DNA from: Alphaproteobacteria bacterium
GTDB taxonomy: Bacteria; Pseudomonadota; Alphaproteobacteria; UBA7887
Assembly: GCA_965216755.1 (NCBI GenBank)
Contig: CBDCGL010000011.1
Span: 4,672,001-4,736,000, forward strand
Reading direction: 5' to 3'
DNA: 64,000 bases
Part shown: piece by piece, positions 1-64,000 of the stretch
Layout of the letters: each line of letters begins with the position of its first letter
Position numbering within the stretch: the stretch's first letter is position 1
The notes under the pieces: generated by a model
Database searches by the model: none
The model's input: only the letters and a program-made list of their open reading frames with translations
What the model was told of the DNA's origin: nothing
Translations under genes and position numbers: made by a program

Positions 1-13
1 AGTCGCATTTCGT

Positions 14-27
14 TTGATTCAGGTTAA
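14..27 (+). promoter_or_regulatory. FNR/FixK-like box upstream of hsp20
   Basis: TTGAT-TCAG-GTTAA versus consensus TTGAT-N4-ATCAA, about 75 bp upstream of the ATG. Confidence 0.45.
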
Positions 28-101
28 CGAAATTTGGACGGGCAAGGGTATGAAATTGCGCCGAGACAATAGGCACAATCGCAACTCGACGGAGGCGATC
101 G

Positions 102-638
102 ATGGTCGAAGTCCAAAAAAAGGGAAAGGAAGTGGCGACGGAAGACAAAGCGGCGCCGGCACGGTCAAGTCAACCATTGGCATCGCTACAATCGGAAGTC
201 AATCGACTGTTTGATGATTTCTTCACGGATTGGCCCAGTTTGCGTGGCTCCGGCCGCTGGCTCGATCCATGGGGCATCGGTCGTGTGGCATCGAAGGATC
301 CGATGTTGTCGCCCGACGTCGATGTCAGTGAAACGGACGATCAATACCAGATTACGGCGGAACTTCCCGGCATCGCAGACAAAGATCTCGACGTGACTTT
401 GTCGGATGGTGTTCTAACCATCAAAGGCGAAAAGAAAGAAGAAACCGAAGAAAAGAAGAAAGACTTTCACTTGACCGAGCGGCGCTATGGCTCATTCAGT
501 CGGTCATTCAGGCTCCCTGCGGAGGTCGACGAAGATCGTGTGACTGCGTCGTTCAAGAAGGGCTTGCTCGAAATTCTGGTGCCGAAGACCGAGAAGACAA
601 AAGCCGAAACCAAGAAAATCCGGATCGACGGCGACTGA
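102..638 (+). CDS. Hsp20/alpha-crystallin small heat shock protein
   Basis: PDVDVSETD, ITAELPG, LTIKGEK, ERRYGSFSRSFRLP, GLLEILVPK and C-terminal IxI; GGAGG RBS. Confidence 0.95.
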   Translation: MVEVQKKGKEVATEDKAAPARSSQPLASLQSEVNRLFDDFFTDWPSLRGSGRWLDPWGIGRVASKDPMLSPDVDVSETDDQYQITAELPGIADKDLDVTLSDGVLTIKGEKKEETEEKKKDFHLTERRYGSFSRSFRLPAEVDEDRVTASFKKGLLEILVPKTEKTKAETKKIRIDGD

Positions 639-653
639 CATTGAGGTTTCTAA

Positions 654-743
654 TTTCGGTGACAGTTTACTAAATACACAGCATAATGTGGTCCAAATGT
701 ATGGGATGCGAAATATGGTGTATTTAGTAAACTGTCACCGAAA
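654..743. repeat. Perfect 26-bp inverted repeat with 38-bp spacer (REP/REPIN- or MITE-like)
   Basis: TTTCGGTGACAGTTTACTAAATACAC (654-679) and its exact reverse complement (718-743), AT-rich, between convergent genes. Confidence 0.85.
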
Positions 744-803
744 CACCGTTTAGGGCACTAGTATATGTCAAAGCAATAAATTGTTAATCAGGCAGACTGT
801 CTC

Positions 804-1982
804 TCAAGCACGCGCCAAGTGGCGCATGCCGTCTTCCAAGCCCTTCAACGTTAGGGGAAACATGCGTCGCGTCATGAGTTCGGTAGTAAGTCCGATTGAA
901 GGCGTATGCGACCACCGCTCTTCCGGTTCGGGATTGAGCCAGACCGCAGAGGCGTAGGTGTCGAGCAGCCGCTGCAACCAGACTGCACCCGGTTCCTCGT
1001 TCCAATGCTCAACGCTGCCACCGGCATAGGTTATTTCGTAGGGACTCATCGCCGCGTCACCGACGAAAATGAGTTTGTAATCGGGCGGATATGTGTGGAT
1101 CACATCCCATGTCGAAAAGCGTTCGGCATGCCGACGGCGATTGTCGCGCCAAACGCTCTCGTAAATGAAATTGTGAAAATAGAAATATTCGAGATGCTTG
1201 AACTCGCTGCGCGCGGCCGAGAAGAGTTCTTCCGAGGTCCGCGCGTGCACATTCATTGAGCCGCCGACATCGATGAACAGCAACACTTTGACCCGGTTGC
1301 GCCGTTCCGGGCGCATGCGAATATCCAAATAGCCGCCATTGTCAGCGGTGGCCTTGATCGTATTGTCGAGGTCGAATTCGTCATGGGCGCCTTCTCGAGC
1401 AAACCGACGCAGGCGTCGAAGCGCGATTTTGATATTACGGGTGCCAATGACGATCGAGTCATCGAGATTGCGGTATTCGCGACGATCCCAGACCTTCACC
1501 GCGCTGCCGCGGCGGCCCTCTTTCTGTCCGATACGCACGCCTTCCGGATGGTCTCCATAGGCACCAAATGGGGACGTGCCACCTGTGCCGATCCATTTGG
1601 AGCCACCTTGGTGGCGCTTTGATTGCTCGCGCAACCGTTCGGCGAGCGTTTCCAGCAATTTGTCCCAACCAAGTTTCTCGAGCTTGGCGCGTTCTTCTGG
1701 CGTTAGATGTTTTTCCAGCTCTTTGCGCAGCCATTCCTCGGGCACGTCAGCCAGGAGCGCGTCACTTAGCGATTCGATACCCTTGAAGTACGACCCGAAA
1801 ACGCGGTCGAACTTGTCGAAGTTGCGTTCATCTTTGACCAGAGCCGATCGACTGAGGACGTAGAAGTCATCGATGCTCAAGTTGGCTAGACCCGCCTTGA
1901 CGGCCTCGATAAGAGTCAAGTATTCCCGGAGTGTAACGGGTACTCTCTCATGGCGCAGCCCAAGGAAAAATTCGACAAACAT
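804..1982 (-). CDS. VWA domain protein (CoxE-like), MoxR partner
   Basis: MIDAS-like DVGGSM; WIGTGGTSPFGAYG; FVGDAAMSPYEI; adjacent to MoxR ATPase. Confidence 0.9.
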   Translation of the reverse strand: MFVEFFLGLRHERVPVTLREYLTLIEAVKAGLANLSIDDFYVLSRSALVKDERNFDKFDRVFGSYFKGIESLSDALLADVPEEWLRKELEKHLTPEERAKLEKLGWDKLLETLAERLREQSKRHQGGSKWIGTGGTSPFGAYGDHPEGVRIGQKEGRRGSAVKVWDRREYRNLDDSIVIGTRNIKIALRRLRRFAREGAHDEFDLDNTIKATADNGGYLDIRMRPERRNRVKVLLFIDVGGSMNVHARTSEELFSAARSEFKHLEYFYFHNFIYESVWRDNRRRHAERFSTWDVIHTYPPDYKLIFVGDAAMSPYEITYAGGSVEHWNEEPGAVWLQRLLDTYASAVWLNPEPEERWSHTPSIGLTTELMTRRMFPLTLKGLEDGMRHLARA

Positions 1983-2014
1983 GTCTATTTCTATTTGGTG
2001 TCCAGGTTTATCGA

Positions 2015-2860
2015 CTACCGTTCTTGGCGCCGTTGCAAGAAAATCAAACGCTCGAACAAATGGACGTCTTGCTCGTTTTTGAGCAAAGCGCCGTAGAGTG
2101 GTGGCACTACTTTGCCGTTCTCCTTGGTTCGCAAAACGGACGGATCGATGTCCTCAACCAACAAAAGCTTGATCCAATCCAAAAGCTCCGAGGTCGACGG
2201 GCGTTTCTTGAGGCCGGGTGTGTCGCGCACATCGTAGAATAAATTCAAGGCAGCACTCAGCAACAATTTCTTGATGTCTGGAAAGTGGACTTCGACAATG
2301 CGGGTCATCGTGTCGCGCTCTGGAAAGGCGATGTAATGAAAAAAGCAACGCCTTAGGAACGCGTCCGGCAAGTCTTTTTCGTTATTCGAGGTAATAATGA
2401 CAATCGGCCGCTGCGCGGCCTTGACTATTTCTTTGGTCTCGTAGACGAAGAACTCCATACGATCGAGTTCCAGCAACAGGTCATTTGGGAATTCGATGTC
2501 CGCCTTGTCGATCTCATCAATCAGAAGAACTGGCCGTTGATCGGCACTAAACGCCTCCCATAACATGCCCCGGGCGATGTAGTTACGAATATCGCGAACC
2601 CGATCATCGCCGAGTTGGCTATCTCGGAGACGGGCGACCGCATCATATTCGTAAAGGCCTTGCTGAGCTGTCGTCGTCGATTTGATGTGCCACCGGATGA
2701 GTGGCCGTCCCAGCGCTCGGGCGACCTCTTCGGCGAGCATGGTCTTACCAGTACCGGGCTCTCCTTTGACAAGCAAGGGCCGTTCCAGGGCGATCGCGGC
2801 ATTGACCGCAACCATGAGATCGTTCGTGGCGACGTAGCTATCTGTACCGGTAAATTTCAT
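2015..2860 (-). CDS. MoxR family AAA+ ATPase
   Basis: Walker A GEPGTGKT, Walker B LLIDEIDKAD, LPDAFLRRC. Confidence 0.93.
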   Translation of the reverse strand: MKFTGTDSYVATNDLMVAVNAAIALERPLLVKGEPGTGKTMLAEEVARALGRPLIRWHIKSTTTAQQGLYEYDAVARLRDSQLGDDRVRDIRNYIARGMLWEAFSADQRPVLLIDEIDKADIEFPNDLLLELDRMEFFVYETKEIVKAAQRPIVIITSNNEKDLPDAFLRRCFFHYIAFPERDTMTRIVEVHFPDIKKLLLSAALNLFYDVRDTPGLKKRPSTSELLDWIKLLLVEDIDPSVLRTKENGKVVPPLYGALLKNEQDVHLFERLIFLQRRQER

Positions 2861-3014
2861 GATCCCGCTTCAGTCATATTTTTCTCGCAGGTGCACAATC
2901 GAACACGCGGCCGCGCCCGTCAAGCGCGGCCCGTAGTCTTGCCGAACATGTCGGAAACGCCGTATCGTTGCGCGGGGCGGCGGTTTTGTGCATTAGCGTC
3001 ATTTTGGAGGGATC

Positions 3015-4532
3015 ATGAGTTTACCGTTTCCAATGAGTCGTCGGCGTTTCCTGCAGGGTGCTGCGGCGAGCGCGGCTGCATTGGCGACCTTTCGCCGCGT
3101 CTCGATAGCTGCGATGGCTGGTGATGAGATTTCGTCGATGACCGCGCGTGAGGGCGTGGATGCGCTAGAACGTCGCCTCTTGACGGCCAAGGAATATGCC
3201 GAGGCTTTGTTGGCGCGCAGCGAACGCCTGCGCGACATGAACATATTTGTCAGTCAGGACACGGACGTGGTCCTGGATGCGGCGGCCGACATGGACGCGC
3301 GTCGCATGGCCGGCGAGGATTTGATGGCCTTGTTCGGCTTGCCGATTGTCGCGAAGGACAATATCAACTCCGCCGCAATGCCGACGACAGGCGGCACGCC
3401 GGCTCTCGCCAATTGGACACCACCGGGTAACGCACCAGTCTTGCAGAATGTCTTGGATAGCAATGGTGTGTTGCTGGGCAAAGTCAACATGCATGAACTG
3501 GCGTTCGGTATCACGTCCAACAACGCGACCTATGGCCCGGTTCGCAATCCGTATCACCGCGACATGATCCCTGGCGGGTCGAGCGGCGGCACGGCCGCGG
3601 CGGTTGCGGCGCGTTTGGCGCCCGCTGGGCTTGGTTCCGATACGGGTGGGTCCTGTCGTATTCCGGCAGCCTTATGCGGCTGCGTCGGCTTTCGTCCGAC
3701 ATTGGGTCGCTATAGCCAAGCGGGTGTTATTCCCTTGTCGAGCACGCGCGACACTGTTGGTCCGCTGGGACGAACAGTCGAGGATGTCACTTTGTTGGAT
3801 CACGTCTGTGCGATTGAAAGAGATAAACGCATGGACGTGGCGCTTGAGGGGCTGCGGCTTGGCGTGCCGCGGGCGTATTTTTACGATGGTCTCGATCAGG
3901 AATTGGCCGCCGTCGTTGAAGACGCGCTGTCAAAATTGAGCCAGGCTGGCGCGATCTTGGTTGAAGTCGATTTGGAAAACATCGACGCTTTGAACGGCGC
4001 CGTCAGTTTTCCACTGGTCCTATATGAAGTTTTGCGCGAAATGAGCGCCTACCTGTATAAGAATAATAGCCAGCTGACGGTTGCCGAAGTGGTTGAGCAG
4101 GTTGCGGGGCCCGGTGAACGCGGGATCTTGCAATCGCAGTTCGGACCGGACGCGATGCCGGCCGCCGCCTACCGCGATGCCCTGGTTGTGCATCGCCCGG
4201 CATTGCAGGCCGCGTATCAATCGTACTTTGACGACAATCAAGTGGCGGCAATGATTGTGCCAACGACGCCGTTGCCAGCCAGGCCGATCGGTCAAGAGGA
4301 AACCATTGAGTTGAACGGCGAACAAGTGCCGACCTTCTTCACCTTTATCAGAAACACCGATCCGCCCAGCAATGCTGGCTTACCGTGTTTGAGTGTGCCC
4401 GTGGGCTTGACCGCGGGCGGCTTGCCGGTGGGGATGGAGTTTGTTGGTCCGGCTCTGTCGGACGCGTCGGTGTTGGGAATCGGCCGGGCCGTCGAGAAAG
4501 TTTTGCCCCCATTGCCGGCGCCGGCGATTTAA
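3015..4532 (+). CDS. Amidase-signature family hydrolase with Tat signal peptide (indoleacetamide/mandelamide hydrolase-like)
   Basis: SRRRFLQG twin-arginine motif; AKDNI, GGSSGG, GSDTGGSCRIPA. Confidence 0.88.
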   Translation: MSLPFPMSRRRFLQGAAASAAALATFRRVSIAAMAGDEISSMTAREGVDALERRLLTAKEYAEALLARSERLRDMNIFVSQDTDVVLDAAADMDARRMAGEDLMALFGLPIVAKDNINSAAMPTTGGTPALANWTPPGNAPVLQNVLDSNGVLLGKVNMHELAFGITSNNATYGPVRNPYHRDMIPGGSSGGTAAAVAARLAPAGLGSDTGGSCRIPAALCGCVGFRPTLGRYSQAGVIPLSSTRDTVGPLGRTVEDVTLLDHVCAIERDKRMDVALEGLRLGVPRAYFYDGLDQELAAVVEDALSKLSQAGAILVEVDLENIDALNGAVSFPLVLYEVLREMSAYLYKNNSQLTVAEVVEQVAGPGERGILQSQFGPDAMPAAAYRDALVVHRPALQAAYQSYFDDNQVAAMIVPTTPLPARPIGQEETIELNGEQVPTFFTFIRNTDPPSNAGLPCLSVPVGLTAGGLPVGMEFVGPALSDASVLGIGRAVEKVLPPLPAPAI

Positions 4533-4681
4533 GAACCGTCGCACGCCGGGCACAGCACCAAAGCGCCGGTGGCGACGTGAAGCTGGCCCTCGCAATGCTC
4601 TGCTTGACGTTGGGGCGCCGTTGCCGGTACCGGTAGCGGCGTCGTGGCTGTGGTGCCAACTGGAACCGTGGGAAGAATGAT

Positions 4682-5509
4682 ATGGAGCCGTCGAAAACCG
4701 CTGACAAGCCGAAAAAGCGCATCAGCACGACCGATATCCGTGCACGTAAGAGAACCAAGCCGCCGTTGGTTTGCCTCACCGCCTACACGGCGCAAATGGC
4801 GGCATTGCTGGACCCCCATGTCGAGATGTTGTTGGTTGGGGACTCAGTGGCCATGGTGATCTACGGGCGCGACACGACGCTGGGTACTAGTTTGGGCACG
4901 ATGATTGCGCATGGCCAAGCAGTCATGCGCGGCGCGCAACAGTCTTGCGTGATGGTCGACCTTCCGTTTGGCAGTTACGAAGCTTCACCCGAGCAGGCTT
5001 TCGCGTCGGCGTCGCGGGTTCTGGGCGAGACGGGTTGCGCCGCCGTAAAGCTGGAAGGCGGGGTGGCCATGGCGGATACGGTGCGTTTTCTCGTCTCGCG
5101 CGGCGTGCCGGTCGTTGGCCATATTGGTTTGACGCCGCAGCACGTCAATCAGTTTGGCGGGTTTCGCGTACAAGGTCGTGGCGACGAAGGTGCTGATCGC
5201 ATGGTCGCGGACGCCATTGCGATCGCCGAGGCCGGCGCATTCGCGATTGTCGTCGAAGGGGTGCCGGCCGAGACCGGTCATCGCGTGACGGAAGCGGTCG
5301 ACGTGCCGACCATCGGCATCGGCGCCGGCCCAGCATGCGACGGCCAAATCTTGGTCACCGATGACATGCTCGGCCTGTTCACGCGTTTTACGCCGAAATT
5401 CGTCAAACAATACGCCAAACTGCATGAAATCGTTTCAGACGCGGCAGCCGGGTATGCCGCGGACGTACGTGCGGGTACCTTTCCCGACGAGGCGCATTCC
5501 TTTAAGTAA
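4682..5509 (+). CDS. panB: 3-methyl-2-oxobutanoate hydroxymethyltransferase
   Basis: LTAY, LLVGDS, VKLEGG, GHIGLTPQ, PTIGIGAG, DGQILV. Confidence 0.97.
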   Translation: MEPSKTADKPKKRISTTDIRARKRTKPPLVCLTAYTAQMAALLDPHVEMLLVGDSVAMVIYGRDTTLGTSLGTMIAHGQAVMRGAQQSCVMVDLPFGSYEASPEQAFASASRVLGETGCAAVKLEGGVAMADTVRFLVSRGVPVVGHIGLTPQHVNQFGGFRVQGRGDEGADRMVADAIAIAEAGAFAIVVEGVPAETGHRVTEAVDVPTIGIGAGPACDGQILVTDDMLGLFTRFTPKFVKQYAKLHEIVSDAAAGYAADVRAGTFPDEAHSFK

Positions 5510-5594
5510 TCACTGCGCGAAAGGTTCGAGAGCTTGACTGCGGTGGCACCCATGTCGCCGAGACGTCGGCATGGCTTGGGTGTATGGGAGTGTC

Positions 5595-6773
5595 ATGGCA
5601 AAAATTACCGATATAACGGCGGTCGCGTTGGAGCACAGTCTTGGCGCTGATCATGCCTATGGCATGGCGCGAGGCCTGACGCCTGTACGCCAAGCCACCT
5701 TGTTGCAAGTTGAAACCGACACGGGAATCACGGGCATCGGCGAGGCCTGGGGGCAACCGGCGGGCCTTTTAGCCGGGCTGGAACTTGTGCGGCCGTATTT
5801 CCTGGGGCGCGAGATTTTTGATCGAGAACAGGTGCCGCCCTTCATCTACGCGCAGCGCTATCACTTGGGTATCCAGAACGGCATCACGGGCTGTCTCAGC
5901 GGCATCAACATCGCGCTTTACGATGCGCTTGGAAAGTTGTTTGGCGTGCCTGTTTATAAGCTATTGGGTGGGCGACTCGATGACCGCCTGCCCGCATATG
6001 CGTCAAATGGCTATTTTGCCGTCGATCCTCATGCGCAGTTGGAAAGCCAACTGCGTGGGTTCCGACACAAGGGCTTTCCGGGCGTCAAAATCAAGATCGG
6101 GCATGGACCCCGAGACGACGAGAATAGGGTGGCGCTGGCCCGCGACGTTCTAGGCCCAGATGTTTTGCTGATGGTCGACGCGAACGGCAACTACACCGTG
6201 GACATGGCGCTGGAGAGCATGCGGCGGATCGCCCCATATGACATCCATTTCTTTGAAGAACCGCTGCCGCCGACGGATTTCGAAGGTTATCGTGACCTAC
6301 GCGCCCGCGCCAGCATGCCGATCGCCACGGGAGAGGCACTGTACACGGCCCACGACTTTAAGCGTTTGATGGATGCGCGAGGCGCGGACGTGTTGCAGCC
6401 AGACCTGACCCTATGCGGCGGCTTCGACGTCGGTCGCCAGATTTTGGCGATGGCACAAGTCAACCATGTGCGCGTGTCGGTGCATGTTTGGGGCGGCGCA
6501 GTTGGCCTGGCGGCGGCGATCCATTTCATGGCGGCGATGCCCGCGTGGCCTCATACAGACGCGGTGCCGTATCCGGCCCTGCTGGAATATGACCGCGGCC
6601 AGAACGCCTTGCGCGATGAGCTGCTGACCGAGCCCATCCCCTGTATCGACGGTCACCTGTTGGTGCCCGAAGGACCGGGGCTTGGCGTGTCGCTCGATTG
6701 GCAAGCAGTTGAGCGCTACCGCATTGGTGCCGCGGCGCCGTCGCCTGAGACTGCGGTCAATGGCACTTCGTAA
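5595..6773 (+). CDS. Mandelate racemase/muconate lactonizing enzyme family (enolase superfamily)
   Basis: KIKIG, MVDAN, FEEP, ATGE, QPD; ATG at 5595 follows GGGAG RBS. Confidence 0.9.
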   Translation: MAKITDITAVALEHSLGADHAYGMARGLTPVRQATLLQVETDTGITGIGEAWGQPAGLLAGLELVRPYFLGREIFDREQVPPFIYAQRYHLGIQNGITGCLSGINIALYDALGKLFGVPVYKLLGGRLDDRLPAYASNGYFAVDPHAQLESQLRGFRHKGFPGVKIKIGHGPRDDENRVALARDVLGPDVLLMVDANGNYTVDMALESMRRIAPYDIHFFEEPLPPTDFEGYRDLRARASMPIATGEALYTAHDFKRLMDARGADVLQPDLTLCGGFDVGRQILAMAQVNHVRVSVHVWGGAVGLAAAIHFMAAMPAWPHTDAVPYPALLEYDRGQNALRDELLTEPIPCIDGHLLVPEGPGLGVSLDWQAVERYRIGAAAPSPETAVNGTS

Positions 6774-8574
6774 CATTGCGATCATCGCGCATGTCGATCA
6801 CGGCAAGACGACCTTGGTCGATGCCATGCTGCGGCAAGGTGGACAAATTCGGGACAACCAACAAATTGCCGAGCGGGCACTCGATCGCGGGGATCTAGAA
6901 CGCGAGCGTGGCATCACGATTCTGGCCAAATGCACGGCAGTAACCTGGCAGGGCCACCGGATCAATATCGTGGACACGCCCGGCCACGCGGATTTTGGCG
7001 GCGAGGTCGAACGGATCTTGAGCATGGTGGACGGCGTTTTGGTCCTCGTCGATGCTGCCGAAGGGCCGATGCCACAAACAAAGTTCGTCACCCAAAAGGC
7101 ATTGGCGCTGGGCCTGAGGCCGATCGTCGTCGTTAACAAGGTCGATCGCGCAGACGCGCGGCCAGATGACGTTCTGAGCGACGTCTTTGACTTGTTCGCG
7201 GCATTGGGTGCGAATGAAGAACAGCTTGATTTTCCCACCCTCTATGCATCTGCCAAACAGGGTTGGGCCACCGCTGATCTGGAAAATTCCAGCAGGTCGC
7301 TCAAGGATCTATTTGATTTGATCATCAGCCACGTGCCGGCACCGTCAATCGCGGAAGATGCGCCGTTCGCGATGCTCATTTCAATTCTCGATTACGACCC
7401 GTTCTTGGGCCGGGTTCTGACCGGACGGGTCGAGGCTGGTCGTATTCGCGCAAACATGCCCATTGCGGCGTTGCGTGGCGGTAGCGGGCCTGTTGAGACG
7501 GCGCGCGCGACAAAGCTGTTGGCGGCGCGCGGTCTTGAGCGCGTGCCCGTGGAGGAAGCGCGCGCCGGCGACATTGTCGCCGTGGCGGGTTTGTCAAAGG
7601 CAACGGTTGCGGACACATTGTGCGATCCGGCTGTCACAATCCCAATCACCGCTCAACCTATTGACCCACCGACACTCATGATGCGGTTTTCGGTCAACGA
7701 TTCGCCGTTGGCCGGGCGTGACGGCGACAAAGTGACTAGCCGCGTGATCCGTGCGCGTCTATTGCGCGAGGCTGAAGGCAACGTTGCGATTCATGTGACC
7801 GAATCCGCGGATGGTGAGTCGTTTGAGGTCGCCGGCCGCGGCGAATTGCAGCTGGGCGTGCTCATCGAAACAATGCGGCGCGAAGGCTATGAGCTTTCGG
7901 TTGGGCGGCCTCGGGTCGTCACGCAAACCGATCCGGCCACGGGTGCCAAACTGGAACCGACGGAAGACGCCGTGATCGACGTCGATGACTCATACGCGGG
8001 CGCGGTCGTCGAGAAGATCAGTGAACGCAAGGGGAGCCTTCAGGAAATGCGGCCGACTGGTCTCGACAAGACCCGTTTGGTGTTTCGGGTCCCGTCGCGC
8101 GGCCTGATCGGCTATCACGGTGAATTTCTCACCGATACGCGCGGTACCGGCGTCATGCACCGCGTGTTTGCGGAATATGCGCCCCATGCCGGGGCCATGC
8201 CCGCGCGGCGCACGGGTGTGCTGATTTCGACCAATCGAGGCGCCGCGGTCGCCTATGCCCTGTGGAATCTGGAGGAACGTGGCGCCATCTTCATCGACCC
8301 GGGCACCGAAGTCTATCCCGGCATGATCATTGGAGAGCATAGCCGCGGCCAAGATCTGGAAGTCAACCCATTGAAATCCAAGCAGCTGACCAACATTCGC
8401 GCGGCCGGAAAGGATGAAGCTGTCCGGCTGACGCCGCCGCGGCGGCTGACCCTTGAACAAGCGATCGCGTATATCGCCGACGATGAACTGGTTGAGGTGA
8501 CGCCCGCGTCAATCCGTTTGCGCAAGGCGATTTTGGATCCGCACGAACGCAAGCGTGTGGCCCGCGCCGCATAG
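6760..8574 (+). CDS. typA: Translational GTPase TypA/BipA
   Basis: RNIAIIAHVDHGKTT, DTPGHADFGGEVER, GRGELQL, LTNIRAAGKD; start reassigned to ATG 6760. Confidence 0.97.
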   Translation: MALRNIAIIAHVDHGKTTLVDAMLRQGGQIRDNQQIAERALDRGDLERERGITILAKCTAVTWQGHRINIVDTPGHADFGGEVERILSMVDGVLVLVDAAEGPMPQTKFVTQKALALGLRPIVVVNKVDRADARPDDVLSDVFDLFAALGANEEQLDFPTLYASAKQGWATADLENSSRSLKDLFDLIISHVPAPSIAEDAPFAMLISILDYDPFLGRVLTGRVEAGRIRANMPIAALRGGSGPVETARATKLLAARGLERVPVEEARAGDIVAVAGLSKATVADTLCDPAVTIPITAQPIDPPTLMMRFSVNDSPLAGRDGDKVTSRVIRARLLREAEGNVAIHVTESADGESFEVAGRGELQLGVLIETMRREGYELSVGRPRVVTQTDPATGAKLEPTEDAVIDVDDSYAGAVVEKISERKGSLQEMRPTGLDKTRLVFRVPSRGLIGYHGEFLTDTRGTGVMHRVFAEYAPHAGAMPARRTGVLISTNRGAAVAYALWNLEERGAIFIDPGTEVYPGMIIGEHSRGQDLEVNPLKSKQLTNIRAAGKDEAVRLTPPRRLTLEQAIAYIADDELVEVTPASIRLRKAILDPHERKRVARAA

Positions 8575-8642
8575 GGCATGACGCGGCTGATAAAGCGCCT
8601 ATACTGGCGCACGGTTTCGACCTTTTAGGCGAGGCAACTGCC

Positions 8643-9842
8643 ATGGATCTAGAATTCTCCGAAAGCGATAACGCATTTCGCCAAGAGGTGCGGACGTTCA
8701 TTCGCGACAACTTGCCCGCCGATATTCGGCGCAAGATGGAAAACGATTTGGAACTGGCGCGCGACGACTATGTCACGTGGCAAAGGATTTTATATAAGCG
8801 CGGATGGATGGCGCCGAACTGGCCAGCGGAACATGGCGGTACGGGGTGGACGCCTGTTCAACGTTACATTTTCGAGCAAGAGTTGGCCTATGGCCATACG
8901 CCGCGAGTTTTGCCTTTCGGTGTATCTATGGTTGGTCCAGTTATTATTGCATTCGGCAACAATGACCAAAAAAATAGATATTTGCCTAGAATTCTGTCGA
9001 GCGATGATTGGTGGTGTCAGGGATATTCGGAACCGGGTTCGGGATCTGATTTGGCTTCACTTCGTACACGAGCTGTTCGCGACGGCAATCATTACGTTGT
9101 TAATGGCCAAAAGACGTGGACGACCCTGGCGCAATACGCCGACATGATTTTTTGTCTGGTGCGTACCGATCCGGAGGCGGCGAAACCTCAAGAAGGCATT
9201 TCGTTCTTGCTGATTGATATGCATAGTCCGGGTATCACGGTCCAACCCATCGTCACGATCGATGGCGGTCATGAAGTCAACAGCGTGTTTTTTGAAGATG
9301 TACGGGTGCCAGTGGAAAACCTTGTCGGCAAGGAAAACGCCGGCTGGTCGTATGCCAAGTTCTTGCTGAGTCATGAAAGGTTCGGAATCGCCGCCGTCGC
9401 GCGATCGGAAGTCCAAATCGAGCGGCTCAAGCACATCGCGGCCGCCGAGATGGTCGATGGCAAGCCATTGATCCAAGACCCGGCATTTCGAAAAAAGATC
9501 GCTCAAGTCGAAGTTGAACTGATGGCGCTGGAGTATACAGAGCTGCGGGCGATGGCGGCGGAAAGCGCGGGCAAGCCGCCGGGGCCGGAGGCATCGCTGC
9601 TGAAAATTCGCGGTACGGAAATCCAACAAGAGATCACAGCCCTTTTGATGGAAGCTGTCGGCAACTATGCCCAACCCTATTTGCCGGAAGCAATGCAGGA
9701 CGGCTGGAACGAGGATCCGGTGGGACCGGATTATGCGGCGCCGTTGGCCGGGCGCTATTTCAATTGGCGCAAGGCGTCGATCTACGGTGGCAGCAACGAG
9801 ATTCAGAAAAACATTATCTCGAAGATGGTGCTGGGGCTTTAA
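8643..9842 (+). CDS. Acyl-CoA dehydrogenase, PimC-like large subunit
   Basis: WCQGYSEPGSGSDLASL, NGQKTWT, SIYGGSNEIQKNII. Confidence 0.9.
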   Translation: MDLEFSESDNAFRQEVRTFIRDNLPADIRRKMENDLELARDDYVTWQRILYKRGWMAPNWPAEHGGTGWTPVQRYIFEQELAYGHTPRVLPFGVSMVGPVIIAFGNNDQKNRYLPRILSSDDWWCQGYSEPGSGSDLASLRTRAVRDGNHYVVNGQKTWTTLAQYADMIFCLVRTDPEAAKPQEGISFLLIDMHSPGITVQPIVTIDGGHEVNSVFFEDVRVPVENLVGKENAGWSYAKFLLSHERFGIAAVARSEVQIERLKHIAAAEMVDGKPLIQDPAFRKKIAQVEVELMALEYTELRAMAAESAGKPPGPEASLLKIRGTEIQQEITALLMEAVGNYAQPYLPEAMQDGWNEDPVGPDYAAPLAGRYFNWRKASIYGGSNEIQKNIISKMVLGL

Positions 9843-9847
9843 GGCGC

Positions 9848-11002
9848 ATGGTCGATTTTACCTTCAGCGAAGAACAGAGACTTCTGAAAGAGCAAGCCGA
9901 CCGATATGTGCGGGACGAGTATACGTTTGAACGTCGGCGCGCTGCGGTCGCGACTGATGACGGATTCGATCGTGAACGCTGGCGTACCTTCGCCGATCTC
10001 GGGTGGCTGGCCTTGCCGCTTCCCGAGGCCCATGGCGGCCTCAACGGCAGCGCCGTCGACGTCATGGTGCTTATGGAGTCTTTTGGTCGCGGTTTGGTGG
10101 TCGAGCCCTATATGCCGACGGTTATTCTAGGCGCGGGCCTCGTGGCGGCAGGGGCGTGCAAAGAACTATGTAATGAGGTCTTGCCAGCGGTCGCGACCGG
10201 CGAAATGCTGCTGGCATTCGCACAGGTGGAACCGAAATCACGCTTCAACCTCAACCACGTCGAAACGCAGGCTGGCGCCGATGGCGCCGGTTACCGACTC
10301 GCTGGGCACAAGGGCGTTGTTGGCCACGGCGGCTCAGCAGACAAGTACGTCGTGTCGGCGCGAACCGGCGGCAATGCGGCCGATCGGGATGGAATCACCC
10401 TGTTCCTCGTCGACAGACAGGCCGACGGCATATCGGTGCGCGACTATCGAACCATCGATGGGCACCGTGCCGCGGAAGTGACGTTCGACAAAGTCCGCGT
10501 TGGCGCCGAACACGTGATTGGCGAGGTGGGTCGAGGGTTGCCTTTGATCGAAACGGCCGTCGACCGTGCCATTGTGGCGATGTGCGCGGAGGGCGTCGGA
10601 ATCATGGATGCGTTGCGGGAAGCGACGCTTGAATATCTGGGCACCCGCGAACAGTTCGGCCAACCATTGGGTCGTTTTCAGGCGTTGCAGCACCGCGCCG
10701 TCGATATGTTCGTCGCATGCGAAGAGCTCCGATCGATGACCATGATGGCGTCGGCGGTGGTGGCCAACGGCGGCGCGGAGGCGGTGCGCGCCGTATCGGC
10801 AGCGAAGGTTCACCTTGGACAAGGCGGCCGGCTGGTTGGTGAAGAGGCTGTCCAAATGCATGGCGGCATGGGCGTGACGGACGAGCTCATCGTCGGACAT
10901 TATTTTAAACGTTTAACTATGCTGAACGTGGCATTCGGCAATGTGGATCATCACTTGGCGCGCTTTGCGGCGCTCGAGTCAAACGATGAGGAGGGACGCT
11001 AG
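9848..11002 (+). CDS. Acyl-CoA dehydrogenase, PimD-like small subunit
   Basis: REQFGQPLGRFQALQHR, QMHGGMG; paired with the PimC-like gene; start at ATG 9848. Confidence 0.88.
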   Translation: MVDFTFSEEQRLLKEQADRYVRDEYTFERRRAAVATDDGFDRERWRTFADLGWLALPLPEAHGGLNGSAVDVMVLMESFGRGLVVEPYMPTVILGAGLVAAGACKELCNEVLPAVATGEMLLAFAQVEPKSRFNLNHVETQAGADGAGYRLAGHKGVVGHGGSADKYVVSARTGGNAADRDGITLFLVDRQADGISVRDYRTIDGHRAAEVTFDKVRVGAEHVIGEVGRGLPLIETAVDRAIVAMCAEGVGIMDALREATLEYLGTREQFGQPLGRFQALQHRAVDMFVACEELRSMTMMASAVVANGGAEAVRAVSAAKVHLGQGGRLVGEEAVQMHGGMGVTDELIVGHYFKRLTMLNVAFGNVDHHLARFAALESNDEEGR

Positions 11003-11004
11003 CC

Positions 11005-11778
11005 ATGGCGCAAAGTGGAATGTTCGATCTGTCGGGCAAGGTTGCCGCGATCACGGGTTCGAGCCGCGGCATTGGTCGGGCGATTGCGGAGGCGATGGCT
11101 GCCCAAGGCGCCAAGGTGGTTGTATCAAGCCGCAAGCCCGAGGCCTGTGACGATGTGGCGAATGGCATTCGGGAGTCTGGCGGCGAAGCGGCAGTGATCC
11201 CATGCAACATAAGCCATTTGGAACAACTCGATGGATTCGTCGAAAAGGCTAAGGATCATTTCGGTCAGATCGACATTTTGGTCTGCAACGCCGCCGTTAA
11301 TCCCTATTTTGGCTCGCTGGCGGAGTTGCCGGAGTCCGCGTATGACAAAGTGATGAGCACCAATGTCAAAAGCAATCTTTGGCTCTGCAACAAAGTGATT
11401 CCCGACATGGCCGAACGGGGCGACGGCGTCGTGATTATCGTGTCGTCCATCGCCGCCTTTGGTGGGTCGCAAAAGCTGGGCGTCTACGGGCTGTCGAAAG
11501 CCGCCGATGTGTCTCTTGCGCAGAATTTGGCGGTGGAATGGGGACCCCGCAACATCCGTGTCAATTGCATCAACCCGGGGCTGATTCGCACGGACTTCTC
11601 GCGCGCGCTTTGGCAAGATCCCGAAACCTACGAGGAAACGGTCAAGCTTTATCCCTTGCGCCGGATCGGCGAACCGGACGAGATCGCTGGCGCCGCCGTT
11701 TTTTTGGCCTCGAAAGCGGGGAGCTTTATGACGGGTCAGACAATCGTCATTGACGGCGGCGGCATGGCGACTTTGTAG
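11005..11778 (+). CDS. Short-chain dehydrogenase/reductase
   Basis: TGSSRGIG, CNAA, YGLSK, VNCINPG. Confidence 0.93.
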   Translation: MAQSGMFDLSGKVAAITGSSRGIGRAIAEAMAAQGAKVVVSSRKPEACDDVANGIRESGGEAAVIPCNISHLEQLDGFVEKAKDHFGQIDILVCNAAVNPYFGSLAELPESAYDKVMSTNVKSNLWLCNKVIPDMAERGDGVVIIVSSIAAFGGSQKLGVYGLSKAADVSLAQNLAVEWGPRNIRVNCINPGLIRTDFSRALWQDPETYEETVKLYPLRRIGEPDEIAGAAVFLASKAGSFMTGQTIVIDGGGMATL

Positions 11779-11795
11779 GCGGGAATCGTTCTTTC

Positions 11796-11984
11796 GTGTC
11801 GGATGTTTTGTCACCGTGCGTTGCCGTATGCCGTCTTCATCCGCAAACGATGCGGTGCGAGGGATGCGGGCGCACAATGACTGAAATTGCCGAGTGGTTG
11901 ACGTATTCGGACGACGAGAAACGGCGCATCATTGCCGATCTCACCAAACGACGCGCGCGGCCGGCCACAAACGATCAATCCTAA
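11796..11984 (+). CDS. DUF1289 family small Cys-rich protein
   Basis: SPCVAVC...CEGCGRT..EI..W. Confidence 0.85.
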   Translation: MSDVLSPCVAVCRLHPQTMRCEGCGRTMTEIAEWLTYSDDEKRRIIADLTKRRARPATNDQS

Positions 11985-12037
11985 CGACTTCGGGCGAATG
12001 CGTTCGATCGGCAATCAGTAAGTCGGGGAGGGACCAC

Positions 12038-13768
12038 GTGGCAGATCAACCAAAAGGCATCCGGCGCGGTTTGACCCATTACGGCGACGCCGGGTTCTCG
12101 CTATTCCTGCGCAAGAGCTTTGCCAAGTCGATGGGGTTGTCTGACGATGCGTTGGACCGTCCAATTATCGGCATCATCGACACAGAAAGCGGCTTCAACA
12201 ATTGCCACCGAACGGTGCCGAACCTGGTCGCGGCTGTCGAACGGGGCGTCATGTTCGCCGGCGGGCTCCCAGTCGTTTTTCCAACGATTTCGCTGGGCGA
12301 GCCGTATCTATCACCGACCAGCATGTTGCTGCGCAATTTGATGGCGATGGACACCGAAGAGATGGTGCGCGCGCAGCCGATGGATGCGGTCGTGATGATC
12401 GGCGGTTGCGACAAAACAGTTCCGGCGCAATTGATGGCCGCGGCAAGTGCCGGAGTACCGGCGATTGCCGTGGTCACCGGGCCCATGCTGACGGGCAGTT
12501 GGCGTGGCGAGCGGCTTGGCGCATGTACGGATTGCCGTCGGCAATGGGGGCGGTATCGCGCCGGTCAATTGAACGAGGTGGAGATCGAAGAGGTTGGCGG
12601 TCAATTGTCGACGACGGCCGGAACCTGCATGGTGATGGGTACGGCCAGCACGATGGCCCTGATGACTGAGGCACTGGGGATGATGCTGCCCGGCGGTGCC
12701 GCCATCCCGGCGGTCCATGCCGATCGGCTGCGACACGCGGAAGCGGCAGGCGCCCGCGCGGTCGCCATGGTTGGTGAGCAACTTACGCCGAACAGGGTCT
12801 TGACCGCGGCGGCGTTCAGCAATGCATTTCGGGTGTTGTTGGCAACCGGCGGTTCGACCAACGGATTGGTGCACATGGCGGCCGTTGCGGGACGCGCTGG
12901 AATCGCTTTGGATTTGGATGCCTTTGACCGCATGAGCCGCGAGACGCCGGTTCTGGTCGACCTCAAGCCGTCCGGCCAGCACTATATGGAAGATCTCCAC
13001 AAGGCCGGCGGCTTGACGCCGATCTTGCGCGAGTTGCGGCCTCTGCTCAATCTCGGCTGTTTGACCGTATCGGGTGAAACACTGGGCGCTGTTTTGGATG
13101 CTGCACCCGCAGCATGGCAACAAGACGTCGTGTGCCCCATGGACTCACCGCTGACGGCCGAGGGCGGGATAGCGGTTCTCAAAGGCTCTTTGGCGCCCGA
13201 GACAGCAATCATCAAACAATCCGCGGCAAGCCAGGCCCTGCTCCACCATGAAGGGCGAGCGCTCGTGTTTGAATCTTTGGAGGACATGGCCCAGCGCATC
13301 GATGATCCGGACCTGGACGTGGCCGCGGATGATGTATTGGTCTTGCGCAACGCGGGGCCAAAGGGCGCGCCAGGCATGCCCGAATCTGGCTACATACCGA
13401 TTCCCAAAAAACTAGCCCAGCAAGGTGTTACCGACATGGTGCGCATTTCCGATGCGCGCATGAGCGGGACCGCGTTCGGTACCATCGTCTTGCATGTTTG
13501 TCCGGAAGCGGCGATCGGCGGACCCCTGGCGTTGGTGCAGACGGGCGATCGGATACGCCTAAACGTCGAAGCGCGCCAGCTTGACCTTCTCGTCGACAAC
13601 GCCGAATTGGACAGCCGCCGCACCCATTGGCGTCCACCGCCGGCGCATTCGGGTAGCGATCGAGGCTATCTCAAATTGTTTCTCGATCACGTCGAGCAGG
13701 CGAATATGGGTTGCGACTTCGACTTCATGAAGCCCGCGGACATTTCGGGTCGAACGCCAACCTGCTGA
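12038..13768 (+). CDS. IlvD/Edd family dehydratase (sugar-acid/dihydroxy-acid)
   Basis: GGCDKT, CMVMGTASTM, GGSTN, GPKGAPGMPE, ISDARMSGT; GTG start after GGGAGG. Confidence 0.92.
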   Translation: MADQPKGIRRGLTHYGDAGFSLFLRKSFAKSMGLSDDALDRPIIGIIDTESGFNNCHRTVPNLVAAVERGVMFAGGLPVVFPTISLGEPYLSPTSMLLRNLMAMDTEEMVRAQPMDAVVMIGGCDKTVPAQLMAAASAGVPAIAVVTGPMLTGSWRGERLGACTDCRRQWGRYRAGQLNEVEIEEVGGQLSTTAGTCMVMGTASTMALMTEALGMMLPGGAAIPAVHADRLRHAEAAGARAVAMVGEQLTPNRVLTAAAFSNAFRVLLATGGSTNGLVHMAAVAGRAGIALDLDAFDRMSRETPVLVDLKPSGQHYMEDLHKAGGLTPILRELRPLLNLGCLTVSGETLGAVLDAAPAAWQQDVVCPMDSPLTAEGGIAVLKGSLAPETAIIKQSAASQALLHHEGRALVFESLEDMAQRIDDPDLDVAADDVLVLRNAGPKGAPGMPESGYIPIPKKLAQQGVTDMVRISDARMSGTAFGTIVLHVCPEAAIGGPLALVQTGDRIRLNVEARQLDLLVDNAELDSRRTHWRPPPAHSGSDRGYLKLFLDHVEQANMGCDFDFMKPADISGRTPTC

Positions 13769-13775
13769 TAGTTTG

Positions 13776-14174
13776 CTAGGCCGTCCCCGCTGATTTCTCG
13801 GCGGGTAGGTCGAAGTTCAACTCGATTTTGACTCCGTTCGGATCAGTGAAAAACAACTGGTAGAATTTGTCGTCGGGCGTTGTTTGTTCCTGAAATCGGA
13901 CACCGTTTTCTTCCAGCCGCCTGCGCGTCTCGACGATATTGCGCGCCTTCAAGGCAAAGTGGTCAAAGGGCAACGTGTTTGACGGCTCTTCGCCGCTTCG
14001 TGCCACGACCAAGTGGACCACGGCACGATCGCCGAGCGCGAGCCAAGCGCCTCCAAACGAAAACGGCGGTCGGAAATCCGCGACATTCATATCCAGTAGC
14101 TGTGTGTAAAAGGATACCGACGCGTCGAGGTCGCGGGTGACGACGGTGACGTGATCGAGTGATTCGATGGCCAT
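13776..14174 (-). CDS. VOC/glyoxalase family protein
   Basis: LDHVTV, FDHFAL, FFTDPNGVKIELN. Confidence 0.88.
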   Translation of the reverse strand: MAIESLDHVTVVTRDLDASVSFYTQLLDMNVADFRPPFSFGGAWLALGDRAVVHLVVARSGEEPSNTLPFDHFALKARNIVETRRRLEENGVRFQEQTTPDDKFYQLFFTDPNGVKIELNFDLPAEKSAGTA

Positions 14175-14191
14175 GTCATGCCATTCCTTTG

Positions 14192-15391
14192 CTAGGATTT
14201 TGATGCCAAAAGACCGCGCGCAGCCAAGTTGCGCATGAGCGCGCCGCAACCGAACGACCACGGTTCGATCCTATCGCAACGGTCGATGCGGTTGACCAAT
14301 GCGCCGAGCGGTGGCGAAGCGATCGTAACGATGTCGCCAATATGATGCGTAAATCCTTGGCCTTTTTCGCCACGGTCTTGGGTCGGGGCAAACATCGTGC
14401 CGGTCATCAGGACCAATCCGTCGGGATATTGATGATTGGGATTGATCGTTTGGCTGGCCAGGTCTTCGACATCGCGGCTGATCAAACCCAAATTCGATAC
14501 ACCAGCCAACGAGAACTGGTCATCTCCCATCACGGCGAGACTGACCTCAACGCGTCTCAGATCGTCCAGGCCGAACGTTTGGTCAAACAGGCGAATGAAG
14601 GGACCAATCGCGCACGACGCATTGTTGTCCTTGGCTCGGCCGAGCAGCAATGCACTTCTGCCCTCGATATCGCGCAAATTGACATCGTTGCCGAGTGTTG
14701 CGCCGACAATCTGCCCACGCCCATTGATCACCAAAACGGCTTCTGGCTCTGGATTGTTCCACGATGAATGTTCCGGCACGCCAATTTCCGCGCCCACGCC
14801 GACCGCCGCCATCGGTTGTGACTTGGTGAACACCTCAGCAAATGGCCCGATACCAACTTCCAAATAGGGCGACCAAAGGTTCCGGGAAACGAGCGTTTCC
14901 TTGAACCGCTCGGCTTCCGGCGATCCAGGGCGGATCCCTGACAGGTCTGACCCAATCTCTTTCGCGATGGTCTCGCGAACGCTTTGCGCGCCGGCGGGAT
15001 CACCCTTGGCCAATTCTTCGACGACGCGTTCGATGAGGCTATCCAGAAAAGTGACTCCGGCGGCCTTGATCGACTGCAAATCGATCGGTGTCAGGAACCA
15101 GGGTCGCGCTGGATCCCGGCGGTCGATGGCCGAATTCGCAATGATCTCGTCGAGGCCGCCGATGCGAAAAGTCTCGGTCGTGTTCGCCACGGCAAATGAC
15201 GGGTTCTCGGCGTTCATCAAGTCAGCGCAGGTCGGGAAGGCGCCGGATATGTCATATACGCCATGGTCGGTGACGACGACCACGCATGGGCCGCCGATAC
15301 CGCGATCGTCCGGCACCCAGGCGCGTCCAATCAAGGTACCTCGGCAGCCGTCGTCCGGCATCACGATTTCTCTGTCGAGTTCAAATTGCAT
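14192..15391 (-). CDS. Fumarylacetoacetate hydrolase family protein (XylX-like 2-keto-3-deoxy-pentonate dehydratase)
   Basis: KAAGVTF, WNNPEPE, GNDVNLRDIEGRSALLL, LMTGTMFAP. Confidence 0.85.
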   Translation of the reverse strand: MQFELDREIVMPDDGCRGTLIGRAWVPDDRGIGGPCVVVVTDHGVYDISGAFPTCADLMNAENPSFAVANTTETFRIGGLDEIIANSAIDRRDPARPWFLTPIDLQSIKAAGVTFLDSLIERVVEELAKGDPAGAQSVRETIAKEIGSDLSGIRPGSPEAERFKETLVSRNLWSPYLEVGIGPFAEVFTKSQPMAAVGVGAEIGVPEHSSWNNPEPEAVLVINGRGQIVGATLGNDVNLRDIEGRSALLLGRAKDNNASCAIGPFIRLFDQTFGLDDLRRVEVSLAVMGDDQFSLAGVSNLGLISRDVEDLASQTINPNHQYPDGLVLMTGTMFAPTQDRGEKGQGFTHHIGDIVTIASPPLGALVNRIDRCDRIEPWSFGCGALMRNLAARGLLASKS

Positions 15392-15520
15392 GCAATGACC
15401 CCAGCCCAGTGGCGATTAACGGCACGTTGACGATCCCTGAACGATAGTGTTCCAAATCGACCGTGTCGACAACGCCTCGTCACGGGATTATCGGTGAATC
15501 AAACCCAGAGGAGAAGCCGG

Positions 15521-16063
15521 ATGCCCTGCGCCGTGGGATCCAGTTTCGATGTGGCGATCTGGTTCATGGAGCGCGCCGACTCCCAAGGCAAGCGCGTCAC
15601 ACCACTGCGTCTGCAACGCCTTTTGTTCTTGGCCCAGGCTTATTTTGCTGCGGCGAGCGGCGGCAACATGCTGATGCCGTCGGTCTTTGTCTCGCACCCT
15701 CAGGGGCCCATCGATCCGAATCTGTTTAGGGTGTCTGAAATGTGTTTCTCGGCGCTTGAGACCGATCCTCTGCCGCCGCCAGTTTCCCGATTCCTCAACG
15801 GTATTTGGGACACATTCGGCCAACAGTCAGATGGCCGTCTTGACGGTCTGGTCTTGAACGCCATGCCGGTTCGCGAAGCCATGGACCAGGGGCCAAACAT
15901 CGAGATAGAGCTGGTGACCTTGTTCGAGTATTTCAGCGCCGTTAACCGGGAGAATCGGGTTGTTCAAACCGAAAGGACCAGCTCGGCCACGCCGATACCG
16001 CGGTTCCACAAGGGGCGCCCGGTCAAGAAATGGATGCCGCGCAAGCAAGCGCCCACCGCTTGA
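15521..16063 (+). CDS. Panacea (DUF4065/SocA/GepA-like) domain protein
   Basis: DVAIWF...TPLRLQRLLFLAQAYF...QGP matches the LQKLLY.AQ...GP pattern; GAGGAG RBS. Confidence 0.7.
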   Translation: MPCAVGSSFDVAIWFMERADSQGKRVTPLRLQRLLFLAQAYFAAASGGNMLMPSVFVSHPQGPIDPNLFRVSEMCFSALETDPLPPPVSRFLNGIWDTFGQQSDGRLDGLVLNAMPVREAMDQGPNIEIELVTLFEYFSAVNRENRVVQTERTSSATPIPRFHKGRPVKKWMPRKQAPTA

Positions 16064-16097
16064 ATCGATGCGCATGCGTTGTCAATAGCGGAAGCAG

Positions 16098-17792
16098 TCA
16101 GGCGTAATGTGCGACCAGATACAATCCCAGCAACGCCGCAATCCACGCGACCGTCGAGCCCGTCGGCCACGTGCGCGCCAGTATGCCGTGCGGGCCATGA
16201 TGACGATAGATACGGGCGATGGTGCGCTGCGTGCTGTTCACCAGGGCGCCCGTGGTTTCGGCCCAACCGCCGCCGGCCAGACGCCCGATCGCGCCAACGA
16301 CGCGGCGTCCCAATCGGCGATAGAACCAATCGCTGTCGAGATTGATGAGCGGTAGTTCCGGCGGATAAAGACCGGACAACATCAGGGTGGCGAAGGCGAG
16401 GGCCGAGAAAAATAGAAGTTGGGTCTGCGTGATGACGTGGGTGGTCGTATAGGGTTCGTAGGCGACCTCCCACGGAAGCAGGCTATACAATACCCATGGA
16501 TAGGCGCCATTAAAGACGCAGATGAATGCCGCGATACCCATCGCGACCAACATATTGAGCGGCGGCTCGGTGGTTCGAATGCCGGAATCGTGGGCAAAGA
16601 AAGCGAAATAGGGGATTTTGATCCCGGCATGGTGGAACACGCCGGCGGAGGCGAACAGAAGTGCCAGGAAAACGATGACATAGCCTTCTTCTGCCGCTGC
16701 CGTCATCACCATCGACTTGCTGACAAAGCCGCTAAACAATGGAAACGCAGAGATCGACGCCGCGCCGACGATACAAAAGGTCGCCGTAATCGGCATTGAC
16801 TTGAACAGGCCGCCAAGGTCCGAGCCATTGATGCGTCCCGTCATATGCAGAACCGCGCCCATGGTCATGAATAGCAGGCCCTTAAACACGACATCGTTGA
16901 AGGCATGACTAACTGCGCCATTGAGGGCGAGCTCGGTGCCGATGCCGATGCCGACGACCATGAAGCCAACCTGGTTGATCAAGCTGTAAGCGAGGACCCG
17001 GCGCAAATCATTTTCGATCACGGCGAAAAAGATCGGAAACATCGCCATGGCTGTGCCGATATAGATCAGCGGTTCGGCGCCAGGATAGCCGCGGCAAAGC
17101 GCATACACTGCGACTTTGGTCGTGAAGGCACTCAAGACGACCGTACCGGTCGGCGTGGCTTCGGGGTAGGCATCGGTGAGCCACGTATGAAGAAACGGCC
17201 AGGCACATTTGATGCCGAAGGCGAAAAAGATCAGTTTGGCGCCCAACCCGCCATCCAGGCCCAAATAGTCAAAGGTGGTCGAACCGGTTTCGGCGACATG
17301 GGCGATGGCGCCTGCCAATAGGATCACACCTGATATGACCTGAACGATCAGGTAACGCATGCCGGCGCGATTTGCGCGCTCGGTCCCGCGCGCCCAGACC
17401 AGAAAGACCGATGAAATTGCCATGATTTCCCAAAACACAAACAGGGAAATCAGATCACCCGAAAAGACGGCACCAAGCGCGCCGCCGGCGTATATGAGAG
17501 TCGTGGAATGCTGAAGCGCACCTTTAACATGCCACGCGAACACAATCCCCAAGATCGCCGCGACATGAAACAGCAAGCCAAATAGCATGCTCAGCTTGTC
17601 TACGCGGCCCAACACCAAGTCATACACGAAAAGGTTAATCTGCCAGTGGCTGCCGTGATCCAGCTGAACAACGTTTGCCAGGCCGACCAACGCGACGAAC
17701 AGCGCCCAAACCGGGCGCATGCGGTCGCCGAAAAGCGGCAATGCAAGCGCGCCGACCACAAAAATCAGAAACGGAGGCATCGCGCCGATCAT
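16098..17792 (-). CDS. Mrp Na+/H+ antiporter MrpD/A-like subunit
   Basis: FWEIM, LHTWLTDAYPEATPTG, LAYSLINQVG; polytopic. Confidence 0.9.
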   Translation of the reverse strand: MIGAMPPFLIFVVGALALPLFGDRMRPVWALFVALVGLANVVQLDHGSHWQINLFVYDLVLGRVDKLSMLFGLLFHVAAILGIVFAWHVKGALQHSTTLIYAGGALGAVFSGDLISLFVFWEIMAISSVFLVWARGTERANRAGMRYLIVQVISGVILLAGAIAHVAETGSTTFDYLGLDGGLGAKLIFFAFGIKCAWPFLHTWLTDAYPEATPTGTVVLSAFTTKVAVYALCRGYPGAEPLIYIGTAMAMFPIFFAVIENDLRRVLAYSLINQVGFMVVGIGIGTELALNGAVSHAFNDVVFKGLLFMTMGAVLHMTGRINGSDLGGLFKSMPITATFCIVGAASISAFPLFSGFVSKSMVMTAAAEEGYVIVFLALLFASAGVFHHAGIKIPYFAFFAHDSGIRTTEPPLNMLVAMGIAAFICVFNGAYPWVLYSLLPWEVAYEPYTTTHVITQTQLLFFSALAFATLMLSGLYPPELPLINLDSDWFYRRLGRRVVGAIGRLAGGGWAETTGALVNSTQRTIARIYRHHGPHGILARTWPTGSTVAWIAALLGLYLVAHYA

Positions 17793-17795
17793 CGC

Positions 17796-18098
17796 CTAAC
17801 GCTCCTGGCCAGCGTCGTCGCCATCTTCGTCGTCGCCATAATAGTCATGCGGGCGGCTAACCCACTTGCGCAGCTCCTTGGCAGCGAGGACGAGAAGGAC
17901 GCAGGCGACGAACCCATAAATGCCGTAGAAACCGAACCAGCCTTCGAATGGCAAGATCGTGTGTTTGTGATAGAACAGATCAAGCAGGAACAGCACCGCG
18001 CAAGCAACATAGAACCAGATCAGCAGTTTGCGCACATTGCGCATGTTATCGAGCCAGTGGTTATCTTGATGATTATTGCTGTGGCTTTGGTCCGACAT
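17796..18098 (-). CDS. Small two-TM membrane protein within the mrp operon
   Basis: Two hydrophobic helices, GFYGIYGFVAC and RPHDYY; tightly spaced in the operon. Confidence 0.75.
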   Translation of the reverse strand: MSDQSHSNNHQDNHWLDNMRNVRKLLIWFYVACAVLFLLDLFYHKHTILPFEGWFGFYGIYGFVACVLLVLAAKELRKWVSRPHDYYGDDEDGDDAGQER

Positions 18099-18107
18099 GG
18101 CGCCCCC

Positions 18108-19571
18108 CTATGTCGAAGCGATTTGCGCGAGGAGCTGGTAGAACGGCTCTGGGAAAAGAAACAATAGAAACCCTGCGGCCGCGGTGAAGACGATCGGGAT
18201 CAGGCAGGCCAATGGGGCTTCCTTGATGCCGCCGTCAAAAGACGTTGGGCCGCGTCCCGGAAAAAAGGCGCGCACAACAATCGGCATGAAATATGCGATG
18301 TTGAGGAGTGTCGAGATCATGAACGTGGCAACAAACGCCATTTGACCCGCTTCCATAGCCCCAAGTGTCAAATACCATTTGCTCCACGTCCCGCCGAACG
18401 GGGGTAGCCCAATGACGCAAAGGCTGCCCAAGAGGAACGCGGCCATGGTAATCGGCATCGCCCGGCCGATTCCGCGCATATCGGAGATATTCTCTTTATG
18501 CGCAGTGATGATGATCGCCCCGGCGCAAAAGAACAAAGTGATCTTGCCAAAGGCATGCATCAGAATATGCATGCCACCACCGACAACGCTGGCGCCGGTC
18601 GCAATCGCCGCGCCCAAAACGATGTATGAGAGTTGGCTGACTGTGGAATAGGCGAGGCGAGCCTTAAGGTTGTCCTTGGTCAAGGCGATCAGCGATCCAA
18701 CCAAGATCGTGAATGCCGCGAGCCACATTAACCACTCGCCCGGATGGTCGGTCTGCATCAAGTCCAAGCCAAAGATGTAGACGACCACCTTCATGACGGA
18801 GAACACGCCCGCCTTGACCACTGCGACAGCATGGAGCAAGGCGCTAACCGGCGTCGGCGCAACCATCGCCGCCGGTAGCCACCGATGGAAGGGCATCAAA
18901 GCCGCCTTGCCAATGCCGAAAATATAGAGCGCAAACAGGATTCCGATCACCGCTGGGCTGGCGGCATCGGCAAGAATGCCCCCGTCGCGGAAATCGAGTG
19001 TTCCGGTAATGCCGTATGTCCACATGATTGCCAGCAATTGGAAGCCGATCGAGGTTCCGATCAATATGCCCAAATAGAGGCGCCCCGACTTCTTGGCCTG
19101 CTCGGTGCCGGCGTGGGTCACCAACGGGTAGGTCGACACCGTTAGCAACTCATAGAACAAGAACAGCGTGATCATATTGCCGGCGAATGCGACGCCGACC
19201 GCGCTCCCCAGCGCGATGGCAAAGCAGACGTAAAATCGCGTCTGGTTTTGTTCGTGATGGGCGCGCATGTAACCGATTGAATAGATCGAATTTGGGATCC
19301 AAAGCAGAGATGCGATTAACGCGAACAGCATGCCCAATGGTTCGACGACGAAGGCGATGTCGAGCCCGGGCAAGATCTCGAACCATGTGACCTCGGGGCG
19401 TCCGCCGTCCATGATAACCGGCGCGATTGAGACAACGATCGCGAACAGCGCGCCGGCGGTGACCAATGTCACGGCTTCGCGCACATTCGGTCGCGGGCCG
19501 GCCAGCCAAATCAGAAATGCGCCGAACAGCGGGACGAGCGGCGCGATGCCAATGGCTAACGAGGTCGACAC
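18108..19571 (-). CDS. mrpD: Mrp antiporter subunit D family
   Basis: KAALMPFHRWLPAAMVAPTPVSALLHAV, LAYSTVSQL. Confidence 0.9.
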   Translation of the reverse strand: MSTSLAIGIAPLVPLFGAFLIWLAGPRPNVREAVTLVTAGALFAIVVSIAPVIMDGGRPEVTWFEILPGLDIAFVVEPLGMLFALIASLLWIPNSIYSIGYMRAHHEQNQTRFYVCFAIALGSAVGVAFAGNMITLFLFYELLTVSTYPLVTHAGTEQAKKSGRLYLGILIGTSIGFQLLAIMWTYGITGTLDFRDGGILADAASPAVIGILFALYIFGIGKAALMPFHRWLPAAMVAPTPVSALLHAVAVVKAGVFSVMKVVVYIFGLDLMQTDHPGEWLMWLAAFTILVGSLIALTKDNLKARLAYSTVSQLSYIVLGAAIATGASVVGGGMHILMHAFGKITLFFCAGAIIITAHKENISDMRGIGRAMPITMAAFLLGSLCVIGLPPFGGTWSKWYLTLGAMEAGQMAFVATFMISTLLNIAYFMPIVVRAFFPGRGPTSFDGGIKEAPLACLIPIVFTAAAGFLLFLFPEPFYQLLAQIAST

Positions 19572-21052
19572 TATTCAATCCCCAACAGATGCCGGGCCGC
19601 TTGTCCCGCGACACCAGCCGTCACGTCGGTGGCAAGACCGAACACGATACAGGCGCCGGCAAGAACCCAGGTGGCGGCGACCATCGACCACGGTGCTTCG
19701 TTCAGTTCGGCGGCGGCGGCATCGTCGTCTTTGACGAAATAGGCCGCTTCAACCAGGCGCCAGACATAGACAACGGCCAGCAAAGACGTGAACAGCACGA
19801 TGACGGCGATCGGCCATAAGCCTTGTTCCAGTGCCGCCAAGACAAGGTACCACTTGCTGATGAATCCGACGGTTCCCGGCACGCCGATCAGGCTCAAGCC
19901 GGCGACCACGATGGCTGCCATGGTCAACGGCATGCGTTTGCCCAAGCCAGCCAAATCATGGATGGTCGCGCTGCCAATACGAAAAACGACGCAGCCCAGT
20001 GCCATAAACAACGCGCCCTTCATCAGCGCGTGATTAAAAAGATGGACGATGCCGCCGGTCACGCCGAGCGTACTGGCGAAACTGATACCGAGGACGATGT
20101 AGCCAATCTGTGCCACGCTGGAATAGGCCAGCATGCGTTTGATGTTTGGTTGGAATATGGCCACCAATGAGCCGGTTATGGCAGCCACCAGGGCTAGCAC
20201 CATGAGTATGTCGCCGGCCGGCAGCACGTCGAACCCGAAATCGACGCCGAACACGGTAAAGATGAAGCGCAACAAGAGATAGACACCGACCTTCGTCGCC
20301 GTCGCGGCGAGTAAGGCTGATACCATCGATGGTGCATAGGTGTAGGCGTTGGGCAACCAGAGGTGCAGCGGGAATAGCGCCAGCTTTAGGCTGAGACCAA
20401 CCACCAGAAATGCGAACGCGGCCACCGTGACCCGACTGTCGTACAAGTCGGTAAGGCGGGTGCTGATATCCGCCATGTTCAATGTGCCCGTGACCATGTA
20501 AAGCAGGCCAACGCCGATCACAAAGAATGTCGCCCCAATCGTGCCCAAGACCAAATACTGAAAACTTGCATAAAGCGCGCGGCGGTCGCGTCCGAGGCTA
20601 ATTAACACATAGCCGGACAACGACGAGATCTCCATGAACACGAAGGCGTTAAAGGCATCGCCGGTGATCGTCATGCCAAGCAAGCCGGCCAAGGTCAGCA
20701 GATAGGCCGCATAGAACAGTCGGTGGCGTTCAGCTGGAATCTCGTGACTGACGCTGGCATGTGCGAACGGCATGACCACCGATGCAATGCCCGCGACAAT
20801 TACTAGGACGAACGCGGACAACTCATCGACGCAATATTCGATGCCCCACGGTGCTGCCCAACCACCCAGCATATAACTGATCGTGCCTTGATCGAGTACT
20901 TTGATAAGCAAGGCAACCGCCATCGCAAGGGCAGCCCACGTCAAAAGCAAGCTCAGAATCCACGCCCGGCTGCCACGCCCAAACAGCGTACACAAGGGCG
21001 CCCCGATGAGTGGCACCACGACCTGTAGCGCGGGCAGGTTCGCGGCGATCAT
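19571..21052 (-). CDS. mrpD: Mrp antiporter subunit D family
   Basis: KLALFPLHLWLPNAY, KRMLAYSSVAQIG. Confidence 0.9.
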   Translation of the reverse strand: MIAANLPALQVVVPLIGAPLCTLFGRGSRAWILSLLLTWAALAMAVALLIKVLDQGTISYMLGGWAAPWGIEYCVDELSAFVLVIVAGIASVVMPFAHASVSHEIPAERHRLFYAAYLLTLAGLLGMTITGDAFNAFVFMEISSLSGYVLISLGRDRRALYASFQYLVLGTIGATFFVIGVGLLYMVTGTLNMADISTRLTDLYDSRVTVAAFAFLVVGLSLKLALFPLHLWLPNAYTYAPSMVSALLAATATKVGVYLLLRFIFTVFGVDFGFDVLPAGDILMVLALVAAITGSLVAIFQPNIKRMLAYSSVAQIGYIVLGISFASTLGVTGGIVHLFNHALMKGALFMALGCVVFRIGSATIHDLAGLGKRMPLTMAAIVVAGLSLIGVPGTVGFISKWYLVLAALEQGLWPIAVIVLFTSLLAVVYVWRLVEAAYFVKDDDAAAAELNEAPWSMVAATWVLAGACIVFGLATDVTAGVAGQAARHLLGIE

Positions 21053-21414
21053 GGCTTGTTCTCCTCGGCCAGCTCGATCTGCTGGATCTCGTCTTCTTCA
21101 ATCGTGCCGTAGGATTCCTTGATGCGCACAACCAAGGCCAAACCGAGGGCGAGCGTGGCGACGCCCACCACGATGGCCGTGAGTATCAATACGTGAGGTA
21201 GGGGATTTGAGAACGGCGCGGAGCCGTCATAGTGGATGGGGGCCGTGCCACCCATGATCTTGCCCATGGAGATATAGAGTAAGAATACGGCCGTTTGAAA
21301 AATGTTCAGCCCGATCAGTTTCTTGAGCAGATTGCCGCGGTCGATGACGACATAAAAGCCGATCATCATCAAAATGATGACGACCACATAGTTATAGCTG
21401 CCTAGGAACACCAT
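21049..21414 (-). CDS. mrpC: Mrp antiporter subunit C
   Basis: NPLPHVLILTAIVVG; start reassigned to ATG 21414. Confidence 0.92.
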   Translation of the reverse strand: MVFLGSYNYVVVIILMMIGFYVVIDRGNLLKKLIGLNIFQTAVFLLYISMGKIMGGTAPIHYDGSAPFSNPLPHVLILTAIVVGVATLALGLALVVRIKESYGTIEEDEIQQIELAEENKP

Positions 21415-21424
21415 GATCGCCGAC

Positions 21425-21856
21425 TCAGCTGTTGTCTTCGGCCTGCGCGCGGCCAGCGAAGGCATAGAAGACGGTCAGCATGACGGCAGCGACCGTAATG
21501 CCGACCCCCAATTCGACCAGAACGATCCCGTAATGATGGCCGTGCTTTGGGTCGTGAGCCAGCACCGCATATTCCAGAAACGCGCCGTCCAGCAACATTG
21601 TTGCGACGCCAACGCCGGAATAGAGCAAGACGCCCAGCGCAACAAAGGCCAACGCGACGCGTTCCGGAACGACCCGGCGCAACGTGCCAAGGCCAAAAAC
21701 GATGCCGTACAGAATAAGACCGGCGGTAAAAATGACGCCTGCCTGAAACCCACCACCCGGACCATAGTCGCCATGCATTTGGACGTAGAGCCCAAAAAGC
21801 ATGATGAAAGGAATCAGCAGTTTGGCGATGACGCGTAGGACGAGATGGTCGGTCAT
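21425..21856 (-). CDS. mrpB: Mrp antiporter subunit B
   Basis: HGDYGPGGGFQAG. Confidence 0.92.
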   Translation of the reverse strand: MTDHLVLRVIAKLLIPFIMLFGLYVQMHGDYGPGGGFQAGVIFTAGLILYGIVFGLGTLRRVVPERVALAFVALGVLLYSGVGVATMLLDGAFLEYAVLAHDPKHGHHYGIVLVELGVGITVAAVMLTVFYAFAGRAQAEDNS

Positions 21857-22374
21857 CGAGGCTCCTCGTAGCGTCGCCGTCGAAACCGTCCGACCAGCAG
21901 TAGCACCCCGACGCCTGCGGTAAAAATAACGAAGGTCTCGCCGAGCGTATCGTATCCGCGATAGTCAGCCAGCACGGAGGTCACCACATTCGGAATGCCA
22001 ATGGCGACAGGCGTTTCTTCGATATAGCGGGGCGCGACATGTTGATGGATAGGCGCTGACGGGTCACCGAACGCGGGCATGTCAGCGACCGCATAAAGCA
22101 GTAGCGCGCCGGTTACGAAGACCACAGCCAACGGCAGAATGGGCCTATGTGCGGGAATTTTTTCGTTTGCCGTGGTCAATGCCAAAGCGGCCAGGGCCAG
22201 CACGGTCGTGATTCCGGCGCCCACGGCCGCTTCCGTGAAAGCCACGTCCACGGCATCCATAACCGTAAACAGACTCGCCATGAGAAAGCTGTAGATGCCC
22301 GACAGCATGACCACGGCGAACATATTGCGCAAACGGACGATCGTTAGCGCCGTGACGACGAGCAAAAACAGCAA
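21853..22374 (-). CDS. Mrp antiporter DUF4040/MrpB-related subunit (start uncertain)
   Basis: AVDVAFTEAAVGAG, NVVTSVLADYRGYDTLGE. Confidence 0.88.
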   Translation of the reverse strand: MLFLLVVTALTIVRLRNMFAVVMLSGIYSFLMASLFTVMDAVDVAFTEAAVGAGITTVLALAALALTTANEKIPAHRPILPLAVVFVTGALLLYAVADMPAFGDPSAPIHQHVAPRYIEETPVAIGIPNVVTSVLADYRGYDTLGETFVIFTAGVGVLLLVGRFRRRRYEEPR

Positions 22375-22385
22375 AACGATGTCAA

Positions 22386-22820
22386 TTAGACCTTCGATGG
22401 CTCCAGTTCCGCTTTGCTTCGGCCTTTTCTCTTGGCCTTGTTGTTGGCTTTTTTCTCGCCTTGCGGCGCGGTTTCCACGGCACGTGACTCCGACGGCGCG
22501 CGGTCATCGCGGCGGTCACGCTTGGTCCACGGCACAAGCCCACTCAGCAACGCCGCATGGGCAACGGCGTGGCTGGATGTAGGACTGGTGAACAAGAGGA
22601 AAAATAGGATCAGCGCAAGCTTGGCCAAGTTTAGCGACCAACCGGCCTCAATCATCATACCGGCCAAGACCAGCCCAGCACCCATCGTATCCGTAATCCC
22701 GGCAGCATGGCCGCGGGTGAAGAAATCCGGCATGCGTAGCACACCAATGCCGCCGACCAGCAAGAAAAAAGAACCGCTTAGCAAACAAGCCCAAGCGATG
22801 ATTTCAAGAGCCAACGTCAT
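22386..22820 (-). CDS. mrpG: Mrp antiporter subunit G
   Basis: RMPDFFTRGHAAG, TSPTSSHA. Confidence 0.92.
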   Translation of the reverse strand: MTLALEIIAWACLLSGSFFLLVGGIGVLRMPDFFTRGHAAGITDTMGAGLVLAGMMIEAGWSLNLAKLALILFFLLFTSPTSSHAVAHAALLSGLVPWTKRDRRDDRAPSESRAVETAPQGEKKANNKAKRKGRSKAELEPSKV

Positions 22821-23131
22821 GACCGCTCCCCGGCCCCAGCGATCGGGTCGCCGTCATGGAAGCTGCCAAATTTAATAAACCGCAACGCCGCGATGACGCC
22901 GATGAAATTGATCAAGGCGTAGACCAGCGCCAAATCAAGAAAGTCCGGGCGACCCGCAACAAATCCAATAACAGCGATAAGCAAGACAGTCTTGGTGCCA
23001 AACATGTTCACTGCCAGGATGCGATCGAACACGGTCGGCCCCACGACGGCGCGCGCAATAGCCAGCCCCATCGTGACCAGAATCGCGATGGCGACGACGA
23101 CAAATTTGATGGTGCCCGGATCGGGACTCAT
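22817..23131 (-). CDS. mrpF: Mrp antiporter subunit F
   Basis: GPTVFDRILA, DLALVYAL. Confidence 0.92.
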   Translation of the reverse strand: MSPDPGTIKFVVVAIAILVTMGLAIARAVVGPTVFDRILAVNMFGTKTVLLIAVIGFVAGRPDFLDLALVYALINFIGVIAALRFIKFGSFHDGDPIAGAGERS

Positions 23132-23604
23132 TGCGTTCCCTCAAGACGCGCGACGCGTCGGTCCATATCTCCGTCTTGCAAGGCTGCAGCACCTTCTGCC
23201 GTTAACGCGTGCACTTGGATCCGACCGCCTTCTAGGTCGGTCGAAATTGTCCCGGGTGTCAAAGTGATGGAATTGGCGTAGATAACGCGGCCGAGATCCG
23301 TTCGTTGGCTGGACTTCAGGTCGAACAGGCGCGGATCAATCGGCATCTCGCGACTGAGAATGCGTCGAGTCACATCGATGTTGGCTTTGACGATCTCCAC
23401 CAGCAGCCACAACCAATAAAGTGGCAATCGCCAAGATAGGTGCAGAGGGTGGCTCTCATGATCGATCACCTCCATCCGATGGGCGATGTAAATCACCAAG
23501 GCGCACGAGGCTGCGCCCAGACTGAGCAACAAACCATCATAATGGCCCGACAGAAGTAGCCAAACGATCGCAAGTACGAAAAAAAGGGAAACGTTATGAC
23601 CCAA
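23128..23604 (-). CDS. mrpE: Mrp antiporter subunit E
   Basis: ANSITLTPGT, VHAL. Confidence 0.93.
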   Translation of the reverse strand: MGHNVSLFFVLAIVWLLLSGHYDGLLLSLGAASCALVIYIAHRMEVIDHESHPLHLSWRLPLYWLWLLVEIVKANIDVTRRILSREMPIDPRLFDLKSSQRTDLGRVIYANSITLTPGTISTDLEGGRIQVHALTAEGAAALQDGDMDRRVARLEGTQ

Positions 23605-23834
23605 ACCCGCCTCACATCCCGCCGGACATATTTCTGTCGTCGTGTCCGACCCGCTGCGTCAGATTCCACGTTTGCGGGGGTGCCCCGTTCTGTTTAACAA
23701 CGCAACAAGCCCCGTCTTACCGCACAAATAGTTAATCAATCACTTCCGCAGCTGGCAATTGGGCCGTCGCCACACCGTGTTGCCAGCATTGTTCGTACGC
23801 TGTGATGTTCGCGCGATGCCGTGGCAAGCATGCG

Positions 23835-24875
23835 TCAATTGGTCGACTGCCGCGCCGTATCCGACAATGGTCCATCGGGCGTCGCCAGAACAAGTGAGAA
23901 ATACTCATTGTCGGGCGCGAAGTGATCGTGAACCAAGAACCCACTTTCCTGCAAGAGTGCGTCTAGCGTTTCGTTTGTGAACTTTCGGCTAATTTCCGTA
24001 CACAAAGATTCATGCTGATTGAACTCGATCGCTTTGTCGAGCGTGCCGATTTCGACTTGTTGTTGCGATTGGGCAACAAGATGCATTTCGATGCGTTCCT
24101 TGGCAGGTTCGTAGTATGCCTGATGCGCGAATTGATCGAGATCGAAATTGGCATCCAGCACGCGATTCAATATCCGCAATACATTAAGGTTGAAGTCTGC
24201 GGTGAGCCCCAGACTGTCATTGTAGGCGGCGTTCAAAACCGCTTCGTTTTTGACCCGATCGGCGCCGAGCAGAAGCCAGTCATTGCCTGTCATAGAGTCA
24301 CGCAAGTCCCGCAACAGGGCGACAGCCTCATCATGTTCGAAATTGCCTATGGTACTCCCCAGAAACACGAACATTCGCGGCGGCGCATGGCGGGGAATGT
24401 TTGCGAACCCGGCCTCGTAATCGCCGTGTAGCAATCGCACATCCAGCCACTGATATGTTGCATCAAGCCGTTCGCCGGCCGCCAATAACGCATCTTCTGA
24501 AATGTCGAAAGCCGTATAACTTGGCCTTACGTCGCTCTGTTCGCAAGCGTCAAGCAGTCGATGCGTCTTGCGCGACATGCCACTGCCGATTTCCAATATG
24601 TCGGTTGGTCGAACGCGCGCCAGGATGGCCGGGGCGCTCTCCTTCAACAGCGCATTTTCTGTACGCGTTGGGTAATATTCCGGTGTTTCGCAAATCAGGT
24701 CGAACAATGTCGACCCGCGTTCGTCATACAAGTATTTTGCCGGCAGCCATCTTGGCCGTTGCATGAGGCCACGTTTCACGTCTTCCTCTAGCGTGCGCAC
24801 GCGGCGTGCAGGGCGGATGAATTCGACAGCCGGTGATGTATTTACCGCCAGTCCGTTGATCGACGAAATTGCCAT
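23835..24875 (-). CDS. egtD: L-histidine N-alpha-methyltransferase
   Basis: KYLYDERGS.LF..IC..PEYYPTRTE, LGSTIGN, AYNDSLG, TEISRKF. Confidence 0.93.
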   Translation of the reverse strand: MAISSINGLAVNTSPAVEFIRPARRVRTLEEDVKRGLMQRPRWLPAKYLYDERGSTLFDLICETPEYYPTRTENALLKESAPAILARVRPTDILEIGSGMSRKTHRLLDACEQSDVRPSYTAFDISEDALLAAGERLDATYQWLDVRLLHGDYEAGFANIPRHAPPRMFVFLGSTIGNFEHDEAVALLRDLRDSMTGNDWLLLGADRVKNEAVLNAAYNDSLGLTADFNLNVLRILNRVLDANFDLDQFAHQAYYEPAKERIEMHLVAQSQQQVEIGTLDKAIEFNQHESLCTEISRKFTNETLDALLQESGFLVHDHFAPDNEYFSLVLATPDGPLSDTARQSTN

Positions 24876-25035
24876 ATGGTCTCCGTTGTGTAGACTGCGC
24901 GGCGATGCGGCGCGTCGAAATCTCCTGCGCGCCGCCTGGTAAAGGGCGCGCCAAGGCTAACATTTGATTTCGTACGGACAAGCCCTAATCTGCCGAGTGC
25001 GGATTCCAAACGGTTGGAACCGGCGGTGAATCGCC

Positions 25036-25812
25036 ATGTGTAGGCACGCCGGTTATGTAGGCCCACCTTTGCAATTGGCGAGATTTCTCGACGATCCGGA
25101 CCATAGTTTGGTTTCGCAAGCGTATCGACCACGCGAAATGCTGACGGCGACTTTGAACGCCGACGGCTTTGGTGTTGGCTGGTACCTGGAAGACGGCGTA
25201 CCGGGCATCTATACAAATCCAATGCCGATATGGTCGGACCAGAACTTAATGCATTTGGGATCAGCATTGGTCAGTCAAACATGGATCGGCAATGTTCGCA
25301 GCGCGACCCCCGGTCAGGCTGTCAACCAGGCCAATACGCATCCGTTCACCGGTGACGGATTGATTTTTTCGCACAACGGATTCATCACGGATTTCTTGGT
25401 GACGACGCGTCACAAATTGCGCCGCTTGCTGCGCCCGGAGATCGAGGCAAGTATTCAGGGGTCCACTGATTCAGAGCACATATTCGCTGGGATTCGACAA
25501 GCTGTTGACGCCGCTGACGGCAATATTGTCGTCGCTCTTCGGGCTTTTTTCGATTCGCTCAGCGAGCTACTGGGCGGGACCAGTTCGCTGCTCAATGTTC
25601 TTATCGCTGATGGCCAAAGCATCTATGCAACGCGCCATGCAATTGGTCATGAGTCGCCGACCCTGTATGTCGGTACCGACACGGCGCTGTTTCCAGGCGG
25701 AACCCTGATTGCTTCAGAACGCCTGACCGAGAATGGGGACTGGGAGGTCGTGCCTGAACACCATATCGTTGTCGCGAGTCCCGGCGGGGAGGCGGCTATG
25801 GAACCTCTATGA
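25036..25812 (+). CDS. egtC: Ergothioneine biosynthesis Ntn-hydrolase
   Basis: N-terminal MCRH, NADGFGVGWY, VRSATPG, SHNG, GSTDSE. Confidence 0.88.
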   Translation: MCRHAGYVGPPLQLARFLDDPDHSLVSQAYRPREMLTATLNADGFGVGWYLEDGVPGIYTNPMPIWSDQNLMHLGSALVSQTWIGNVRSATPGQAVNQANTHPFTGDGLIFSHNGFITDFLVTTRHKLRRLLRPEIEASIQGSTDSEHIFAGIRQAVDAADGNIVVALRAFFDSLSELLGGTSSLLNVLIADGQSIYATRHAIGHESPTLYVGTDTALFPGGTLIASERLTENGDWEVVPEHHIVVASPGGEAAMEPL

Positions 25813-26993
25813 CGACATCATCCGCATCGACGGTTACACGACTCAACAATATCCAGGCGACATTGTTGAACATTGTGCGGTCGGCGGGCCCAGAAGACTA
25901 TGCACGACAGTTTCATGATGCCTTGAGCCCACTTGGTTGGCATCTACTGCATTGCATGTTTATTGAATGCCTTTGGTTGCGCGAGGTGTTTGGCGATGAT
26001 GACGCGATCACCGCGTCGCTGCGCCAACAGTGCTTGCCGCAACTTGCATACAAACCATCGCGGGGCGCCCAACTTCCGCCCTTTGAGGCGTTGCTTGATT
26101 CGGTCGCGCGCATGATGGATGAGAATGGCGCGCTACTCGCCGCGTTGACCGATAAGCGCGTGCAAAAGGGTCAGTTTGATAGCTGGGAAATCGGCCGATT
26201 CTTGGTTGGGCATAATGCGCAACATGTTGAGACAATGCGCATGGTCCAGACCGAAATGAACTTGCGACGGTGGGAGTCGATCAAAACGTCAATAGGCCCT
26301 CACGCGCTGTTGCGGGCCACGAACGAAACATCGGAAACGTCTCGCGTGCCAGGTGGCCGCTATCGTATTGGGGCCGGCGGTGATACGACCGAAACTGCAT
26401 TTATCTACGACAACGAAAGACCGGCAACCATTGTCAAAGTCGCGTCCTTTGAGATCGCCGCCAAGCCGGTCAAGAATGGTGCGTATCTGAGCTTCATGGA
26501 GGAAGGTGGCTACGACACGGCGCGCTGGTGGTCGGCTAGCGGCTGGGCGTGGCGTCAGCGAGAATCCGCGGTGGCGCCTCATCATTGGCGGCGTTCGTCG
26601 GCGGGCGGCTGGGTTGGCGTCAATGCTAACGGCTGTCATAGCTTGGATGCGGGATCACCTGTTTGGGGACTGAGCCGCCACGAGGCGGAAGCCTACGCCC
26701 GTTGGGCTGGTGGCCGTTTGCCCCATGAATATGAGTGGGAAATCGCAGCCACGGAGGGGGTCGTCGAGGACGTCGGCCAAGTCTGGGAGTGGTGCGAGAA
26801 CGTGCTGCATCCCTATCCGGGTTTTTTTGCCTTTCCCTATCGTGAATATTCGGTGCCGTGGTTTGATGGTTGCCACTTTGTCTTGCGTGGCGGTAGTCGA
26901 TTCGGGATCGGCGGGTACAATCAGAACTCGTTTCGCAATTACTATGCAGCGTCATGCCGGCATATGTTCGCCGGGGTCAGGCTGGTTGCATAG
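25809..26993 (+). CDS. egtB: EgtB-like sulfoxide synthase (DinB + FGE-sulfatase domains)
   Basis: SPLGWHLLH, iron motif HNAQHVE, RLPHEYEWE, GQVWEW, LRGGS, FRNYY; clustered with egtC and egtD. Confidence 0.8.
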   Translation: MTTSSASTVTRLNNIQATLLNIVRSAGPEDYARQFHDALSPLGWHLLHCMFIECLWLREVFGDDDAITASLRQQCLPQLAYKPSRGAQLPPFEALLDSVARMMDENGALLAALTDKRVQKGQFDSWEIGRFLVGHNAQHVETMRMVQTEMNLRRWESIKTSIGPHALLRATNETSETSRVPGGRYRIGAGGDTTETAFIYDNERPATIVKVASFEIAAKPVKNGAYLSFMEEGGYDTARWWSASGWAWRQRESAVAPHHWRRSSAGGWVGVNANGCHSLDAGSPVWGLSRHEAEAYARWAGGRLPHEYEWEIAATEGVVEDVGQVWEWCENVLHPYPGFFAFPYREYSVPWFDGCHFVLRGGSRFGIGGYNQNSFRNYYAASCRHMFAGVRLVA

Positions 26994-27003
26994 TGCTGGC
27001 GTT

Positions 27004-27759
27004 TTATATCTGGTCTGGTTGCCAGCGAACTGCTTTTCGAAGGAGTGCATCGACGAGCGCATAGAGGGCAACCGCCATGACTGCCAGGACAAATAGGGCG
27101 GCAAACATCAAGTCGGTCTGCATGCGGCCGTTGGCGTGGAGCATGAGATAGCCGAGGCCCGCACTGGATCCGACCCATTCGCCGACGATCGCACCGATCG
27201 GCGCAACCGCGGTTGCGACACGAACGCCCGACGACAAACCCGGCAAAGCCGCAGGAATGCGGATACGCCACAGCGTGGCAAGGGGACCTGCGTTCATGGT
27301 CTTGGCCAATTCCAACCAGCGCGGATCCGTGCGACGCAGACCATCATAAAAATTAGCCGTGACCGGGAAGAAAATGATCAGCGTGGCCATCGCCACTTTT
27401 GATCCCATGCCGTACCCAAGCCAAAGAACCAGAACCGGCGCAATTGCGAAGACGGGGATAGCTTGGGATGCGACCAGCACGGGCATGAGCCATGATTGCA
27501 TGGCACGTGATTGTGCCAATATCAGGGCACTGGCAACACCGAGCAGCGTGCCCAAGCATAGGCCAAGCAAGATTTCTATCAGAGTGACGGTGGCATTCGC
27601 GAGAATACTTTGTGCATGGTCGTGCAAAGCCAGCAGCACCCGTCCGGGCCCCGGCAAAATATATGTCGCGGGATTCGTTATCCATACAATGAGTTGCCAC
27701 AAAAACAGCAATCCCGTCGCGATGATTGTCGCGTGAACAAGGCGTTTGTTAATTTTCAC
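27004..27759 (-). CDS. ABC transporter permease (NitT/TauT, ThiX-like)
   Basis: SQAIPVFAIAP, IRIPAALP, GAIVGEWVGSSAGLG. Confidence 0.88.
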   Translation of the reverse strand: MKINKRLVHATIIATGLLFLWQLIVWITNPATYILPGPGRVLLALHDHAQSILANATVTLIEILLGLCLGTLLGVASALILAQSRAMQSWLMPVLVASQAIPVFAIAPVLVLWLGYGMGSKVAMATLIIFFPVTANFYDGLRRTDPRWLELAKTMNAGPLATLWRIRIPAALPGLSSGVRVATAVAPIGAIVGEWVGSSAGLGYLMLHANGRMQTDLMFAALFVLAVMAVALYALVDALLRKAVRWQPDQI

Positions 27760-27774
27760 TGTGCTACGTTTAAC

Positions 27775-28581
27775 CTATGTCTCTCGCCCGAAACTCAATT
27801 GGCGGATGAGTTCCCGATAGAGGTTCATAAGCTGTGGTCGCGTCAAATCGCGTGGTGCGTGACCCGGTATCGCTGTCGCGGGACTGACGACTGCCGGCGC
27901 GCCATACATGACATGGACAATATCGCCGACTCGAAGGGCTTCAAATGGGTCATGTGTAACCAGCAGCACCGTTTTGTCCCGAAATAAGGAAACCGCCAGC
28001 TCCTGGAGTTTTGTGCGTGTGATCGCATCGATGGATGAAAACGGCTCATCCATAAGAACGATGGGCCGCCCTTCCATCAGGGTCCGTGCGAGCGCCACGC
28101 GCTGACGCATGCCGCCAGACATTGTGGCCGGCATGCGATCGATGTCGTCTGCGAGCCCAACGTCGGACAAGAGCTTTCGGGCTCGCTCTGGTTCTGGTGT
28201 CTCGCCGCGGAGTCGGGAACCGAGCATGACATTGCCCAGGCCGTCGAGCCACGGCAACAGAAGATCGGATTGCGCCATATAGGCGGCCCGACCGGCCACA
28301 GGAAGCCCATCATCGCATGAGACCGCGCCCTGACTGCCCTTTTCAAGATCCGCAATGACACGAAGCAGAGTCGATTTGCCGACGCCCGATGGCCCCAGCA
28401 GACATGTCGTCTTCCCGCCCTGCAAGGTGAAAGATAGGTTGTCGAACAAAATCGCACCATCGAAAACGACATGTGCATTTTCGACAATGACGCTTGGCGA
28501 ATACCCGTGCGGAGGTTGCACGATCGGACCATGTCGTGGCGGCATAACGCCCTGGTGTATGCGTGTGGCGCTGGTCGTCAC
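27775..28581 (-). CDS. ABC transporter ATP-binding protein (NitT/TauT type)
   Basis: GPSGVGKST, MSGGMRQR, LMDEPF, VTHD. Confidence 0.92.
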   Translation of the reverse strand: MTTSATRIHQGVMPPRHGPIVQPPHGYSPSVIVENAHVVFDGAILFDNLSFTLQGGKTTCLLGPSGVGKSTLLRVIADLEKGSQGAVSCDDGLPVAGRAAYMAQSDLLLPWLDGLGNVMLGSRLRGETPEPERARKLLSDVGLADDIDRMPATMSGGMRQRVALARTLMEGRPIVLMDEPFSSIDAITRTKLQELAVSLFRDKTVLLVTHDPFEALRVGDIVHVMYGAPAVVSPATAIPGHAPRDLTRPQLMNLYRELIRQLSFGRET

Positions 28582-29492
28582 GACGCTTCAGCCGTTACCC
28601 CCAAAATCTCGGCGACCCGACGACCGTGCCAGCCAGCTTCCCTTTTACGCCAATAAAGATCGCGCATTTTCGTGCTCAAAGCGCCGGGGGCTCGATTTGA
28701 TAGGGATCGGTTGTCGACCCGGCGAATGGGGATGACGCCGCCGGCGGTCGAGCTGACAAATGCCTCGTCCGCGTTGCGCAGGTCGTCCGCGTGGTAGGCT
28801 CCCGGGGCCACGCGGATGCCAATTTCTTCGGCCAATTCAATCACAGAACGCCGGGTAATGCCGTGAAGGATATTCCGATCGGGCGTGCACAGGACGCCGT
28901 CGGAAACGAAGAATAGATTGAATCCGGGACCTTCGGCGAGTGTTCCGTCTTGTGTGCACAAGACGGTCGTGTCGGCGCCCACCGCCCGCGACTCGAAAAG
29001 GCCGCGAGTGAGGTCGCCCCAATGATAATTCTTGAAGCGTTGATCGACGGACGGATCGGGAATTCGCGGCGTCGCGGCGATCGCCAAATCGATGCCACGT
29101 TGGCAAATCTCGGGATCCAAAATCCATACATAGGGAACGGCGTAGGCGATGAATGTTGGTGTGGTCGCGGCAATATCGCGACGGGTCGGGTCGCGGAAAC
29201 GCCCGCGCGTGACGACCATGGCAACATAGGCATCGTCAAGTTCGCTTCGGTGCACGCATTCGGCCACGATGCGCGCGATTTGATCGTCATCGTAGGGGCA
29301 GGGCAAGTGAACCCCCTCGCACGACGCCCGAAATCGCGCGATGTGATCGGGCAGCCTAAAAAACAGGCCTTTCCAAACAGATGTCACGTCATAAACGGCA
29401 TCGCTGCGCGTGAAACCAAGGTCGAAAACCGATATTGTGGCATGCTCGGGCGGCTGAAACTCACCGTTCACAAATGCCATGCCTTTGTTCAC
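28578..29492 (-). CDS. Fold-type IV PLP aminotransferase, (R)-amine transaminase-like
   Basis: GFTRSDAVYDV, KNYHWGDL, AEGPGFN, LHGITR, SSTAGG; GTG start after AGGAGG. Confidence 0.85.
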   Translation of the reverse strand: MNKGMAFVNGEFQPPEHATISVFDLGFTRSDAVYDVTSVWKGLFFRLPDHIARFRASCEGVHLPCPYDDDQIARIVAECVHRSELDDAYVAMVVTRGRFRDPTRRDIAATTPTFIAYAVPYVWILDPEICQRGIDLAIAATPRIPDPSVDQRFKNYHWGDLTRGLFESRAVGADTTVLCTQDGTLAEGPGFNLFFVSDGVLCTPDRNILHGITRRSVIELAEEIGIRVAPGAYHADDLRNADEAFVSSTAGGVIPIRRVDNRSLSNRAPGALSTKMRDLYWRKREAGWHGRRVAEILGVTAEAS

Positions 29493-29602
29493 GTCGGGCC
29501 TCCTTTTTTCGTCTTGCGATGATCTCGGGATCATCTTAGCGCAGTTCATTCCTGGAATTCTGCATGTTCCTGCGGTGTTCACGACGCCGTGCGCGCTGGC
29601 CC

Positions 29603-30940
29603 ATGCGTAGCAGCTCCGCGGTGCCGCTCTACCTCAGGGGTCCGGTTGGCCACGTGGTCCGCCGACCATGGTTCGACACGCTGTTGCTTAAGCTGATTTG
29701 TCACACCTATTTCCCATTGTCCCGCGCCTGGGCCGCAGCCTGCGCGGCCGAGGGTCATATGGATCGGTTTTGTCGGGCATTGCCAGGGACTGCACGGCAT
29801 CGCCGGTGTTTGAGGGCGTCATTGCGACGGGTTGAAAGCCACCGGCACGAGTATGAACGGGCCCTTGCAGATTGGCGCGCAGCATTTTTCGATGACGATA
29901 TGTCTGATGGAGCGCTTGGCACAATTGAGCGGCGACGCCACACCGCGGCTCATGCGTTCATGGCCACCCGTCGGATGTTCGTCCCATGGCTCCGACATTT
30001 GCCGGCGATTCGCTGGAACGTTGCGTCGCCAGAGTCGGTCGCCGCGAAACATGGCGCCCGGCTTGATGGCTGGGCGACAGCGTTTCCCCCTGTCTTGAAT
30101 CACAGAGTTGAGCAATCACGGGCGTTTGCGGGACACGGTTGGCGAACCAGCTGGCTGCGGTTTCGCGCGCCGGTCAGCGGCGATCATGTCAATGCCCGGG
30201 TTATGGAGCCGTTGAAAGCCTGTCGGGGCACGCTGATTCAGTTGCATGGCATCGCCATTGAACAAGAAATGTGGTGTGGGCTGGTTGGTACGAGTGAACA
30301 GGCGATCAGGCGAAAGCTGCGTGTCATCACGCCCGAGGGGCCTTGGCATGGCACACGTAGCCTGGCGGGTTGGTTTGGTGGCGAGCCCGTATTGGGGCTT
30401 GGGCCGATGGGAATGCTTGATTTTCTGCAAACCTGGGTGGCTGAAGTCGGTGTGTTGATAAACTGGGCGCGACGTCAGGGGGGACCGGTAGCCGTAAGCG
30501 GGATTAGCCTCGGCGCGTTGACCGCGCAGATCGTTGCTGGGGCGAGCATGAATTGGCCGCCTGAGCTCCGGCCGGACGGCGTGATGGTGGTCGCGACGAC
30601 CGGCGATACCTTGGCGCTGATGCACAACAGCCGTCTGTTGCGCGCGGTGGGATATTTCGAGGCGGTGTCGCGCGCCGGATGGCACGATGATTCGCTGGCA
30701 AAATGGCAAAGCCTGTTGCAGCCATCGTCCGACTTCGTCTATGCGCCGGAGCAGGTCGTGATGGTTCTCGGCACGCGAGACGAGGTGACGCCATACCTCG
30801 GCGGCGCGAGGTTGGCGCGACGCTGGGGCGTTGGCGCAGAGAACCTTTTCGAACGCCGGCAGGGGCATTTCGGCGCGTCGCTCGGCTTGTTGACCGAAGT
30901 TGAACCATTGGAACGATTTTGGCGCATCCTGGGCGTCTAA
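29603..30940 (+). CDS. Alpha/beta hydrolase fold protein
   Basis: LHG oxyanion segment, GISLG nucleophile elbow, RDEVTP Asp, QGHF His. Confidence 0.7.
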   Translation: MRSSSAVPLYLRGPVGHVVRRPWFDTLLLKLICHTYFPLSRAWAAACAAEGHMDRFCRALPGTARHRRCLRASLRRVESHRHEYERALADWRAAFFDDDMSDGALGTIERRRHTAAHAFMATRRMFVPWLRHLPAIRWNVASPESVAAKHGARLDGWATAFPPVLNHRVEQSRAFAGHGWRTSWLRFRAPVSGDHVNARVMEPLKACRGTLIQLHGIAIEQEMWCGLVGTSEQAIRRKLRVITPEGPWHGTRSLAGWFGGEPVLGLGPMGMLDFLQTWVAEVGVLINWARRQGGPVAVSGISLGALTAQIVAGASMNWPPELRPDGVMVVATTGDTLALMHNSRLLRAVGYFEAVSRAGWHDDSLAKWQSLLQPSSDFVYAPEQVVMVLGTRDEVTPYLGGARLARRWGVGAENLFERRQGHFGASLGLLTEVEPLERFWRILGV

Positions 30941-31417
30941 TCCGGCTCCGTCGGGGCGGGGCGCCGATGGCCAGCTTAGTTGGCTGATACCGTGTGCGCG
31001 CAGCGGACGGCGGAATTTCCCCTGCCGACCCACCGGGCTTAACGCCAGCTCGGCCCAATGCGGCGCAAACTTAAGTACGCTAGCAGTCTATCAGTTTTGG
31101 CTGTCTTGAGTTGATATTGGTGGTGTTACATCGCGTTCATGCGGCCTTGAGGCTTCGCAAACACTTATCAATTGTAGGCGAGAGCGACCAGCATCCATCC
31201 GGTTTTGATGTTTTCGAGGCTCCTGCGGTGGAAACGGGTAAAATCGATAACCAATTTGATAATACCGACGATAAGTTCGACGGAGCAATTTCGTTCTCGA
31301 TGTTATTCCTTAGCCTGTAAAGTGGTGGCGGATAACCATGGCGTGGTTCGCGAGACCGCCGCGGGTGGACTGGCTCGGCCGAAGAGCAACTCCGGGCGCC
31401 GACCGGGTTAGCGCCGG

Positions 31418-32146
31418 ATGAAACGAATCGTGATCATGGAGGACGAGCCTTCGATAAGGCGATTCATGACGACGGCCCTCACTCATGAGGGTTATCAAAT
31501 CTCCGAAGCTGGGGATGGGCGCGACGGTTTGGACCTCATTTCCAACCATCGCCCGGAACTGGTCCTTGTCGACTTGATGATGCCGCATATGGGTGGCGAC
31601 GCCGTTGTGGCAACGATGCGCTCGCATCGCGCGACACGACTGACCCCGATCATCGTTATTACCGCGCGCGATGACAGGGCGACACAACGTCGTCTGATGG
31701 AGATGGGGGCTGACGATTTCATCAGCAAACCCGTGACGGTCGAAGAGCTCATTGGCGCGGTGTCGGCGCAGCTCCGCAAGGCGCGTTGGCAGGTCGAGGA
31801 TCGGCGTCAAGGACGACGTGGCGTTGAATACACTTTCGGCGAATGGCGGTTCAATACCGTTGTGCGCCGGCTCACGGCACCGTCCGGCCAGCAGCACATT
31901 CTGCCCTTCTTTGAAGCGGAACTATTGAGAGCTTTGATCGAGCATCGCGGCGAGGTGATGAGCCGTGACGCACTATTCAGACGTATTGGGCGAACGCCGT
32001 CGTCGCCCTTTGACCGTCGCATCGATCTGCTTATTAGCCGAATTCGACATCGGTTCGATGCCGAACCGAATCACCCGAAGATGCTAAAGACGGTGCGGGG
32101 CGCGGGCTATGTCTTCGATTTTGAGGTCACTTTGTTGCGTGATTGA
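31418..32146 (+). CDS. OmpR-family response regulator
   Basis: MEDE, VDLMMP, ITA, GADDFISKP, winged-helix KTVRGAGY. Confidence 0.92.
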   Translation: MKRIVIMEDEPSIRRFMTTALTHEGYQISEAGDGRDGLDLISNHRPELVLVDLMMPHMGGDAVVATMRSHRATRLTPIIVITARDDRATQRRLMEMGADDFISKPVTVEELIGAVSAQLRKARWQVEDRRQGRRGVEYTFGEWRFNTVVRRLTAPSGQQHILPFFEAELLRALIEHRGEVMSRDALFRRIGRTPSSPFDRRIDLLISRIRHRFDAEPNHPKMLKTVRGAGYVFDFEVTLLRD

Positions 32147-32589
32147 CGCTTTAGCCAACTGCATCATCCTAGCGAAGAGCGCGATCCGTGTCTTTGGTAC
32201 TTGCGACCCCGAATAATGATCGAACGCTCCGCGCCGGAACTCATTCCTCGTCCAGCAACATTTTGACGTAACGACCTGCCGCAATCACGCTAATATCCGA
32301 AATATTCATTTGTTTTCAAGTAGATAAAACTTACCAAGTCATTCCCAAAGAGATAACTTGGTTTTCTTTGAAAACCACTTAGGTATCCAAATACAACAAT
32401 CGTGAAATTTGTATCATATTCGAAACAATATCAAAACAAATTGGCTACATTCTTTCGATTGGCAAATTTGCTTAAATTTTCAATAGTTTTAAGTTGTTGC
32501 CTGGCGTCGACAGCAAGTCAGCGCACAGGAAAGGCGGGGAACGATTGAACAAATAACACTCGACCCCAGAAAAAAAGGAATGATGCGAA

Positions 32590-32868
32590 ATGAAATCACT
32601 GGTGGTATTGGGCAGTATCTTGGCAGTCGGGCTTGGCGTGGCTGCATCAGCCCAAGCTGGCGGCGGCGGTGCTGGTGTTGGCAAGGAATATATTTGTCAC
32701 TTTCCAGGTCATGCTATCGAACTCAACGGCCGGATTGTTCGTGACTTCCGAGTCAGTGGGCCGAACGATGCAAGGTGCGAAGCCAAAGGTGGCCGCGTGA
32801 TACATGTTGGTTGCCCTGCAAAGAAGGGCCACATTGGTATGCGTTACTGCCCCAAGCCAAATGCCTAA
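32590..32868 (+). CDS. Small secreted Cys/His-containing protein of unknown function
   Basis: Sec signal MKSLVVLGSILAVGLGVAASAQA; four Cys; AAGGA RBS. Confidence 0.7.
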   Translation: MKSLVVLGSILAVGLGVAASAQAGGGGAGVGKEYICHFPGHAIELNGRIVRDFRVSGPNDARCEAKGGRVIHVGCPAKKGHIGMRYCPKPNA

Positions 32869-33034
32869 TACATTCAGCGTCAATTAAACGTTGGAAGGCG
32901 GATCCCTGCGTCACGAAAGTGGCGCAGGATTTGGTGCGTTAGAGACAGCTTTACGAAGCCCCCGCCTGTGGTCTTGGCAAAGACGCTCACACGCGCGTCG
33001 AACATATATTCACTCGTGTATTGAGGGAAAAGTT

Positions 33035-35152
33035 GTGCTCCGTAACAATTGGCTTGTGCTAGCGCCATTTGTCGCTGTAGGCGTCAATGCTTGGGGCGCT
33101 GACGCTTTTGCCAAACATTCACATAGCAACGGCGGTGATGTTCAACGTTCGGCCGACAGACCGTATTCGGAAGATTCGTCGGGCGACAAGCGGGCGCAAC
33201 GAATCAAAACGAAGTCCGAAGCGCGCCATCAAAATAAATCGCGCAGCAATGCAGATGAGGTTGCGCATGCCAAATTTGCGCTCGTGCCTAACCGCTACGC
33301 CGCCAATCGACATCATTTCCCGAGGGCCTGCACGGCTGAAACGCAGACCGATGTCCGATCTCTTCGGCCTAATCTTGAATCTCCATTGTACGTAGTCGAA
33401 CCGCTGCCGCATAAAGCGGAACCTCGAACAATTGATCCCTTGATGCAGGTGACAGGTTCAGCGGGCGCGCACAGTTTTGGTGTCAGTAAGACCCGAGAAA
33501 ATAGAAATCGCCCTTTCGGTCACCAACGGCCGGATGGCGGTTACGCCGACGAACAGCTTTTTACAACGGCGGACGGCCACGTCAATGTCATGCTCACAGG
33601 TTTCGAAACGATCGAGCCCGAGCAACAGCCTCAGCAATCAATCTCGTTGTACAACCATCCCGTTGCGTCACGGCCCAATCCCTTGGCCGCCGAAGGCCGC
33701 GAGCGAAACGCCCGCATGGGCTTGGAGAACTTTAGATTGGGGGCCGCGAATGTCACGGTTTCGGGCCAATATTTTGAATTTGCAACACCCGAGACTGAGC
33801 ATTTGACCGGGTTTGCATTTACTGATGGCCGTCTTGCCGAAGAAAATCAGGTTGCACGTGTGGAGACACAAATTGGTCTGATGAACGACCGGCTGCGTTA
33901 CCAGGGCGGTATGGCACGCTCCAAATATTACGGCCCCGGTCTCCCTACATATGACGATGGTGGCAACTTTGCCGATAGCGTCACAAGTTCGGCGCGTGTT
34001 GACGGTGCAGCGGAGTCATCCCTTGCGAAGGGGAATGAGTGGTGGCATCGGATTGACGCCGACTTGTTTGTCGCAGCGGACGTCACACTCTCGACGTATG
34101 GCGAATTGAGCCAGGTTGATCCCCTGTTCTATACGGTCGAATTTGATCACGCCGGCGAGCGACCTGTCGGCCGACAGCAAGAAGTCGGGGTCGATATCGA
34201 CGTCGGATCGCTATCGACCTCACTATGGCGACGTGAGCTCGAGTCCGTTGACATGAACGATCAGGAATATGGCGCCCGCTTCGACGGTGGTCTGGCTGCG
34301 GTCCAGGTTATGCAGAGTCGTGTCGTTAACTTAGCCAGTCCATTTGGTCTTGAAGATGATTTGACATTTTGGGGAGATATCGGATTCGATGATGACTGGG
34401 CATATCTCGGCTCGACGGGACCACGCTGGGATTCTCGCGAAGAAACGGTCGAGGGTGAGATTGAATTGAGGACGGGCGAGGTCTTCAGCCTTGGTCAGAT
34501 TGGCGGTGGCGCGGATTCGATTGGCGTCCTATTGCCTTATTCAGTCACGCTGCGGGGCAGTCGAACACGTATTGCTTATCCCGATGAGTACGATGGCACG
34601 ACGGACCCGGAGGACGTGAGAAAAGGTTTCGAACTTGAACTATTCTGGCAGTCGGATATTAGCAGTACGATCATAACATATGCACAATTTCGGACAGACA
34701 GCCGGCAACTATGGATGGAGTCGGCTGATTTTGTCGAGCGAACAATCGACATCAGTCAAGATTTTTATTTCGACAAGTGGGAGTTATCGGCTTATCTGTC
34801 GCTTGGTCGTTCAAATGGCTTGGAGATCGATAATCGGTCCGTCGATTTAATGATCAGCAGTGGCGCATCGTTCTCTTACCAACCGGATGCCTGGCCGAAA
34901 TTAACCTTGAATTTGGATCTGGATCGCTATGATTCCCAATATTTGGACTATGGCGAGTCGTTCCGAAATGACGGCTGGGCTGCCGGCCTGGAACTCGATT
35001 TTTCAAGTTTTTTGGCAACCAGCGATAGATCCGGATCGGGGCTGCTCAAGCTTGGCTATCGGACCGAGGGGACCCACGATCGTGACACCTATCTGGGCTC
35101 AGACACGCATACTCGCCACGGCTTCTATATTCTCGGCGGCTACAGTTTTTGA
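33035..35152 (+). CDS. Putative outer-membrane beta-barrel protein of unknown family
   Basis: GTG after GAGGG; signal-like N terminus ending ADAFA; amphipathic strands; C-terminal GFYILGGYSF beta-signal. Confidence 0.6.
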   Translation: MLRNNWLVLAPFVAVGVNAWGADAFAKHSHSNGGDVQRSADRPYSEDSSGDKRAQRIKTKSEARHQNKSRSNADEVAHAKFALVPNRYAANRHHFPRACTAETQTDVRSLRPNLESPLYVVEPLPHKAEPRTIDPLMQVTGSAGAHSFGVSKTRENRNRPFGHQRPDGGYADEQLFTTADGHVNVMLTGFETIEPEQQPQQSISLYNHPVASRPNPLAAEGRERNARMGLENFRLGAANVTVSGQYFEFATPETEHLTGFAFTDGRLAEENQVARVETQIGLMNDRLRYQGGMARSKYYGPGLPTYDDGGNFADSVTSSARVDGAAESSLAKGNEWWHRIDADLFVAADVTLSTYGELSQVDPLFYTVEFDHAGERPVGRQQEVGVDIDVGSLSTSLWRRELESVDMNDQEYGARFDGGLAAVQVMQSRVVNLASPFGLEDDLTFWGDIGFDDDWAYLGSTGPRWDSREETVEGEIELRTGEVFSLGQIGGGADSIGVLLPYSVTLRGSRTRIAYPDEYDGTTDPEDVRKGFELELFWQSDISSTIITYAQFRTDSRQLWMESADFVERTIDISQDFYFDKWELSAYLSLGRSNGLEIDNRSVDLMISSGASFSYQPDAWPKLTLNLDLDRYDSQYLDYGESFRNDGWAAGLELDFSSFLATSDRSGSGLLKLGYRTEGTHDRDTYLGSDTHTRHGFYILGGYSF

Positions 35153-35385
35153 TCATGCCTCGTGCGTCTTATCGACGGCGAGGATTTGGTGACGGATTGA
35201 GTGAGAGCCGAACGTGGGAAGGTGACATTATCCGGAACTACCGGGTTTGCCCGTGGCTGCGGGCTGATTTCTGGCAATGGTGTCGGAGCTCTCAACTGCA
35301 GGGCTGACGACGATTCTTGTGCTTCTCCTGCCGGATCGACACATCCGAGCGCGATGGAGCATCGCGAAGGTGGGTGAATTCCGGG

Positions 35386-35823
35386 CTAGCTACCCACCGA
35401 CATGCCAAACAGCGCTTGGGTGCGGGACAGGACCAGCAGCAGAATGGCCGCCGCGGAGACGATCACGACGGCAAATATGGCGACCTGAGTTATCGAGTTT
35501 TGATTTTTTGCGGCTTTTTGTGGGCGCGCATGGAGGGGCGCGTCCTTTTTTGCCGAGGATTTTACCGGCGTGTGCGGCTTTGACTTGTGTCGGGGCGCTG
35601 GCTCGCTTGCCATCGGCTTGCTGGTGTCGAAGACCACCACTTCGCTCGAGGTATTTTCGACCTCGTTGTAGGTTTCGCAGATCAGTTTAACGGCCTGAAT
35701 GTGTGGCTCACGATTGAGGTGCTTGGCATCCTCAAGCGCTTTTTCCTTATCGCTTCCGGGATAGACACGCTCAATATTCCATCGATTTTTGACCTGAGCG
35801 TGCAGCTCATAGCTGATTTTCAT
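35386..35823 (-). CDS. Hypothetical protein with C-terminal membrane anchor
   Basis: Globular N terminus (YELHAQVKNRWNI...AVKLICETYN), basic linker, one TM helix. Confidence 0.65.
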   Translation of the reverse strand: MKISYELHAQVKNRWNIERVYPGSDKEKALEDAKHLNREPHIQAVKLICETYNEVENTSSEVVVFDTSKPMASEPAPRHKSKPHTPVKSSAKKDAPLHARPQKAAKNQNSITQVAIFAVVIVSAAAILLLVLSRTQALFGMSVGS

Positions 35824-36172
35824 GATCGAGTTTTCGGCCCACACATTGGAAGCTTGAAATCAACGGTCCCGTACGCGCCGCCGGCCCGCGGAAAACCTCG
35901 TTTGTGTTGGGAATCTAGGTGTGGTCCGGCTCAAGTCGAGTCTGAACGCCCCGCCCAACCGGCCAACGCCGTGAAGTCTTCACTTCACCGATAGGATTGC
36001 TGATACCGGACGACAATTGTCTGTGAAGTTTGCGAATATTTTGCAAGTATTTGCGCCAACTCCCGAACTGTTCGAATCCAAGTTCTTGCGATGAGATGCG
36101 TGCAAAATTCGTCGGTTTCACGGCACCTCCGATAGCGGTTTTGGTATGGTCGGTAGGATAGCAAAAAATAGC

Positions 36173-36201
36173 TTGCACAACTCGGACAAATCTGCTAAGT
36201 T
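36173..36201 (+). promoter_or_regulatory. Putative sigma70 promoter
   Basis: TTGCAC-17bp-TAAGTT. Confidence 0.4.
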
Positions 36202-36224
36202 AGCTTTGTAATCGTGGAAGGGTT

Positions 36225-36255
36225 TGCCTAGCTCAATTTCGGGCTGGGCATTTTT
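36225..36255 (+). terminator. Putative intrinsic terminator
   Basis: TGCCTAGCTC-aatttc-GGGCTGGGCA stem (two G-U pairs) followed by TTTTT. Confidence 0.5.
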
Positions 36256-36483
36256 GTGCGCGGTGCAAACCACGATCAGACGGCACAGAATGTCGTTATT
36301 ATGTAGTATCATAATAGATCGCAAAACATGTAGCTGTTTGGTTCGAGCCACCTGCTATGGTGGCCTCTGGGTCATTTTGCCCTCGATACCGGATGCCCTG
36401 GTGATCTAACCAGCAATCGGGGCGGCCAATTCTTGATCAACCAGTTCGTCTGGCGCAGTTGCGGATGCGCAATCCGCAAAGAT

Positions 36484-39400
36484 ATGGTCATGACCACAAA
36501 CCAAGAATCGCGGCACGCGGCGGTGCGGGCGTTGACCGGCACGGCGCGCAGCTACAATGAAGACTGGCACGCGCTGTTCGACCAGTGGGGTATCGCCACC
36601 GGCCATTTCAATGAGCGCATGTTGGCCTGGCTCAACGCCGTGCTGGGCACCGACCACGCCAACATCAATGACGCGGCGACCGCGTTCGCCGTCGGCCAAG
36701 GTGTCGATAGCTGGCACGACGTGCGCGCCCTCGACATCTTCGATTACTACATCGACAGCGTGTCGGGCAGCGATGCCAATGACGGCCTGACCATGGCGAC
36801 CGCCAAGCAAACCCTGGCCGGCTTCGACGCGCTCGGGGTCAAAGACAACAACGGCATCCGGGTCGGTTTCGCGCGCGGTTCAAGCTGGCGCGAGCAATTG
36901 CAGGTCAACGGCGGCAGCAACCAGGTGTGGGGTGCCTATGGCAGCGGCGCGCGACCGCTGATCAACGCCTTTGATGTGCTGGCCAACGCCTCGTTCAGCA
37001 AGACCGGTGGCCGCACTTATGTGTACGAGATCTCGATCAGCCATCCGGTTGGATCGGTCGGCATCGATTGGATCAACTGCCTGGAAGACACCATACCGCT
37101 GGTTCATGTCGCCGACGTCGCCACCTGCGACACGACCCCGGGCAGCTATCACGTGGCGAGCATTACCACCTCGCCGACCACGCTTTATGTGCACGCGTCG
37201 GATTCCAGCGACGTCACCGTCAACGGCAAGACCTATGAGCACACGCGCCGCGACTGGTGTTTCCGCAAGATTGCGGTCGGCAGTTGCGGCTTTCACGGCC
37301 TCCATTGCCGCGGCGGCTTCAACGGCGAGGGCAATCTGGTGCTGCCGGCGACGGTGGCCTCGAACCTGTTGCTCGATTTCGGCGGCCGCCACCACATGCA
37401 AATCGAAGATGGCGTGGTCCGCGACAGCATATTCAACGACCATTATTTCGGCCGCCAATCGGGCGGCACCTTGGTGGCCTTCCAGGATGACGCCAGCGGC
37501 AAGAGCGCACGTTTCGAAAACCTGACGTTCCGCAACGACAACAGCGGCCGCAACATGGACGACAATATTTTCTGCACGGCCATGTTCGCGCATCGTGGCG
37601 GCGGTGGCGACTATGCCCGCCTGGACATCATCAATTGCGATGTCGAACGCCACACCAACGGCGTCTCGGGCGACCAGATCGGCGCGGTCAACATCATCGG
37701 CTGTCGGTTCGCCGACAACGACCTGGTGCCGGTCAACGCACAAGCGCCGATCGTCAATGTCGACGACACGGCGATCCACGTGCCGCCGCACAACGAACCG
37801 AGCCGGGCGATCAATCTGCGCACCGGCATCGCCGCGCAAGGCAGTGGCCAAACCATGACCGTCACCGACGCGACCATTTGCGTGGCCGACGGGGGTGGCG
37901 ACGGCAACATGTCGGCGATCACCATCGGCGATAATTCATCCGATGGCTTGACGCTCAATCTGACCCGGGTCAAGGCGAGCGTCGACGACGCGTGGGTGAT
38001 CAAATCGCGGCTGGCCGGCGGCGACGTGGTGACGGTGAACGCCAGCAACTGCACCTTTGGCGGCACGCCGCTGAAAAACATGTCGCTGGCGGAAACGGCG
38101 GGCGAGGGGCCGGCCAATTGGAACGGCACCAACAATCATTGGCTGGCGCCGGCGGCGGACTTCGAGCTCAACCAAACGGTCTATGCGGATCTGGCCGCGT
38201 TTCAGGCGGCCGGCCACGAGACCACGGGCGATAGTGTCGGATCGGTCGCCAATGTCTGCGCGGTGGGGGTCGACGATCCGTTGCTGCGCCAAGATTTCAC
38301 CGCCGAGACCCTGGCGATGGCCAAGATCCTGGGGCCGGATTTCACCTTCACCCGCGCGTCGGCCGGCTACCGGTTCAACAGCCATGGCGTCTATGTGCCG
38401 GAAAGCAACGACGTGCCGTTGCTGGCCACGCATCGCGACAACGGATCGAGCTGGGTTAACGACGGCTTGTTGATGGAGCCGCAGCGAACCAACCTGCTGT
38501 TGCGGTCGGAAGAATTCGACAATGCCGCGTGGTCAAAAAACAATGTCAGTGTCGCCGCCAATGACGCGGTCGCGCCGGACGGGACGGTCAGCGCTGACAG
38601 GCTGACCAGCGACAGCACAACGTCGGGCACGTCTCAGGTCGTGACGATCACCGCCGACGCCGATTTCGTCATCTCGTACTTTGTCAAACGGGTGGATCAC
38701 GACTGGGTGCGGCTGAATGCCTTCAACGGCGCCAACTTTATCAATGCCTGGTTTGATCTCGGCAGTGGCGCAAAGGGATCGACAAGTGTCGGCGGCACCG
38801 GCTCTGTTATCGACTACGACATAGAAGAAGCCGGTGATTACTACCGTGTTTGGTTGGCGGGCAGCATTGGCTCGGGGGCGACGTCGGTAACCCATCAGTG
38901 GTTTCTTGCCGATGCCGATGCCAGCGCCACGGAAAGCTCGGGCGTTTCCGTACATGTTTGGGGCGGTCAAATCGAGGAAGGGGCGACCCTTTCCTCGTAT
39001 ATCCCCACCACCAGCGCGCAAGTCACGCGCGCCGCGCCAAATTTGGAAACGACGGATGTGAGCTGGTACGAGCGGGACGTCGGTTTCACGGTTCTCGCGA
39101 AAGGCATCATTCCGCGGTTTTCAGACACCGCGCCCACCGACCTTGTGTTCGAGCTTCACGATGGCTCGTTCAACAACCGCGTCATCCTCTATCACGACAC
39201 TTCGAATTGGGTCGTACTCGTCAGATCCGGCGCCGTAAACAGCGTAATCCAGCCCATTGGCAGCGTGGTCAAAGGCGCGACCTACGACATCGCCGTCCGC
39301 TACACGCCGACAGACGTGCAGGCGGCGGTCAACGGCACCTTGGATACGCCGGACACCTCGGTCGTCATGCCGTCGGGCATAACGACCCTCGATATCATGA

Positions 39401-39498
39401 GAGACAACGCGTCAAACCTGTCGAACATGTCGATGCGGGAACTCAACATTTATCGCGGCGGCAAGAGCGACGCGTGGCTACAGGACCAAACGGCATGA
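36484..39498 (+). CDS. Phage-derived fibre/spike-like protein (beta-helix plus C-terminal lectin-like fibre module)
   Basis: YYIDSVSGSDANDG...GAYGSGARP beta-helix start; FTFTRAS...GLLMEPQRTNLLLRSEEF...SSYIPTT...VTRAA virion-fibre pattern; no signal peptide; start 36484 or 36490. Confidence 0.7.
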   Translation: MVMTTNQESRHAAVRALTGTARSYNEDWHALFDQWGIATGHFNERMLAWLNAVLGTDHANINDAATAFAVGQGVDSWHDVRALDIFDYYIDSVSGSDANDGLTMATAKQTLAGFDALGVKDNNGIRVGFARGSSWREQLQVNGGSNQVWGAYGSGARPLINAFDVLANASFSKTGGRTYVYEISISHPVGSVGIDWINCLEDTIPLVHVADVATCDTTPGSYHVASITTSPTTLYVHASDSSDVTVNGKTYEHTRRDWCFRKIAVGSCGFHGLHCRGGFNGEGNLVLPATVASNLLLDFGGRHHMQIEDGVVRDSIFNDHYFGRQSGGTLVAFQDDASGKSARFENLTFRNDNSGRNMDDNIFCTAMFAHRGGGGDYARLDIINCDVERHTNGVSGDQIGAVNIIGCRFADNDLVPVNAQAPIVNVDDTAIHVPPHNEPSRAINLRTGIAAQGSGQTMTVTDATICVADGGGDGNMSAITIGDNSSDGLTLNLTRVKASVDDAWVIKSRLAGGDVVTVNASNCTFGGTPLKNMSLAETAGEGPANWNGTNNHWLAPAADFELNQTVYADLAAFQAAGHETTGDSVGSVANVCAVGVDDPLLRQDFTAETLAMAKILGPDFTFTRASAGYRFNSHGVYVPESNDVPLLATHRDNGSSWVNDGLLMEPQRTNLLLRSEEFDNAAWSKNNVSVAANDAVAPDGTVSADRLTSDSTTSGTSQVVTITADADFVISYFVKRVDHDWVRLNAFNGANFINAWFDLGSGAKGSTSVGGTGSVIDYDIEEAGDYYRVWLAGSIGSGATSVTHQWFLADADASATESSGVSVHVWGGQIEEGATLSSYIPTTSAQVTRAAPNLETTDVSWYERDVGFTVLAKGIIPRFSDTAPTDLVFELHDGSFNNRVILYHDTSNWVVLVRSGAVNSVIQPIGSVVKGATYDIAVRYTPTDVQAAVNGTLDTPDTSVVMPSGITTLDIMRDNASNLSNMSMRELNIYRGGKSDAWLQDQTA

Positions 39499-39974
39499 TT
39501 GACTTTATGTTTGCGGCCGGCGCTCGCGCCGCGTTCGAAGCCGAGGCCGCTCGGCTCGGCTGGGGCCAAATGGTTGACGGCGAGTTCGTGCCAAACGCCG
39601 GCGTGGACATCGACGTCATTGGCGATCTGGTCTCGCTGCCGGGAAAATACGACGCCGCCGGCAACGAGATAGAGGCGCCAGTCACGAAGGGCCCGCACGT
39701 CAATGTGCGGCTGTCTGGCAGCGCGGCGGCGGCGACACGGCGCCGCATTGATCGCCGGCTGGGCACGCACTATGGCGATGTCGACGCGGCCATGACCGCC
39801 TGGTTCACGCAAGCAGGGACAACCGAAGTCACGGACCGCGTCGCGGCGCGGGTAAGGACGCGCTTTGCTACTGCCAAAGACGCTACACGACGGCAAAAGG
39901 ACGGCGTGACCTATATCGGGTCGGCGTTGGCGGTTGCGGCGCGCAAGCGGTTATGGGCCGGCGAAGACGCGTGA
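39495..39974 (+). CDS. Phage-associated hypothetical protein (fibre partner)
   Basis: ATGA overlap with the fibre gene; IDVIG...YDAAGNEI...HVNVR resembles proteins found after phage fibre genes. Confidence 0.6.
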   Translation: MIDFMFAAGARAAFEAEAARLGWGQMVDGEFVPNAGVDIDVIGDLVSLPGKYDAAGNEIEAPVTKGPHVNVRLSGSAAAATRRRIDRRLGTHYGDVDAAMTAWFTQAGTTEVTDRVAARVRTRFATAKDATRRQKDGVTYIGSALAVAARKRLWAGEDA

Positions 39975-40016
39975 AGGCGCAGGAATCGTTGTTGCGAGCA
40001 GAAAGGGCGTGGGAAA

Positions 40017-40310
40017 TTGCGATCGATCTGGGACAAAAGGGCACGCATTTGGGTTCCGGCGGATGATTTTTACGCACAGCGTAGGGCGCGCAGTGGTCCC
40101 CAGGTAATTACGGACGCGATTGACGGCTTTCAGAGCCAGGCGGACGGTAAGATTTACGACAGCAAGTCTGCCTACCGGCGTTCTTTGCGGGACGCCGGGT
40201 TTATCGAAGTTGGCAACGATCGGCCCGTGGCTTGCAAGCCGCGTTACAAGCCACGCGGCATCGGGGCCGATATCCGGTCGGCGCTCCGCGCGTATTTAAA
40301 AGGTGGCTAG
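40017..40310 (+). CDS. Phage hypothetical protein
   Basis: SQADGKIYDSKSAYRRSLRDAGFIEVGND resembles small ORFs of phage head modules. Confidence 0.65.
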   Translation: MRSIWDKRARIWVPADDFYAQRRARSGPQVITDAIDGFQSQADGKIYDSKSAYRRSLRDAGFIEVGNDRPVACKPRYKPRGIGADIRSALRAYLKGG

Positions 40311-40469
40311 GCTGAATGACCGGATCCGGCCCAAACCGAAACGAAAAGCGCGTGCGTCGCTAACCTGTCGCGTTTGTTCTAGATTCGTCCCCAGAATTCG
40401 CTATTTTATGGGCCCGCGCCGCTCGGTGCGATTTCGTAAGTATCGGAAAACAAAAGCGAATTTATATGT

Positions 40470-40546
40470 CGGGGCGTAGCGCAGCCTGGTAGCGCATCTG
40501 CTTTGGGAGCAGAGGGTCGGCGGTTCAAATCCGTCCGCCCCGACCA
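40470..40546 (+). tRNA. tRNA-Pro (TGG)
   Basis: CGGGGCG acceptor stem, TAGCGCAGCCTGGTAGCGC D arm, TCTGC-TTTGGGA-GCAGA anticodon arm, GGTTCAAATCC T arm, 3' CCA; 77 nt. Confidence 0.97.
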
Positions 40547-40842
40547 ATGAAAACAATAACTTAGACCTCTCGCTGGTCGTGCTTTCAAACCTCGGACGTG
40601 CAAGGGACCCGACCTTGGACCCCGATAAGTCGGGAAGCGCTGGAGCAACCCCGGTTCAATCTTGTTTGTGCCCCGCGTCTGCGGCCCGCCAACGTTGTCG
40701 CGATCAAATATCTCTTCACGGGATGTCAACGTTCCGGCCGCATTTTGTGGTGCGCGCGCGAACAGCCATGCGGAGCGTAGTTTTCGCAACATGATCACAA
40801 TTCGTTATCACATAGAGTTGGGTGCCTTCTCGTTGTTTCGAC

Positions 40843-42327
40843 ATGCCAATCAACAGTCGTAAGTATATTCTTACGGAGTTTCTAAAGGCGGAACTTGAAC
40901 GGTTTTGCGCTGCCATCTGGGTCCAACGTTTCGAGGACCTGAGCGTGGCTTGGGCCAATAGCGCCGGCCTGCGGATTTGGCAGGCCGAAAACCTTCAAGA
41001 GCTGCAAAACCGCGATTTCAAATCCGATATGTCGGCTGGCGTGGCGAAGCTTATGGGTCAGTTTCGCCACGACATGGAGCACGACGGCGCGACGTTTGAT
41101 GAATTCAAGACTTTCTATCCAAAGGGACGTCCGGTTTCCCTTCACGTTCAGGTTCGCGGCATTTGGCTCGAGGATGGCCAGTTTGCGATGCTGCACGAGA
41201 CCGTTGCACAACAGAAGCCGCGCCCTAGTGCGTTGCGCAGTGCAGAGGCCCTATTCAACACGCCGGTGATGATCTCGCTTTATGATTCCGAGGGCACGTT
41301 GTTACATCAGAACCCGGCGGCGCGCGACGTCCAGCCCGCCCACGGCAATATGTTGTCCGACCGGTTTGTTGATGCGGATGATCTTTTCAAGATTCTCCAA
41401 TCAAAGGCCCACCGGAGCAACATCAAAGTTACGACAGCGGCCGGTTTGCGATGGCACGACGTGGACGCACGCAAAGTGCGCGACGCTGTCAGCGGCGAAG
41501 TCGCCTTGCTGGTCAGCGAGATCGATATCACCGAATTGATTGAGGCGAAAGAAGCGGCCGAAGCCGCGAGTCAGGCGAAATCAGATTTCATGGCCATGCT
41601 GACTCATGAAATTCGCACGCCAATGAATCCGATCATCGGGATGTCCGACCTGCTTTTGCAAATGGAGCTTGATGAAACACAGCGCGAATTCGTCGGGACC
41701 ATCAACAGTTCGGCAAAAGCACTGATGCGCATCATCAACAATATGCTTGATTTCTCGAAGATAGAACGCGGCAGTTTGCGAACAGAAGCGGCACCATTTC
41801 GTTTTCGCAGCGCGGTCGAAACAGCTGTGAATATTCTGCAGTATGAAGCTGATGCCAAGGGCGTTGCCCTGAGCGCACAGATATCCCCGGACGTGCCCGA
41901 AACGCTATTGGGCGACCGTGGCGGGATCCTACAGATATTCCTCAATCTAATTGGAAATGCGGTCAAGTTCACTTCGGAAGGGTCTATTGACGTAAGAGTT
42001 GCTGTGCTCAGAATAACAAAAGAGGGCGTCGTCATTCACGCGACCGTCGCGGACACCGGCGTTGGCATTTCGGACGACGCGCAGAGCAAAGTCTTTGAAC
42101 GTTTTTATCAGGTCGATTCTTCGCGAACGCGAAGCTTTGCGGGAACCGGACAGGGCTTAGCGATATGCAAAGAGTTGGTGCAGCTGATGGGTGGGCGTAT
42201 TGGCGTTGATAGCGAGCCCAACGTTGGCAGTACATTTTGGTTTGAGGTGAAGCTGGGTGTTGATGGCGTACACGCCGAGGGAGATGGCTCCACCTTCCCG
42301 TCGACGCGTGCCGCCGACGTCGTATAG
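40843..42327 (+). CDS. Cytoplasmic PAS-domain sensor histidine kinase
   Basis: [10 protein letters not shown]-box, [25 protein letters not shown]; no TM helices evident. Confidence 0.9.
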
Positions 42328-42398
42328 TTCGAATATTCGCTGCTCAGGCCAGCCCCGAATCGGCGTCGCGGCCGCAGCGCCGGTTAAGCTTCGGTCCG

Positions 42399-43637
42399 TT
42401 AGTATTTTGCGGACAGCCAAACCCAAAACTTATCAGTGTCAGTCAAGATGTCATCGGCATTGAAGTGCGCGTATTTGATACCGATCGTAAAATGGTCGAG
42501 AAACTTCTTGGACACCTGCAAATTCAGTTCGGTGCCGTAATGTGCGCTGGTCTCTTCCGCCGAGAAATCATGATAGACTGCGGTGAATTTCGTGCCGCTC
42601 CATAGGTTGCTGCCAGGAATCGCATAATCCGCACGCACATAGAGGTCGTCAATTCCGTTTGCCGGGGTCGTCAGGAACTTATCGGCCCAACCTTGATGCG
42701 CATGTAACGTTGCCAGTGGTGTTTGAAAAGCCGTATTGCCGTCGCCACCGAGACGTTCGAACCCGACTCTAGCACTGGCAGTGTGAAATGACGCGCCCCC
42801 CTCAACCAGGAAATATAGAAAACTATCACTATTGGGGTTATCGGCGTGATCAGATTGCCACGCCACATCTCCGGTATACAGAACTCCAAGTGAATCCGAG
42901 ATCATCTGCTTGCCTGTGAAGCGCCCTCCGAACGTCTTGGATGACAATGCCGGGGCCTCGTCAAAATCGAGAACGTAGCCGTAGCCGACTAGTTTTCCGA
43001 ACGGTAGACCGGTATACGCCGCGTTGACGATGTGACTGTTCGATTCGAAGTCGCCGACACGCGAATCGTCACCAAAAATGCGATTAATGAGCCAAAGATA
43101 ACCGTAGGTGACCTGAAGGTTCGAGAGAGACGTATTGTCTATGCGGATTGCGTCAAAGGTCTGTTCGTTCTGGCGCCACCCGACATTCCCAACGTAACGC
43201 ACATTGTCTAAGAGTATGCGTTGGCGGCCGACTTTGATGGTTGTGTCCTGGATGCTGCTGTTCGAAATCCAATAGCGATTCGCCTCGACGTTGTTTGGAT
43301 CGGCAACAACCGGAAAACCGGCAACACCGTTGACGGTGTCGTTGAATCTGCGGCGCCCGAGTTTGGTCAAGATCTCAGCCTCGGCGAGCGCCCTAAATCC
43401 GCGATAGGTCCCAGTTTCGATGCCAAGGCGCGCCCGCAATGTATGCGCGTTCGCGTCTTCCCCAATGCCGTCTTGGTCGACAAACTCGTACCTGTATCTT
43501 GCATCGACGATGGGTTTGCTTTTCGCGATAGCCATCGCGAAATCATCGTCAGCAATGGCAGCTGATGCCGCGTAGCCGAATGCGATCAAGATCGTTGAGG
43601 CACACAAACCGCAGCGCATCAGCAGGTTCTTCGACAT
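42399..43637 (-). CDS. Alginate-export-family outer-membrane porin
   Basis: Signal peptide; RYRYEFVDQ, KVGRQRI.LD..RYVGNVGWRQNEQTFD, FQTPLATLH...GWADKF; C-terminal aromatic residue. Confidence 0.82.
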   Translation of the reverse strand: MSKNLLMRCGLCASTILIAFGYAASAAIADDDFAMAIAKSKPIVDARYRYEFVDQDGIGEDANAHTLRARLGIETGTYRGFRALAEAEILTKLGRRRFNDTVNGVAGFPVVADPNNVEANRYWISNSSIQDTTIKVGRQRILLDNVRYVGNVGWRQNEQTFDAIRIDNTSLSNLQVTYGYLWLINRIFGDDSRVGDFESNSHIVNAAYTGLPFGKLVGYGYVLDFDEAPALSSKTFGGRFTGKQMISDSLGVLYTGDVAWQSDHADNPNSDSFLYFLVEGGASFHTASARVGFERLGGDGNTAFQTPLATLHAHQGWADKFLTTPANGIDDLYVRADYAIPGSNLWSGTKFTAVYHDFSAEETSAHYGTELNLQVSKKFLDHFTIGIKYAHFNADDILTDTDKFWVWLSAKY

Positions 43638-43755
43638 AACACGACCCAGATTTTGAGGATACAATAACGTCAACGCAACATGCATTTTCCGCACGAAGCG
43701 CTAGGAAAACAAACATCATCTCGCTTATCAATGGCAAGAAATGCCGCGAACCGCA

Positions 43756-43769
43756 TTGACGCAGGTCAA
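43756..43769. promoter_or_regulatory. FNR/DNR box upstream of the porin
   Basis: TTGAC-GCAG-GTCAA, perfectly inverted half-sites. Confidence 0.75.
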
Positions 43770-43828
43770 TCGCGCCGCCACATTGAGTCGCGGCGCGGCA
43801 CATCGGCGAAGAGAGACACGAGGGGTGC

Positions 43829-44629
43829 TCAATTTGATTGTGCGTGCGCCCATTCCCGCAAGGCGCGTTTGTCGGCGATTTGAACTTCGCTGCCCCGGCT
43901 AACCACACCCACCGCGCGTAATTTTGACAGTGCACGCGACAGTGTTTCCGGCTGCATGCCCAATCTGCCGGCGATCAACGTCTTGTCAAGCGGCAGATGC
44001 ACGGTGATCGCGCCTTCGCCGGCTGGGCTGAGCCGCAGTAGAAAGCTGGCCAAGCGAACACTCGCGGAACTCGCCGATATTTGCTCGATCTGGTGAACGA
44101 GGTAGCGTAGCCGCCGCGACAGGGCCGCAAGTATGCTGAAACAGACATCCGGATTCTCGCGCAATACGCGCAAAAACCTGAGTGCCGGGATCACTAGTAG
44201 GCGGGCGTCGGTCACGATCGTTGCGCTGACCGGATATGTGCCGCTGTCGAAAATCGCTGCTTCAGCGAAGGATTCGCCTGGCGCAATGACATTGACAACG
44301 CTCTCGTGACCGCCCGGCGTGCTTCGATACAGTTTCACCCAACCTTCCAAGATGACAAAAAAGCGATCCGCCGCTTCGGATTGGACGAATAGGCTCGTTC
44401 CCGGCGTGTAGGCGGCCGTGTGTGCATCGACCAAGAGCTCACTGATCACCGATTCGTCCACGCCGTGGAACAAGACGATATGCTTGACCCTGTCAAATTC
44501 CTTTGCGTCCAGACCTTTAGGTCCAATGTTTTCGACCACGACTTTGTCCAGTTCTGCGGGCACTTTGGTACCGAAACATATTACACGCCACGGCCAAGCC
44601 GGAAAATATTCGGCCTGACCATCACGCAT
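43829..44629 (-). CDS. Crp/Fnr family regulator, DNR/NnrR-like (true start probably near GTG 44539)
   Basis: GWVKLYR, GESFAEAA, YPVSA, HTH LGMQPETLSR; no FNR-type Cys cluster. Confidence 0.88.
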   Translation of the reverse strand: MRDGQAEYFPAWPWRVICFGTKVPAELDKVVVENIGPKGLDAKEFDRVKHIVLFHGVDESVISELLVDAHTAAYTPGTSLFVQSEAADRFFVILEGWVKLYRSTPGGHESVVNVIAPGESFAEAAIFDSGTYPVSATIVTDARLLVIPALRFLRVLRENPDVCFSILAALSRRLRYLVHQIEQISASSASVRLASFLLRLSPAGEGAITVHLPLDKTLIAGRLGMQPETLSRALSKLRAVGVVSRGSEVQIADKRALREWAHAQSN

Positions 44630-44938
44630 AGGCGTTTGTTCCGTTCTGGACAGGGTCAGGAAACTGACGACAAGCTTGGATGAAAAAGAAGGTGGAAGGG
44701 GGACTCAGACGTGCTCCGATGGCCGTTGAGAACCGCACCTACGCTGCCAAATCCCGCCGAAAGTTGATATGGCTCACGCCTTGCCTAGGCGATTTATTTG
44801 GGACCACGGTTGAAGCTGATCTCTGCTTTCAGAGCGGTCTTTGTTCAAGCGATTTTGTTTAGCTCGCGGTTGATCTAAGATCGATGCCACGGCAGCCGCG
44901 CATGTATGTCAAGGTCGGGCGCCGCGCCGCGTGTTTGA

Positions 44939-45139
44939 ATGAGGTTTGAGGTGCAGGCGGTTTATTTCACACTCGTCGGCATTGCGCTTTACGTCTTCTC
45001 CGATTGGGTCTTGCGGCGAATCGAGGCCCGCGTAGGACATGTCCTCGAACATCGGAGCATCGTTTTTTTTGGCATCTTGTTGACATCTGCATTGATAACT
45101 TTTGCCGCCATCCGGGTCATGACGGCGCCCGCCGCATAA
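44939..45139 (+). CDS. Small two-TM membrane protein
   Basis: Two hydrophobic helices flanking SDWVLRRIE...RS; co-oriented with the eNOR operon. Confidence 0.65.
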   Translation: MRFEVQAVYFTLVGIALYVFSDWVLRRIEARVGHVLEHRSIVFFGILLTSALITFAAIRVMTAPAA

Positions 45140-45296
45140 GGGATTGCCGGGTCGGGGCCGGTGACCCCGAAAAAGTCGAATCAACCTTTCGGCCGCTGTA
45201 TTTCAGGCGTCGGCTTTTTTCTTCCATCGCAAACGCGCAAAACCGCGGTTAATTGGCCCTGTTTGCGTATGCCTTATGGCGGGTGCGCGGTCTCGA

Positions 45297-45310
45297 TTGA
45301 CCAAAGTCAA
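45297..45310. promoter_or_regulatory. FNR/DNR box upstream of the eNOR operon
   Basis: TTGAC-CAAA-GTCAA, perfectly inverted half-sites, about 110 bp before ATG 45420. Confidence 0.8.
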
Positions 45311-45419
45311 GGATCGGCCGACCGGATCTTCGTTCTCATAGGTCGTTGGTCGATCAAAGATTCACGCGCCCCTTGCCGGCGTCGCCTGGCGGTGGCGCAA
45401 CAACGAAGGGGGAATCGAG

Positions 45420-45596
45420 ATGGCCGAAGGGTCTAAACCGGAAAATGCTGATGCTGGCGATGATGGGCAAATTCCGGTCATGCAGCGGGTCCTCGACAAT
45501 CCGTTCTTGTTGCTTTTTATGGGCGTCGCGACTCCAGCGGTGCTGTACCTGATGTGGGGCATCATGGAAGTCGCCAACATTCCGATCGCGAAGTAA
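45420..45596 (+). CDS. 58-aa single-TM protein, probable small subunit of the heme-copper enzyme (not in ORF track)
   Basis: Manual translation MAEGSKPENADAGDDGQIPVMQRVLDNPFLLLFMGVATPAVLYLMWGIMEVANIPIAK; GGGGGA RBS. Confidence 0.75.
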   Translation: MAEGSKPENADAGDDGQIPVMQRVLDNPFLLLFMGVATPAVLYLMWGIMEVANIPIAK

Positions 45597-45635
45597 TTGT
45601 CGGCAGTTTAGGGCGGTTGAAGGGGAGAGGCGCGC

Positions 45636-46175
45636 ATGGCTGTTCATCCTCCTGAAGATAAGCTCTGGTGGAAAGAGCCTCTTCACGGCGTCGAGAGAAC
45701 GTGGATCACGGTCGCGTTTCTGTGGGGCGTCGTGATGTTTGGCACGATGATCTATTGGCACATTAGCGGCGAGCAGAATCTCTCGAGCGAGGCGTATCGA
45801 ATCGACCCGCTTGTGTTCGCCGAAAAAGCCGAAGCCATGGCGGATGCGTACACTGTCCGCGAAGAGGGCGATACCGGCGTGCCGGTCGTGCACCCGCCAC
45901 CAGGCGACGACATCTATTTGATCGCGCGGCTGTGGGAGTGGTGGCCAGTGCTAGAGCTTGAAAAAGACCAAAGCTATCGGTTGCATTTGTCGTCGATGGA
46001 CTGGCAGCACGGGTTCTCACTGCAGCCGACGAACGTGAATATACAGGTACATCCCAACTACGACCTGGTCATGACCATTACGCCGAGCGAATCAGGCGAA
46101 TTTGGGATCGTCTGCAACGAGTTCTGTGGAATCGGGCATCACCAGATGGCCGGTAAGATCTATGTGGTTGAGTGA
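45636..46175 (+). CDS. Heme-copper oxidoreductase subunit II with CuA site
   Basis: Single TM; DWQHGF and CNEFCGIGHHQM CuA ligands. Confidence 0.92.
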   Translation: MAVHPPEDKLWWKEPLHGVERTWITVAFLWGVVMFGTMIYWHISGEQNLSSEAYRIDPLVFAEKAEAMADAYTVREEGDTGVPVVHPPPGDDIYLIARLWEWWPVLELEKDQSYRLHLSSMDWQHGFSLQPTNVNIQVHPNYDLVMTITPSESGEFGIVCNEFCGIGHHQMAGKIYVVE

Positions 46176-46225
46176 CGACGTTCTCGAATGACGACGACAC
46201 ACTAGGGTGACTGGGGGAGGTGGCG

Positions 46226-47923
46226 ATGGCCAACACCGCGCAATTTCGGACCTGCCCGGAGACGGGTCTGAAAGTTCATTTGAGTGCAGAGTCGCTGATT
46301 AAGGCCAATGCGGTTGTTGCCGTCATTTTTCTTGCTCTCGGCGGCCTGTTTGGGATTTTGGTTGCGCTCACAAGGTGGCCGGCCGTGCATCTATTGCCGG
46401 CTGATCTGTTCTACCTGGCGTTGACCGCACATGGCGCCGATGTCCTGCTGTTTTGGATCATCTTTTTCGAAATCGCCTTGCTGTATTTCGCCTCTGCCAT
46501 TCTGCTCAATTGCCGGTTAGCGACACCTTCGATTGCATGGCTGGCGTTTGTTCTGATGGTGGTGGGCGCGGCCCTGGCCAATATCGCCGTTTTGCAGGGC
46601 GATTCGAGCGTCATGTTCACGTCTTATGTACCGATGCAAGCCGCGCCCCATTTCTATTTGGGGCTCATTTTATTCGCAGTCGGCGCGTTGCTCGGTGTCT
46701 TCGTGTTTTTCGGAACCTTGGTCATAGCCCGCGCGGAACGCACTTACGAAGGTTCGGTGCCCCTGGTCACGTTTGGAGCATTGACCGCGGCAATCATTGC
46801 GGTGTTCACGATCGTTTCCGGTGCAATCATTTTGATTCCAACTTTCCTTTGGTCGATCGGGTTGATTTCAGACATCGACACTGTGATGTACAAGGTTGTG
46901 TGGTGGGGCATGGGGCACTCCTCGCAACAAATCAACGTGGCCGCCCATGTCGCCGTATGGTACGCGATCGCGGCGCTGGTCCTGGGCGCCAAACCGCTGT
47001 CGGAGAAGGTCAGTCGGTTTGCCTTCTTGATGTACATTCTGTTCTTGCAATTGGCATCGGCCCATCATCTGCTGGCAGAGCCGGGTTTGAGCGCCGAATA
47101 CAAGGTGTTTAACACCAGCTACGCGATCTATTTGGCGGTGCTCGGCAGCATGATTCATGGCTTGAGCGTGCCGGGCGCGATCGAGGCGGCCCAGCGCCGA
47201 CGCGGGTTCACCAACGGGATATTCGAATGGTTGCGCCGTGCGCCTTGGGGCAACCCGGCATTCGCCGGCTTAGCGATTTCAGTCGTGCTCTTTGGTTTTC
47301 TGGGCGGTATTTCCGGCGTCGTGATGGGCACCGAGCAGATCAATCTGTTGATGCACAACACCCTGTACGTGCCGGGTCATTTCCACGCGACGGTCGTCGC
47401 CGGGACGACATTGGCGTTTATGGCTGTGACGTATCTTCTGATCCCATTGATTTTTAGACGCGACGTCATGTTCCCGGGACTGGCGAAGTGGCAGCCCTAT
47501 TTGTTCGGTATTGGGGTCGGCGGGATCTCACTGTTCATGATGGGCGCCGGTACTTTGGGCGTGCCGCGGCGACATTGGGACATCACCTATACGGATGCGG
47601 CGATTAGTTTTGATCACCCGCCGGCGGCGTTTTTGATGATGGGGCTCAATGGCTTGTTCGCCCTATTGGCGACGATCGGCGGCATCGCGTTTATCGTTGT
47701 GGTTGTCTCGTCCGTCTTTTTTGGTCAGCGTCGGGGCGAGGATGAAATCAAGAGCCGGCCGGCGGTACCGCCGGCGGCAACGGAAGCGGTGGCGGGATAT
47801 GGCGATGCCGGCACACTAAAAGTGCCGGGGACAGTGACACTGGTGGCCGTGTTCTTCGTTGCCTTCGTTCTCTACTATTACGTGAACTGGAAGTACTTGT
47901 CCGAAGTGTGGCCATTGAGTTAG
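46226..47923 (+). CDS. Heme-copper oxidoreductase subunit I, eNOR-type nitric oxide reductase
   Basis: All six His ligands (LTAHG, GHSSQQ, SAHHL, PGHFH); Gln at the cross-linking Tyr position; beside the nir cluster. Confidence 0.82.
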   Translation: MANTAQFRTCPETGLKVHLSAESLIKANAVVAVIFLALGGLFGILVALTRWPAVHLLPADLFYLALTAHGADVLLFWIIFFEIALLYFASAILLNCRLATPSIAWLAFVLMVVGAALANIAVLQGDSSVMFTSYVPMQAAPHFYLGLILFAVGALLGVFVFFGTLVIARAERTYEGSVPLVTFGALTAAIIAVFTIVSGAIILIPTFLWSIGLISDIDTVMYKVVWWGMGHSSQQINVAAHVAVWYAIAALVLGAKPLSEKVSRFAFLMYILFLQLASAHHLLAEPGLSAEYKVFNTSYAIYLAVLGSMIHGLSVPGAIEAAQRRRGFTNGIFEWLRRAPWGNPAFAGLAISVVLFGFLGGISGVVMGTEQINLLMHNTLYVPGHFHATVVAGTTLAFMAVTYLLIPLIFRRDVMFPGLAKWQPYLFGIGVGGISLFMMGAGTLGVPRRHWDITYTDAAISFDHPPAAFLMMGLNGLFALLATIGGIAFIVVVVSSVFFGQRRGEDEIKSRPAVPPAATEAVAGYGDAGTLKVPGTVTLVAVFFVAFVLYYYVNWKYLSEVWPLS

Positions 47924-47930
47924 CCGTGCG

Positions 47931-47951
47931 CGCGACGGTGCCGCCGTCGCG
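47931..47951 (+). other. Intergenic stem-loop after subunit I
   Basis: CGCGACGG-tgccg-CCGTCGCG with no U-tract; possible mRNA stabiliser. Confidence 0.35.
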
Positions 47952-48002
47952 ACTTCGCCAGCGGGTGGCCTCAAGAGCGCAAACAAGATCCGGGTGTTGA
48001 CG

Positions 48003-48869
48003 ATGCGCATTCACATCGCGCGGTTATACGGGGTCCTGAAGCTGCGCATTGGCTTTGCGATCATGCTGTGCACTTTGGCGGGAATCGCGGCAGCATCGGG
48101 GCAGGCACCAAGCGCGTGGGCCGTGACGTTGTTGGCCCTTGCCGTGTTGATGTCTTCGGCGAGTGCCGGTGCATTCAATCAGCTCGTCGAGGCCGATTTG
48201 GATGCGCGCATGGCACGGACCCAACATCGCCCATTTGTTACTGGCGATTTCAAAGCGGGACCAGTATGGCACGGTGCTGTCGCGGTTATGCTGGTAGTTG
48301 CCGTCGCGACAGCGGCCTTGGCGACAAACGGTTGGGCCGCCGGGTATGTTTTTCTGGGCGCGTTCGTGTATGGCGTTGTGTACACGGTCTGGCTGAAACG
48401 GCGGAGCGTTTGGAATATCGTCGTTGGCGGGCTCGCGGGCAGTTTTGCCGTGCTGGCTGGCGCTGCGGCTGTCGATCCAAATTTGGGTGTGGCACCGGTG
48501 GTGCTGGCCATTGTGCTGTTTCTGTGGACGCCGCCGCATTTTTGGTCGTTGGCATCGTATCTCCGCGACGATTACGCGGCCGCCGGCGTACCCATGTTGC
48601 CCGTTGTTGCCGGGATGCCGGTAACGGCGTGGGTGACTCTGGGTCACACCTTGGCTTTGGTGGGATTGTCAATCATTCCGTTTTGGTACGGCATGGGATG
48701 GCTCTACCTTGCCGGCGCCATATCAGGCGGCTGCTTGTTTCTGTATACCAGTATTCGTTTTGTTCGAGATCCAGTGGCGTCCGCTGCAATGGTCAATTTC
48801 CGCGCCTCATTGGTTCAACTAAGTCTGCTGCTGGTTGGCACTTTGGCAGATCGCTTGGTCCTCGGATGA
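48003..48869 (+). CDS. ctaB: Protoheme IX farnesyltransferase (heme O synthase)
   Basis: DLDARMARTQHRP, YTVWLKRR, LWTPPHFWSL, DYAAAGVPMLP. Confidence 0.93.
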   Translation: MRIHIARLYGVLKLRIGFAIMLCTLAGIAAASGQAPSAWAVTLLALAVLMSSASAGAFNQLVEADLDARMARTQHRPFVTGDFKAGPVWHGAVAVMLVVAVATAALATNGWAAGYVFLGAFVYGVVYTVWLKRRSVWNIVVGGLAGSFAVLAGAAAVDPNLGVAPVVLAIVLFLWTPPHFWSLASYLRDDYAAAGVPMLPVVAGMPVTAWVTLGHTLALVGLSIIPFWYGMGWLYLAGAISGGCLFLYTSIRFVRDPVASAAMVNFRASLVQLSLLLVGTLADRLVLG

Positions 48870-48870
48870 T

Positions 48871-49722
48871 GTGGTCGGCACGGCAACTGGGGCCCAGGTG
48901 CTTAGGCTAGTATTCGCGATCACCTTACTCGGTGTGACCGGTAGCGGCGCCTGGGCGAAGGCGGGGACGCCGGTCGCCAGCCAAGATGTGGTGCTCGATC
49001 CCGAAGCTGCGCTGGCGTCGAGTCAGGCCGCTATCGGGCGGCTGGTATCCGACTTCGAGTTTCTGGATGCGGACAGCAAACCGATCAGTCTGGGGGATTT
49101 TCGCGGCCGGCCATTGGTTATCAATCTTGTCTACACGGGGTGTGCGCACACTTGCCCATTGATTGTGCAAAGCCTCTATCACGCGATTGATGTGGGCCAA
49201 GAAGCACTGGGCGCGGATGGTTTCGAAACCGTGACGATCGGTTTTGATACCAACGCCGATACGCCATCGCGAATGAAGGAATTCGCGCGTAGTCAAGGGG
49301 TTGATCTTCCTGGGTGGCATTTCCTGAGCGGTGACCGTCAAACGATCGATTCTCTGACAGCGCAACTCGGGTTTGCATTCATGCCGCTGAGCGGCGGATT
49401 TGATCATCTTGCGCAGACAACCATTCTGGATGAGAACGGTCGCGTCTATCGACATGTCTATGGTTCAGATTTCGGCGCACCGCACGTTGTCGAACCCCTT
49501 AAGGAACTGATCTTTGGACGGCGGGCCGATTTGGTATCGTTCACGGGACTGGTCAATCAAATCAAGCTTTTCTGCACGATATACAGTCCCGGCAGCGAAC
49601 GTTATCGTTTCGACTATTCGGTTTTTGTCGGTGCGTTGATTGGCTTTTTGTGTCTCGCCGGGATCGCCATTGTGTTGGTCCGCAGTTGGCTGCGAGACTG
49701 GCGCGCGAGGTCTCAAGCGTGA
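48871..49722 (+). CDS. SCO1/SenC copper chaperone with C-terminal TM extension (start uncertain)
   Basis: YTGCAHTCP (CxxxC), FDH. Confidence 0.88.
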   Translation: MVGTATGAQVLRLVFAITLLGVTGSGAWAKAGTPVASQDVVLDPEAALASSQAAIGRLVSDFEFLDADSKPISLGDFRGRPLVINLVYTGCAHTCPLIVQSLYHAIDVGQEALGADGFETVTIGFDTNADTPSRMKEFARSQGVDLPGWHFLSGDRQTIDSLTAQLGFAFMPLSGGFDHLAQTTILDENGRVYRHVYGSDFGAPHVVEPLKELIFGRRADLVSFTGLVNQIKLFCTIYSPGSERYRFDYSVFVGALIGFLCLAGIAIVLVRSWLRDWRARSQA

Positions 49723-49780
49723 TGCGCGGGCACCCCAACCCTTGCCGTTGGTTTGCCACAACGGGGGCCATCACTGACGC

Positions 49781-51340
49781 ATGAATAGTTTAAAACGTGG
49801 TCTCCGGATGGGCTTCGAGCCGGTCGAAAGCGCATTCGATCGCATTTTTTCGCCCGCGTGGAATCCATTCTATCATCTGGGCGCGCTCGGATTCTTTTAC
49901 TACTGGATTGTCGCGATCAGCGGCATCTATGTATATCTTTTTTTCGATACGGGGACAGAGGCGGCGTACGCATCGGTGGAGTTCATCACCAATGCGCAGC
50001 GATATCATGCGGGCATTATGCGCAGCCTGCACCGCTACGCGTCTGATGGCCTGGTGCTTATGATGGCGATCCACATGGTGCGCGAGTTCTCGCTGGATCG
50101 TCTGCGCGGCGCGCGCTGGTTCACCTGGGTGACCGGGCTGCCGGTTCTATGGCTGGTCGTCGCGTCGGGCATTACCGGTTATTGGCTGGTGTGGGACAAA
50201 CTGGCCCAGTATGTGGCGATCGCGACAACGGAATGGCTGGACTGGTTGCCATTTTTTGGCGAGCCCATTGCGCGAAATTTTCTGTCGGTTGCGAGTTTGG
50301 ATAGCCGCTTTTTTACTTTGTTGATCTTCATTCACATCGCTGTGCCGTTGATCCTGTTGTTCGTTCTTTGGATCCATTTGCAGCGGGTCAGTCGGCCGGC
50401 GATTCATCCGCCGCGCGGGCTTGCCCTTGGCACTCTCGCCATGCTGGTGGTCCTGTCACTGTTCAAGCCGGCGACAAGCCACGGACCCGCAAATCTGGCT
50501 GAAGTGCCGGTGGTTGTTCAGCTGGACTGGTTCTATCTGGGATTCTACCCACTGCAAGAAATCTGGGGTTCCGGCGCCTTGTGGGGATTGGTCGGGATTC
50601 TGAGCCTGACCGTGGCCGCGCTGCCGTGGATGCCGTCGATGCGCCGGCCCGCGCCGGCTAAGGTGGATTTGGAGAACTGCAATGGTTGTCGGCGGTGTGT
50701 CGACGATTGCCCCTATTTTGCCGTGGCCATGCAACCGCGAAGCGACGGCAAGCCGTTTGACGCGGAAGCCGTTGTTAACCCGGATTTGTGCGTTTCCTGT
50801 GGCATTTGCGCCGGCGCGTGCCCGACCTCGACGCCGTTTCGACGCGCACAAGACCTTTCGCCAGGCATCGAATTGCCGGATGACCGCTTGGCCGATCTGC
50901 GTGCGCGCATTGAAACTGCGGTGGGTGCGCCAAATGCGCGGCGCGTGATCACGTTTGCATGCGATCACGGCGCGAATCCAAAGTCGGTTCAACATCCTAG
51001 CGCGGCGGTCGTGCGCGTGCCGTGCGTCGGAATGGTCCCGCCATCATTTATCGACTTTGTACTCAGTCGCGGCATCGGTGGCGGCGCCGTCTTGGCCGGA
51101 TGCCACGAAGGTGAGTGCTACCATCGTTTCGGTGCGCAATGGACTGCCGATCGGTTGGACCGAAAACGCGATCCCTATCTTCGGGCGCGCGTGGACGACC
51201 GCCGGGTCATGCGGCTTGGCGCCGGTCCGCGCGATCACCGTCACGTCGAAACCCTGATTGGCACGTTTGTATCGGAACTCGAGGCGCTGGATGCCGTCGC
51301 CGAGAAAGATGCCGAAATGACGGCGCGCGAGGCGGTCTGA
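49781..51340 (+). CDS. Cytochrome b/b6 - 2x[4Fe-4S] ferredoxin - MvhD/FlpD [2Fe-2S] fusion protein
   Basis: RSLHRY...AIHMVR and IFIHI...WIHLQ heme His pairs; CNGCRRCVDDCP and CVSCGICAGACP; ITFAC, RVPCVG, AGCHEGECYH. Confidence 0.85.
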   Translation: MNSLKRGLRMGFEPVESAFDRIFSPAWNPFYHLGALGFFYYWIVAISGIYVYLFFDTGTEAAYASVEFITNAQRYHAGIMRSLHRYASDGLVLMMAIHMVREFSLDRLRGARWFTWVTGLPVLWLVVASGITGYWLVWDKLAQYVAIATTEWLDWLPFFGEPIARNFLSVASLDSRFFTLLIFIHIAVPLILLFVLWIHLQRVSRPAIHPPRGLALGTLAMLVVLSLFKPATSHGPANLAEVPVVVQLDWFYLGFYPLQEIWGSGALWGLVGILSLTVAALPWMPSMRRPAPAKVDLENCNGCRRCVDDCPYFAVAMQPRSDGKPFDAEAVVNPDLCVSCGICAGACPTSTPFRRAQDLSPGIELPDDRLADLRARIETAVGAPNARRVITFACDHGANPKSVQHPSAAVVRVPCVGMVPPSFIDFVLSRGIGGGAVLAGCHEGECYHRFGAQWTADRLDRKRDPYLRARVDDRRVMRLGAGPRDHRHVETLIGTFVSELEALDAVAEKDAEMTAREAV

Positions 51341-51345
51341 TCACC

Positions 51346-51870
51346 ATGTCCTATGCCGTTACCATACGCGATTGGGGGCCACGTCTTCTGGGCCAGGCTG
51401 TTATCTACGCCGGAATTGCTGCGCTTTTCGGGTATTTTTCGACCAGTCCGGCATATGTTCGCCTGGGTCCGGATGAGGCGGTCATCAAGCTCAGCTTTGC
51501 CCACGGAGGCGCCCGTAAAGGCGGGTGCCGGCGATTGAGCGCCGAGGAAATTGCCGCTTTGCCGCCGAACATGCGGCGCCCGCTTGATTGCCCGAGGGAA
51601 CGGGTGCCCGTTTATGTGGAATTGTTGCTGGACGACGAGCCGATTTATCAGGAGTCATTGCCGCCAACCGGATTGGCTGGTGATGGACCATCAAGCGCGT
51701 ATGTCCGGTTTCGGGTCGCGGCCGGCGCCTACACATTAATTGCGCGGTTGCGCGACAGTGATCGTGACACCGGGTTCGATTTCACGTCGGTGAAGCAGGT
51801 TGTGATGGCCCCGGGGCAGAATTTCGTTATCGATTTTCGTGCCGAAACCGGCGGGTTCATTTTCAGGTGA
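51346..51870 (+). CDS. Membrane-anchored hypothetical protein with a Cys pair
   Basis: N-terminal TM; GGCRRLS...PPNMRRPLDCPRER; start at ATG 51346. Confidence 0.75.
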   Translation: MSYAVTIRDWGPRLLGQAVIYAGIAALFGYFSTSPAYVRLGPDEAVIKLSFAHGGARKGGCRRLSAEEIAALPPNMRRPLDCPRERVPVYVELLLDDEPIYQESLPPTGLAGDGPSSAYVRFRVAAGAYTLIARLRDSDRDTGFDFTSVKQVVMAPGQNFVIDFRAETGGFIFR

Positions 51871-51886
51871 CGCGACGAGGTACTTG

Positions 51887-52291
51887 ATGGTTTTGTTAAA
51901 TTGGCGTCGCGAGTACGAAATCGGAATTCCGGCGGTTGACCACGAACACCGCGCATTAATTGATCTGATAAATGAATTGCATGCCAATTTAAAAAAGGGT
52001 GAGAGCGCAGCGAAAATCAGCGATTTTTTGGGCGATGTCTTTGCGGCCATTTCGGCCCATTTTGCCCTGGAGGAACGGGTGATGCGCGAACATGCCTATG
52101 ATGGCTTTGACGCCCATAAGGCCGAGCATGAGCAACTTCTAGACGATATTCGCGACGTGATGGATCGCCATGAGAACGGCGATTATGCCGATTCGGATCA
52201 AGAGTTGGCTGAGCACTTACGTTCTTGGTTTCTGGGCCATTTCTCGACGCTCGACGCGCGCCTGCATAAAGCGCTCGGCGATCATTTTTAG
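51887..52291 (+). CDS. Bacteriohemerythrin
   Basis: W...Y.IG...VDHEH, HFALEE, HKAEH, WFLGH...D di-iron ligands. Confidence 0.92.
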   Translation: MVLLNWRREYEIGIPAVDHEHRALIDLINELHANLKKGESAAKISDFLGDVFAAISAHFALEERVMREHAYDGFDAHKAEHEQLLDDIRDVMDRHENGDYADSDQELAEHLRSWFLGHFSTLDARLHKALGDHF

Positions 52292-54459
52292 GCGGCGGGT
52301 TGCTTGGTCGCGGCGGCCGCGGCCGCCGCCCGGGCCTCGCGCCTTTTGCGCCGCGCGATCAGCGGCGGGCACAAGTGATTATCGTAGTAGTGCATTTGGC
52401 ATTCGAGGCAGTAGATGCATTCGCTGGGGTTGATTGCACCATTGGGATGAATCGATTGCACCGTGCACCGCGTTGCGCAAATGCCGCATTCCGCGCCGCA
52501 CTGTTTGCGCCGCTTTAGCCATTCGAACATGCGCAGGCGCGAGGGGATCGCGAGCGCCGCGCCGAGCGGGCACAAATAGCGGCAGAAAAAGCGTTCGATA
52601 AACAGCCCGGCGCACAGCAACAACGCGACATAAAGCAAGAACGGCCAGTGGCGCATGAATTTCAACGAGATGGCGGTCTTAAAGGGTTCAACTTCCGACG
52701 CCGTCACCGCCAATTCCATCGTGTTGAGCGATAACGCCAGCAGAATGAGAAAGAGGAGGTATTTCAACGGCCACAATCTTTCGTGTATGGAAAATCGTGG
52801 ACTGTACTGCGGCACGTTGAGGCGCCGCGCGACCATATTGGCAAGCTCCTGCAAGGCGCCGAACGGACATAGCCAGCCGCAATACACGCCGCGCCCCCAG
52901 AATAGAATCGTGACCGCCACAAAGCTCCACAGTATGAAAATCAAGGGTTCGAGCAAAAAGAATTCCCAGCGAAAATCCTCCATCAAGGCATGTATAAAGG
53001 TTAGTACGTTAATTATTGATAATTGCGCTCCGGCATACCAGCCAAGCCACAAGAGCGTGAACAGGAGAAACGATGTTCGAATTCCGGCGTGTAGTGCGGG
53101 ATGTCGGGAAACGGCATCCTGAAGGAAGAGAACGCCGGTCAGCGCCAACAAGGCGAGAATCAAAATCGAGATTCGGACCGGCTGATTTCGCCAGGCCTGA
53201 ATCCACAGCGGCGCATCGGCGGCGAAAAAGGCTGCCAAACTGAGCGCCGTCGTGTCGGCCTTTGGTGCCAAGATCAGCGTGTTGGGCAACTGGTACCGTA
53301 AGCCAAAGACAGCGCGCGCTGTTTCGCCATCGCTTTTCTTTCGCGATACGGTTAGGTCCAGGCGCCACGCATCCTCCGCGCGAAAGCCCGCGTCCGGCGG
53401 AATCGAAAACAACGCGATTTCGCGGAGCGGCGGCAGATTCGCGGCAACCAGGGACTCGAAGCCGCGGTGCCATTCCTTCTTAAGCACGATAGCGCGTTCG
53501 CCTTGCACCAGTTGAACGCGGTCAAATGTGCCGGACTTGACATAACCTGTGCCTTTGAACGAATAGAGTCCCCATCCGGCTATGACAACAAGATGACCCC
53601 CGATCGGCAATGCGTTGCGCGCTTTGGTGAAATCAGACGGTTCAAACAAGTTCTGGCCAATCGCCGCCGGCGTCGCCAGTCCGGCGTAAAGATCAATGAA
53701 CGTGTCGTCGGGATCAAAGTCCACAACGGCAGGCGCCCCGACCGCGGCCAGAGCTGCTTCAACGTCGCCACGTAAGAGATGGAGGTGACCGATCGCTCCG
53801 GAGGCGATGAGTGTCGGCCAGTCGGCCTCGCGAAAACCGTCCAGATCAATACGCGCCGCGCCGCCATGCGCCGTATCGATGACGCCGCGCGCCCGGGCAA
53901 CCAGCCGGGCCGCGCGAATGATCGCATCGTTCATGACCATGCTGCTTATGGTCGCGCCACTGATGCTGTCGATAGCGCTGGTCCCGGAACCGGCGGCCCC
54001 CAGCTTGGTAGGTTGGCGAATGTCGACGTGTTTGTACTGGGCCACAAAGTCGTGAAGGCTTTGTTCGGCGACGCCGATGATCAGTATCGGTTCTTGATGA
54101 TGCCGAATGAACGCGCCGGTGATCAGGCCTTGCGTGTCGAGGCCAACCAAAATGTCGAAAGGCTTGCCACCATAGCCCGCGGTCTCCGCCACCGCCAAGC
54201 TGGAAAACACGTATCCGAGCTGTTGGTCGCCGCGAGAGACCGTGTGCGCCGGTGGATCTCCGCTTGCCGGGCCAACCCGGTCGGCTCCGGGAAAGACTCG
54301 GTTGACAAGATCAATCGTTAGGTCACCCGACACAAGTTCGGCGGCGATGGCGAGTGGTGCAAATGGGATCAGGGTGCCCAGCACGACAAACACACACAAA
54401 CAGTGTCTGACGGTCCAAGCACGCCCTTGTCCGTTTGTCATATGGGACACGCTAGTCAC
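52288..54459 (-). CDS. nirI: NirI/NosR family FMN- and Fe-S-containing membrane protein
   Basis: DSISGATISS flavinylation motif, YCGWLCPFG, FCRYLCPLG, C-terminal ferredoxin Cys; divergent from nirS. Confidence 0.88.
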   Translation of the reverse strand: MTSVSHMTNGQGRAWTVRHCLCVFVVLGTLIPFAPLAIAAELVSGDLTIDLVNRVFPGADRVGPASGDPPAHTVSRGDQQLGYVFSSLAVAETAGYGGKPFDILVGLDTQGLITGAFIRHHQEPILIIGVAEQSLHDFVAQYKHVDIRQPTKLGAAGSGTSAIDSISGATISSMVMNDAIIRAARLVARARGVIDTAHGGAARIDLDGFREADWPTLIASGAIGHLHLLRGDVEAALAAVGAPAVVDFDPDDTFIDLYAGLATPAAIGQNLFEPSDFTKARNALPIGGHLVVIAGWGLYSFKGTGYVKSGTFDRVQLVQGERAIVLKKEWHRGFESLVAANLPPLREIALFSIPPDAGFRAEDAWRLDLTVSRKKSDGETARAVFGLRYQLPNTLILAPKADTTALSLAAFFAADAPLWIQAWRNQPVRISILILALLALTGVLFLQDAVSRHPALHAGIRTSFLLFTLLWLGWYAGAQLSIINVLTFIHALMEDFRWEFFLLEPLIFILWSFVAVTILFWGRGVYCGWLCPFGALQELANMVARRLNVPQYSPRFSIHERLWPLKYLLFLILLALSLNTMELAVTASEVEPFKTAISLKFMRHWPFLLYVALLLCAGLFIERFFCRYLCPLGAALAIPSRLRMFEWLKRRKQCGAECGICATRCTVQSIHPNGAINPSECIYCLECQMHYYDNHLCPPLIARRKRREARAAAAAAATKQPAA

Positions 54460-54476
54460 TCAGGTACAGCGATCGT

Positions 54477-54490
54477 TTGACCGAGATCAA
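54477..54490. promoter_or_regulatory. FNR/DNR/NnrR box in the nirI-nirS divergent region
   Basis: TTGAC-CGAG-ATCAA. Confidence 0.75.
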
Positions 54491-54641
54491 GGACGATAAC
54501 CACCCCCAATCCGATCCTTATGAGGCCGGGAGGATGCGTGAATAGGCGGTTTTGAACAAGGGCAGGTTGAACCCATATTTGGCATGGGCCGTTAAGGCTG
54601 CCGACCGACGCTGATTCCCTGATGGCTCGATCATGATCTGA

Positions 54642-56483
<1,842 letters not shown>

Positions 56484-56527
56484 ATGGCCCAACGCACAGC
56501 AGTCATGGCGCGCGCAAAAGGACTCCG

Positions 56528-57328
56528 ATGTTGGTGCGCATAGGTGAGCAACCACAGGTCCATCTAGTCGGTGCGGGCCCCGGTGACCCGGAGCTTCTGA
56601 CGCTCCGGGCGCATCGGTTGCTGCGGGAGGCCGACGTCGTTGTTTATGATCGTCTGGTGTCCACGGAGGTATTGGATCTGATACCAACGGGCACGGCGCG
56701 GATCTACGTTGGCAAAGCGTCCGGAAACCACACATTGCCCCAAGCCGAGATCAACACGCTGCTCGCCCGACTGGCGCGGGCCGGGCGGCGTGTGGTTCGA
56801 CTCAAAGGGGGGGATCCGTTCCTTTTCGGCCGCGGTGGTGAAGAGGCCGAAGATCTGGCACGGCTGGGCATTAGATGTGAGATCGTCCCAGGTGTGACCG
56901 CGGCAACCGGGTGTGCGGCGGCCGCCGGTATTCCACTCACTCATCGCGGCCTGGCGACCGGCGTACGCTTTGTGACCGGTCACTGTCGCGGTGAAGGCGC
57001 CCTGGAATTTGATTGGGATGGATTGGTCGATACGCAGACAACCTTGGTCGTCTATATGGGTTTGGCCACACTGCCCGAGCTGGTCCAGAAGCTGGTGGAG
57101 GCTGGGCGCGCCGCCGACACGCCGGTGGCCGCAATCTCTCACGGAACTTGGGAGAGCCAACGAGTCTGCATCGCCAGCTTGGCGACAATCGCCGATGCGG
57201 TTGTTGACGCCAACCTGTCGACTCCGGTTGTCTTCGTCATTGGCGAAGTCGTGCAAATGGCGCGCATTTTGGCACCCCATGACGCGATCCGCGACCGCGA
57301 TTCCGATGTGTCAAGGCATGGCACCTAA
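56528..57328 (+). CDS. nirE: Uroporphyrinogen-III C-methyltransferase
   Basis: LVGAGPGDPELLT, RLKGGDP..FGRGGEE, VPGVTAA. Confidence 0.92.
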   Translation: MLVRIGEQPQVHLVGAGPGDPELLTLRAHRLLREADVVVYDRLVSTEVLDLIPTGTARIYVGKASGNHTLPQAEINTLLARLARAGRRVVRLKGGDPFLFGRGGEEAEDLARLGIRCEIVPGVTAATGCAAAAGIPLTHRGLATGVRFVTGHCRGEGALEFDWDGLVDTQTTLVVYMGLATLPELVQKLVEAGRAADTPVAAISHGTWESQRVCIASLATIADAVVDANLSTPVVFVIGEVVQMARILAPHDAIRDRDSDVSRHGT

Positions 57329-57377
57329 CGACCACCTTGTGGCGTTGATCTTACGATTTTCAGATCTTGTTTGCGAT

Positions 57378-57737
57378 ATGCGCCAATGGCTCGGACGAGT
57401 GGCGATGGCCTGTCCCATCGTCCTGTTGTCGATGTGGCCGACGTTCGTCGCCCTCGCGGCCGAACCCCAAATCCAAATCGACGAACATCGGGGCGACGCG
57501 CTTGTTTACCTTTTGCAGCAAGATTGCGGGTCTTGCCACGGCTTAACGCTAAAAGGTGGGCTCGGACCGCCGCTGTTGCCGCGAAACTTGGCCGACAAGG
57601 CAGACGAAACCCTGGTAAATATTGTGCTCAACGGCGTCCCAGGAACGCCGATGCCGCCGTGGGCTGGGCAACTTAGCCATGATGAGGCATTGTGGCTGAT
57701 CCGCCAGATGAAAGAGGGCAAGCTCGGTGTACGTTAA
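57378..57737 (+). CDS. nirC: Cytochrome c55X (start uncertain)
   Basis: QDCGSCHG.TLKGGLGPPL, GTPMPPW. Confidence 0.9.
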   Translation: MRQWLGRVAMACPIVLLSMWPTFVALAAEPQIQIDEHRGDALVYLLQQDCGSCHGLTLKGGLGPPLLPRNLADKADETLVNIVLNGVPGTPMPPWAGQLSHDEALWLIRQMKEGKLGVR

Positions 57738-58929
57738 CAGAACCGCGTTGTCTCGCCGGGCAACAGCGTTCATATCAATGAGTTTGGCGTTGAGCCTGCT
57801 GGCATGCCAAACGCCGATGCGGGGCACCGGCGACCTTGGTGTGATAGTTGAGCGTGCGGCCGGTTCGGTGCGTATCATTGAAACCACGGACAAGAGCGTC
57901 GTTGCCAGAGTCGCTGGGCTCGGTGATCTTTCCCACGCTTCGGCCGTTTTTTCGCGCGACGCCCGCTATGCCTTCATTTTTGGACGGGATGGCGGCCTGA
58001 CAAAGATCGATTTGCTGACGGGCAAGGTTGTCGCGCGGATCATCCAGGCCGGCAACTCCATCGGTGGGGCAATTTCGCAAGACGGCCGGCTGGTTGCTGT
58101 ATCCAATTATGATCCGGGTGGCGTGCGTGTTTTTGACGCAAACACGCTTTCCCTGGTCGCCGACATTCCGGCGCAAGTCGAAGGATCCGCAGAGCGCTCG
58201 AAAGTGGTCGGGCTGGTTGACGTGCCTGGTGGCGCACGGTTTGCGTTCGCCCTTTACGACGCGGGCCAGATTTGGACCGTTGATTTGGCTGATCCTGAAA
58301 ATCCTACGATCATGCGGTTCTCGGATATTGGCGACCAACCGTATGACGGCTTGGTGACTCCCGACGGCCGTTACTACATAGCCGGATTGTTTGGTGAAGA
58401 CGGCATCGCTTTGCTGGACTTGTGGCGGCCGGACTTAGGCGTGCAACGAATTCTTGACGGTTATGGCCGTGGCGAGGAACCGCTGCCAGTATACAAAATG
58501 CCCCATCTGGAAGGATGGGCTGAGGCCGCGGGCGACCTGTTTTTGCCGGCTGTTGGTCGGCATGAGTTGTTGGTTGTCGCGCGCGACGGATGGCAGGAAG
58601 TCGATCGGATCGCAACGCACGGCCAGCCCATTTTTGCAGTGGCGCGACCCGATGGTCGGCAGATATGGGTCAACTTCGCACATCCACGAAATGAGGTTGT
58701 GCAGGTTTTCGATGTCGCCTCCCGCCAGCTTGTTAAGACCTTGCGGCCCGGCAAAGCGGTCTTACACATGGAGTTCACGCCGCGCGGCGAGCAGGTCTGG
58801 GTGTCGGTTCGCGATGCCGACAAGGTACGTGTGTACGATACCGAGAGTTTCGAGGAAATCTCGGTACTGCCCATGGACAAGCCAAGCGGAATATTTCTGA
58901 CCGCGCGCGCCCACCGGATCGGATTGTGA
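57727..58929 (+). CDS. nirF: Heme d1 biosynthesis protein
   Basis: Lipobox LLAC; GTGDLG, LGDLSHAS, LPVYKMPHLEGW, ARAHRIGL. Confidence 0.94.
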   Translation: MYVNRTALSRRATAFISMSLALSLLACQTPMRGTGDLGVIVERAAGSVRIIETTDKSVVARVAGLGDLSHASAVFSRDARYAFIFGRDGGLTKIDLLTGKVVARIIQAGNSIGGAISQDGRLVAVSNYDPGGVRVFDANTLSLVADIPAQVEGSAERSKVVGLVDVPGGARFAFALYDAGQIWTVDLADPENPTIMRFSDIGDQPYDGLVTPDGRYYIAGLFGEDGIALLDLWRPDLGVQRILDGYGRGEEPLPVYKMPHLEGWAEAAGDLFLPAVGRHELLVVARDGWQEVDRIATHGQPIFAVARPDGRQIWVNFAHPRNEVVQVFDVASRQLVKTLRPGKAVLHMEFTPRGEQVWVSVRDADKVRVYDTESFEEISVLPMDKPSGIFLTARAHRIGL

Positions 58930-59405
58930 ACGCTGCTGGAGGCGCGATGTCAGACCTTGGACCACTAGAGCGGCAATTGCTCGATCGGTTTCAGCGCGAT
59001 TTTCCACTCGATCCACGCCCCTATCGTGTCATCGCGCAATCGCTTGGCTGCTCGGAGAGCCAGGTATTGGACAGTTTGCGCGTCTTGTCCGGCCGCGGCG
59101 TCGTCAGTCGTGTTGGTGCGGCCATTCGCACCGGTGCGGTCGGCGCCAGCACATTGGCGGCGATGGCGGTTCCGGCGGAAGACTTGGCGCGGGTCGCCGA
59201 AATTGTGTCGTCCTATGACGAAGTCAATCACAACTATGAACGCGACCACCGGCTCAATCTGTGGTTCGTGGTCACGGCCGCGGATCGCCCCCGTGTCGAC
59301 GACGTGCTGCGTGACATCGGTCGCCGGACCGGGCTAGAGCCGCTAGACTTGCCCATGCTGGATCGGTATCGGATCGATTTAGGGTTTCCGCTGCAATGGA
59401 TATGA
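58926..59405 (+). CDS. nirD: Siroheme decarboxylase subunit
   Basis: FQRDFPL..RPY, STLAAM, VNHNYERDH..NLWFV. Confidence 0.88.
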   Translation: MNAAGGAMSDLGPLERQLLDRFQRDFPLDPRPYRVIAQSLGCSESQVLDSLRVLSGRGVVSRVGAAIRTGAVGASTLAAMAVPAEDLARVAEIVSSYDEVNHNYERDHRLNLWFVVTAADRPRVDDVLRDIGRRTGLEPLDLPMLDRYRIDLGFPLQWI

Positions 59406-59893
59406 CCGCGATCGACGAACGCCTGCTCGACGCGTTGGCCGACGGCCTGCCATTTGTTGAACGGCCCTATGCGGCACTGGGCAATATGATCGGCGTTGGC
59501 GAGGCGGAGGCGATCGCGCGCATCCGCCGACTGATCGAAGATGATGTAATTTCGCGGTTTGGAATCATCGTTCGGCATCACAGCCTTGGCTATAACGCCA
59601 ATGGCATGGTGGTATGGGATGTACCCGACGATCGGGTCGCGGCCGTGGGCCGCCAAATGGCCGACTGTGCTGGCGTGACACTTTGTTATCGACGGCCGCG
59701 GCGCGACCCAGAGTTTCCCTACAATCTTTATTGTATGATTCATGGTCGCGATCAGCGGACGGTCCGGGACTTGACGCGGCAAGTCGCCGCGACGTGTAAT
59801 TTGCATGACATCCGCCGGGAGATTCTGTTCAGTCGGTCCTGCTTTAAGCAACGCGGCGCGCGTTACCGACTTGCCACGAAAGCGACGGTCTAA
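59396..59893 (+). CDS. nirL: Siroheme decarboxylase subunit
   Basis: GLP...RPY, LGYNANGMVVWDV, LCYRRPR, YNLYCMIHG. Confidence 0.86.
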   Translation: MDMTAIDERLLDALADGLPFVERPYAALGNMIGVGEAEAIARIRRLIEDDVISRFGIIVRHHSLGYNANGMVVWDVPDDRVAAVGRQMADCAGVTLCYRRPRRDPEFPYNLYCMIHGRDQRTVRDLTRQVAATCNLHDIRREILFSRSCFKQRGARYRLATKATV

Positions 59894-60336
59894 TGGACGC
59901 GCTCGATCGAAAAATCATCAACAGTCTGCAGGGTGGATTTCCGCTTACACCGACCCCCTTTGCCGATGCCGCAGCGACGCTGGGAACGGATGAAGCGACC
60001 TTGATTGCGCGTATCGAACGGCTGCACGCGGACCAAACAATCAGCCGCTTTGGCCCCATGTACAATGCCGAACGATTGGGCGGCGAACTGACATTGTGCG
60101 CCATGAGCGTGCCGGCCGAATCGTGGAGTCGAGTTGTCGAGATCGTCAATAGCTTCGATGAAGTGGCGCATAATTATGAGCGTACTCACGAATACAATAT
60201 GTGGTTTGTAATCGCCACTGCGCATGTTGGTCGCGCCGACGAAGCCATTGCTGAAATCGAAGCCGCCACGGGGCTTCAAATTGTCAATTTACCCAAGGAA
60301 GAAGAGTTTTTCATTGGGCTGAGGTTGGCGGTATGA
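59893..60336 (+). CDS. nirG: Siroheme decarboxylase subunit
   Basis: INSLQGGFP, RFGPMY, VAHNYERTH.YNMWFV. Confidence 0.88.
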   Translation: MDALDRKIINSLQGGFPLTPTPFADAAATLGTDEATLIARIERLHADQTISRFGPMYNAERLGGELTLCAMSVPAESWSRVVEIVNSFDEVAHNYERTHEYNMWFVIATAHVGRADEAIAEIEAATGLQIVNLPKEEEFFIGLRLAV

Positions 60337-60848
60337 CACAGCCTGCGGTGACGCGCGACTGCGGTCCGGATATCGTCGATGCCGTCGACCGGCGGATTAT
60401 CGCCGCGACACAACGCGGCCTGCCATTGTGCGCGCGACCCTTTGATGCGGTCGCGGCGGAAATCGGTCTCGCTACTGAAGAGGTATTGGACCGTATGCGG
60501 CGCATGCTGGCGACCGGTGTCATACGACGGGTTGGCATCGTCCCAAATCACTATGCGTTGGGCTATCGCTTTAACGGCATGAGCGTATGGGATGTTGATG
60601 ACAGAGCGCTGCCGGCACTGGGGCGTCGAGTCGGCGCCTTGGATTTTGTCACACATTGCTATCGGCGCCCGCGCCGGCTGCCCGTGTGGCGTTACAACTT
60701 GTTTGCCATGGTGCACGGACGCACGCGCGGGGACGTCGAAGACAAAGTGGCGCGGATTCAGACACTGCTGGGCGCGGCTGCACGGGCCCATGATGTATTG
60801 TACAGCAGGAAGATTCTGAAAAAGACGGGTCTTCGTGTGCGTGGGTAA
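60333..60848 (+). CDS. nirH: Siroheme decarboxylase subunit
   Basis: ATQRGLPL, VPNHY.LG, HCYRRPR, ILKKTGLR. Confidence 0.9.
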   Translation: MTQPAVTRDCGPDIVDAVDRRIIAATQRGLPLCARPFDAVAAEIGLATEEVLDRMRRMLATGVIRRVGIVPNHYALGYRFNGMSVWDVDDRALPALGRRVGALDFVTHCYRRPRRLPVWRYNLFAMVHGRTRGDVEDKVARIQTLLGAAARAHDVLYSRKILKKTGLRVRG

Positions 60849-60862
60849 GGAGGTCGCGGCAA

Positions 60863-62068
60863 ATGTTTCGTTTGTCCCAATTCGTGCGCGAGGTTTTTGA
60901 ACCGACTCCAAGCCGTCGCACGAACGGTCCGGCCGGACCGGTTGTCATTTGGAATTTGATTCGGCGATGTAATTTGCTTTGCAAACATTGCTATTCCATT
61001 TCGGCGGACAAGGATTTCCCCGGTGAGCTGACGACCGACGAAGTCTATGCGGTCATGGATGACCTGGCGGCATTTGGTGTGCCGGTCCTCATTCTATCGG
61101 GCGGGGAACCGCTTTTGCGCCCCGACATCTTCACCATATCGCGACGCGCCAAGGAGATAGGCTTTTATGTCGGTCTGTCGACCAACGGCACACTGATCGA
61201 CGCGACGAACATCGGCGAGATCGCTGCCGTCGACTACAACTATGTCGGCATCAGTATCGATGGCCTTCGTGCCACGCACGACAAGTTTCGTCGCCGCGAC
61301 GGGGCGTTTGATGCATCCATGCGCGGTGTGCGCTTGTGCCGCGATGCAGGTATCAAGGTCGGATTGCGATTCACCATGACGCAAGATAATGCCCATGAAC
61401 TAAGCGCATTGCTGGATCTCATGCGCACAGAGCGCGTGGACAAATTCTATCTTTCGCACTTGAATTACGCCGGGCGCGGCAACCACAACAGAAAGGATGA
61501 CGCCGTCTTTCAGGCGACGCGTGACGCCATGGACTTGCTGATCGAGACAAGTATGGAGGATGTGCGCCAAGGATATCGACGCGAGCTCGTCACCGGCAAC
61601 AACGACGCGGACGGCGTCTACTTGTTGCGGTGGGTCGAGTCGCATTTTCCGGAGCGAGCGGCGCGCATTCGGGACAAGCTGGTGGCATGGGGCGGCAATG
61701 CGTCGGGCGTGAACGTGGCCAACATCGACAATATCGGTGAGGTCCATCCCGATACGATGTGGTGGCACTATAGCCTCGGAAATGTGCGCAAGCGGCCGTT
61801 TTCCGAGATCTGGCCGGACACGACCGACCCGCTGATGGCGGGCCTGAAGGTTCGCCCGCGATCGGTGCACGGTCGTTGCGGTAAGTGCGCGTACCTTAGA
61901 ATATGTGGCGGAAATACGCGCGTGCGGGCGGAGCAGATTGCCGGAGATCCATGGGCAGAAGACCCGGGCTGCTATTTGACCAACGCTGAGATCGGCGTCG
62001 CCGAACATGGTGAACGCCTGACGACGACACCCTTTGCGGCGTCGCACGGTCGGCGCCGTATCGCTTGA
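60863..62068 (+). CDS. nirJ: Heme d1 biosynthesis radical SAM protein
   Basis: GPVVIWNLIRRCNLLCKHCY, SGGEPL, SHLNYAGRG, SPASM cysteines. Confidence 0.95.
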   Translation: MFRLSQFVREVFEPTPSRRTNGPAGPVVIWNLIRRCNLLCKHCYSISADKDFPGELTTDEVYAVMDDLAAFGVPVLILSGGEPLLRPDIFTISRRAKEIGFYVGLSTNGTLIDATNIGEIAAVDYNYVGISIDGLRATHDKFRRRDGAFDASMRGVRLCRDAGIKVGLRFTMTQDNAHELSALLDLMRTERVDKFYLSHLNYAGRGNHNRKDDAVFQATRDAMDLLIETSMEDVRQGYRRELVTGNNDADGVYLLRWVESHFPERAARIRDKLVAWGGNASGVNVANIDNIGEVHPDTMWWHYSLGNVRKRPFSEIWPDTTDPLMAGLKVRPRSVHGRCGKCAYLRICGGNTRVRAEQIAGDPWAEDPGCYLTNAEIGVAEHGERLTTTPFAASHGRRRIA

Positions 62069-63621
62069 TGCAGTTGACCAGGTTCTGTGTCGGTGTGTTT
62101 TTGTCGCTGTCTGTTGCGTCAAACGTGGCGCACGGTCAGACGGTATACGAACGCCATTGTGCGGCGTGCCACGGTGTTGATCGTTTGGGCGGCAGCGGTC
62201 CCGCCCTGTTGCCGGAAAACTTGCGGCGGTTGAAACGTGATCAAGCCCACGCCGTCATTCGTGACGGACGACCGGCAACGCAGATGCCGGGGTTTGGCGA
62301 GGATCTAGCCGCGCTGGATATCGAAGCGCTGGTTGAACTCATTTTCACGCCATTGCCAACGGCGCCGGTTTGGGGTGAAGAAGAGATAGCCGACAGCCAC
62401 GTTGTACATGTCGGCCGGGGCGCCTTGGTGGACAAGCCGACCCACGCAGCGGATCCGCTGAACTTGTTCACGGTGGTTGAAGCGGGCGACCATCATGTAA
62501 CGATATTGGACGGCGATACGTTCACGTCCCTCGTGCGGTTCCCGAGTCGTTTTGCACTGCATGGCGGCGCAAAATATTCACCGGACGGGCGCTTCGTGTA
62601 TCTCGCTTCGCGCGATGGCTGGATCAGCAAATACGATCTGTGGGGATTCGAACTTGTGGCCGAAATACGAGCAGGGATCAACACCCGCAATGCCGCCGTC
62701 TCCGGGGACGGGCGTTTTGTTGCCGTGGGCAACTATTTGCCGCACAGCGTGGTCATACTGGATGCTGCGGATTTGTCACTCCTCAAGATTGTTGATGCGG
62801 TTGGTGTTCGCGGCCAGACCTCCCGTGTCAGTGCAGTTTATGCCGCACCACCGCGCGATAGCTTTGTTGTCGCGCTGAAGGATGTGCCGGAGATCTGGGA
62901 AATCGCGACGAGCGAAGACGCCGGGCCTTTTTATGCCGGATTGGTACATTCTTTTGAACAAGGCATGGAGGAGGGCCTGGCGGCCGAGTCCGGCCTGTTC
63001 GCCGTGCGCCGGATCGTACTGGATGACTATCTGGACGATTTCTTTTTTGATGCAAAGTATCAACACGTTGTCGGCGCGGCGCGCAATGCGAAGAACGGAC
63101 AAGTCGTCAATTTGATTGTCGGGCGAAAGATTGCTGAGCTGAGTTTAGGTGGTATGCCGCATTTGGGGTCGGGAATCTACTGGCAGCAAGGCGGCCGTGA
63201 CGTGATGGCGACGCCTCATCTGGGTGAGGGCGTGATCAGCGTTATTGATATGAAGGAATGGCGGACCATCAAGTCCATTGAGACGCTCGGTCCGGGGTTT
63301 TTTATGCGCAGTCATCCATCCACGCCGTATCTCTGGGCAGACGTGTTTTTTGGACCCGACAAGGATGCCGTCCATGTCATTGATAAAGAGTCGCTGGCGA
63401 TTGTTGAGACATTGCGCCCGGAGCCCGGTAAGACGGCCGCCCACGTCGAGTTTACGCGCGACGGCCGGTTTGCTTTGGTGAGCGTGTGGGACAATGATGG
63501 AGCACTTGTTGTTTACGACGCCGCCACGCTTGAGATCGTCAAACGCATTCCGATGAACAAACCGGTCGGCAAATACAACGTGTTTAACAAAATCGGTTTT
63601 GTTGCCGGGACAAGCCACTAA
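62065..63621 (+). CDS. nirN: Dihydro-heme d1 dehydrogenase
   Basis: CAACHG, FALHGGAKYS, GMPHLGSG, KPVGKYNV. Confidence 0.92.
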   Translation: MMQLTRFCVGVFLSLSVASNVAHGQTVYERHCAACHGVDRLGGSGPALLPENLRRLKRDQAHAVIRDGRPATQMPGFGEDLAALDIEALVELIFTPLPTAPVWGEEEIADSHVVHVGRGALVDKPTHAADPLNLFTVVEAGDHHVTILDGDTFTSLVRFPSRFALHGGAKYSPDGRFVYLASRDGWISKYDLWGFELVAEIRAGINTRNAAVSGDGRFVAVGNYLPHSVVILDAADLSLLKIVDAVGVRGQTSRVSAVYAAPPRDSFVVALKDVPEIWEIATSEDAGPFYAGLVHSFEQGMEEGLAAESGLFAVRRIVLDDYLDDFFFDAKYQHVVGAARNAKNGQVVNLIVGRKIAELSLGGMPHLGSGIYWQQGGRDVMATPHLGEGVISVIDMKEWRTIKSIETLGPGFFMRSHPSTPYLWADVFFGPDKDAVHVIDKESLAIVETLRPEPGKTAAHVEFTRDGRFALVSVWDNDGALVVYDAATLEIVKRIPMNKPVGKYNVFNKIGFVAGTSH

Positions 63622-63622
63622 C

Positions 63623-64000
63623 ATGACTCGTTTCGCACGAACTTGGGCCGATGCGGCGTTGGTTTTGGTAGGTCACGGGTCGAGTGAATCGGATGAAGCC
63701 GCCCGCATTGTTGAAGGTCAGGCGCTGCAGCTCCAACAACGCACGCCATTTCGCCATGTGCAATGTGCCTTTCTGAAGGCGGATCCGACGATCTCCGTCG
63801 TGATCGATAGGTTGCAAACGAACCACGTATACATCGTGCCGATGATGATGGACGAGGGGCCACTTGCCGTGGACGTGTTGCCCAAGCTGGTGCGCGCATC
63901 GGCATCCGACGGCCAGACCGCTGGCGGGGATGTTGCGCGGCAGATCGACGTTTGTCGGCCTATCGGTGTTCACGCGGGCATAAGTGAAATCATCGCCGAA
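63623..64000 (+). CDS. cbiX: CbiX/SirB-type sirohydrochlorin chelatase (runs off the window; not in ORF track)
   Basis: Manual translation MTRFARTWADAALVLVGHGSSE...CAFLKADP...YIVPMMMDEG...RPIGVH; open frame to the window end. Confidence 0.78.
   Translation, partial: MTRFARTWADAALVLVGHGSSESDEAARIVEGQALQLQQRTPFRHVQCAFLKADPTISVVIDRLQTNHVYIVPMMMDEGPLAVDVLPKLVRASASDGQTAGGDVARQIDVCRPIGVHAGISEIIAE

Follow-up and report, generated by a model that had tools for sequence, protein, structure and literature searches.

Introduction

Why would the gene cassette of an NO reductase encode a membrane cytochrome b that is joined, within one polypeptide, to ferredoxin and MvhD-like domains? The locus studied here lies in a 64,000-nucleotide stretch of DNA (C11:4672001-4736000, hereafter the window), and a sequence-only reading of it took the protein for an uncharacterised, Rieske-less wire between cytoplasmic redox partners and the quinone pool or periplasm, either feeding an eNOR-type enzyme or supplying redox power for its maturation. 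We find that the anatomy of this wire, that is a di-haem cytochrome without a Rieske partner and with cytoplasmic iron-sulfur (FeS) domains, stands up to analysis; what had been overlooked is the adjoining small gene, orf175, which forms part of the same unit. The term 'uncharacterised' fits to the extent that literature searches outside supplements returned no biochemical study of the fusion; they returned only a citation of an Accumulibacter 'unusual cytochrome b/b6' and one paragraph of a 2026 preprint, in the available text of which this type of protein is already mentioned. Overall, the fusion is a real and widespread membrane protein that, together with orf175, looks like a dedicated add-on of an N2O-producing NO reductase.

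A bc-type cytochrome b continued by iron-sulfur domains

The fusion is encoded by an ORF whose ends match its coordinates exactly (Table 1), while the genome's own gene call starts at Met10 and yields 510 residues (P0001). Its membrane part matches the Pfam family Cytochrome_B (PF00033) over residues 22-201 (E 2.1e-20, 73.8 bits, cut-off 27.2), with cytochrome b6 as the top PDB sequence match (E 3.2e-19). AlphaFold2 models the entire protein at pLDDT 93.0 and pTM 0.90, and about 285-300 residues of it align in Foldseek to bc1 cytochrome b (TM-score on the target 0.55-0.58, E 3e-8). A Fer4-type dicluster match follows at residues 293-350 (Fer4_7, E 4.7e-10). The C-terminal domain had been read as FlpD/MvhD, and it does match that family: PF02662 is found at residues 401-503 (E 6.5e-11, 42.7 bits, cut-off 22.3) and the top PDB matches are the solved MvhD chains 9sw2_D, 7bkb_F and 5odc_D (E 4.7e-6 to 2.5e-5). 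This FlpD domain is the only one in the whole genome and, going by its sequence, probably carries a [2Fe-2S] cluster.

Conservation across 120 fusion relatives supports the cofactor content that had been proposed, namely a cytochrome b with two haems held by four histidines and a pair of [4Fe-4S] motifs. The haem ligands H84, H98, H185 and H199 are kept in all 120 relatives and are also invariant in 94 diverse sequences; they pair as H84/H185 and H98/H199, with 13 residues between H84 and H98 and again between H185 and H199. Equally invariant are the eight cysteines of the ferredoxin domain (300/303/306/310 and 337/340/343/347) and the FlpD cysteines 394, 415, 441 and 446, so that all 4 His and 12 Cys are present in 120/120. 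The reported replacement of the PEWY motif by LDWF is also correct: L248-D249-W250-F251 occupies this place and is followed by Y252. D249, W250 and Y252 occur in every relative, L248 in 109, and position 251 is Phe in 101 and Tyr in 19. As a test for PEWY the family fails, with Pro at the first position in 1/120 and Asp for Glu in 120/120. At the PWDQ position, W138-D139 is invariant.

In the AlphaFold2 model, the membrane part consists of six helices and leads into the ferredoxin domain, the first cysteine of which is 15 residues past helix F. The Arg/Lys-rich loops (the N-terminus, B-C, D-E and after F) lie on one side. Judged by the six predicted helices, the positive-inside rule and the ferredoxin start so close behind helix F, the FeS domains are cytoplasmic. 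Several relatives show an in-frame TGA, for which we considered selenocysteine and rejected it: in L126, the sole relative checked, the gene is an ordinary ORF, and the TGA would presumably fall ahead of the real start codon.

The surroundings of the fusion were searched for redox partners. As had been stated, the window contains no Rieske gene; the genome has five Rieske matches, all outside the window, one of which (petA-like) adjoins a canonical cytochrome b at 3.74 Mb. The stated lack of hydrogenase and HdrA genes extends to the entire 99.8%-complete genome: it encodes no NiFe hydrogenase, and its best match to the HdrA2 model is the C-terminus of the fusion itself, which leaves the MvhD-like domain without either of these partners. 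We also considered the fusion as an O2-independent haem A synthase replacing CtaA. This candidate was discarded, because the genome has a CtaA elsewhere, above cut-off (138 bits), and the fold is that of cytochrome b, not of CtaA.

orf175 is a fourth domain of the same unit

The start codon of orf175 lies 3 nt past the stop of the fusion. Its model (pLDDT 94.4) shows a helix at residues 8-34 and then a beta-sandwich, and no Pfam or NCBIfam family matches it. Among six long (about 690-aa) fusion relatives that were retrieved, five (P0122, P0127, P0141, P0148 and P0169) have an orf175-like C-terminus, and at locus L134 the fusion and orf175 matches fall inside a single 696-aa ORF. On these sequence grounds, orf175 is a split-off fourth domain of the fusion unit, which is newly recognised here.

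orf175 has two invariant cysteines (C62, C83), one near-invariant histidine (H54) and no obvious cofactor site. Foldseek against the PDB gave no match at E <= 1e-3, and the structures ranked highest by VIA-align (Z 9.2 and 8.6) come from unrelated membrane proteins, as luminal or extracellular beta-sandwiches that are uninformative on function; matches in the protein atlas are to 'hypothetical protein' clusters only. Kinship with the Ig-like domain of CcoG was tried and rejected, since hhalign against the C-terminal domain of the genome's CcoG returned a probability of 0.3%, so that the likeness is architectural only.

The cassette encodes an eNOR-type enzyme

Upstream of the fusion, the haem-copper subunit I carries H233, Q236, Q237, H282, H283, H387 and H389 in 56/56 sequences. 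Its motif G-H233-S-S-Q-Q237 lacks an active-site tyrosine, with Gln at His+4 in all 56; we take this to be the position of the cross-linked active-site tyrosine. The CuA ligands of subunit II (H125, C160, E162, C164, H168 and M171) are likewise invariant in 56/56. In the available text of the eNOR papers, eNOR is described as missing the active-site tyrosine and as having a CuA-type subunit II. The gene order of the cassette matches that of the eNOR operon of Ferrigenium straubiae, as far as the preprint text at hand describes it (bioRxiv 10.64898/2026.01.22.701106).

Table 1. Features of the fusion protein and of the genes around it (positions in the window).
Feature	Position	Strand	Evidence
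Crp/Fnr-family regulator, upstream of the cassette	43829..44629	-	cNMP_binding + HTH_Crp_2
Unlisted 58-aa one-helix ORF upstream of subunit II	45420..45596	+	tblastn
eNOR-type subunit II with CuA site	45636..46175	+	partial CoxB/NosZ CuA-domain matches
eNOR-type haem-copper subunit I	46220..47923	+	PF00115, E 5.4e-64
Haem o synthase (CtaB/CyoE)	47994..48869	+	TIGR01473, 247.4 bits, cut-off 210.3
SCO1/SenC copper chaperone / thiol oxidoreductase, extra C-terminal membrane helix	48835..49722	+	PF02630, E 4.3e-14
Cytochrome b / 2x[4Fe-4S] / FlpD(MvhD) fusion, 519 aa	49781..51340	+	ORF, Pfam, NCBIfam, AlphaFold2
Fusion residues 1-290, six-helix bc-type cytochrome b (helices A-F)	49781..50650	+	PF00033, Foldseek, AlphaFold2 helices, conservation
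Fusion residues 293-350, ferredoxin domain, two CxxCxxCxxxCP motifs (2x[4Fe-4S])	50657..50830	+	Fer4 families
Fusion residues about 385-503, FlpD/MvhD-like domain, probable [2Fe-2S]	50933..51289	+	PF02662 above cut-off; MvhD chain alignment
orf175, single-pass membrane protein with periplasmic beta-sandwich	51343..51870	+	no family; structure model, fusion in relatives
Bacteriohemerythrin	51839..52291	+	NF033749, 105.9 bits, cut-off 84
NosR/NirI-type membrane FMN/FeS protein, divergent from nirS	52288..54459	-	NF046105, 776 bits, below cut-off 1000; Fer4_5, FMN_bind
Probable cd1 nitrite reductase NirS, haem d1 genes next	54645..56483	+	own sequence and flanking haem d1 genes
Uroporphyrinogen methyltransferase	56534-57328		
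NirJ	60863-62068		TIGR04051

Several smaller members recur with the enzyme. In 99/99 loci with enough upstream sequence, tblastn places a match to the 58-aa ORF under 120 nt ahead of the subunit II gene; the ORF probably encodes a small subunit of the eNOR-type enzyme. A TM-like C-terminal segment is found in the cassette SCO1 of 107/109 loci. Bacteriohemerythrin is a frequent and not a constant member (29/33 and 66/78 loci), in contrast to orf175, which always adjoins the fusion. As an obligate cytoplasmic partner, hemerythrin was rejected: 11 of 12 stretches in one set have no match, the gene is truly missing in L108 and L111, and in the twelfth stretch (L133) it is on the opposite strand. 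Downstream, the NirS candidate matches no NCBIfam family at E 1e-10. A scan for FNR/Dnr boxes gave 3 matches where 2.2 are expected, which is not significant; one FNR-like box is located between nosR and nirS (54477-54490).

The fusion and the eNOR-type enzyme are inherited together

A link to eNOR-type enzymes outside this locus holds in every sample examined. Among 401 genomes of the class, 26 have the fusion and the same 26 have eNOR-type subunit I. The phylum sample of 301 genomes contains 47 with both, 3 with the fusion only, 1 with HCO only and 250 with neither, and 141 genomes of Thermodesulfobacteriota divide into 8 with both, 1 + 1 with a single gene and 131 with neither. Either gene is present in only 6-16% of the genomes in the three samples. 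Copy numbers match as well, at 2:2 in G681 and G773, and the fusion module has tandem paralogues.

At the level of loci, the fusion is downstream of HCO1 in 75/75 cases with enough sequence, and HCO1 is upstream of the fusion in 30/33, the remaining 3 being without that flank. The association survives where this linkage is lost. Eight retrieved genomes have the fusion and orf175 apart from the eNOR operon, with HCO1 on another contig or 12-927 kb off; in all eight stretches the pair stays adjacent, and six of them have a cd1-type nirS no more than about 0.7 kb away from it. The pair is adjacent in L128 too, where the operons are divergent. A Nitrospinota MAG has a stand-alone fusion and two eNOR-like genes elsewhere. 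In two distant MAGs, which together with the phylum sample are the basis for distant gene contexts, the fusion is found in unrelated neighbourhoods (mreBC; TPR proteins). The fusion and eNOR-type subunit I therefore coincide across genomes even when the genes are unlinked, an observation that is new here.

A modelled docking site beside the CuA loop

Complex prediction of eNOR subunits I and II with orf175 gave a score of 0.70 (runs 0.72, 0.70 and 0.63) compared to 0.00 for the best control. The same mark is reached by 58/80 solved complexes and by 2/110 mismatched pairs, a calibration from which our model departs in its custom alignments and its three chains. At least 86% of contacts are common to the runs, with a partner pLDDT of at least 81. 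Because orf175 has no solved homologue, a pass by model memory is unlikely.

The modelled interface takes in residues 164-167 of subunit II, between the CuA ligands C164 and H168, and on the side of orf175 includes the segments 53-56, 74-79 and 109-116 as well as residue 85. It holds 6 of the 18 conserved positions of orf175 (hypergeometric P 0.02 over 175 residues, 0.05 over residues 40-175). C62, C83 and H54 probably lie on the CuA-facing side, as judged from their positions in the sequence. In this model, which is new here, orf175 would sit on the eNOR-type enzyme right next to the CuA loop; since it has no obvious cofactor site, no modelled cofactor bridges haem bL to CuA.

A docked outward conduit and its alternatives

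We tentatively favour, at a little under an even chance, a conduit made of the fusion and orf175 that is dedicated to eNOR, docked on it and directed outward, and that mainly feeds its turnover. More specifically, this two-gene module would dock on the eNOR-type NO reductase encoded just upstream. The cytochrome b part would span the membrane with two b haems and be continued on the cytoplasmic side by two [4Fe-4S] clusters and one MvhD-type cluster in a chain; orf175 would re-cross the membrane, set its beta-sandwich against eNOR on the periplasmic side, next to the CuA loop, and tether the conduit to the electron-entry side. Electrons could then move from a cytoplasmic reductant through the FeS chain to haem bH, haem bL and the periplasmic face, their main use being the supply of eNOR independently of the bc1/cytochrome c route. 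Four elements of this scheme are inferred: that electrons run outward, which cytoplasmic donor supplies them, how they finally reach CuA or haem a, and that they serve turnover and not maturation. It counts against the scheme that the genome encodes neither HdrA nor a hydrogenase as partner of the MvhD-like domain, and that haem bL and CuA are not linked by any modelled cofactor.

The outward direction is favoured by relatives with 48-54% identical cytochrome b domains, which have NAD(P)H-oxidising modules in place of the Fd-MvhD part: flavodoxin + FAD + NAD in P0162, and [2Fe-2S] + FAD + NAD in P0172, which belongs to a cluster of 6 members. In modules of this type, electrons taken from NAD(P)H are handed on to an acceptor. 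With regard to the enzyme itself, the available text of the eNOR paper reports purification and NO reduction with TMPD/ascorbate, and a word search of it finds zero occurrences of 'ferredoxin' and 'hemerythrin'; because purified eNOR reduces NO and this text leaves the module unmentioned, the module would be dispensable in vitro and may fail to co-purify, which speaks against our reading. As to expression of relatives, the part of the Ferrigenium preprint at hand reports two cytochrome b proteins in a proteome alongside eNOR I and eNOR II (bioRxiv 10.64898/2026.01.22.701106).

The same docked outward conduit could instead serve the maturation or maintenance of the eNOR metal centres, with reducing power used to form Cu(I), to keep the cysteines of SCO1 and of the CuA site reduced, or to reduce the iron destined for the active site, and with orf175 holding the machine at the CuA site, much as CcoG serves cbb3 oxidase and NosR serves N2O reductase. 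We regard this as unlikely, if the most serious alternative. It is favoured by the place of the fusion in the 'assembly' half of the operon, where the structural genes are followed by haem o synthase, SCO1, the fusion and orf175, and where SCO1, with its unusual C-terminal membrane helix, ends 59 nt before the fusion. The modelled seat of orf175 at the CuA loop, with its conserved Cys pair and His probably on that face, points the same way, as do the relatives with NAD(P)H modules, which share the logic of transmembrane metal reductases (the FRE/NOX family), and the comparable architecture of CcoG, which combines membrane helices with two [4Fe-4S] clusters in the cytoplasm and an Ig-like domain in the periplasm. 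Activity of purified eNOR in a text that makes no mention of the module, in the part available, also fits. One protein, P0243, joins SCO1 and cytochrome b, but this singleton from one contig may be a gene-calling artefact. Maturation sits badly with the eight genomes that keep the pair away from the eNOR operon, six times near nirS, the gene of an enzyme without copper. Complete cassettes always include the module, yet ctaB, the true maturation gene, is absent from 17/77; other CuA enzymes manage without a conduit of this kind, and two PCuAC genes and a CcoG are already present in this genome. The tandem paralogues, the 2:2 pairing with duplicated eNOR and the absence of a sequence relationship between orf175 and the C-terminal domain of CcoG count against it as well.

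Electrons might also run inward. The invariant D-W-x-Y and W138-D139 fit a quinol-oxidising site and thereby suggest inward rather than outward flow, and both haems are strictly kept. The cytochrome b would then retain a Qo-type site and work either like NarI/NarH, from quinol through the haems and cytoplasmic FeS clusters to a cytoplasmic acceptor, or by bifurcation, one electron going to the docked eNOR, its high-potential sink, and the other via bL/bH to the FeS chain and a low-potential reductant. Modelled docking beside the high-potential CuA would suit this, and parts of the literature agree with it: the preprint proposes NO reduction coupled to NAD+ reduction in Ferrigenium (bioRxiv 10.64898/2026.01.22.701106), and the Accumulibacter 'unusual cytochrome b/b6', only a putative family member, is cited as an anaerobic quinol re-oxidiser (PMC9041414). 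What makes inward flow improbable in our view is that no Rieske-type or other one-electron acceptor is present at the site, that orf175 has no cofactor ligands, that the NAD(P)H modules of relatives normally run from NAD(P)H outwards, and that no cytoplasmic acceptor enzyme is encoded nearby. Furthermore, moving electrons inward while releasing protons outside has to be driven against the membrane potential, which would require a strongly downhill acceptor or true bifurcation. More improbable still is the extended form in which eNOR is the end of a supercomplex of at least five subunits (the 58-aa protein, subunits II and I, orf175 and the cytochrome b-FeS protein), whose Rieske-less cytochrome b bifurcates quinol electrons with the docked CuA as acceptor. 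Least probable of all is a module that shares the eNOR regulon and neither binds nor serves eNOR, being instead a membrane protein for denitrification or redox balancing in general, or a sensor of NO or redox state. The unlinked pairs close to nirS and the unrelated neighbourhoods in both distant MAGs would be explained by such a role, and the orf175-eNOR complex is only a model; near one-to-one co-occurrence with eNOR-type subunit I in three samples where so few genomes have either gene, matching copy numbers, and a complex model that passes with controls at 0.00 argue against it.

Significance

According to the available text of PMC11214002, eNOR-type enzymes are as widespread as classical NO reductases and form N2O in wastewater, iron-oxidising and saline communities; the N2O that eNOR makes is a greenhouse gas. 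In our samples, almost every enzyme of this type is accompanied by a conserved, five-cofactor transmembrane wire with a modelled tether at the electron-entry site. If tether and co-occurrence hold, eNOR as studied in vitro is incomplete, and if the wire feeds turnover from a cytoplasmic reductant, as we tentatively propose, NO could be removed without recourse to the bc1/cytochrome c chain. The five-subunit supercomplex, if true, would mean that eNOR in vivo is not a two-subunit, cytochrome-c-fed enzyme. Were the wire to bifurcate, the second electron would pass via bL/bH into the cytoplasmic FeS chain, so that the very exergonic reduction of NO to N2O would drive formation of reduced ferredoxin or NAD(P)H as a low-potential reductant. 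Such quinone-based bifurcation would lie outside the bc1/b6f family, and denitrification would gain a new energy-coupling site.

Comparison with known systems

A comparable description is that of the Ferrigenium straubiae eNOR operon, with genes for eNOR II, eNOR I, haem o synthase, sco1, a 'scaffold protein of unknown function' and cytochrome b-FeS proteins; the likeness is by description, not by protein alignment. The preprint calls these genes 'rather unusual' and suggests a cytochrome b-FeS/eNOR supercomplex (bioRxiv 10.64898/2026.01.22.701106); its annotation paragraph, in the text available, has no MvhD domain, scaffold-like fusion or docking site.

In fold, helices A-F resemble cytochrome b6/subunit IV of b6f and bc1 cytochrome b (PetB/PetD, QcrB), with the four His on helices B and D at bc1-type spacing and PWDQ- and PEWY-like positions partly kept. 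Unlike these proteins, which have eight helices, or four plus three when split, the fusion has six and ends after helix F; it has LDWFY for PEWY and no Rieske partner in the window, and it carries cytoplasmic FeS domains in the place of an open Qi side. The Cys that binds haem c(n) in b6 is His, Asn or Gln in the fusion family (position 32), and the genome's canonical bc1 cytochrome b is a separate protein encoded elsewhere. The best NCBIfam match of the membrane part is ExtP/ExtQ (NF040969/NF040970; ExtP 98.7 bits at residues 30-205, ExtQ at 219-289), far under the curated cut-offs of 290 and 150 bits; ExtP and ExtQ are split and without FeS domains.

Residues 290-506 of the fusion match positions 569-774 of the 777-position HdrA2 model (E 1.5e-18), that is the C-terminal ferredoxin of HdrA plus MvhD, and the Cys pattern aligns with MvhD of Mvh-Hdr complexes (PDB 5odc, 7bkb, 9sw2). 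In contrast to those systems, the genome lacks the HdrA flavoprotein part, hydrogenase and HdrBC, and the module is joined to a membrane cytochrome.

In architecture, the pair recalls NosR/NirI and CcoG (FixG), each of which combines a domain in the periplasm with membrane helices and 2x[4Fe-4S] in the cytoplasm, and is encoded with the one terminal reductase to which it is tied: NosR/NirI serve N2O reductase and CcoG serves cbb3 oxidase. A NosR-type gene even adjoins the cassette. Unlike the fusion, NosR and CcoG are without haem b and belong to other families (Fer4_5, FMN_bind, FixG_C), none of which Pfam finds in the fusion or orf175.

Finally, di-haem b anchors with cytoplasmic FeS partners are known from NarI-NarH, HdrE-HdrD, DsrM-DsrK and QmoC. 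These anchors are of the NarI/HdrE type and feed a known cytoplasmic catalytic subunit, whereas the fusion is bc-type and such a subunit is absent; what the fusion has in common with them is the arrangement itself, in which a stack of two b haems joins an FeS chain in the cytoplasm to the periplasmic side.

Domain architecture and conservation of the fusion

The sequence-only reading had described the product of this gene (hereafter the fusion) as a cytochrome b joined to a ferredoxin with two [4Fe-4S] clusters and an MvhD-like domain, and this anatomy held on every testable point, namely Pfam domains, invariant histidines and cysteines, and the L-D-W-F/Y-Y motif. All three Pfam modules score over their curated cut-offs (see table). 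The FlpD/MvhD identity of the C-terminal domain is matched by Pfam and by solved MvhD chains, the closest solved structures by sequence (E 5e-6 to 2.5e-5), and NCBIfam matches residues 290-506 to the C-terminal part of HdrA2, a ferredoxin domain with fused MvhD (E 1.5e-18). For the N-terminus, the closest solved structure by sequence is cytochrome b6 (E 3.2e-19); the nearest NCBIfam families to the membrane part are ExtP/ExtQ-type b cytochromes, at scores far under their cut-offs.

Features of the eNOR region, with positions in the window (residue numbers for domains)
Feature	Position	Strand	Description
GTA/phage head spike fiber domain protein	36433-39498	+	1021 aa; E 4.5e-42
Small ORF	45420-45596	+	58 aa, one hydrophobic helix, unlisted; 39 nt 5' of subunit II
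eNOR subunit II (CuA protein)	45636-46175		
eNOR-type haem-copper subunit I (HCO1)	46220-47923		
SCO1/SenC	48835-49722	+	C-terminal membrane-helix-like segment and basic tail
Fusion	49781-51340	+	519 aa; the genome's gene call (P0001) begins at Met10, 510 aa
Cytochrome_B	fusion residues 22-201		Pfam E 2.1e-20
Two-cluster ferredoxin	fusion residues 293-350		Pfam
FlpD	fusion residues 401-503		Pfam E 6.5e-11
orf175	51343-51870	+	start codon 3 nt past fusion stop
NosR/NirI-type protein	52288-54459	-	776 bits, under NosR cut-off of 1000; divergent from nirS
FNR-like box	54477-54490		one consensus mismatch; between NosR/NirI-type gene and nirS

Among 120 relatives at 57-66% identity, all four haem histidines, the eight ferredoxin cysteines and the four FlpD cysteines are invariant, as are D, W and the final Y of the L-D-W-F/Y-Y sequence at the PEWY position. 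In an alignment reaching down to 27% identity, the haem histidines and ten cysteines are still invariant, and C441, C446 and D249 persist in 90% or more. Proteins of this architecture are common: of 8000 candidates scored in a protein search, 4973 reached E <= 1e-3, the same three domain families being found in all 120 among the matches listed, and a search of 1.84 billion cluster representatives returned 3539 matches at this threshold (526 at E <= 1e-30). Representatives fall into two length classes (~500-530 and ~690-720 aa), and source databases list them either as 'cytochrome b N-terminal domain-containing protein' or as 'hydrogenase iron-sulfur subunit'.

An AlphaFold2 model built with 94 relatives is confident overall (pLDDT 93.0, pTM 0.90). 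It has six membrane helices, A-F, and over about 290 residues it can be superposed on bc1-complex cytochrome b (TM-score 0.55-0.58, target-normalised). The iron-sulfur domains would be cytoplasmic, like the n-side of bc complexes, because the N-terminus, B-C loop, D-E loop and segment past helix F are rich in Arg/Lys and the first ferredoxin cysteine lies 15 residues past helix F.

As the sequence-only reading had noted, the window holds no Rieske gene (profile search) and no hydrogenase or HdrA gene; NiFe hydrogenase and HdrA were found nowhere in the genome (99.8% complete). The canonical Rieske/cytochrome b pair of the same genome lies at 3.74 Mb.

orf175 as a fourth domain

The product of the next gene, orf175, matches no family in Pfam or NCBIfam. 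Five of the six long fusion relatives fetched extend past FlpD into an extra membrane helix and an orf175-like domain; the sixth has an unrelated tail and is probably frame-shifted. At a Nitrospinota locus, one 696-aa ORF holds both the fusion match and the orf175 match (E 4.5e-17). Judged from these sequences, orf175 is best regarded as part of the fusion's unit. Its model (pLDDT 94.4) consists of one helix and a beta-sandwich, for which structure searches found no informative relative; the invariant residues of orf175 are two Cys, two Arg and a Gly. The beta-sandwich must be periplasmic, because fused forms place one helix between it and the cytoplasmic domain.

Tandem fusion paralogues followed by a single orf175 occur at two loci (L132 6663-9841, L133 6283-9456) from genomes that are small (~2 Mb) and belong to a single family. 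Both paralogues have the full cytochrome b/ferredoxin/FlpD complement and may form a heterodimeric cytochrome b core.

The eNOR cassette

Upstream of the fusion, the order is the 58-aa ORF, subunit II, subunit I, haem o synthase and SCO1. CuA ligands are invariant in subunit II (56/56), and subunit I carries the active-site motif G-H-S-S-Q-Q, with the tyrosine absent, in 56/56. We call the enzyme eNOR-type from this motif and the operon order; its grouping with the characterised Rhodothermus enzyme is putative. The 58-aa ORF keeps its position in all 99 loci with enough upstream sequence, and its product is probably a small subunit of the enzyme that has gone unannotated. The cassette SCO1 has the extra C-terminal helix-like segment and basic tail in 107 of 109 loci; classical SCO1 proteins are known with an N-terminal anchor alone. 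A singleton protein, P0243, has SCO1 fused to the cytochrome b. The head spike fiber domain protein points to the remnant of a gene-transfer agent or prophage, lying a few kb away from the denitrification island.

In G401, G694, G740 and other Thermodesulfobacteriota genomes, eNOR-like subunit I matches are interrupted by between one and three TAA stops in frame, frequently close to position 510 of the model. This suggests that, in this phylum, a small ORF of its own encodes the C-terminal ~50 residues.

Linkage of the fusion to eNOR

The expected linkage of fusion and eNOR elsewhere was found both in fetched loci and in three whole-genome samples. Searching with the fusion brought in 33 loci. 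Of these, 30 have subunit I upstream and three lack that flank; orf175 follows in 30 as well, and the remaining three stop within the fusion. A search with subunit I added 78 loci, taken from more than 567, whose subunit I shares 70% identity or more with that of the window; the fusion lies downstream in 75 of them and orf175 in 70. The three loci missing the fusion stop short of its position, and the eight missing orf175 are all at contig ends. By the same query, ctaB is absent from 17 of 77 sufficiently long loci and hemerythrin truly absent from two.

In the window's own class (401 genomes), the same 26 genomes have fusion and subunit I, on one contig and 2-4 kb apart in 25. In its phylum (301 genomes), 50 have the fusion, 48 subunit I and 47 both; completeness is 77%, 82% and 96% for the three genomes with the fusion alone, and 97%, over 360 contigs, for the single genome with HCO alone. 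Among 141 Thermodesulfobacteriota genomes, nine have a full-length fusion, nine subunit I and eight both; in two of the genomes both genes are present twice, adjacent pair by pair. These counts are descriptive and carry no statistical test, because related genomes are not independent.

In eight fetched genomes of one family, HCO1 is either on a different contig or separated by 12-927 kb, with the 927 kb found in G409, and a cd1-type nirS lies within ~0.7 kb of the fusion-orf175 pair in six of them; in a ninth (L128), the fusion and eNOR operons are divergent neighbours. The pair is intact throughout, with a 4-nt overlap in L126. These moved pairs (L122-L130) belong to family f225, and the nirS-adjacent ones have no hemerythrin gene. 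In two distant MAGs, the neighbourhood of the fusion is unrelated, and eNOR-like subunit I genes lie elsewhere in the genome. The fusion-eNOR link outlasts loss of synteny.

Predicted docking of orf175 on eNOR

A complex of both eNOR subunits and orf175 was predicted from alignments of 56 rows each. It scored 0.70 (runs 0.72, 0.70 and 0.63; best of three controls 0.00), a mark that 58 of 80 solved complexes attain, as against 2 of 110 mismatched pairs. Unlike the calibration set-up, the prediction used self-made alignments and three chains. Runs share at least 86% of contacts, with partner pLDDT of at least 81. In the model, orf175 residues 53-56, 74-79, 85, 109-116 and 166-170 confidently contact periplasmic loops of subunit I (54-62, 127-131, 139-140, 454-465) and subunit II residues 77-80, 123 and 164-167, the last between CuA ligands C164 and H168. 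Six of 18 conserved orf175 positions fall inside the 24-residue interface (hypergeometric P 0.02 over all 175 residues, 0.05 over residues 40-175 alone). The membrane helix lies outside the confident interface and would therefore be free to pack on cytochrome b. Memory of a known structure is an unlikely source of the score, because orf175 has no solved homologue. The model thus supports binding of orf175 to eNOR, short of demonstration.

Direction and use of the electrons

In relatives with a cytochrome b domain 48-54% identical to that of the fusion, other cytoplasmic modules take the place of ferredoxin-MvhD: a flavodoxin-FAD-NAD diflavin reductase in P0162, and a [2Fe-2S]-FAD-NAD reductase in P0172 (six members in its cluster). 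Reductase modules of this kind draw electrons from NAD(P)H. The membrane potential opposes inward electron movement with proton release on the outside. Because of both points, we favour outward flow through the fusion, in which electrons would pass from the cytoplasm through the iron-sulfur clusters to haem bH, haem bL and the periplasmic face. A quinol-oxidising or bifurcating mode with inward flow is kept alive by the invariant D-W-x-Y motif, and we consider it improbable.

Given outward flow, the electrons could plausibly supply eNOR turnover, a reading we hold tentatively, at somewhat short of an even chance. It is consistent with a module that is never missing where ctaB often is, with the tandem paralogues and the 2:2 pairing with duplicated enzymes, with the nirS adjacency of unlinked modules, and with detection of the module's proteins in a proteome, according to the accessible part of a preprint on the Ferrigenium straubiae eNOR operon (bioRxiv 10.64898/2026.01.22.701106). 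Against direct supply stands the step from haem bL to CuA, with no modelled cofactor between. A role in eNOR maturation or maintenance is somewhat less likely; it would fit the position of the module 3' of haem o synthase and SCO1, the extra C-terminal helix of the cassette SCO1, the modelled docking at the CuA loop, probably near the Cys pair of orf175, and a paper on purified, active eNOR whose accessible part mentions no such proteins.

Relation to known systems

What is new here is the recognition of orf175 as the unit's fourth domain, its modelled docking on the CuA side of eNOR, and the near one-to-one co-inheritance of fusion and eNOR across two phyla, with or without synteny. The fusion is a real and conserved protein that is still uncharacterised; our literature search found no biochemical study of it. 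The P0162 and P0172 types may be what the portion available of PMC9041414 refers to, for Accumulibacter, as an 'unusual cytochrome b/b6'. The accessible part of the Ferrigenium straubiae preprint gives the same gene order for eNOR operons, describes a pair of cytochrome b-[Fe-S] genes in that operon as 'rather unusual' and proposes a supercomplex. The protein type has thus already been noticed, and the window contributes a further member, a variant among membrane cytochrome b/FeS electron-transfer modules.
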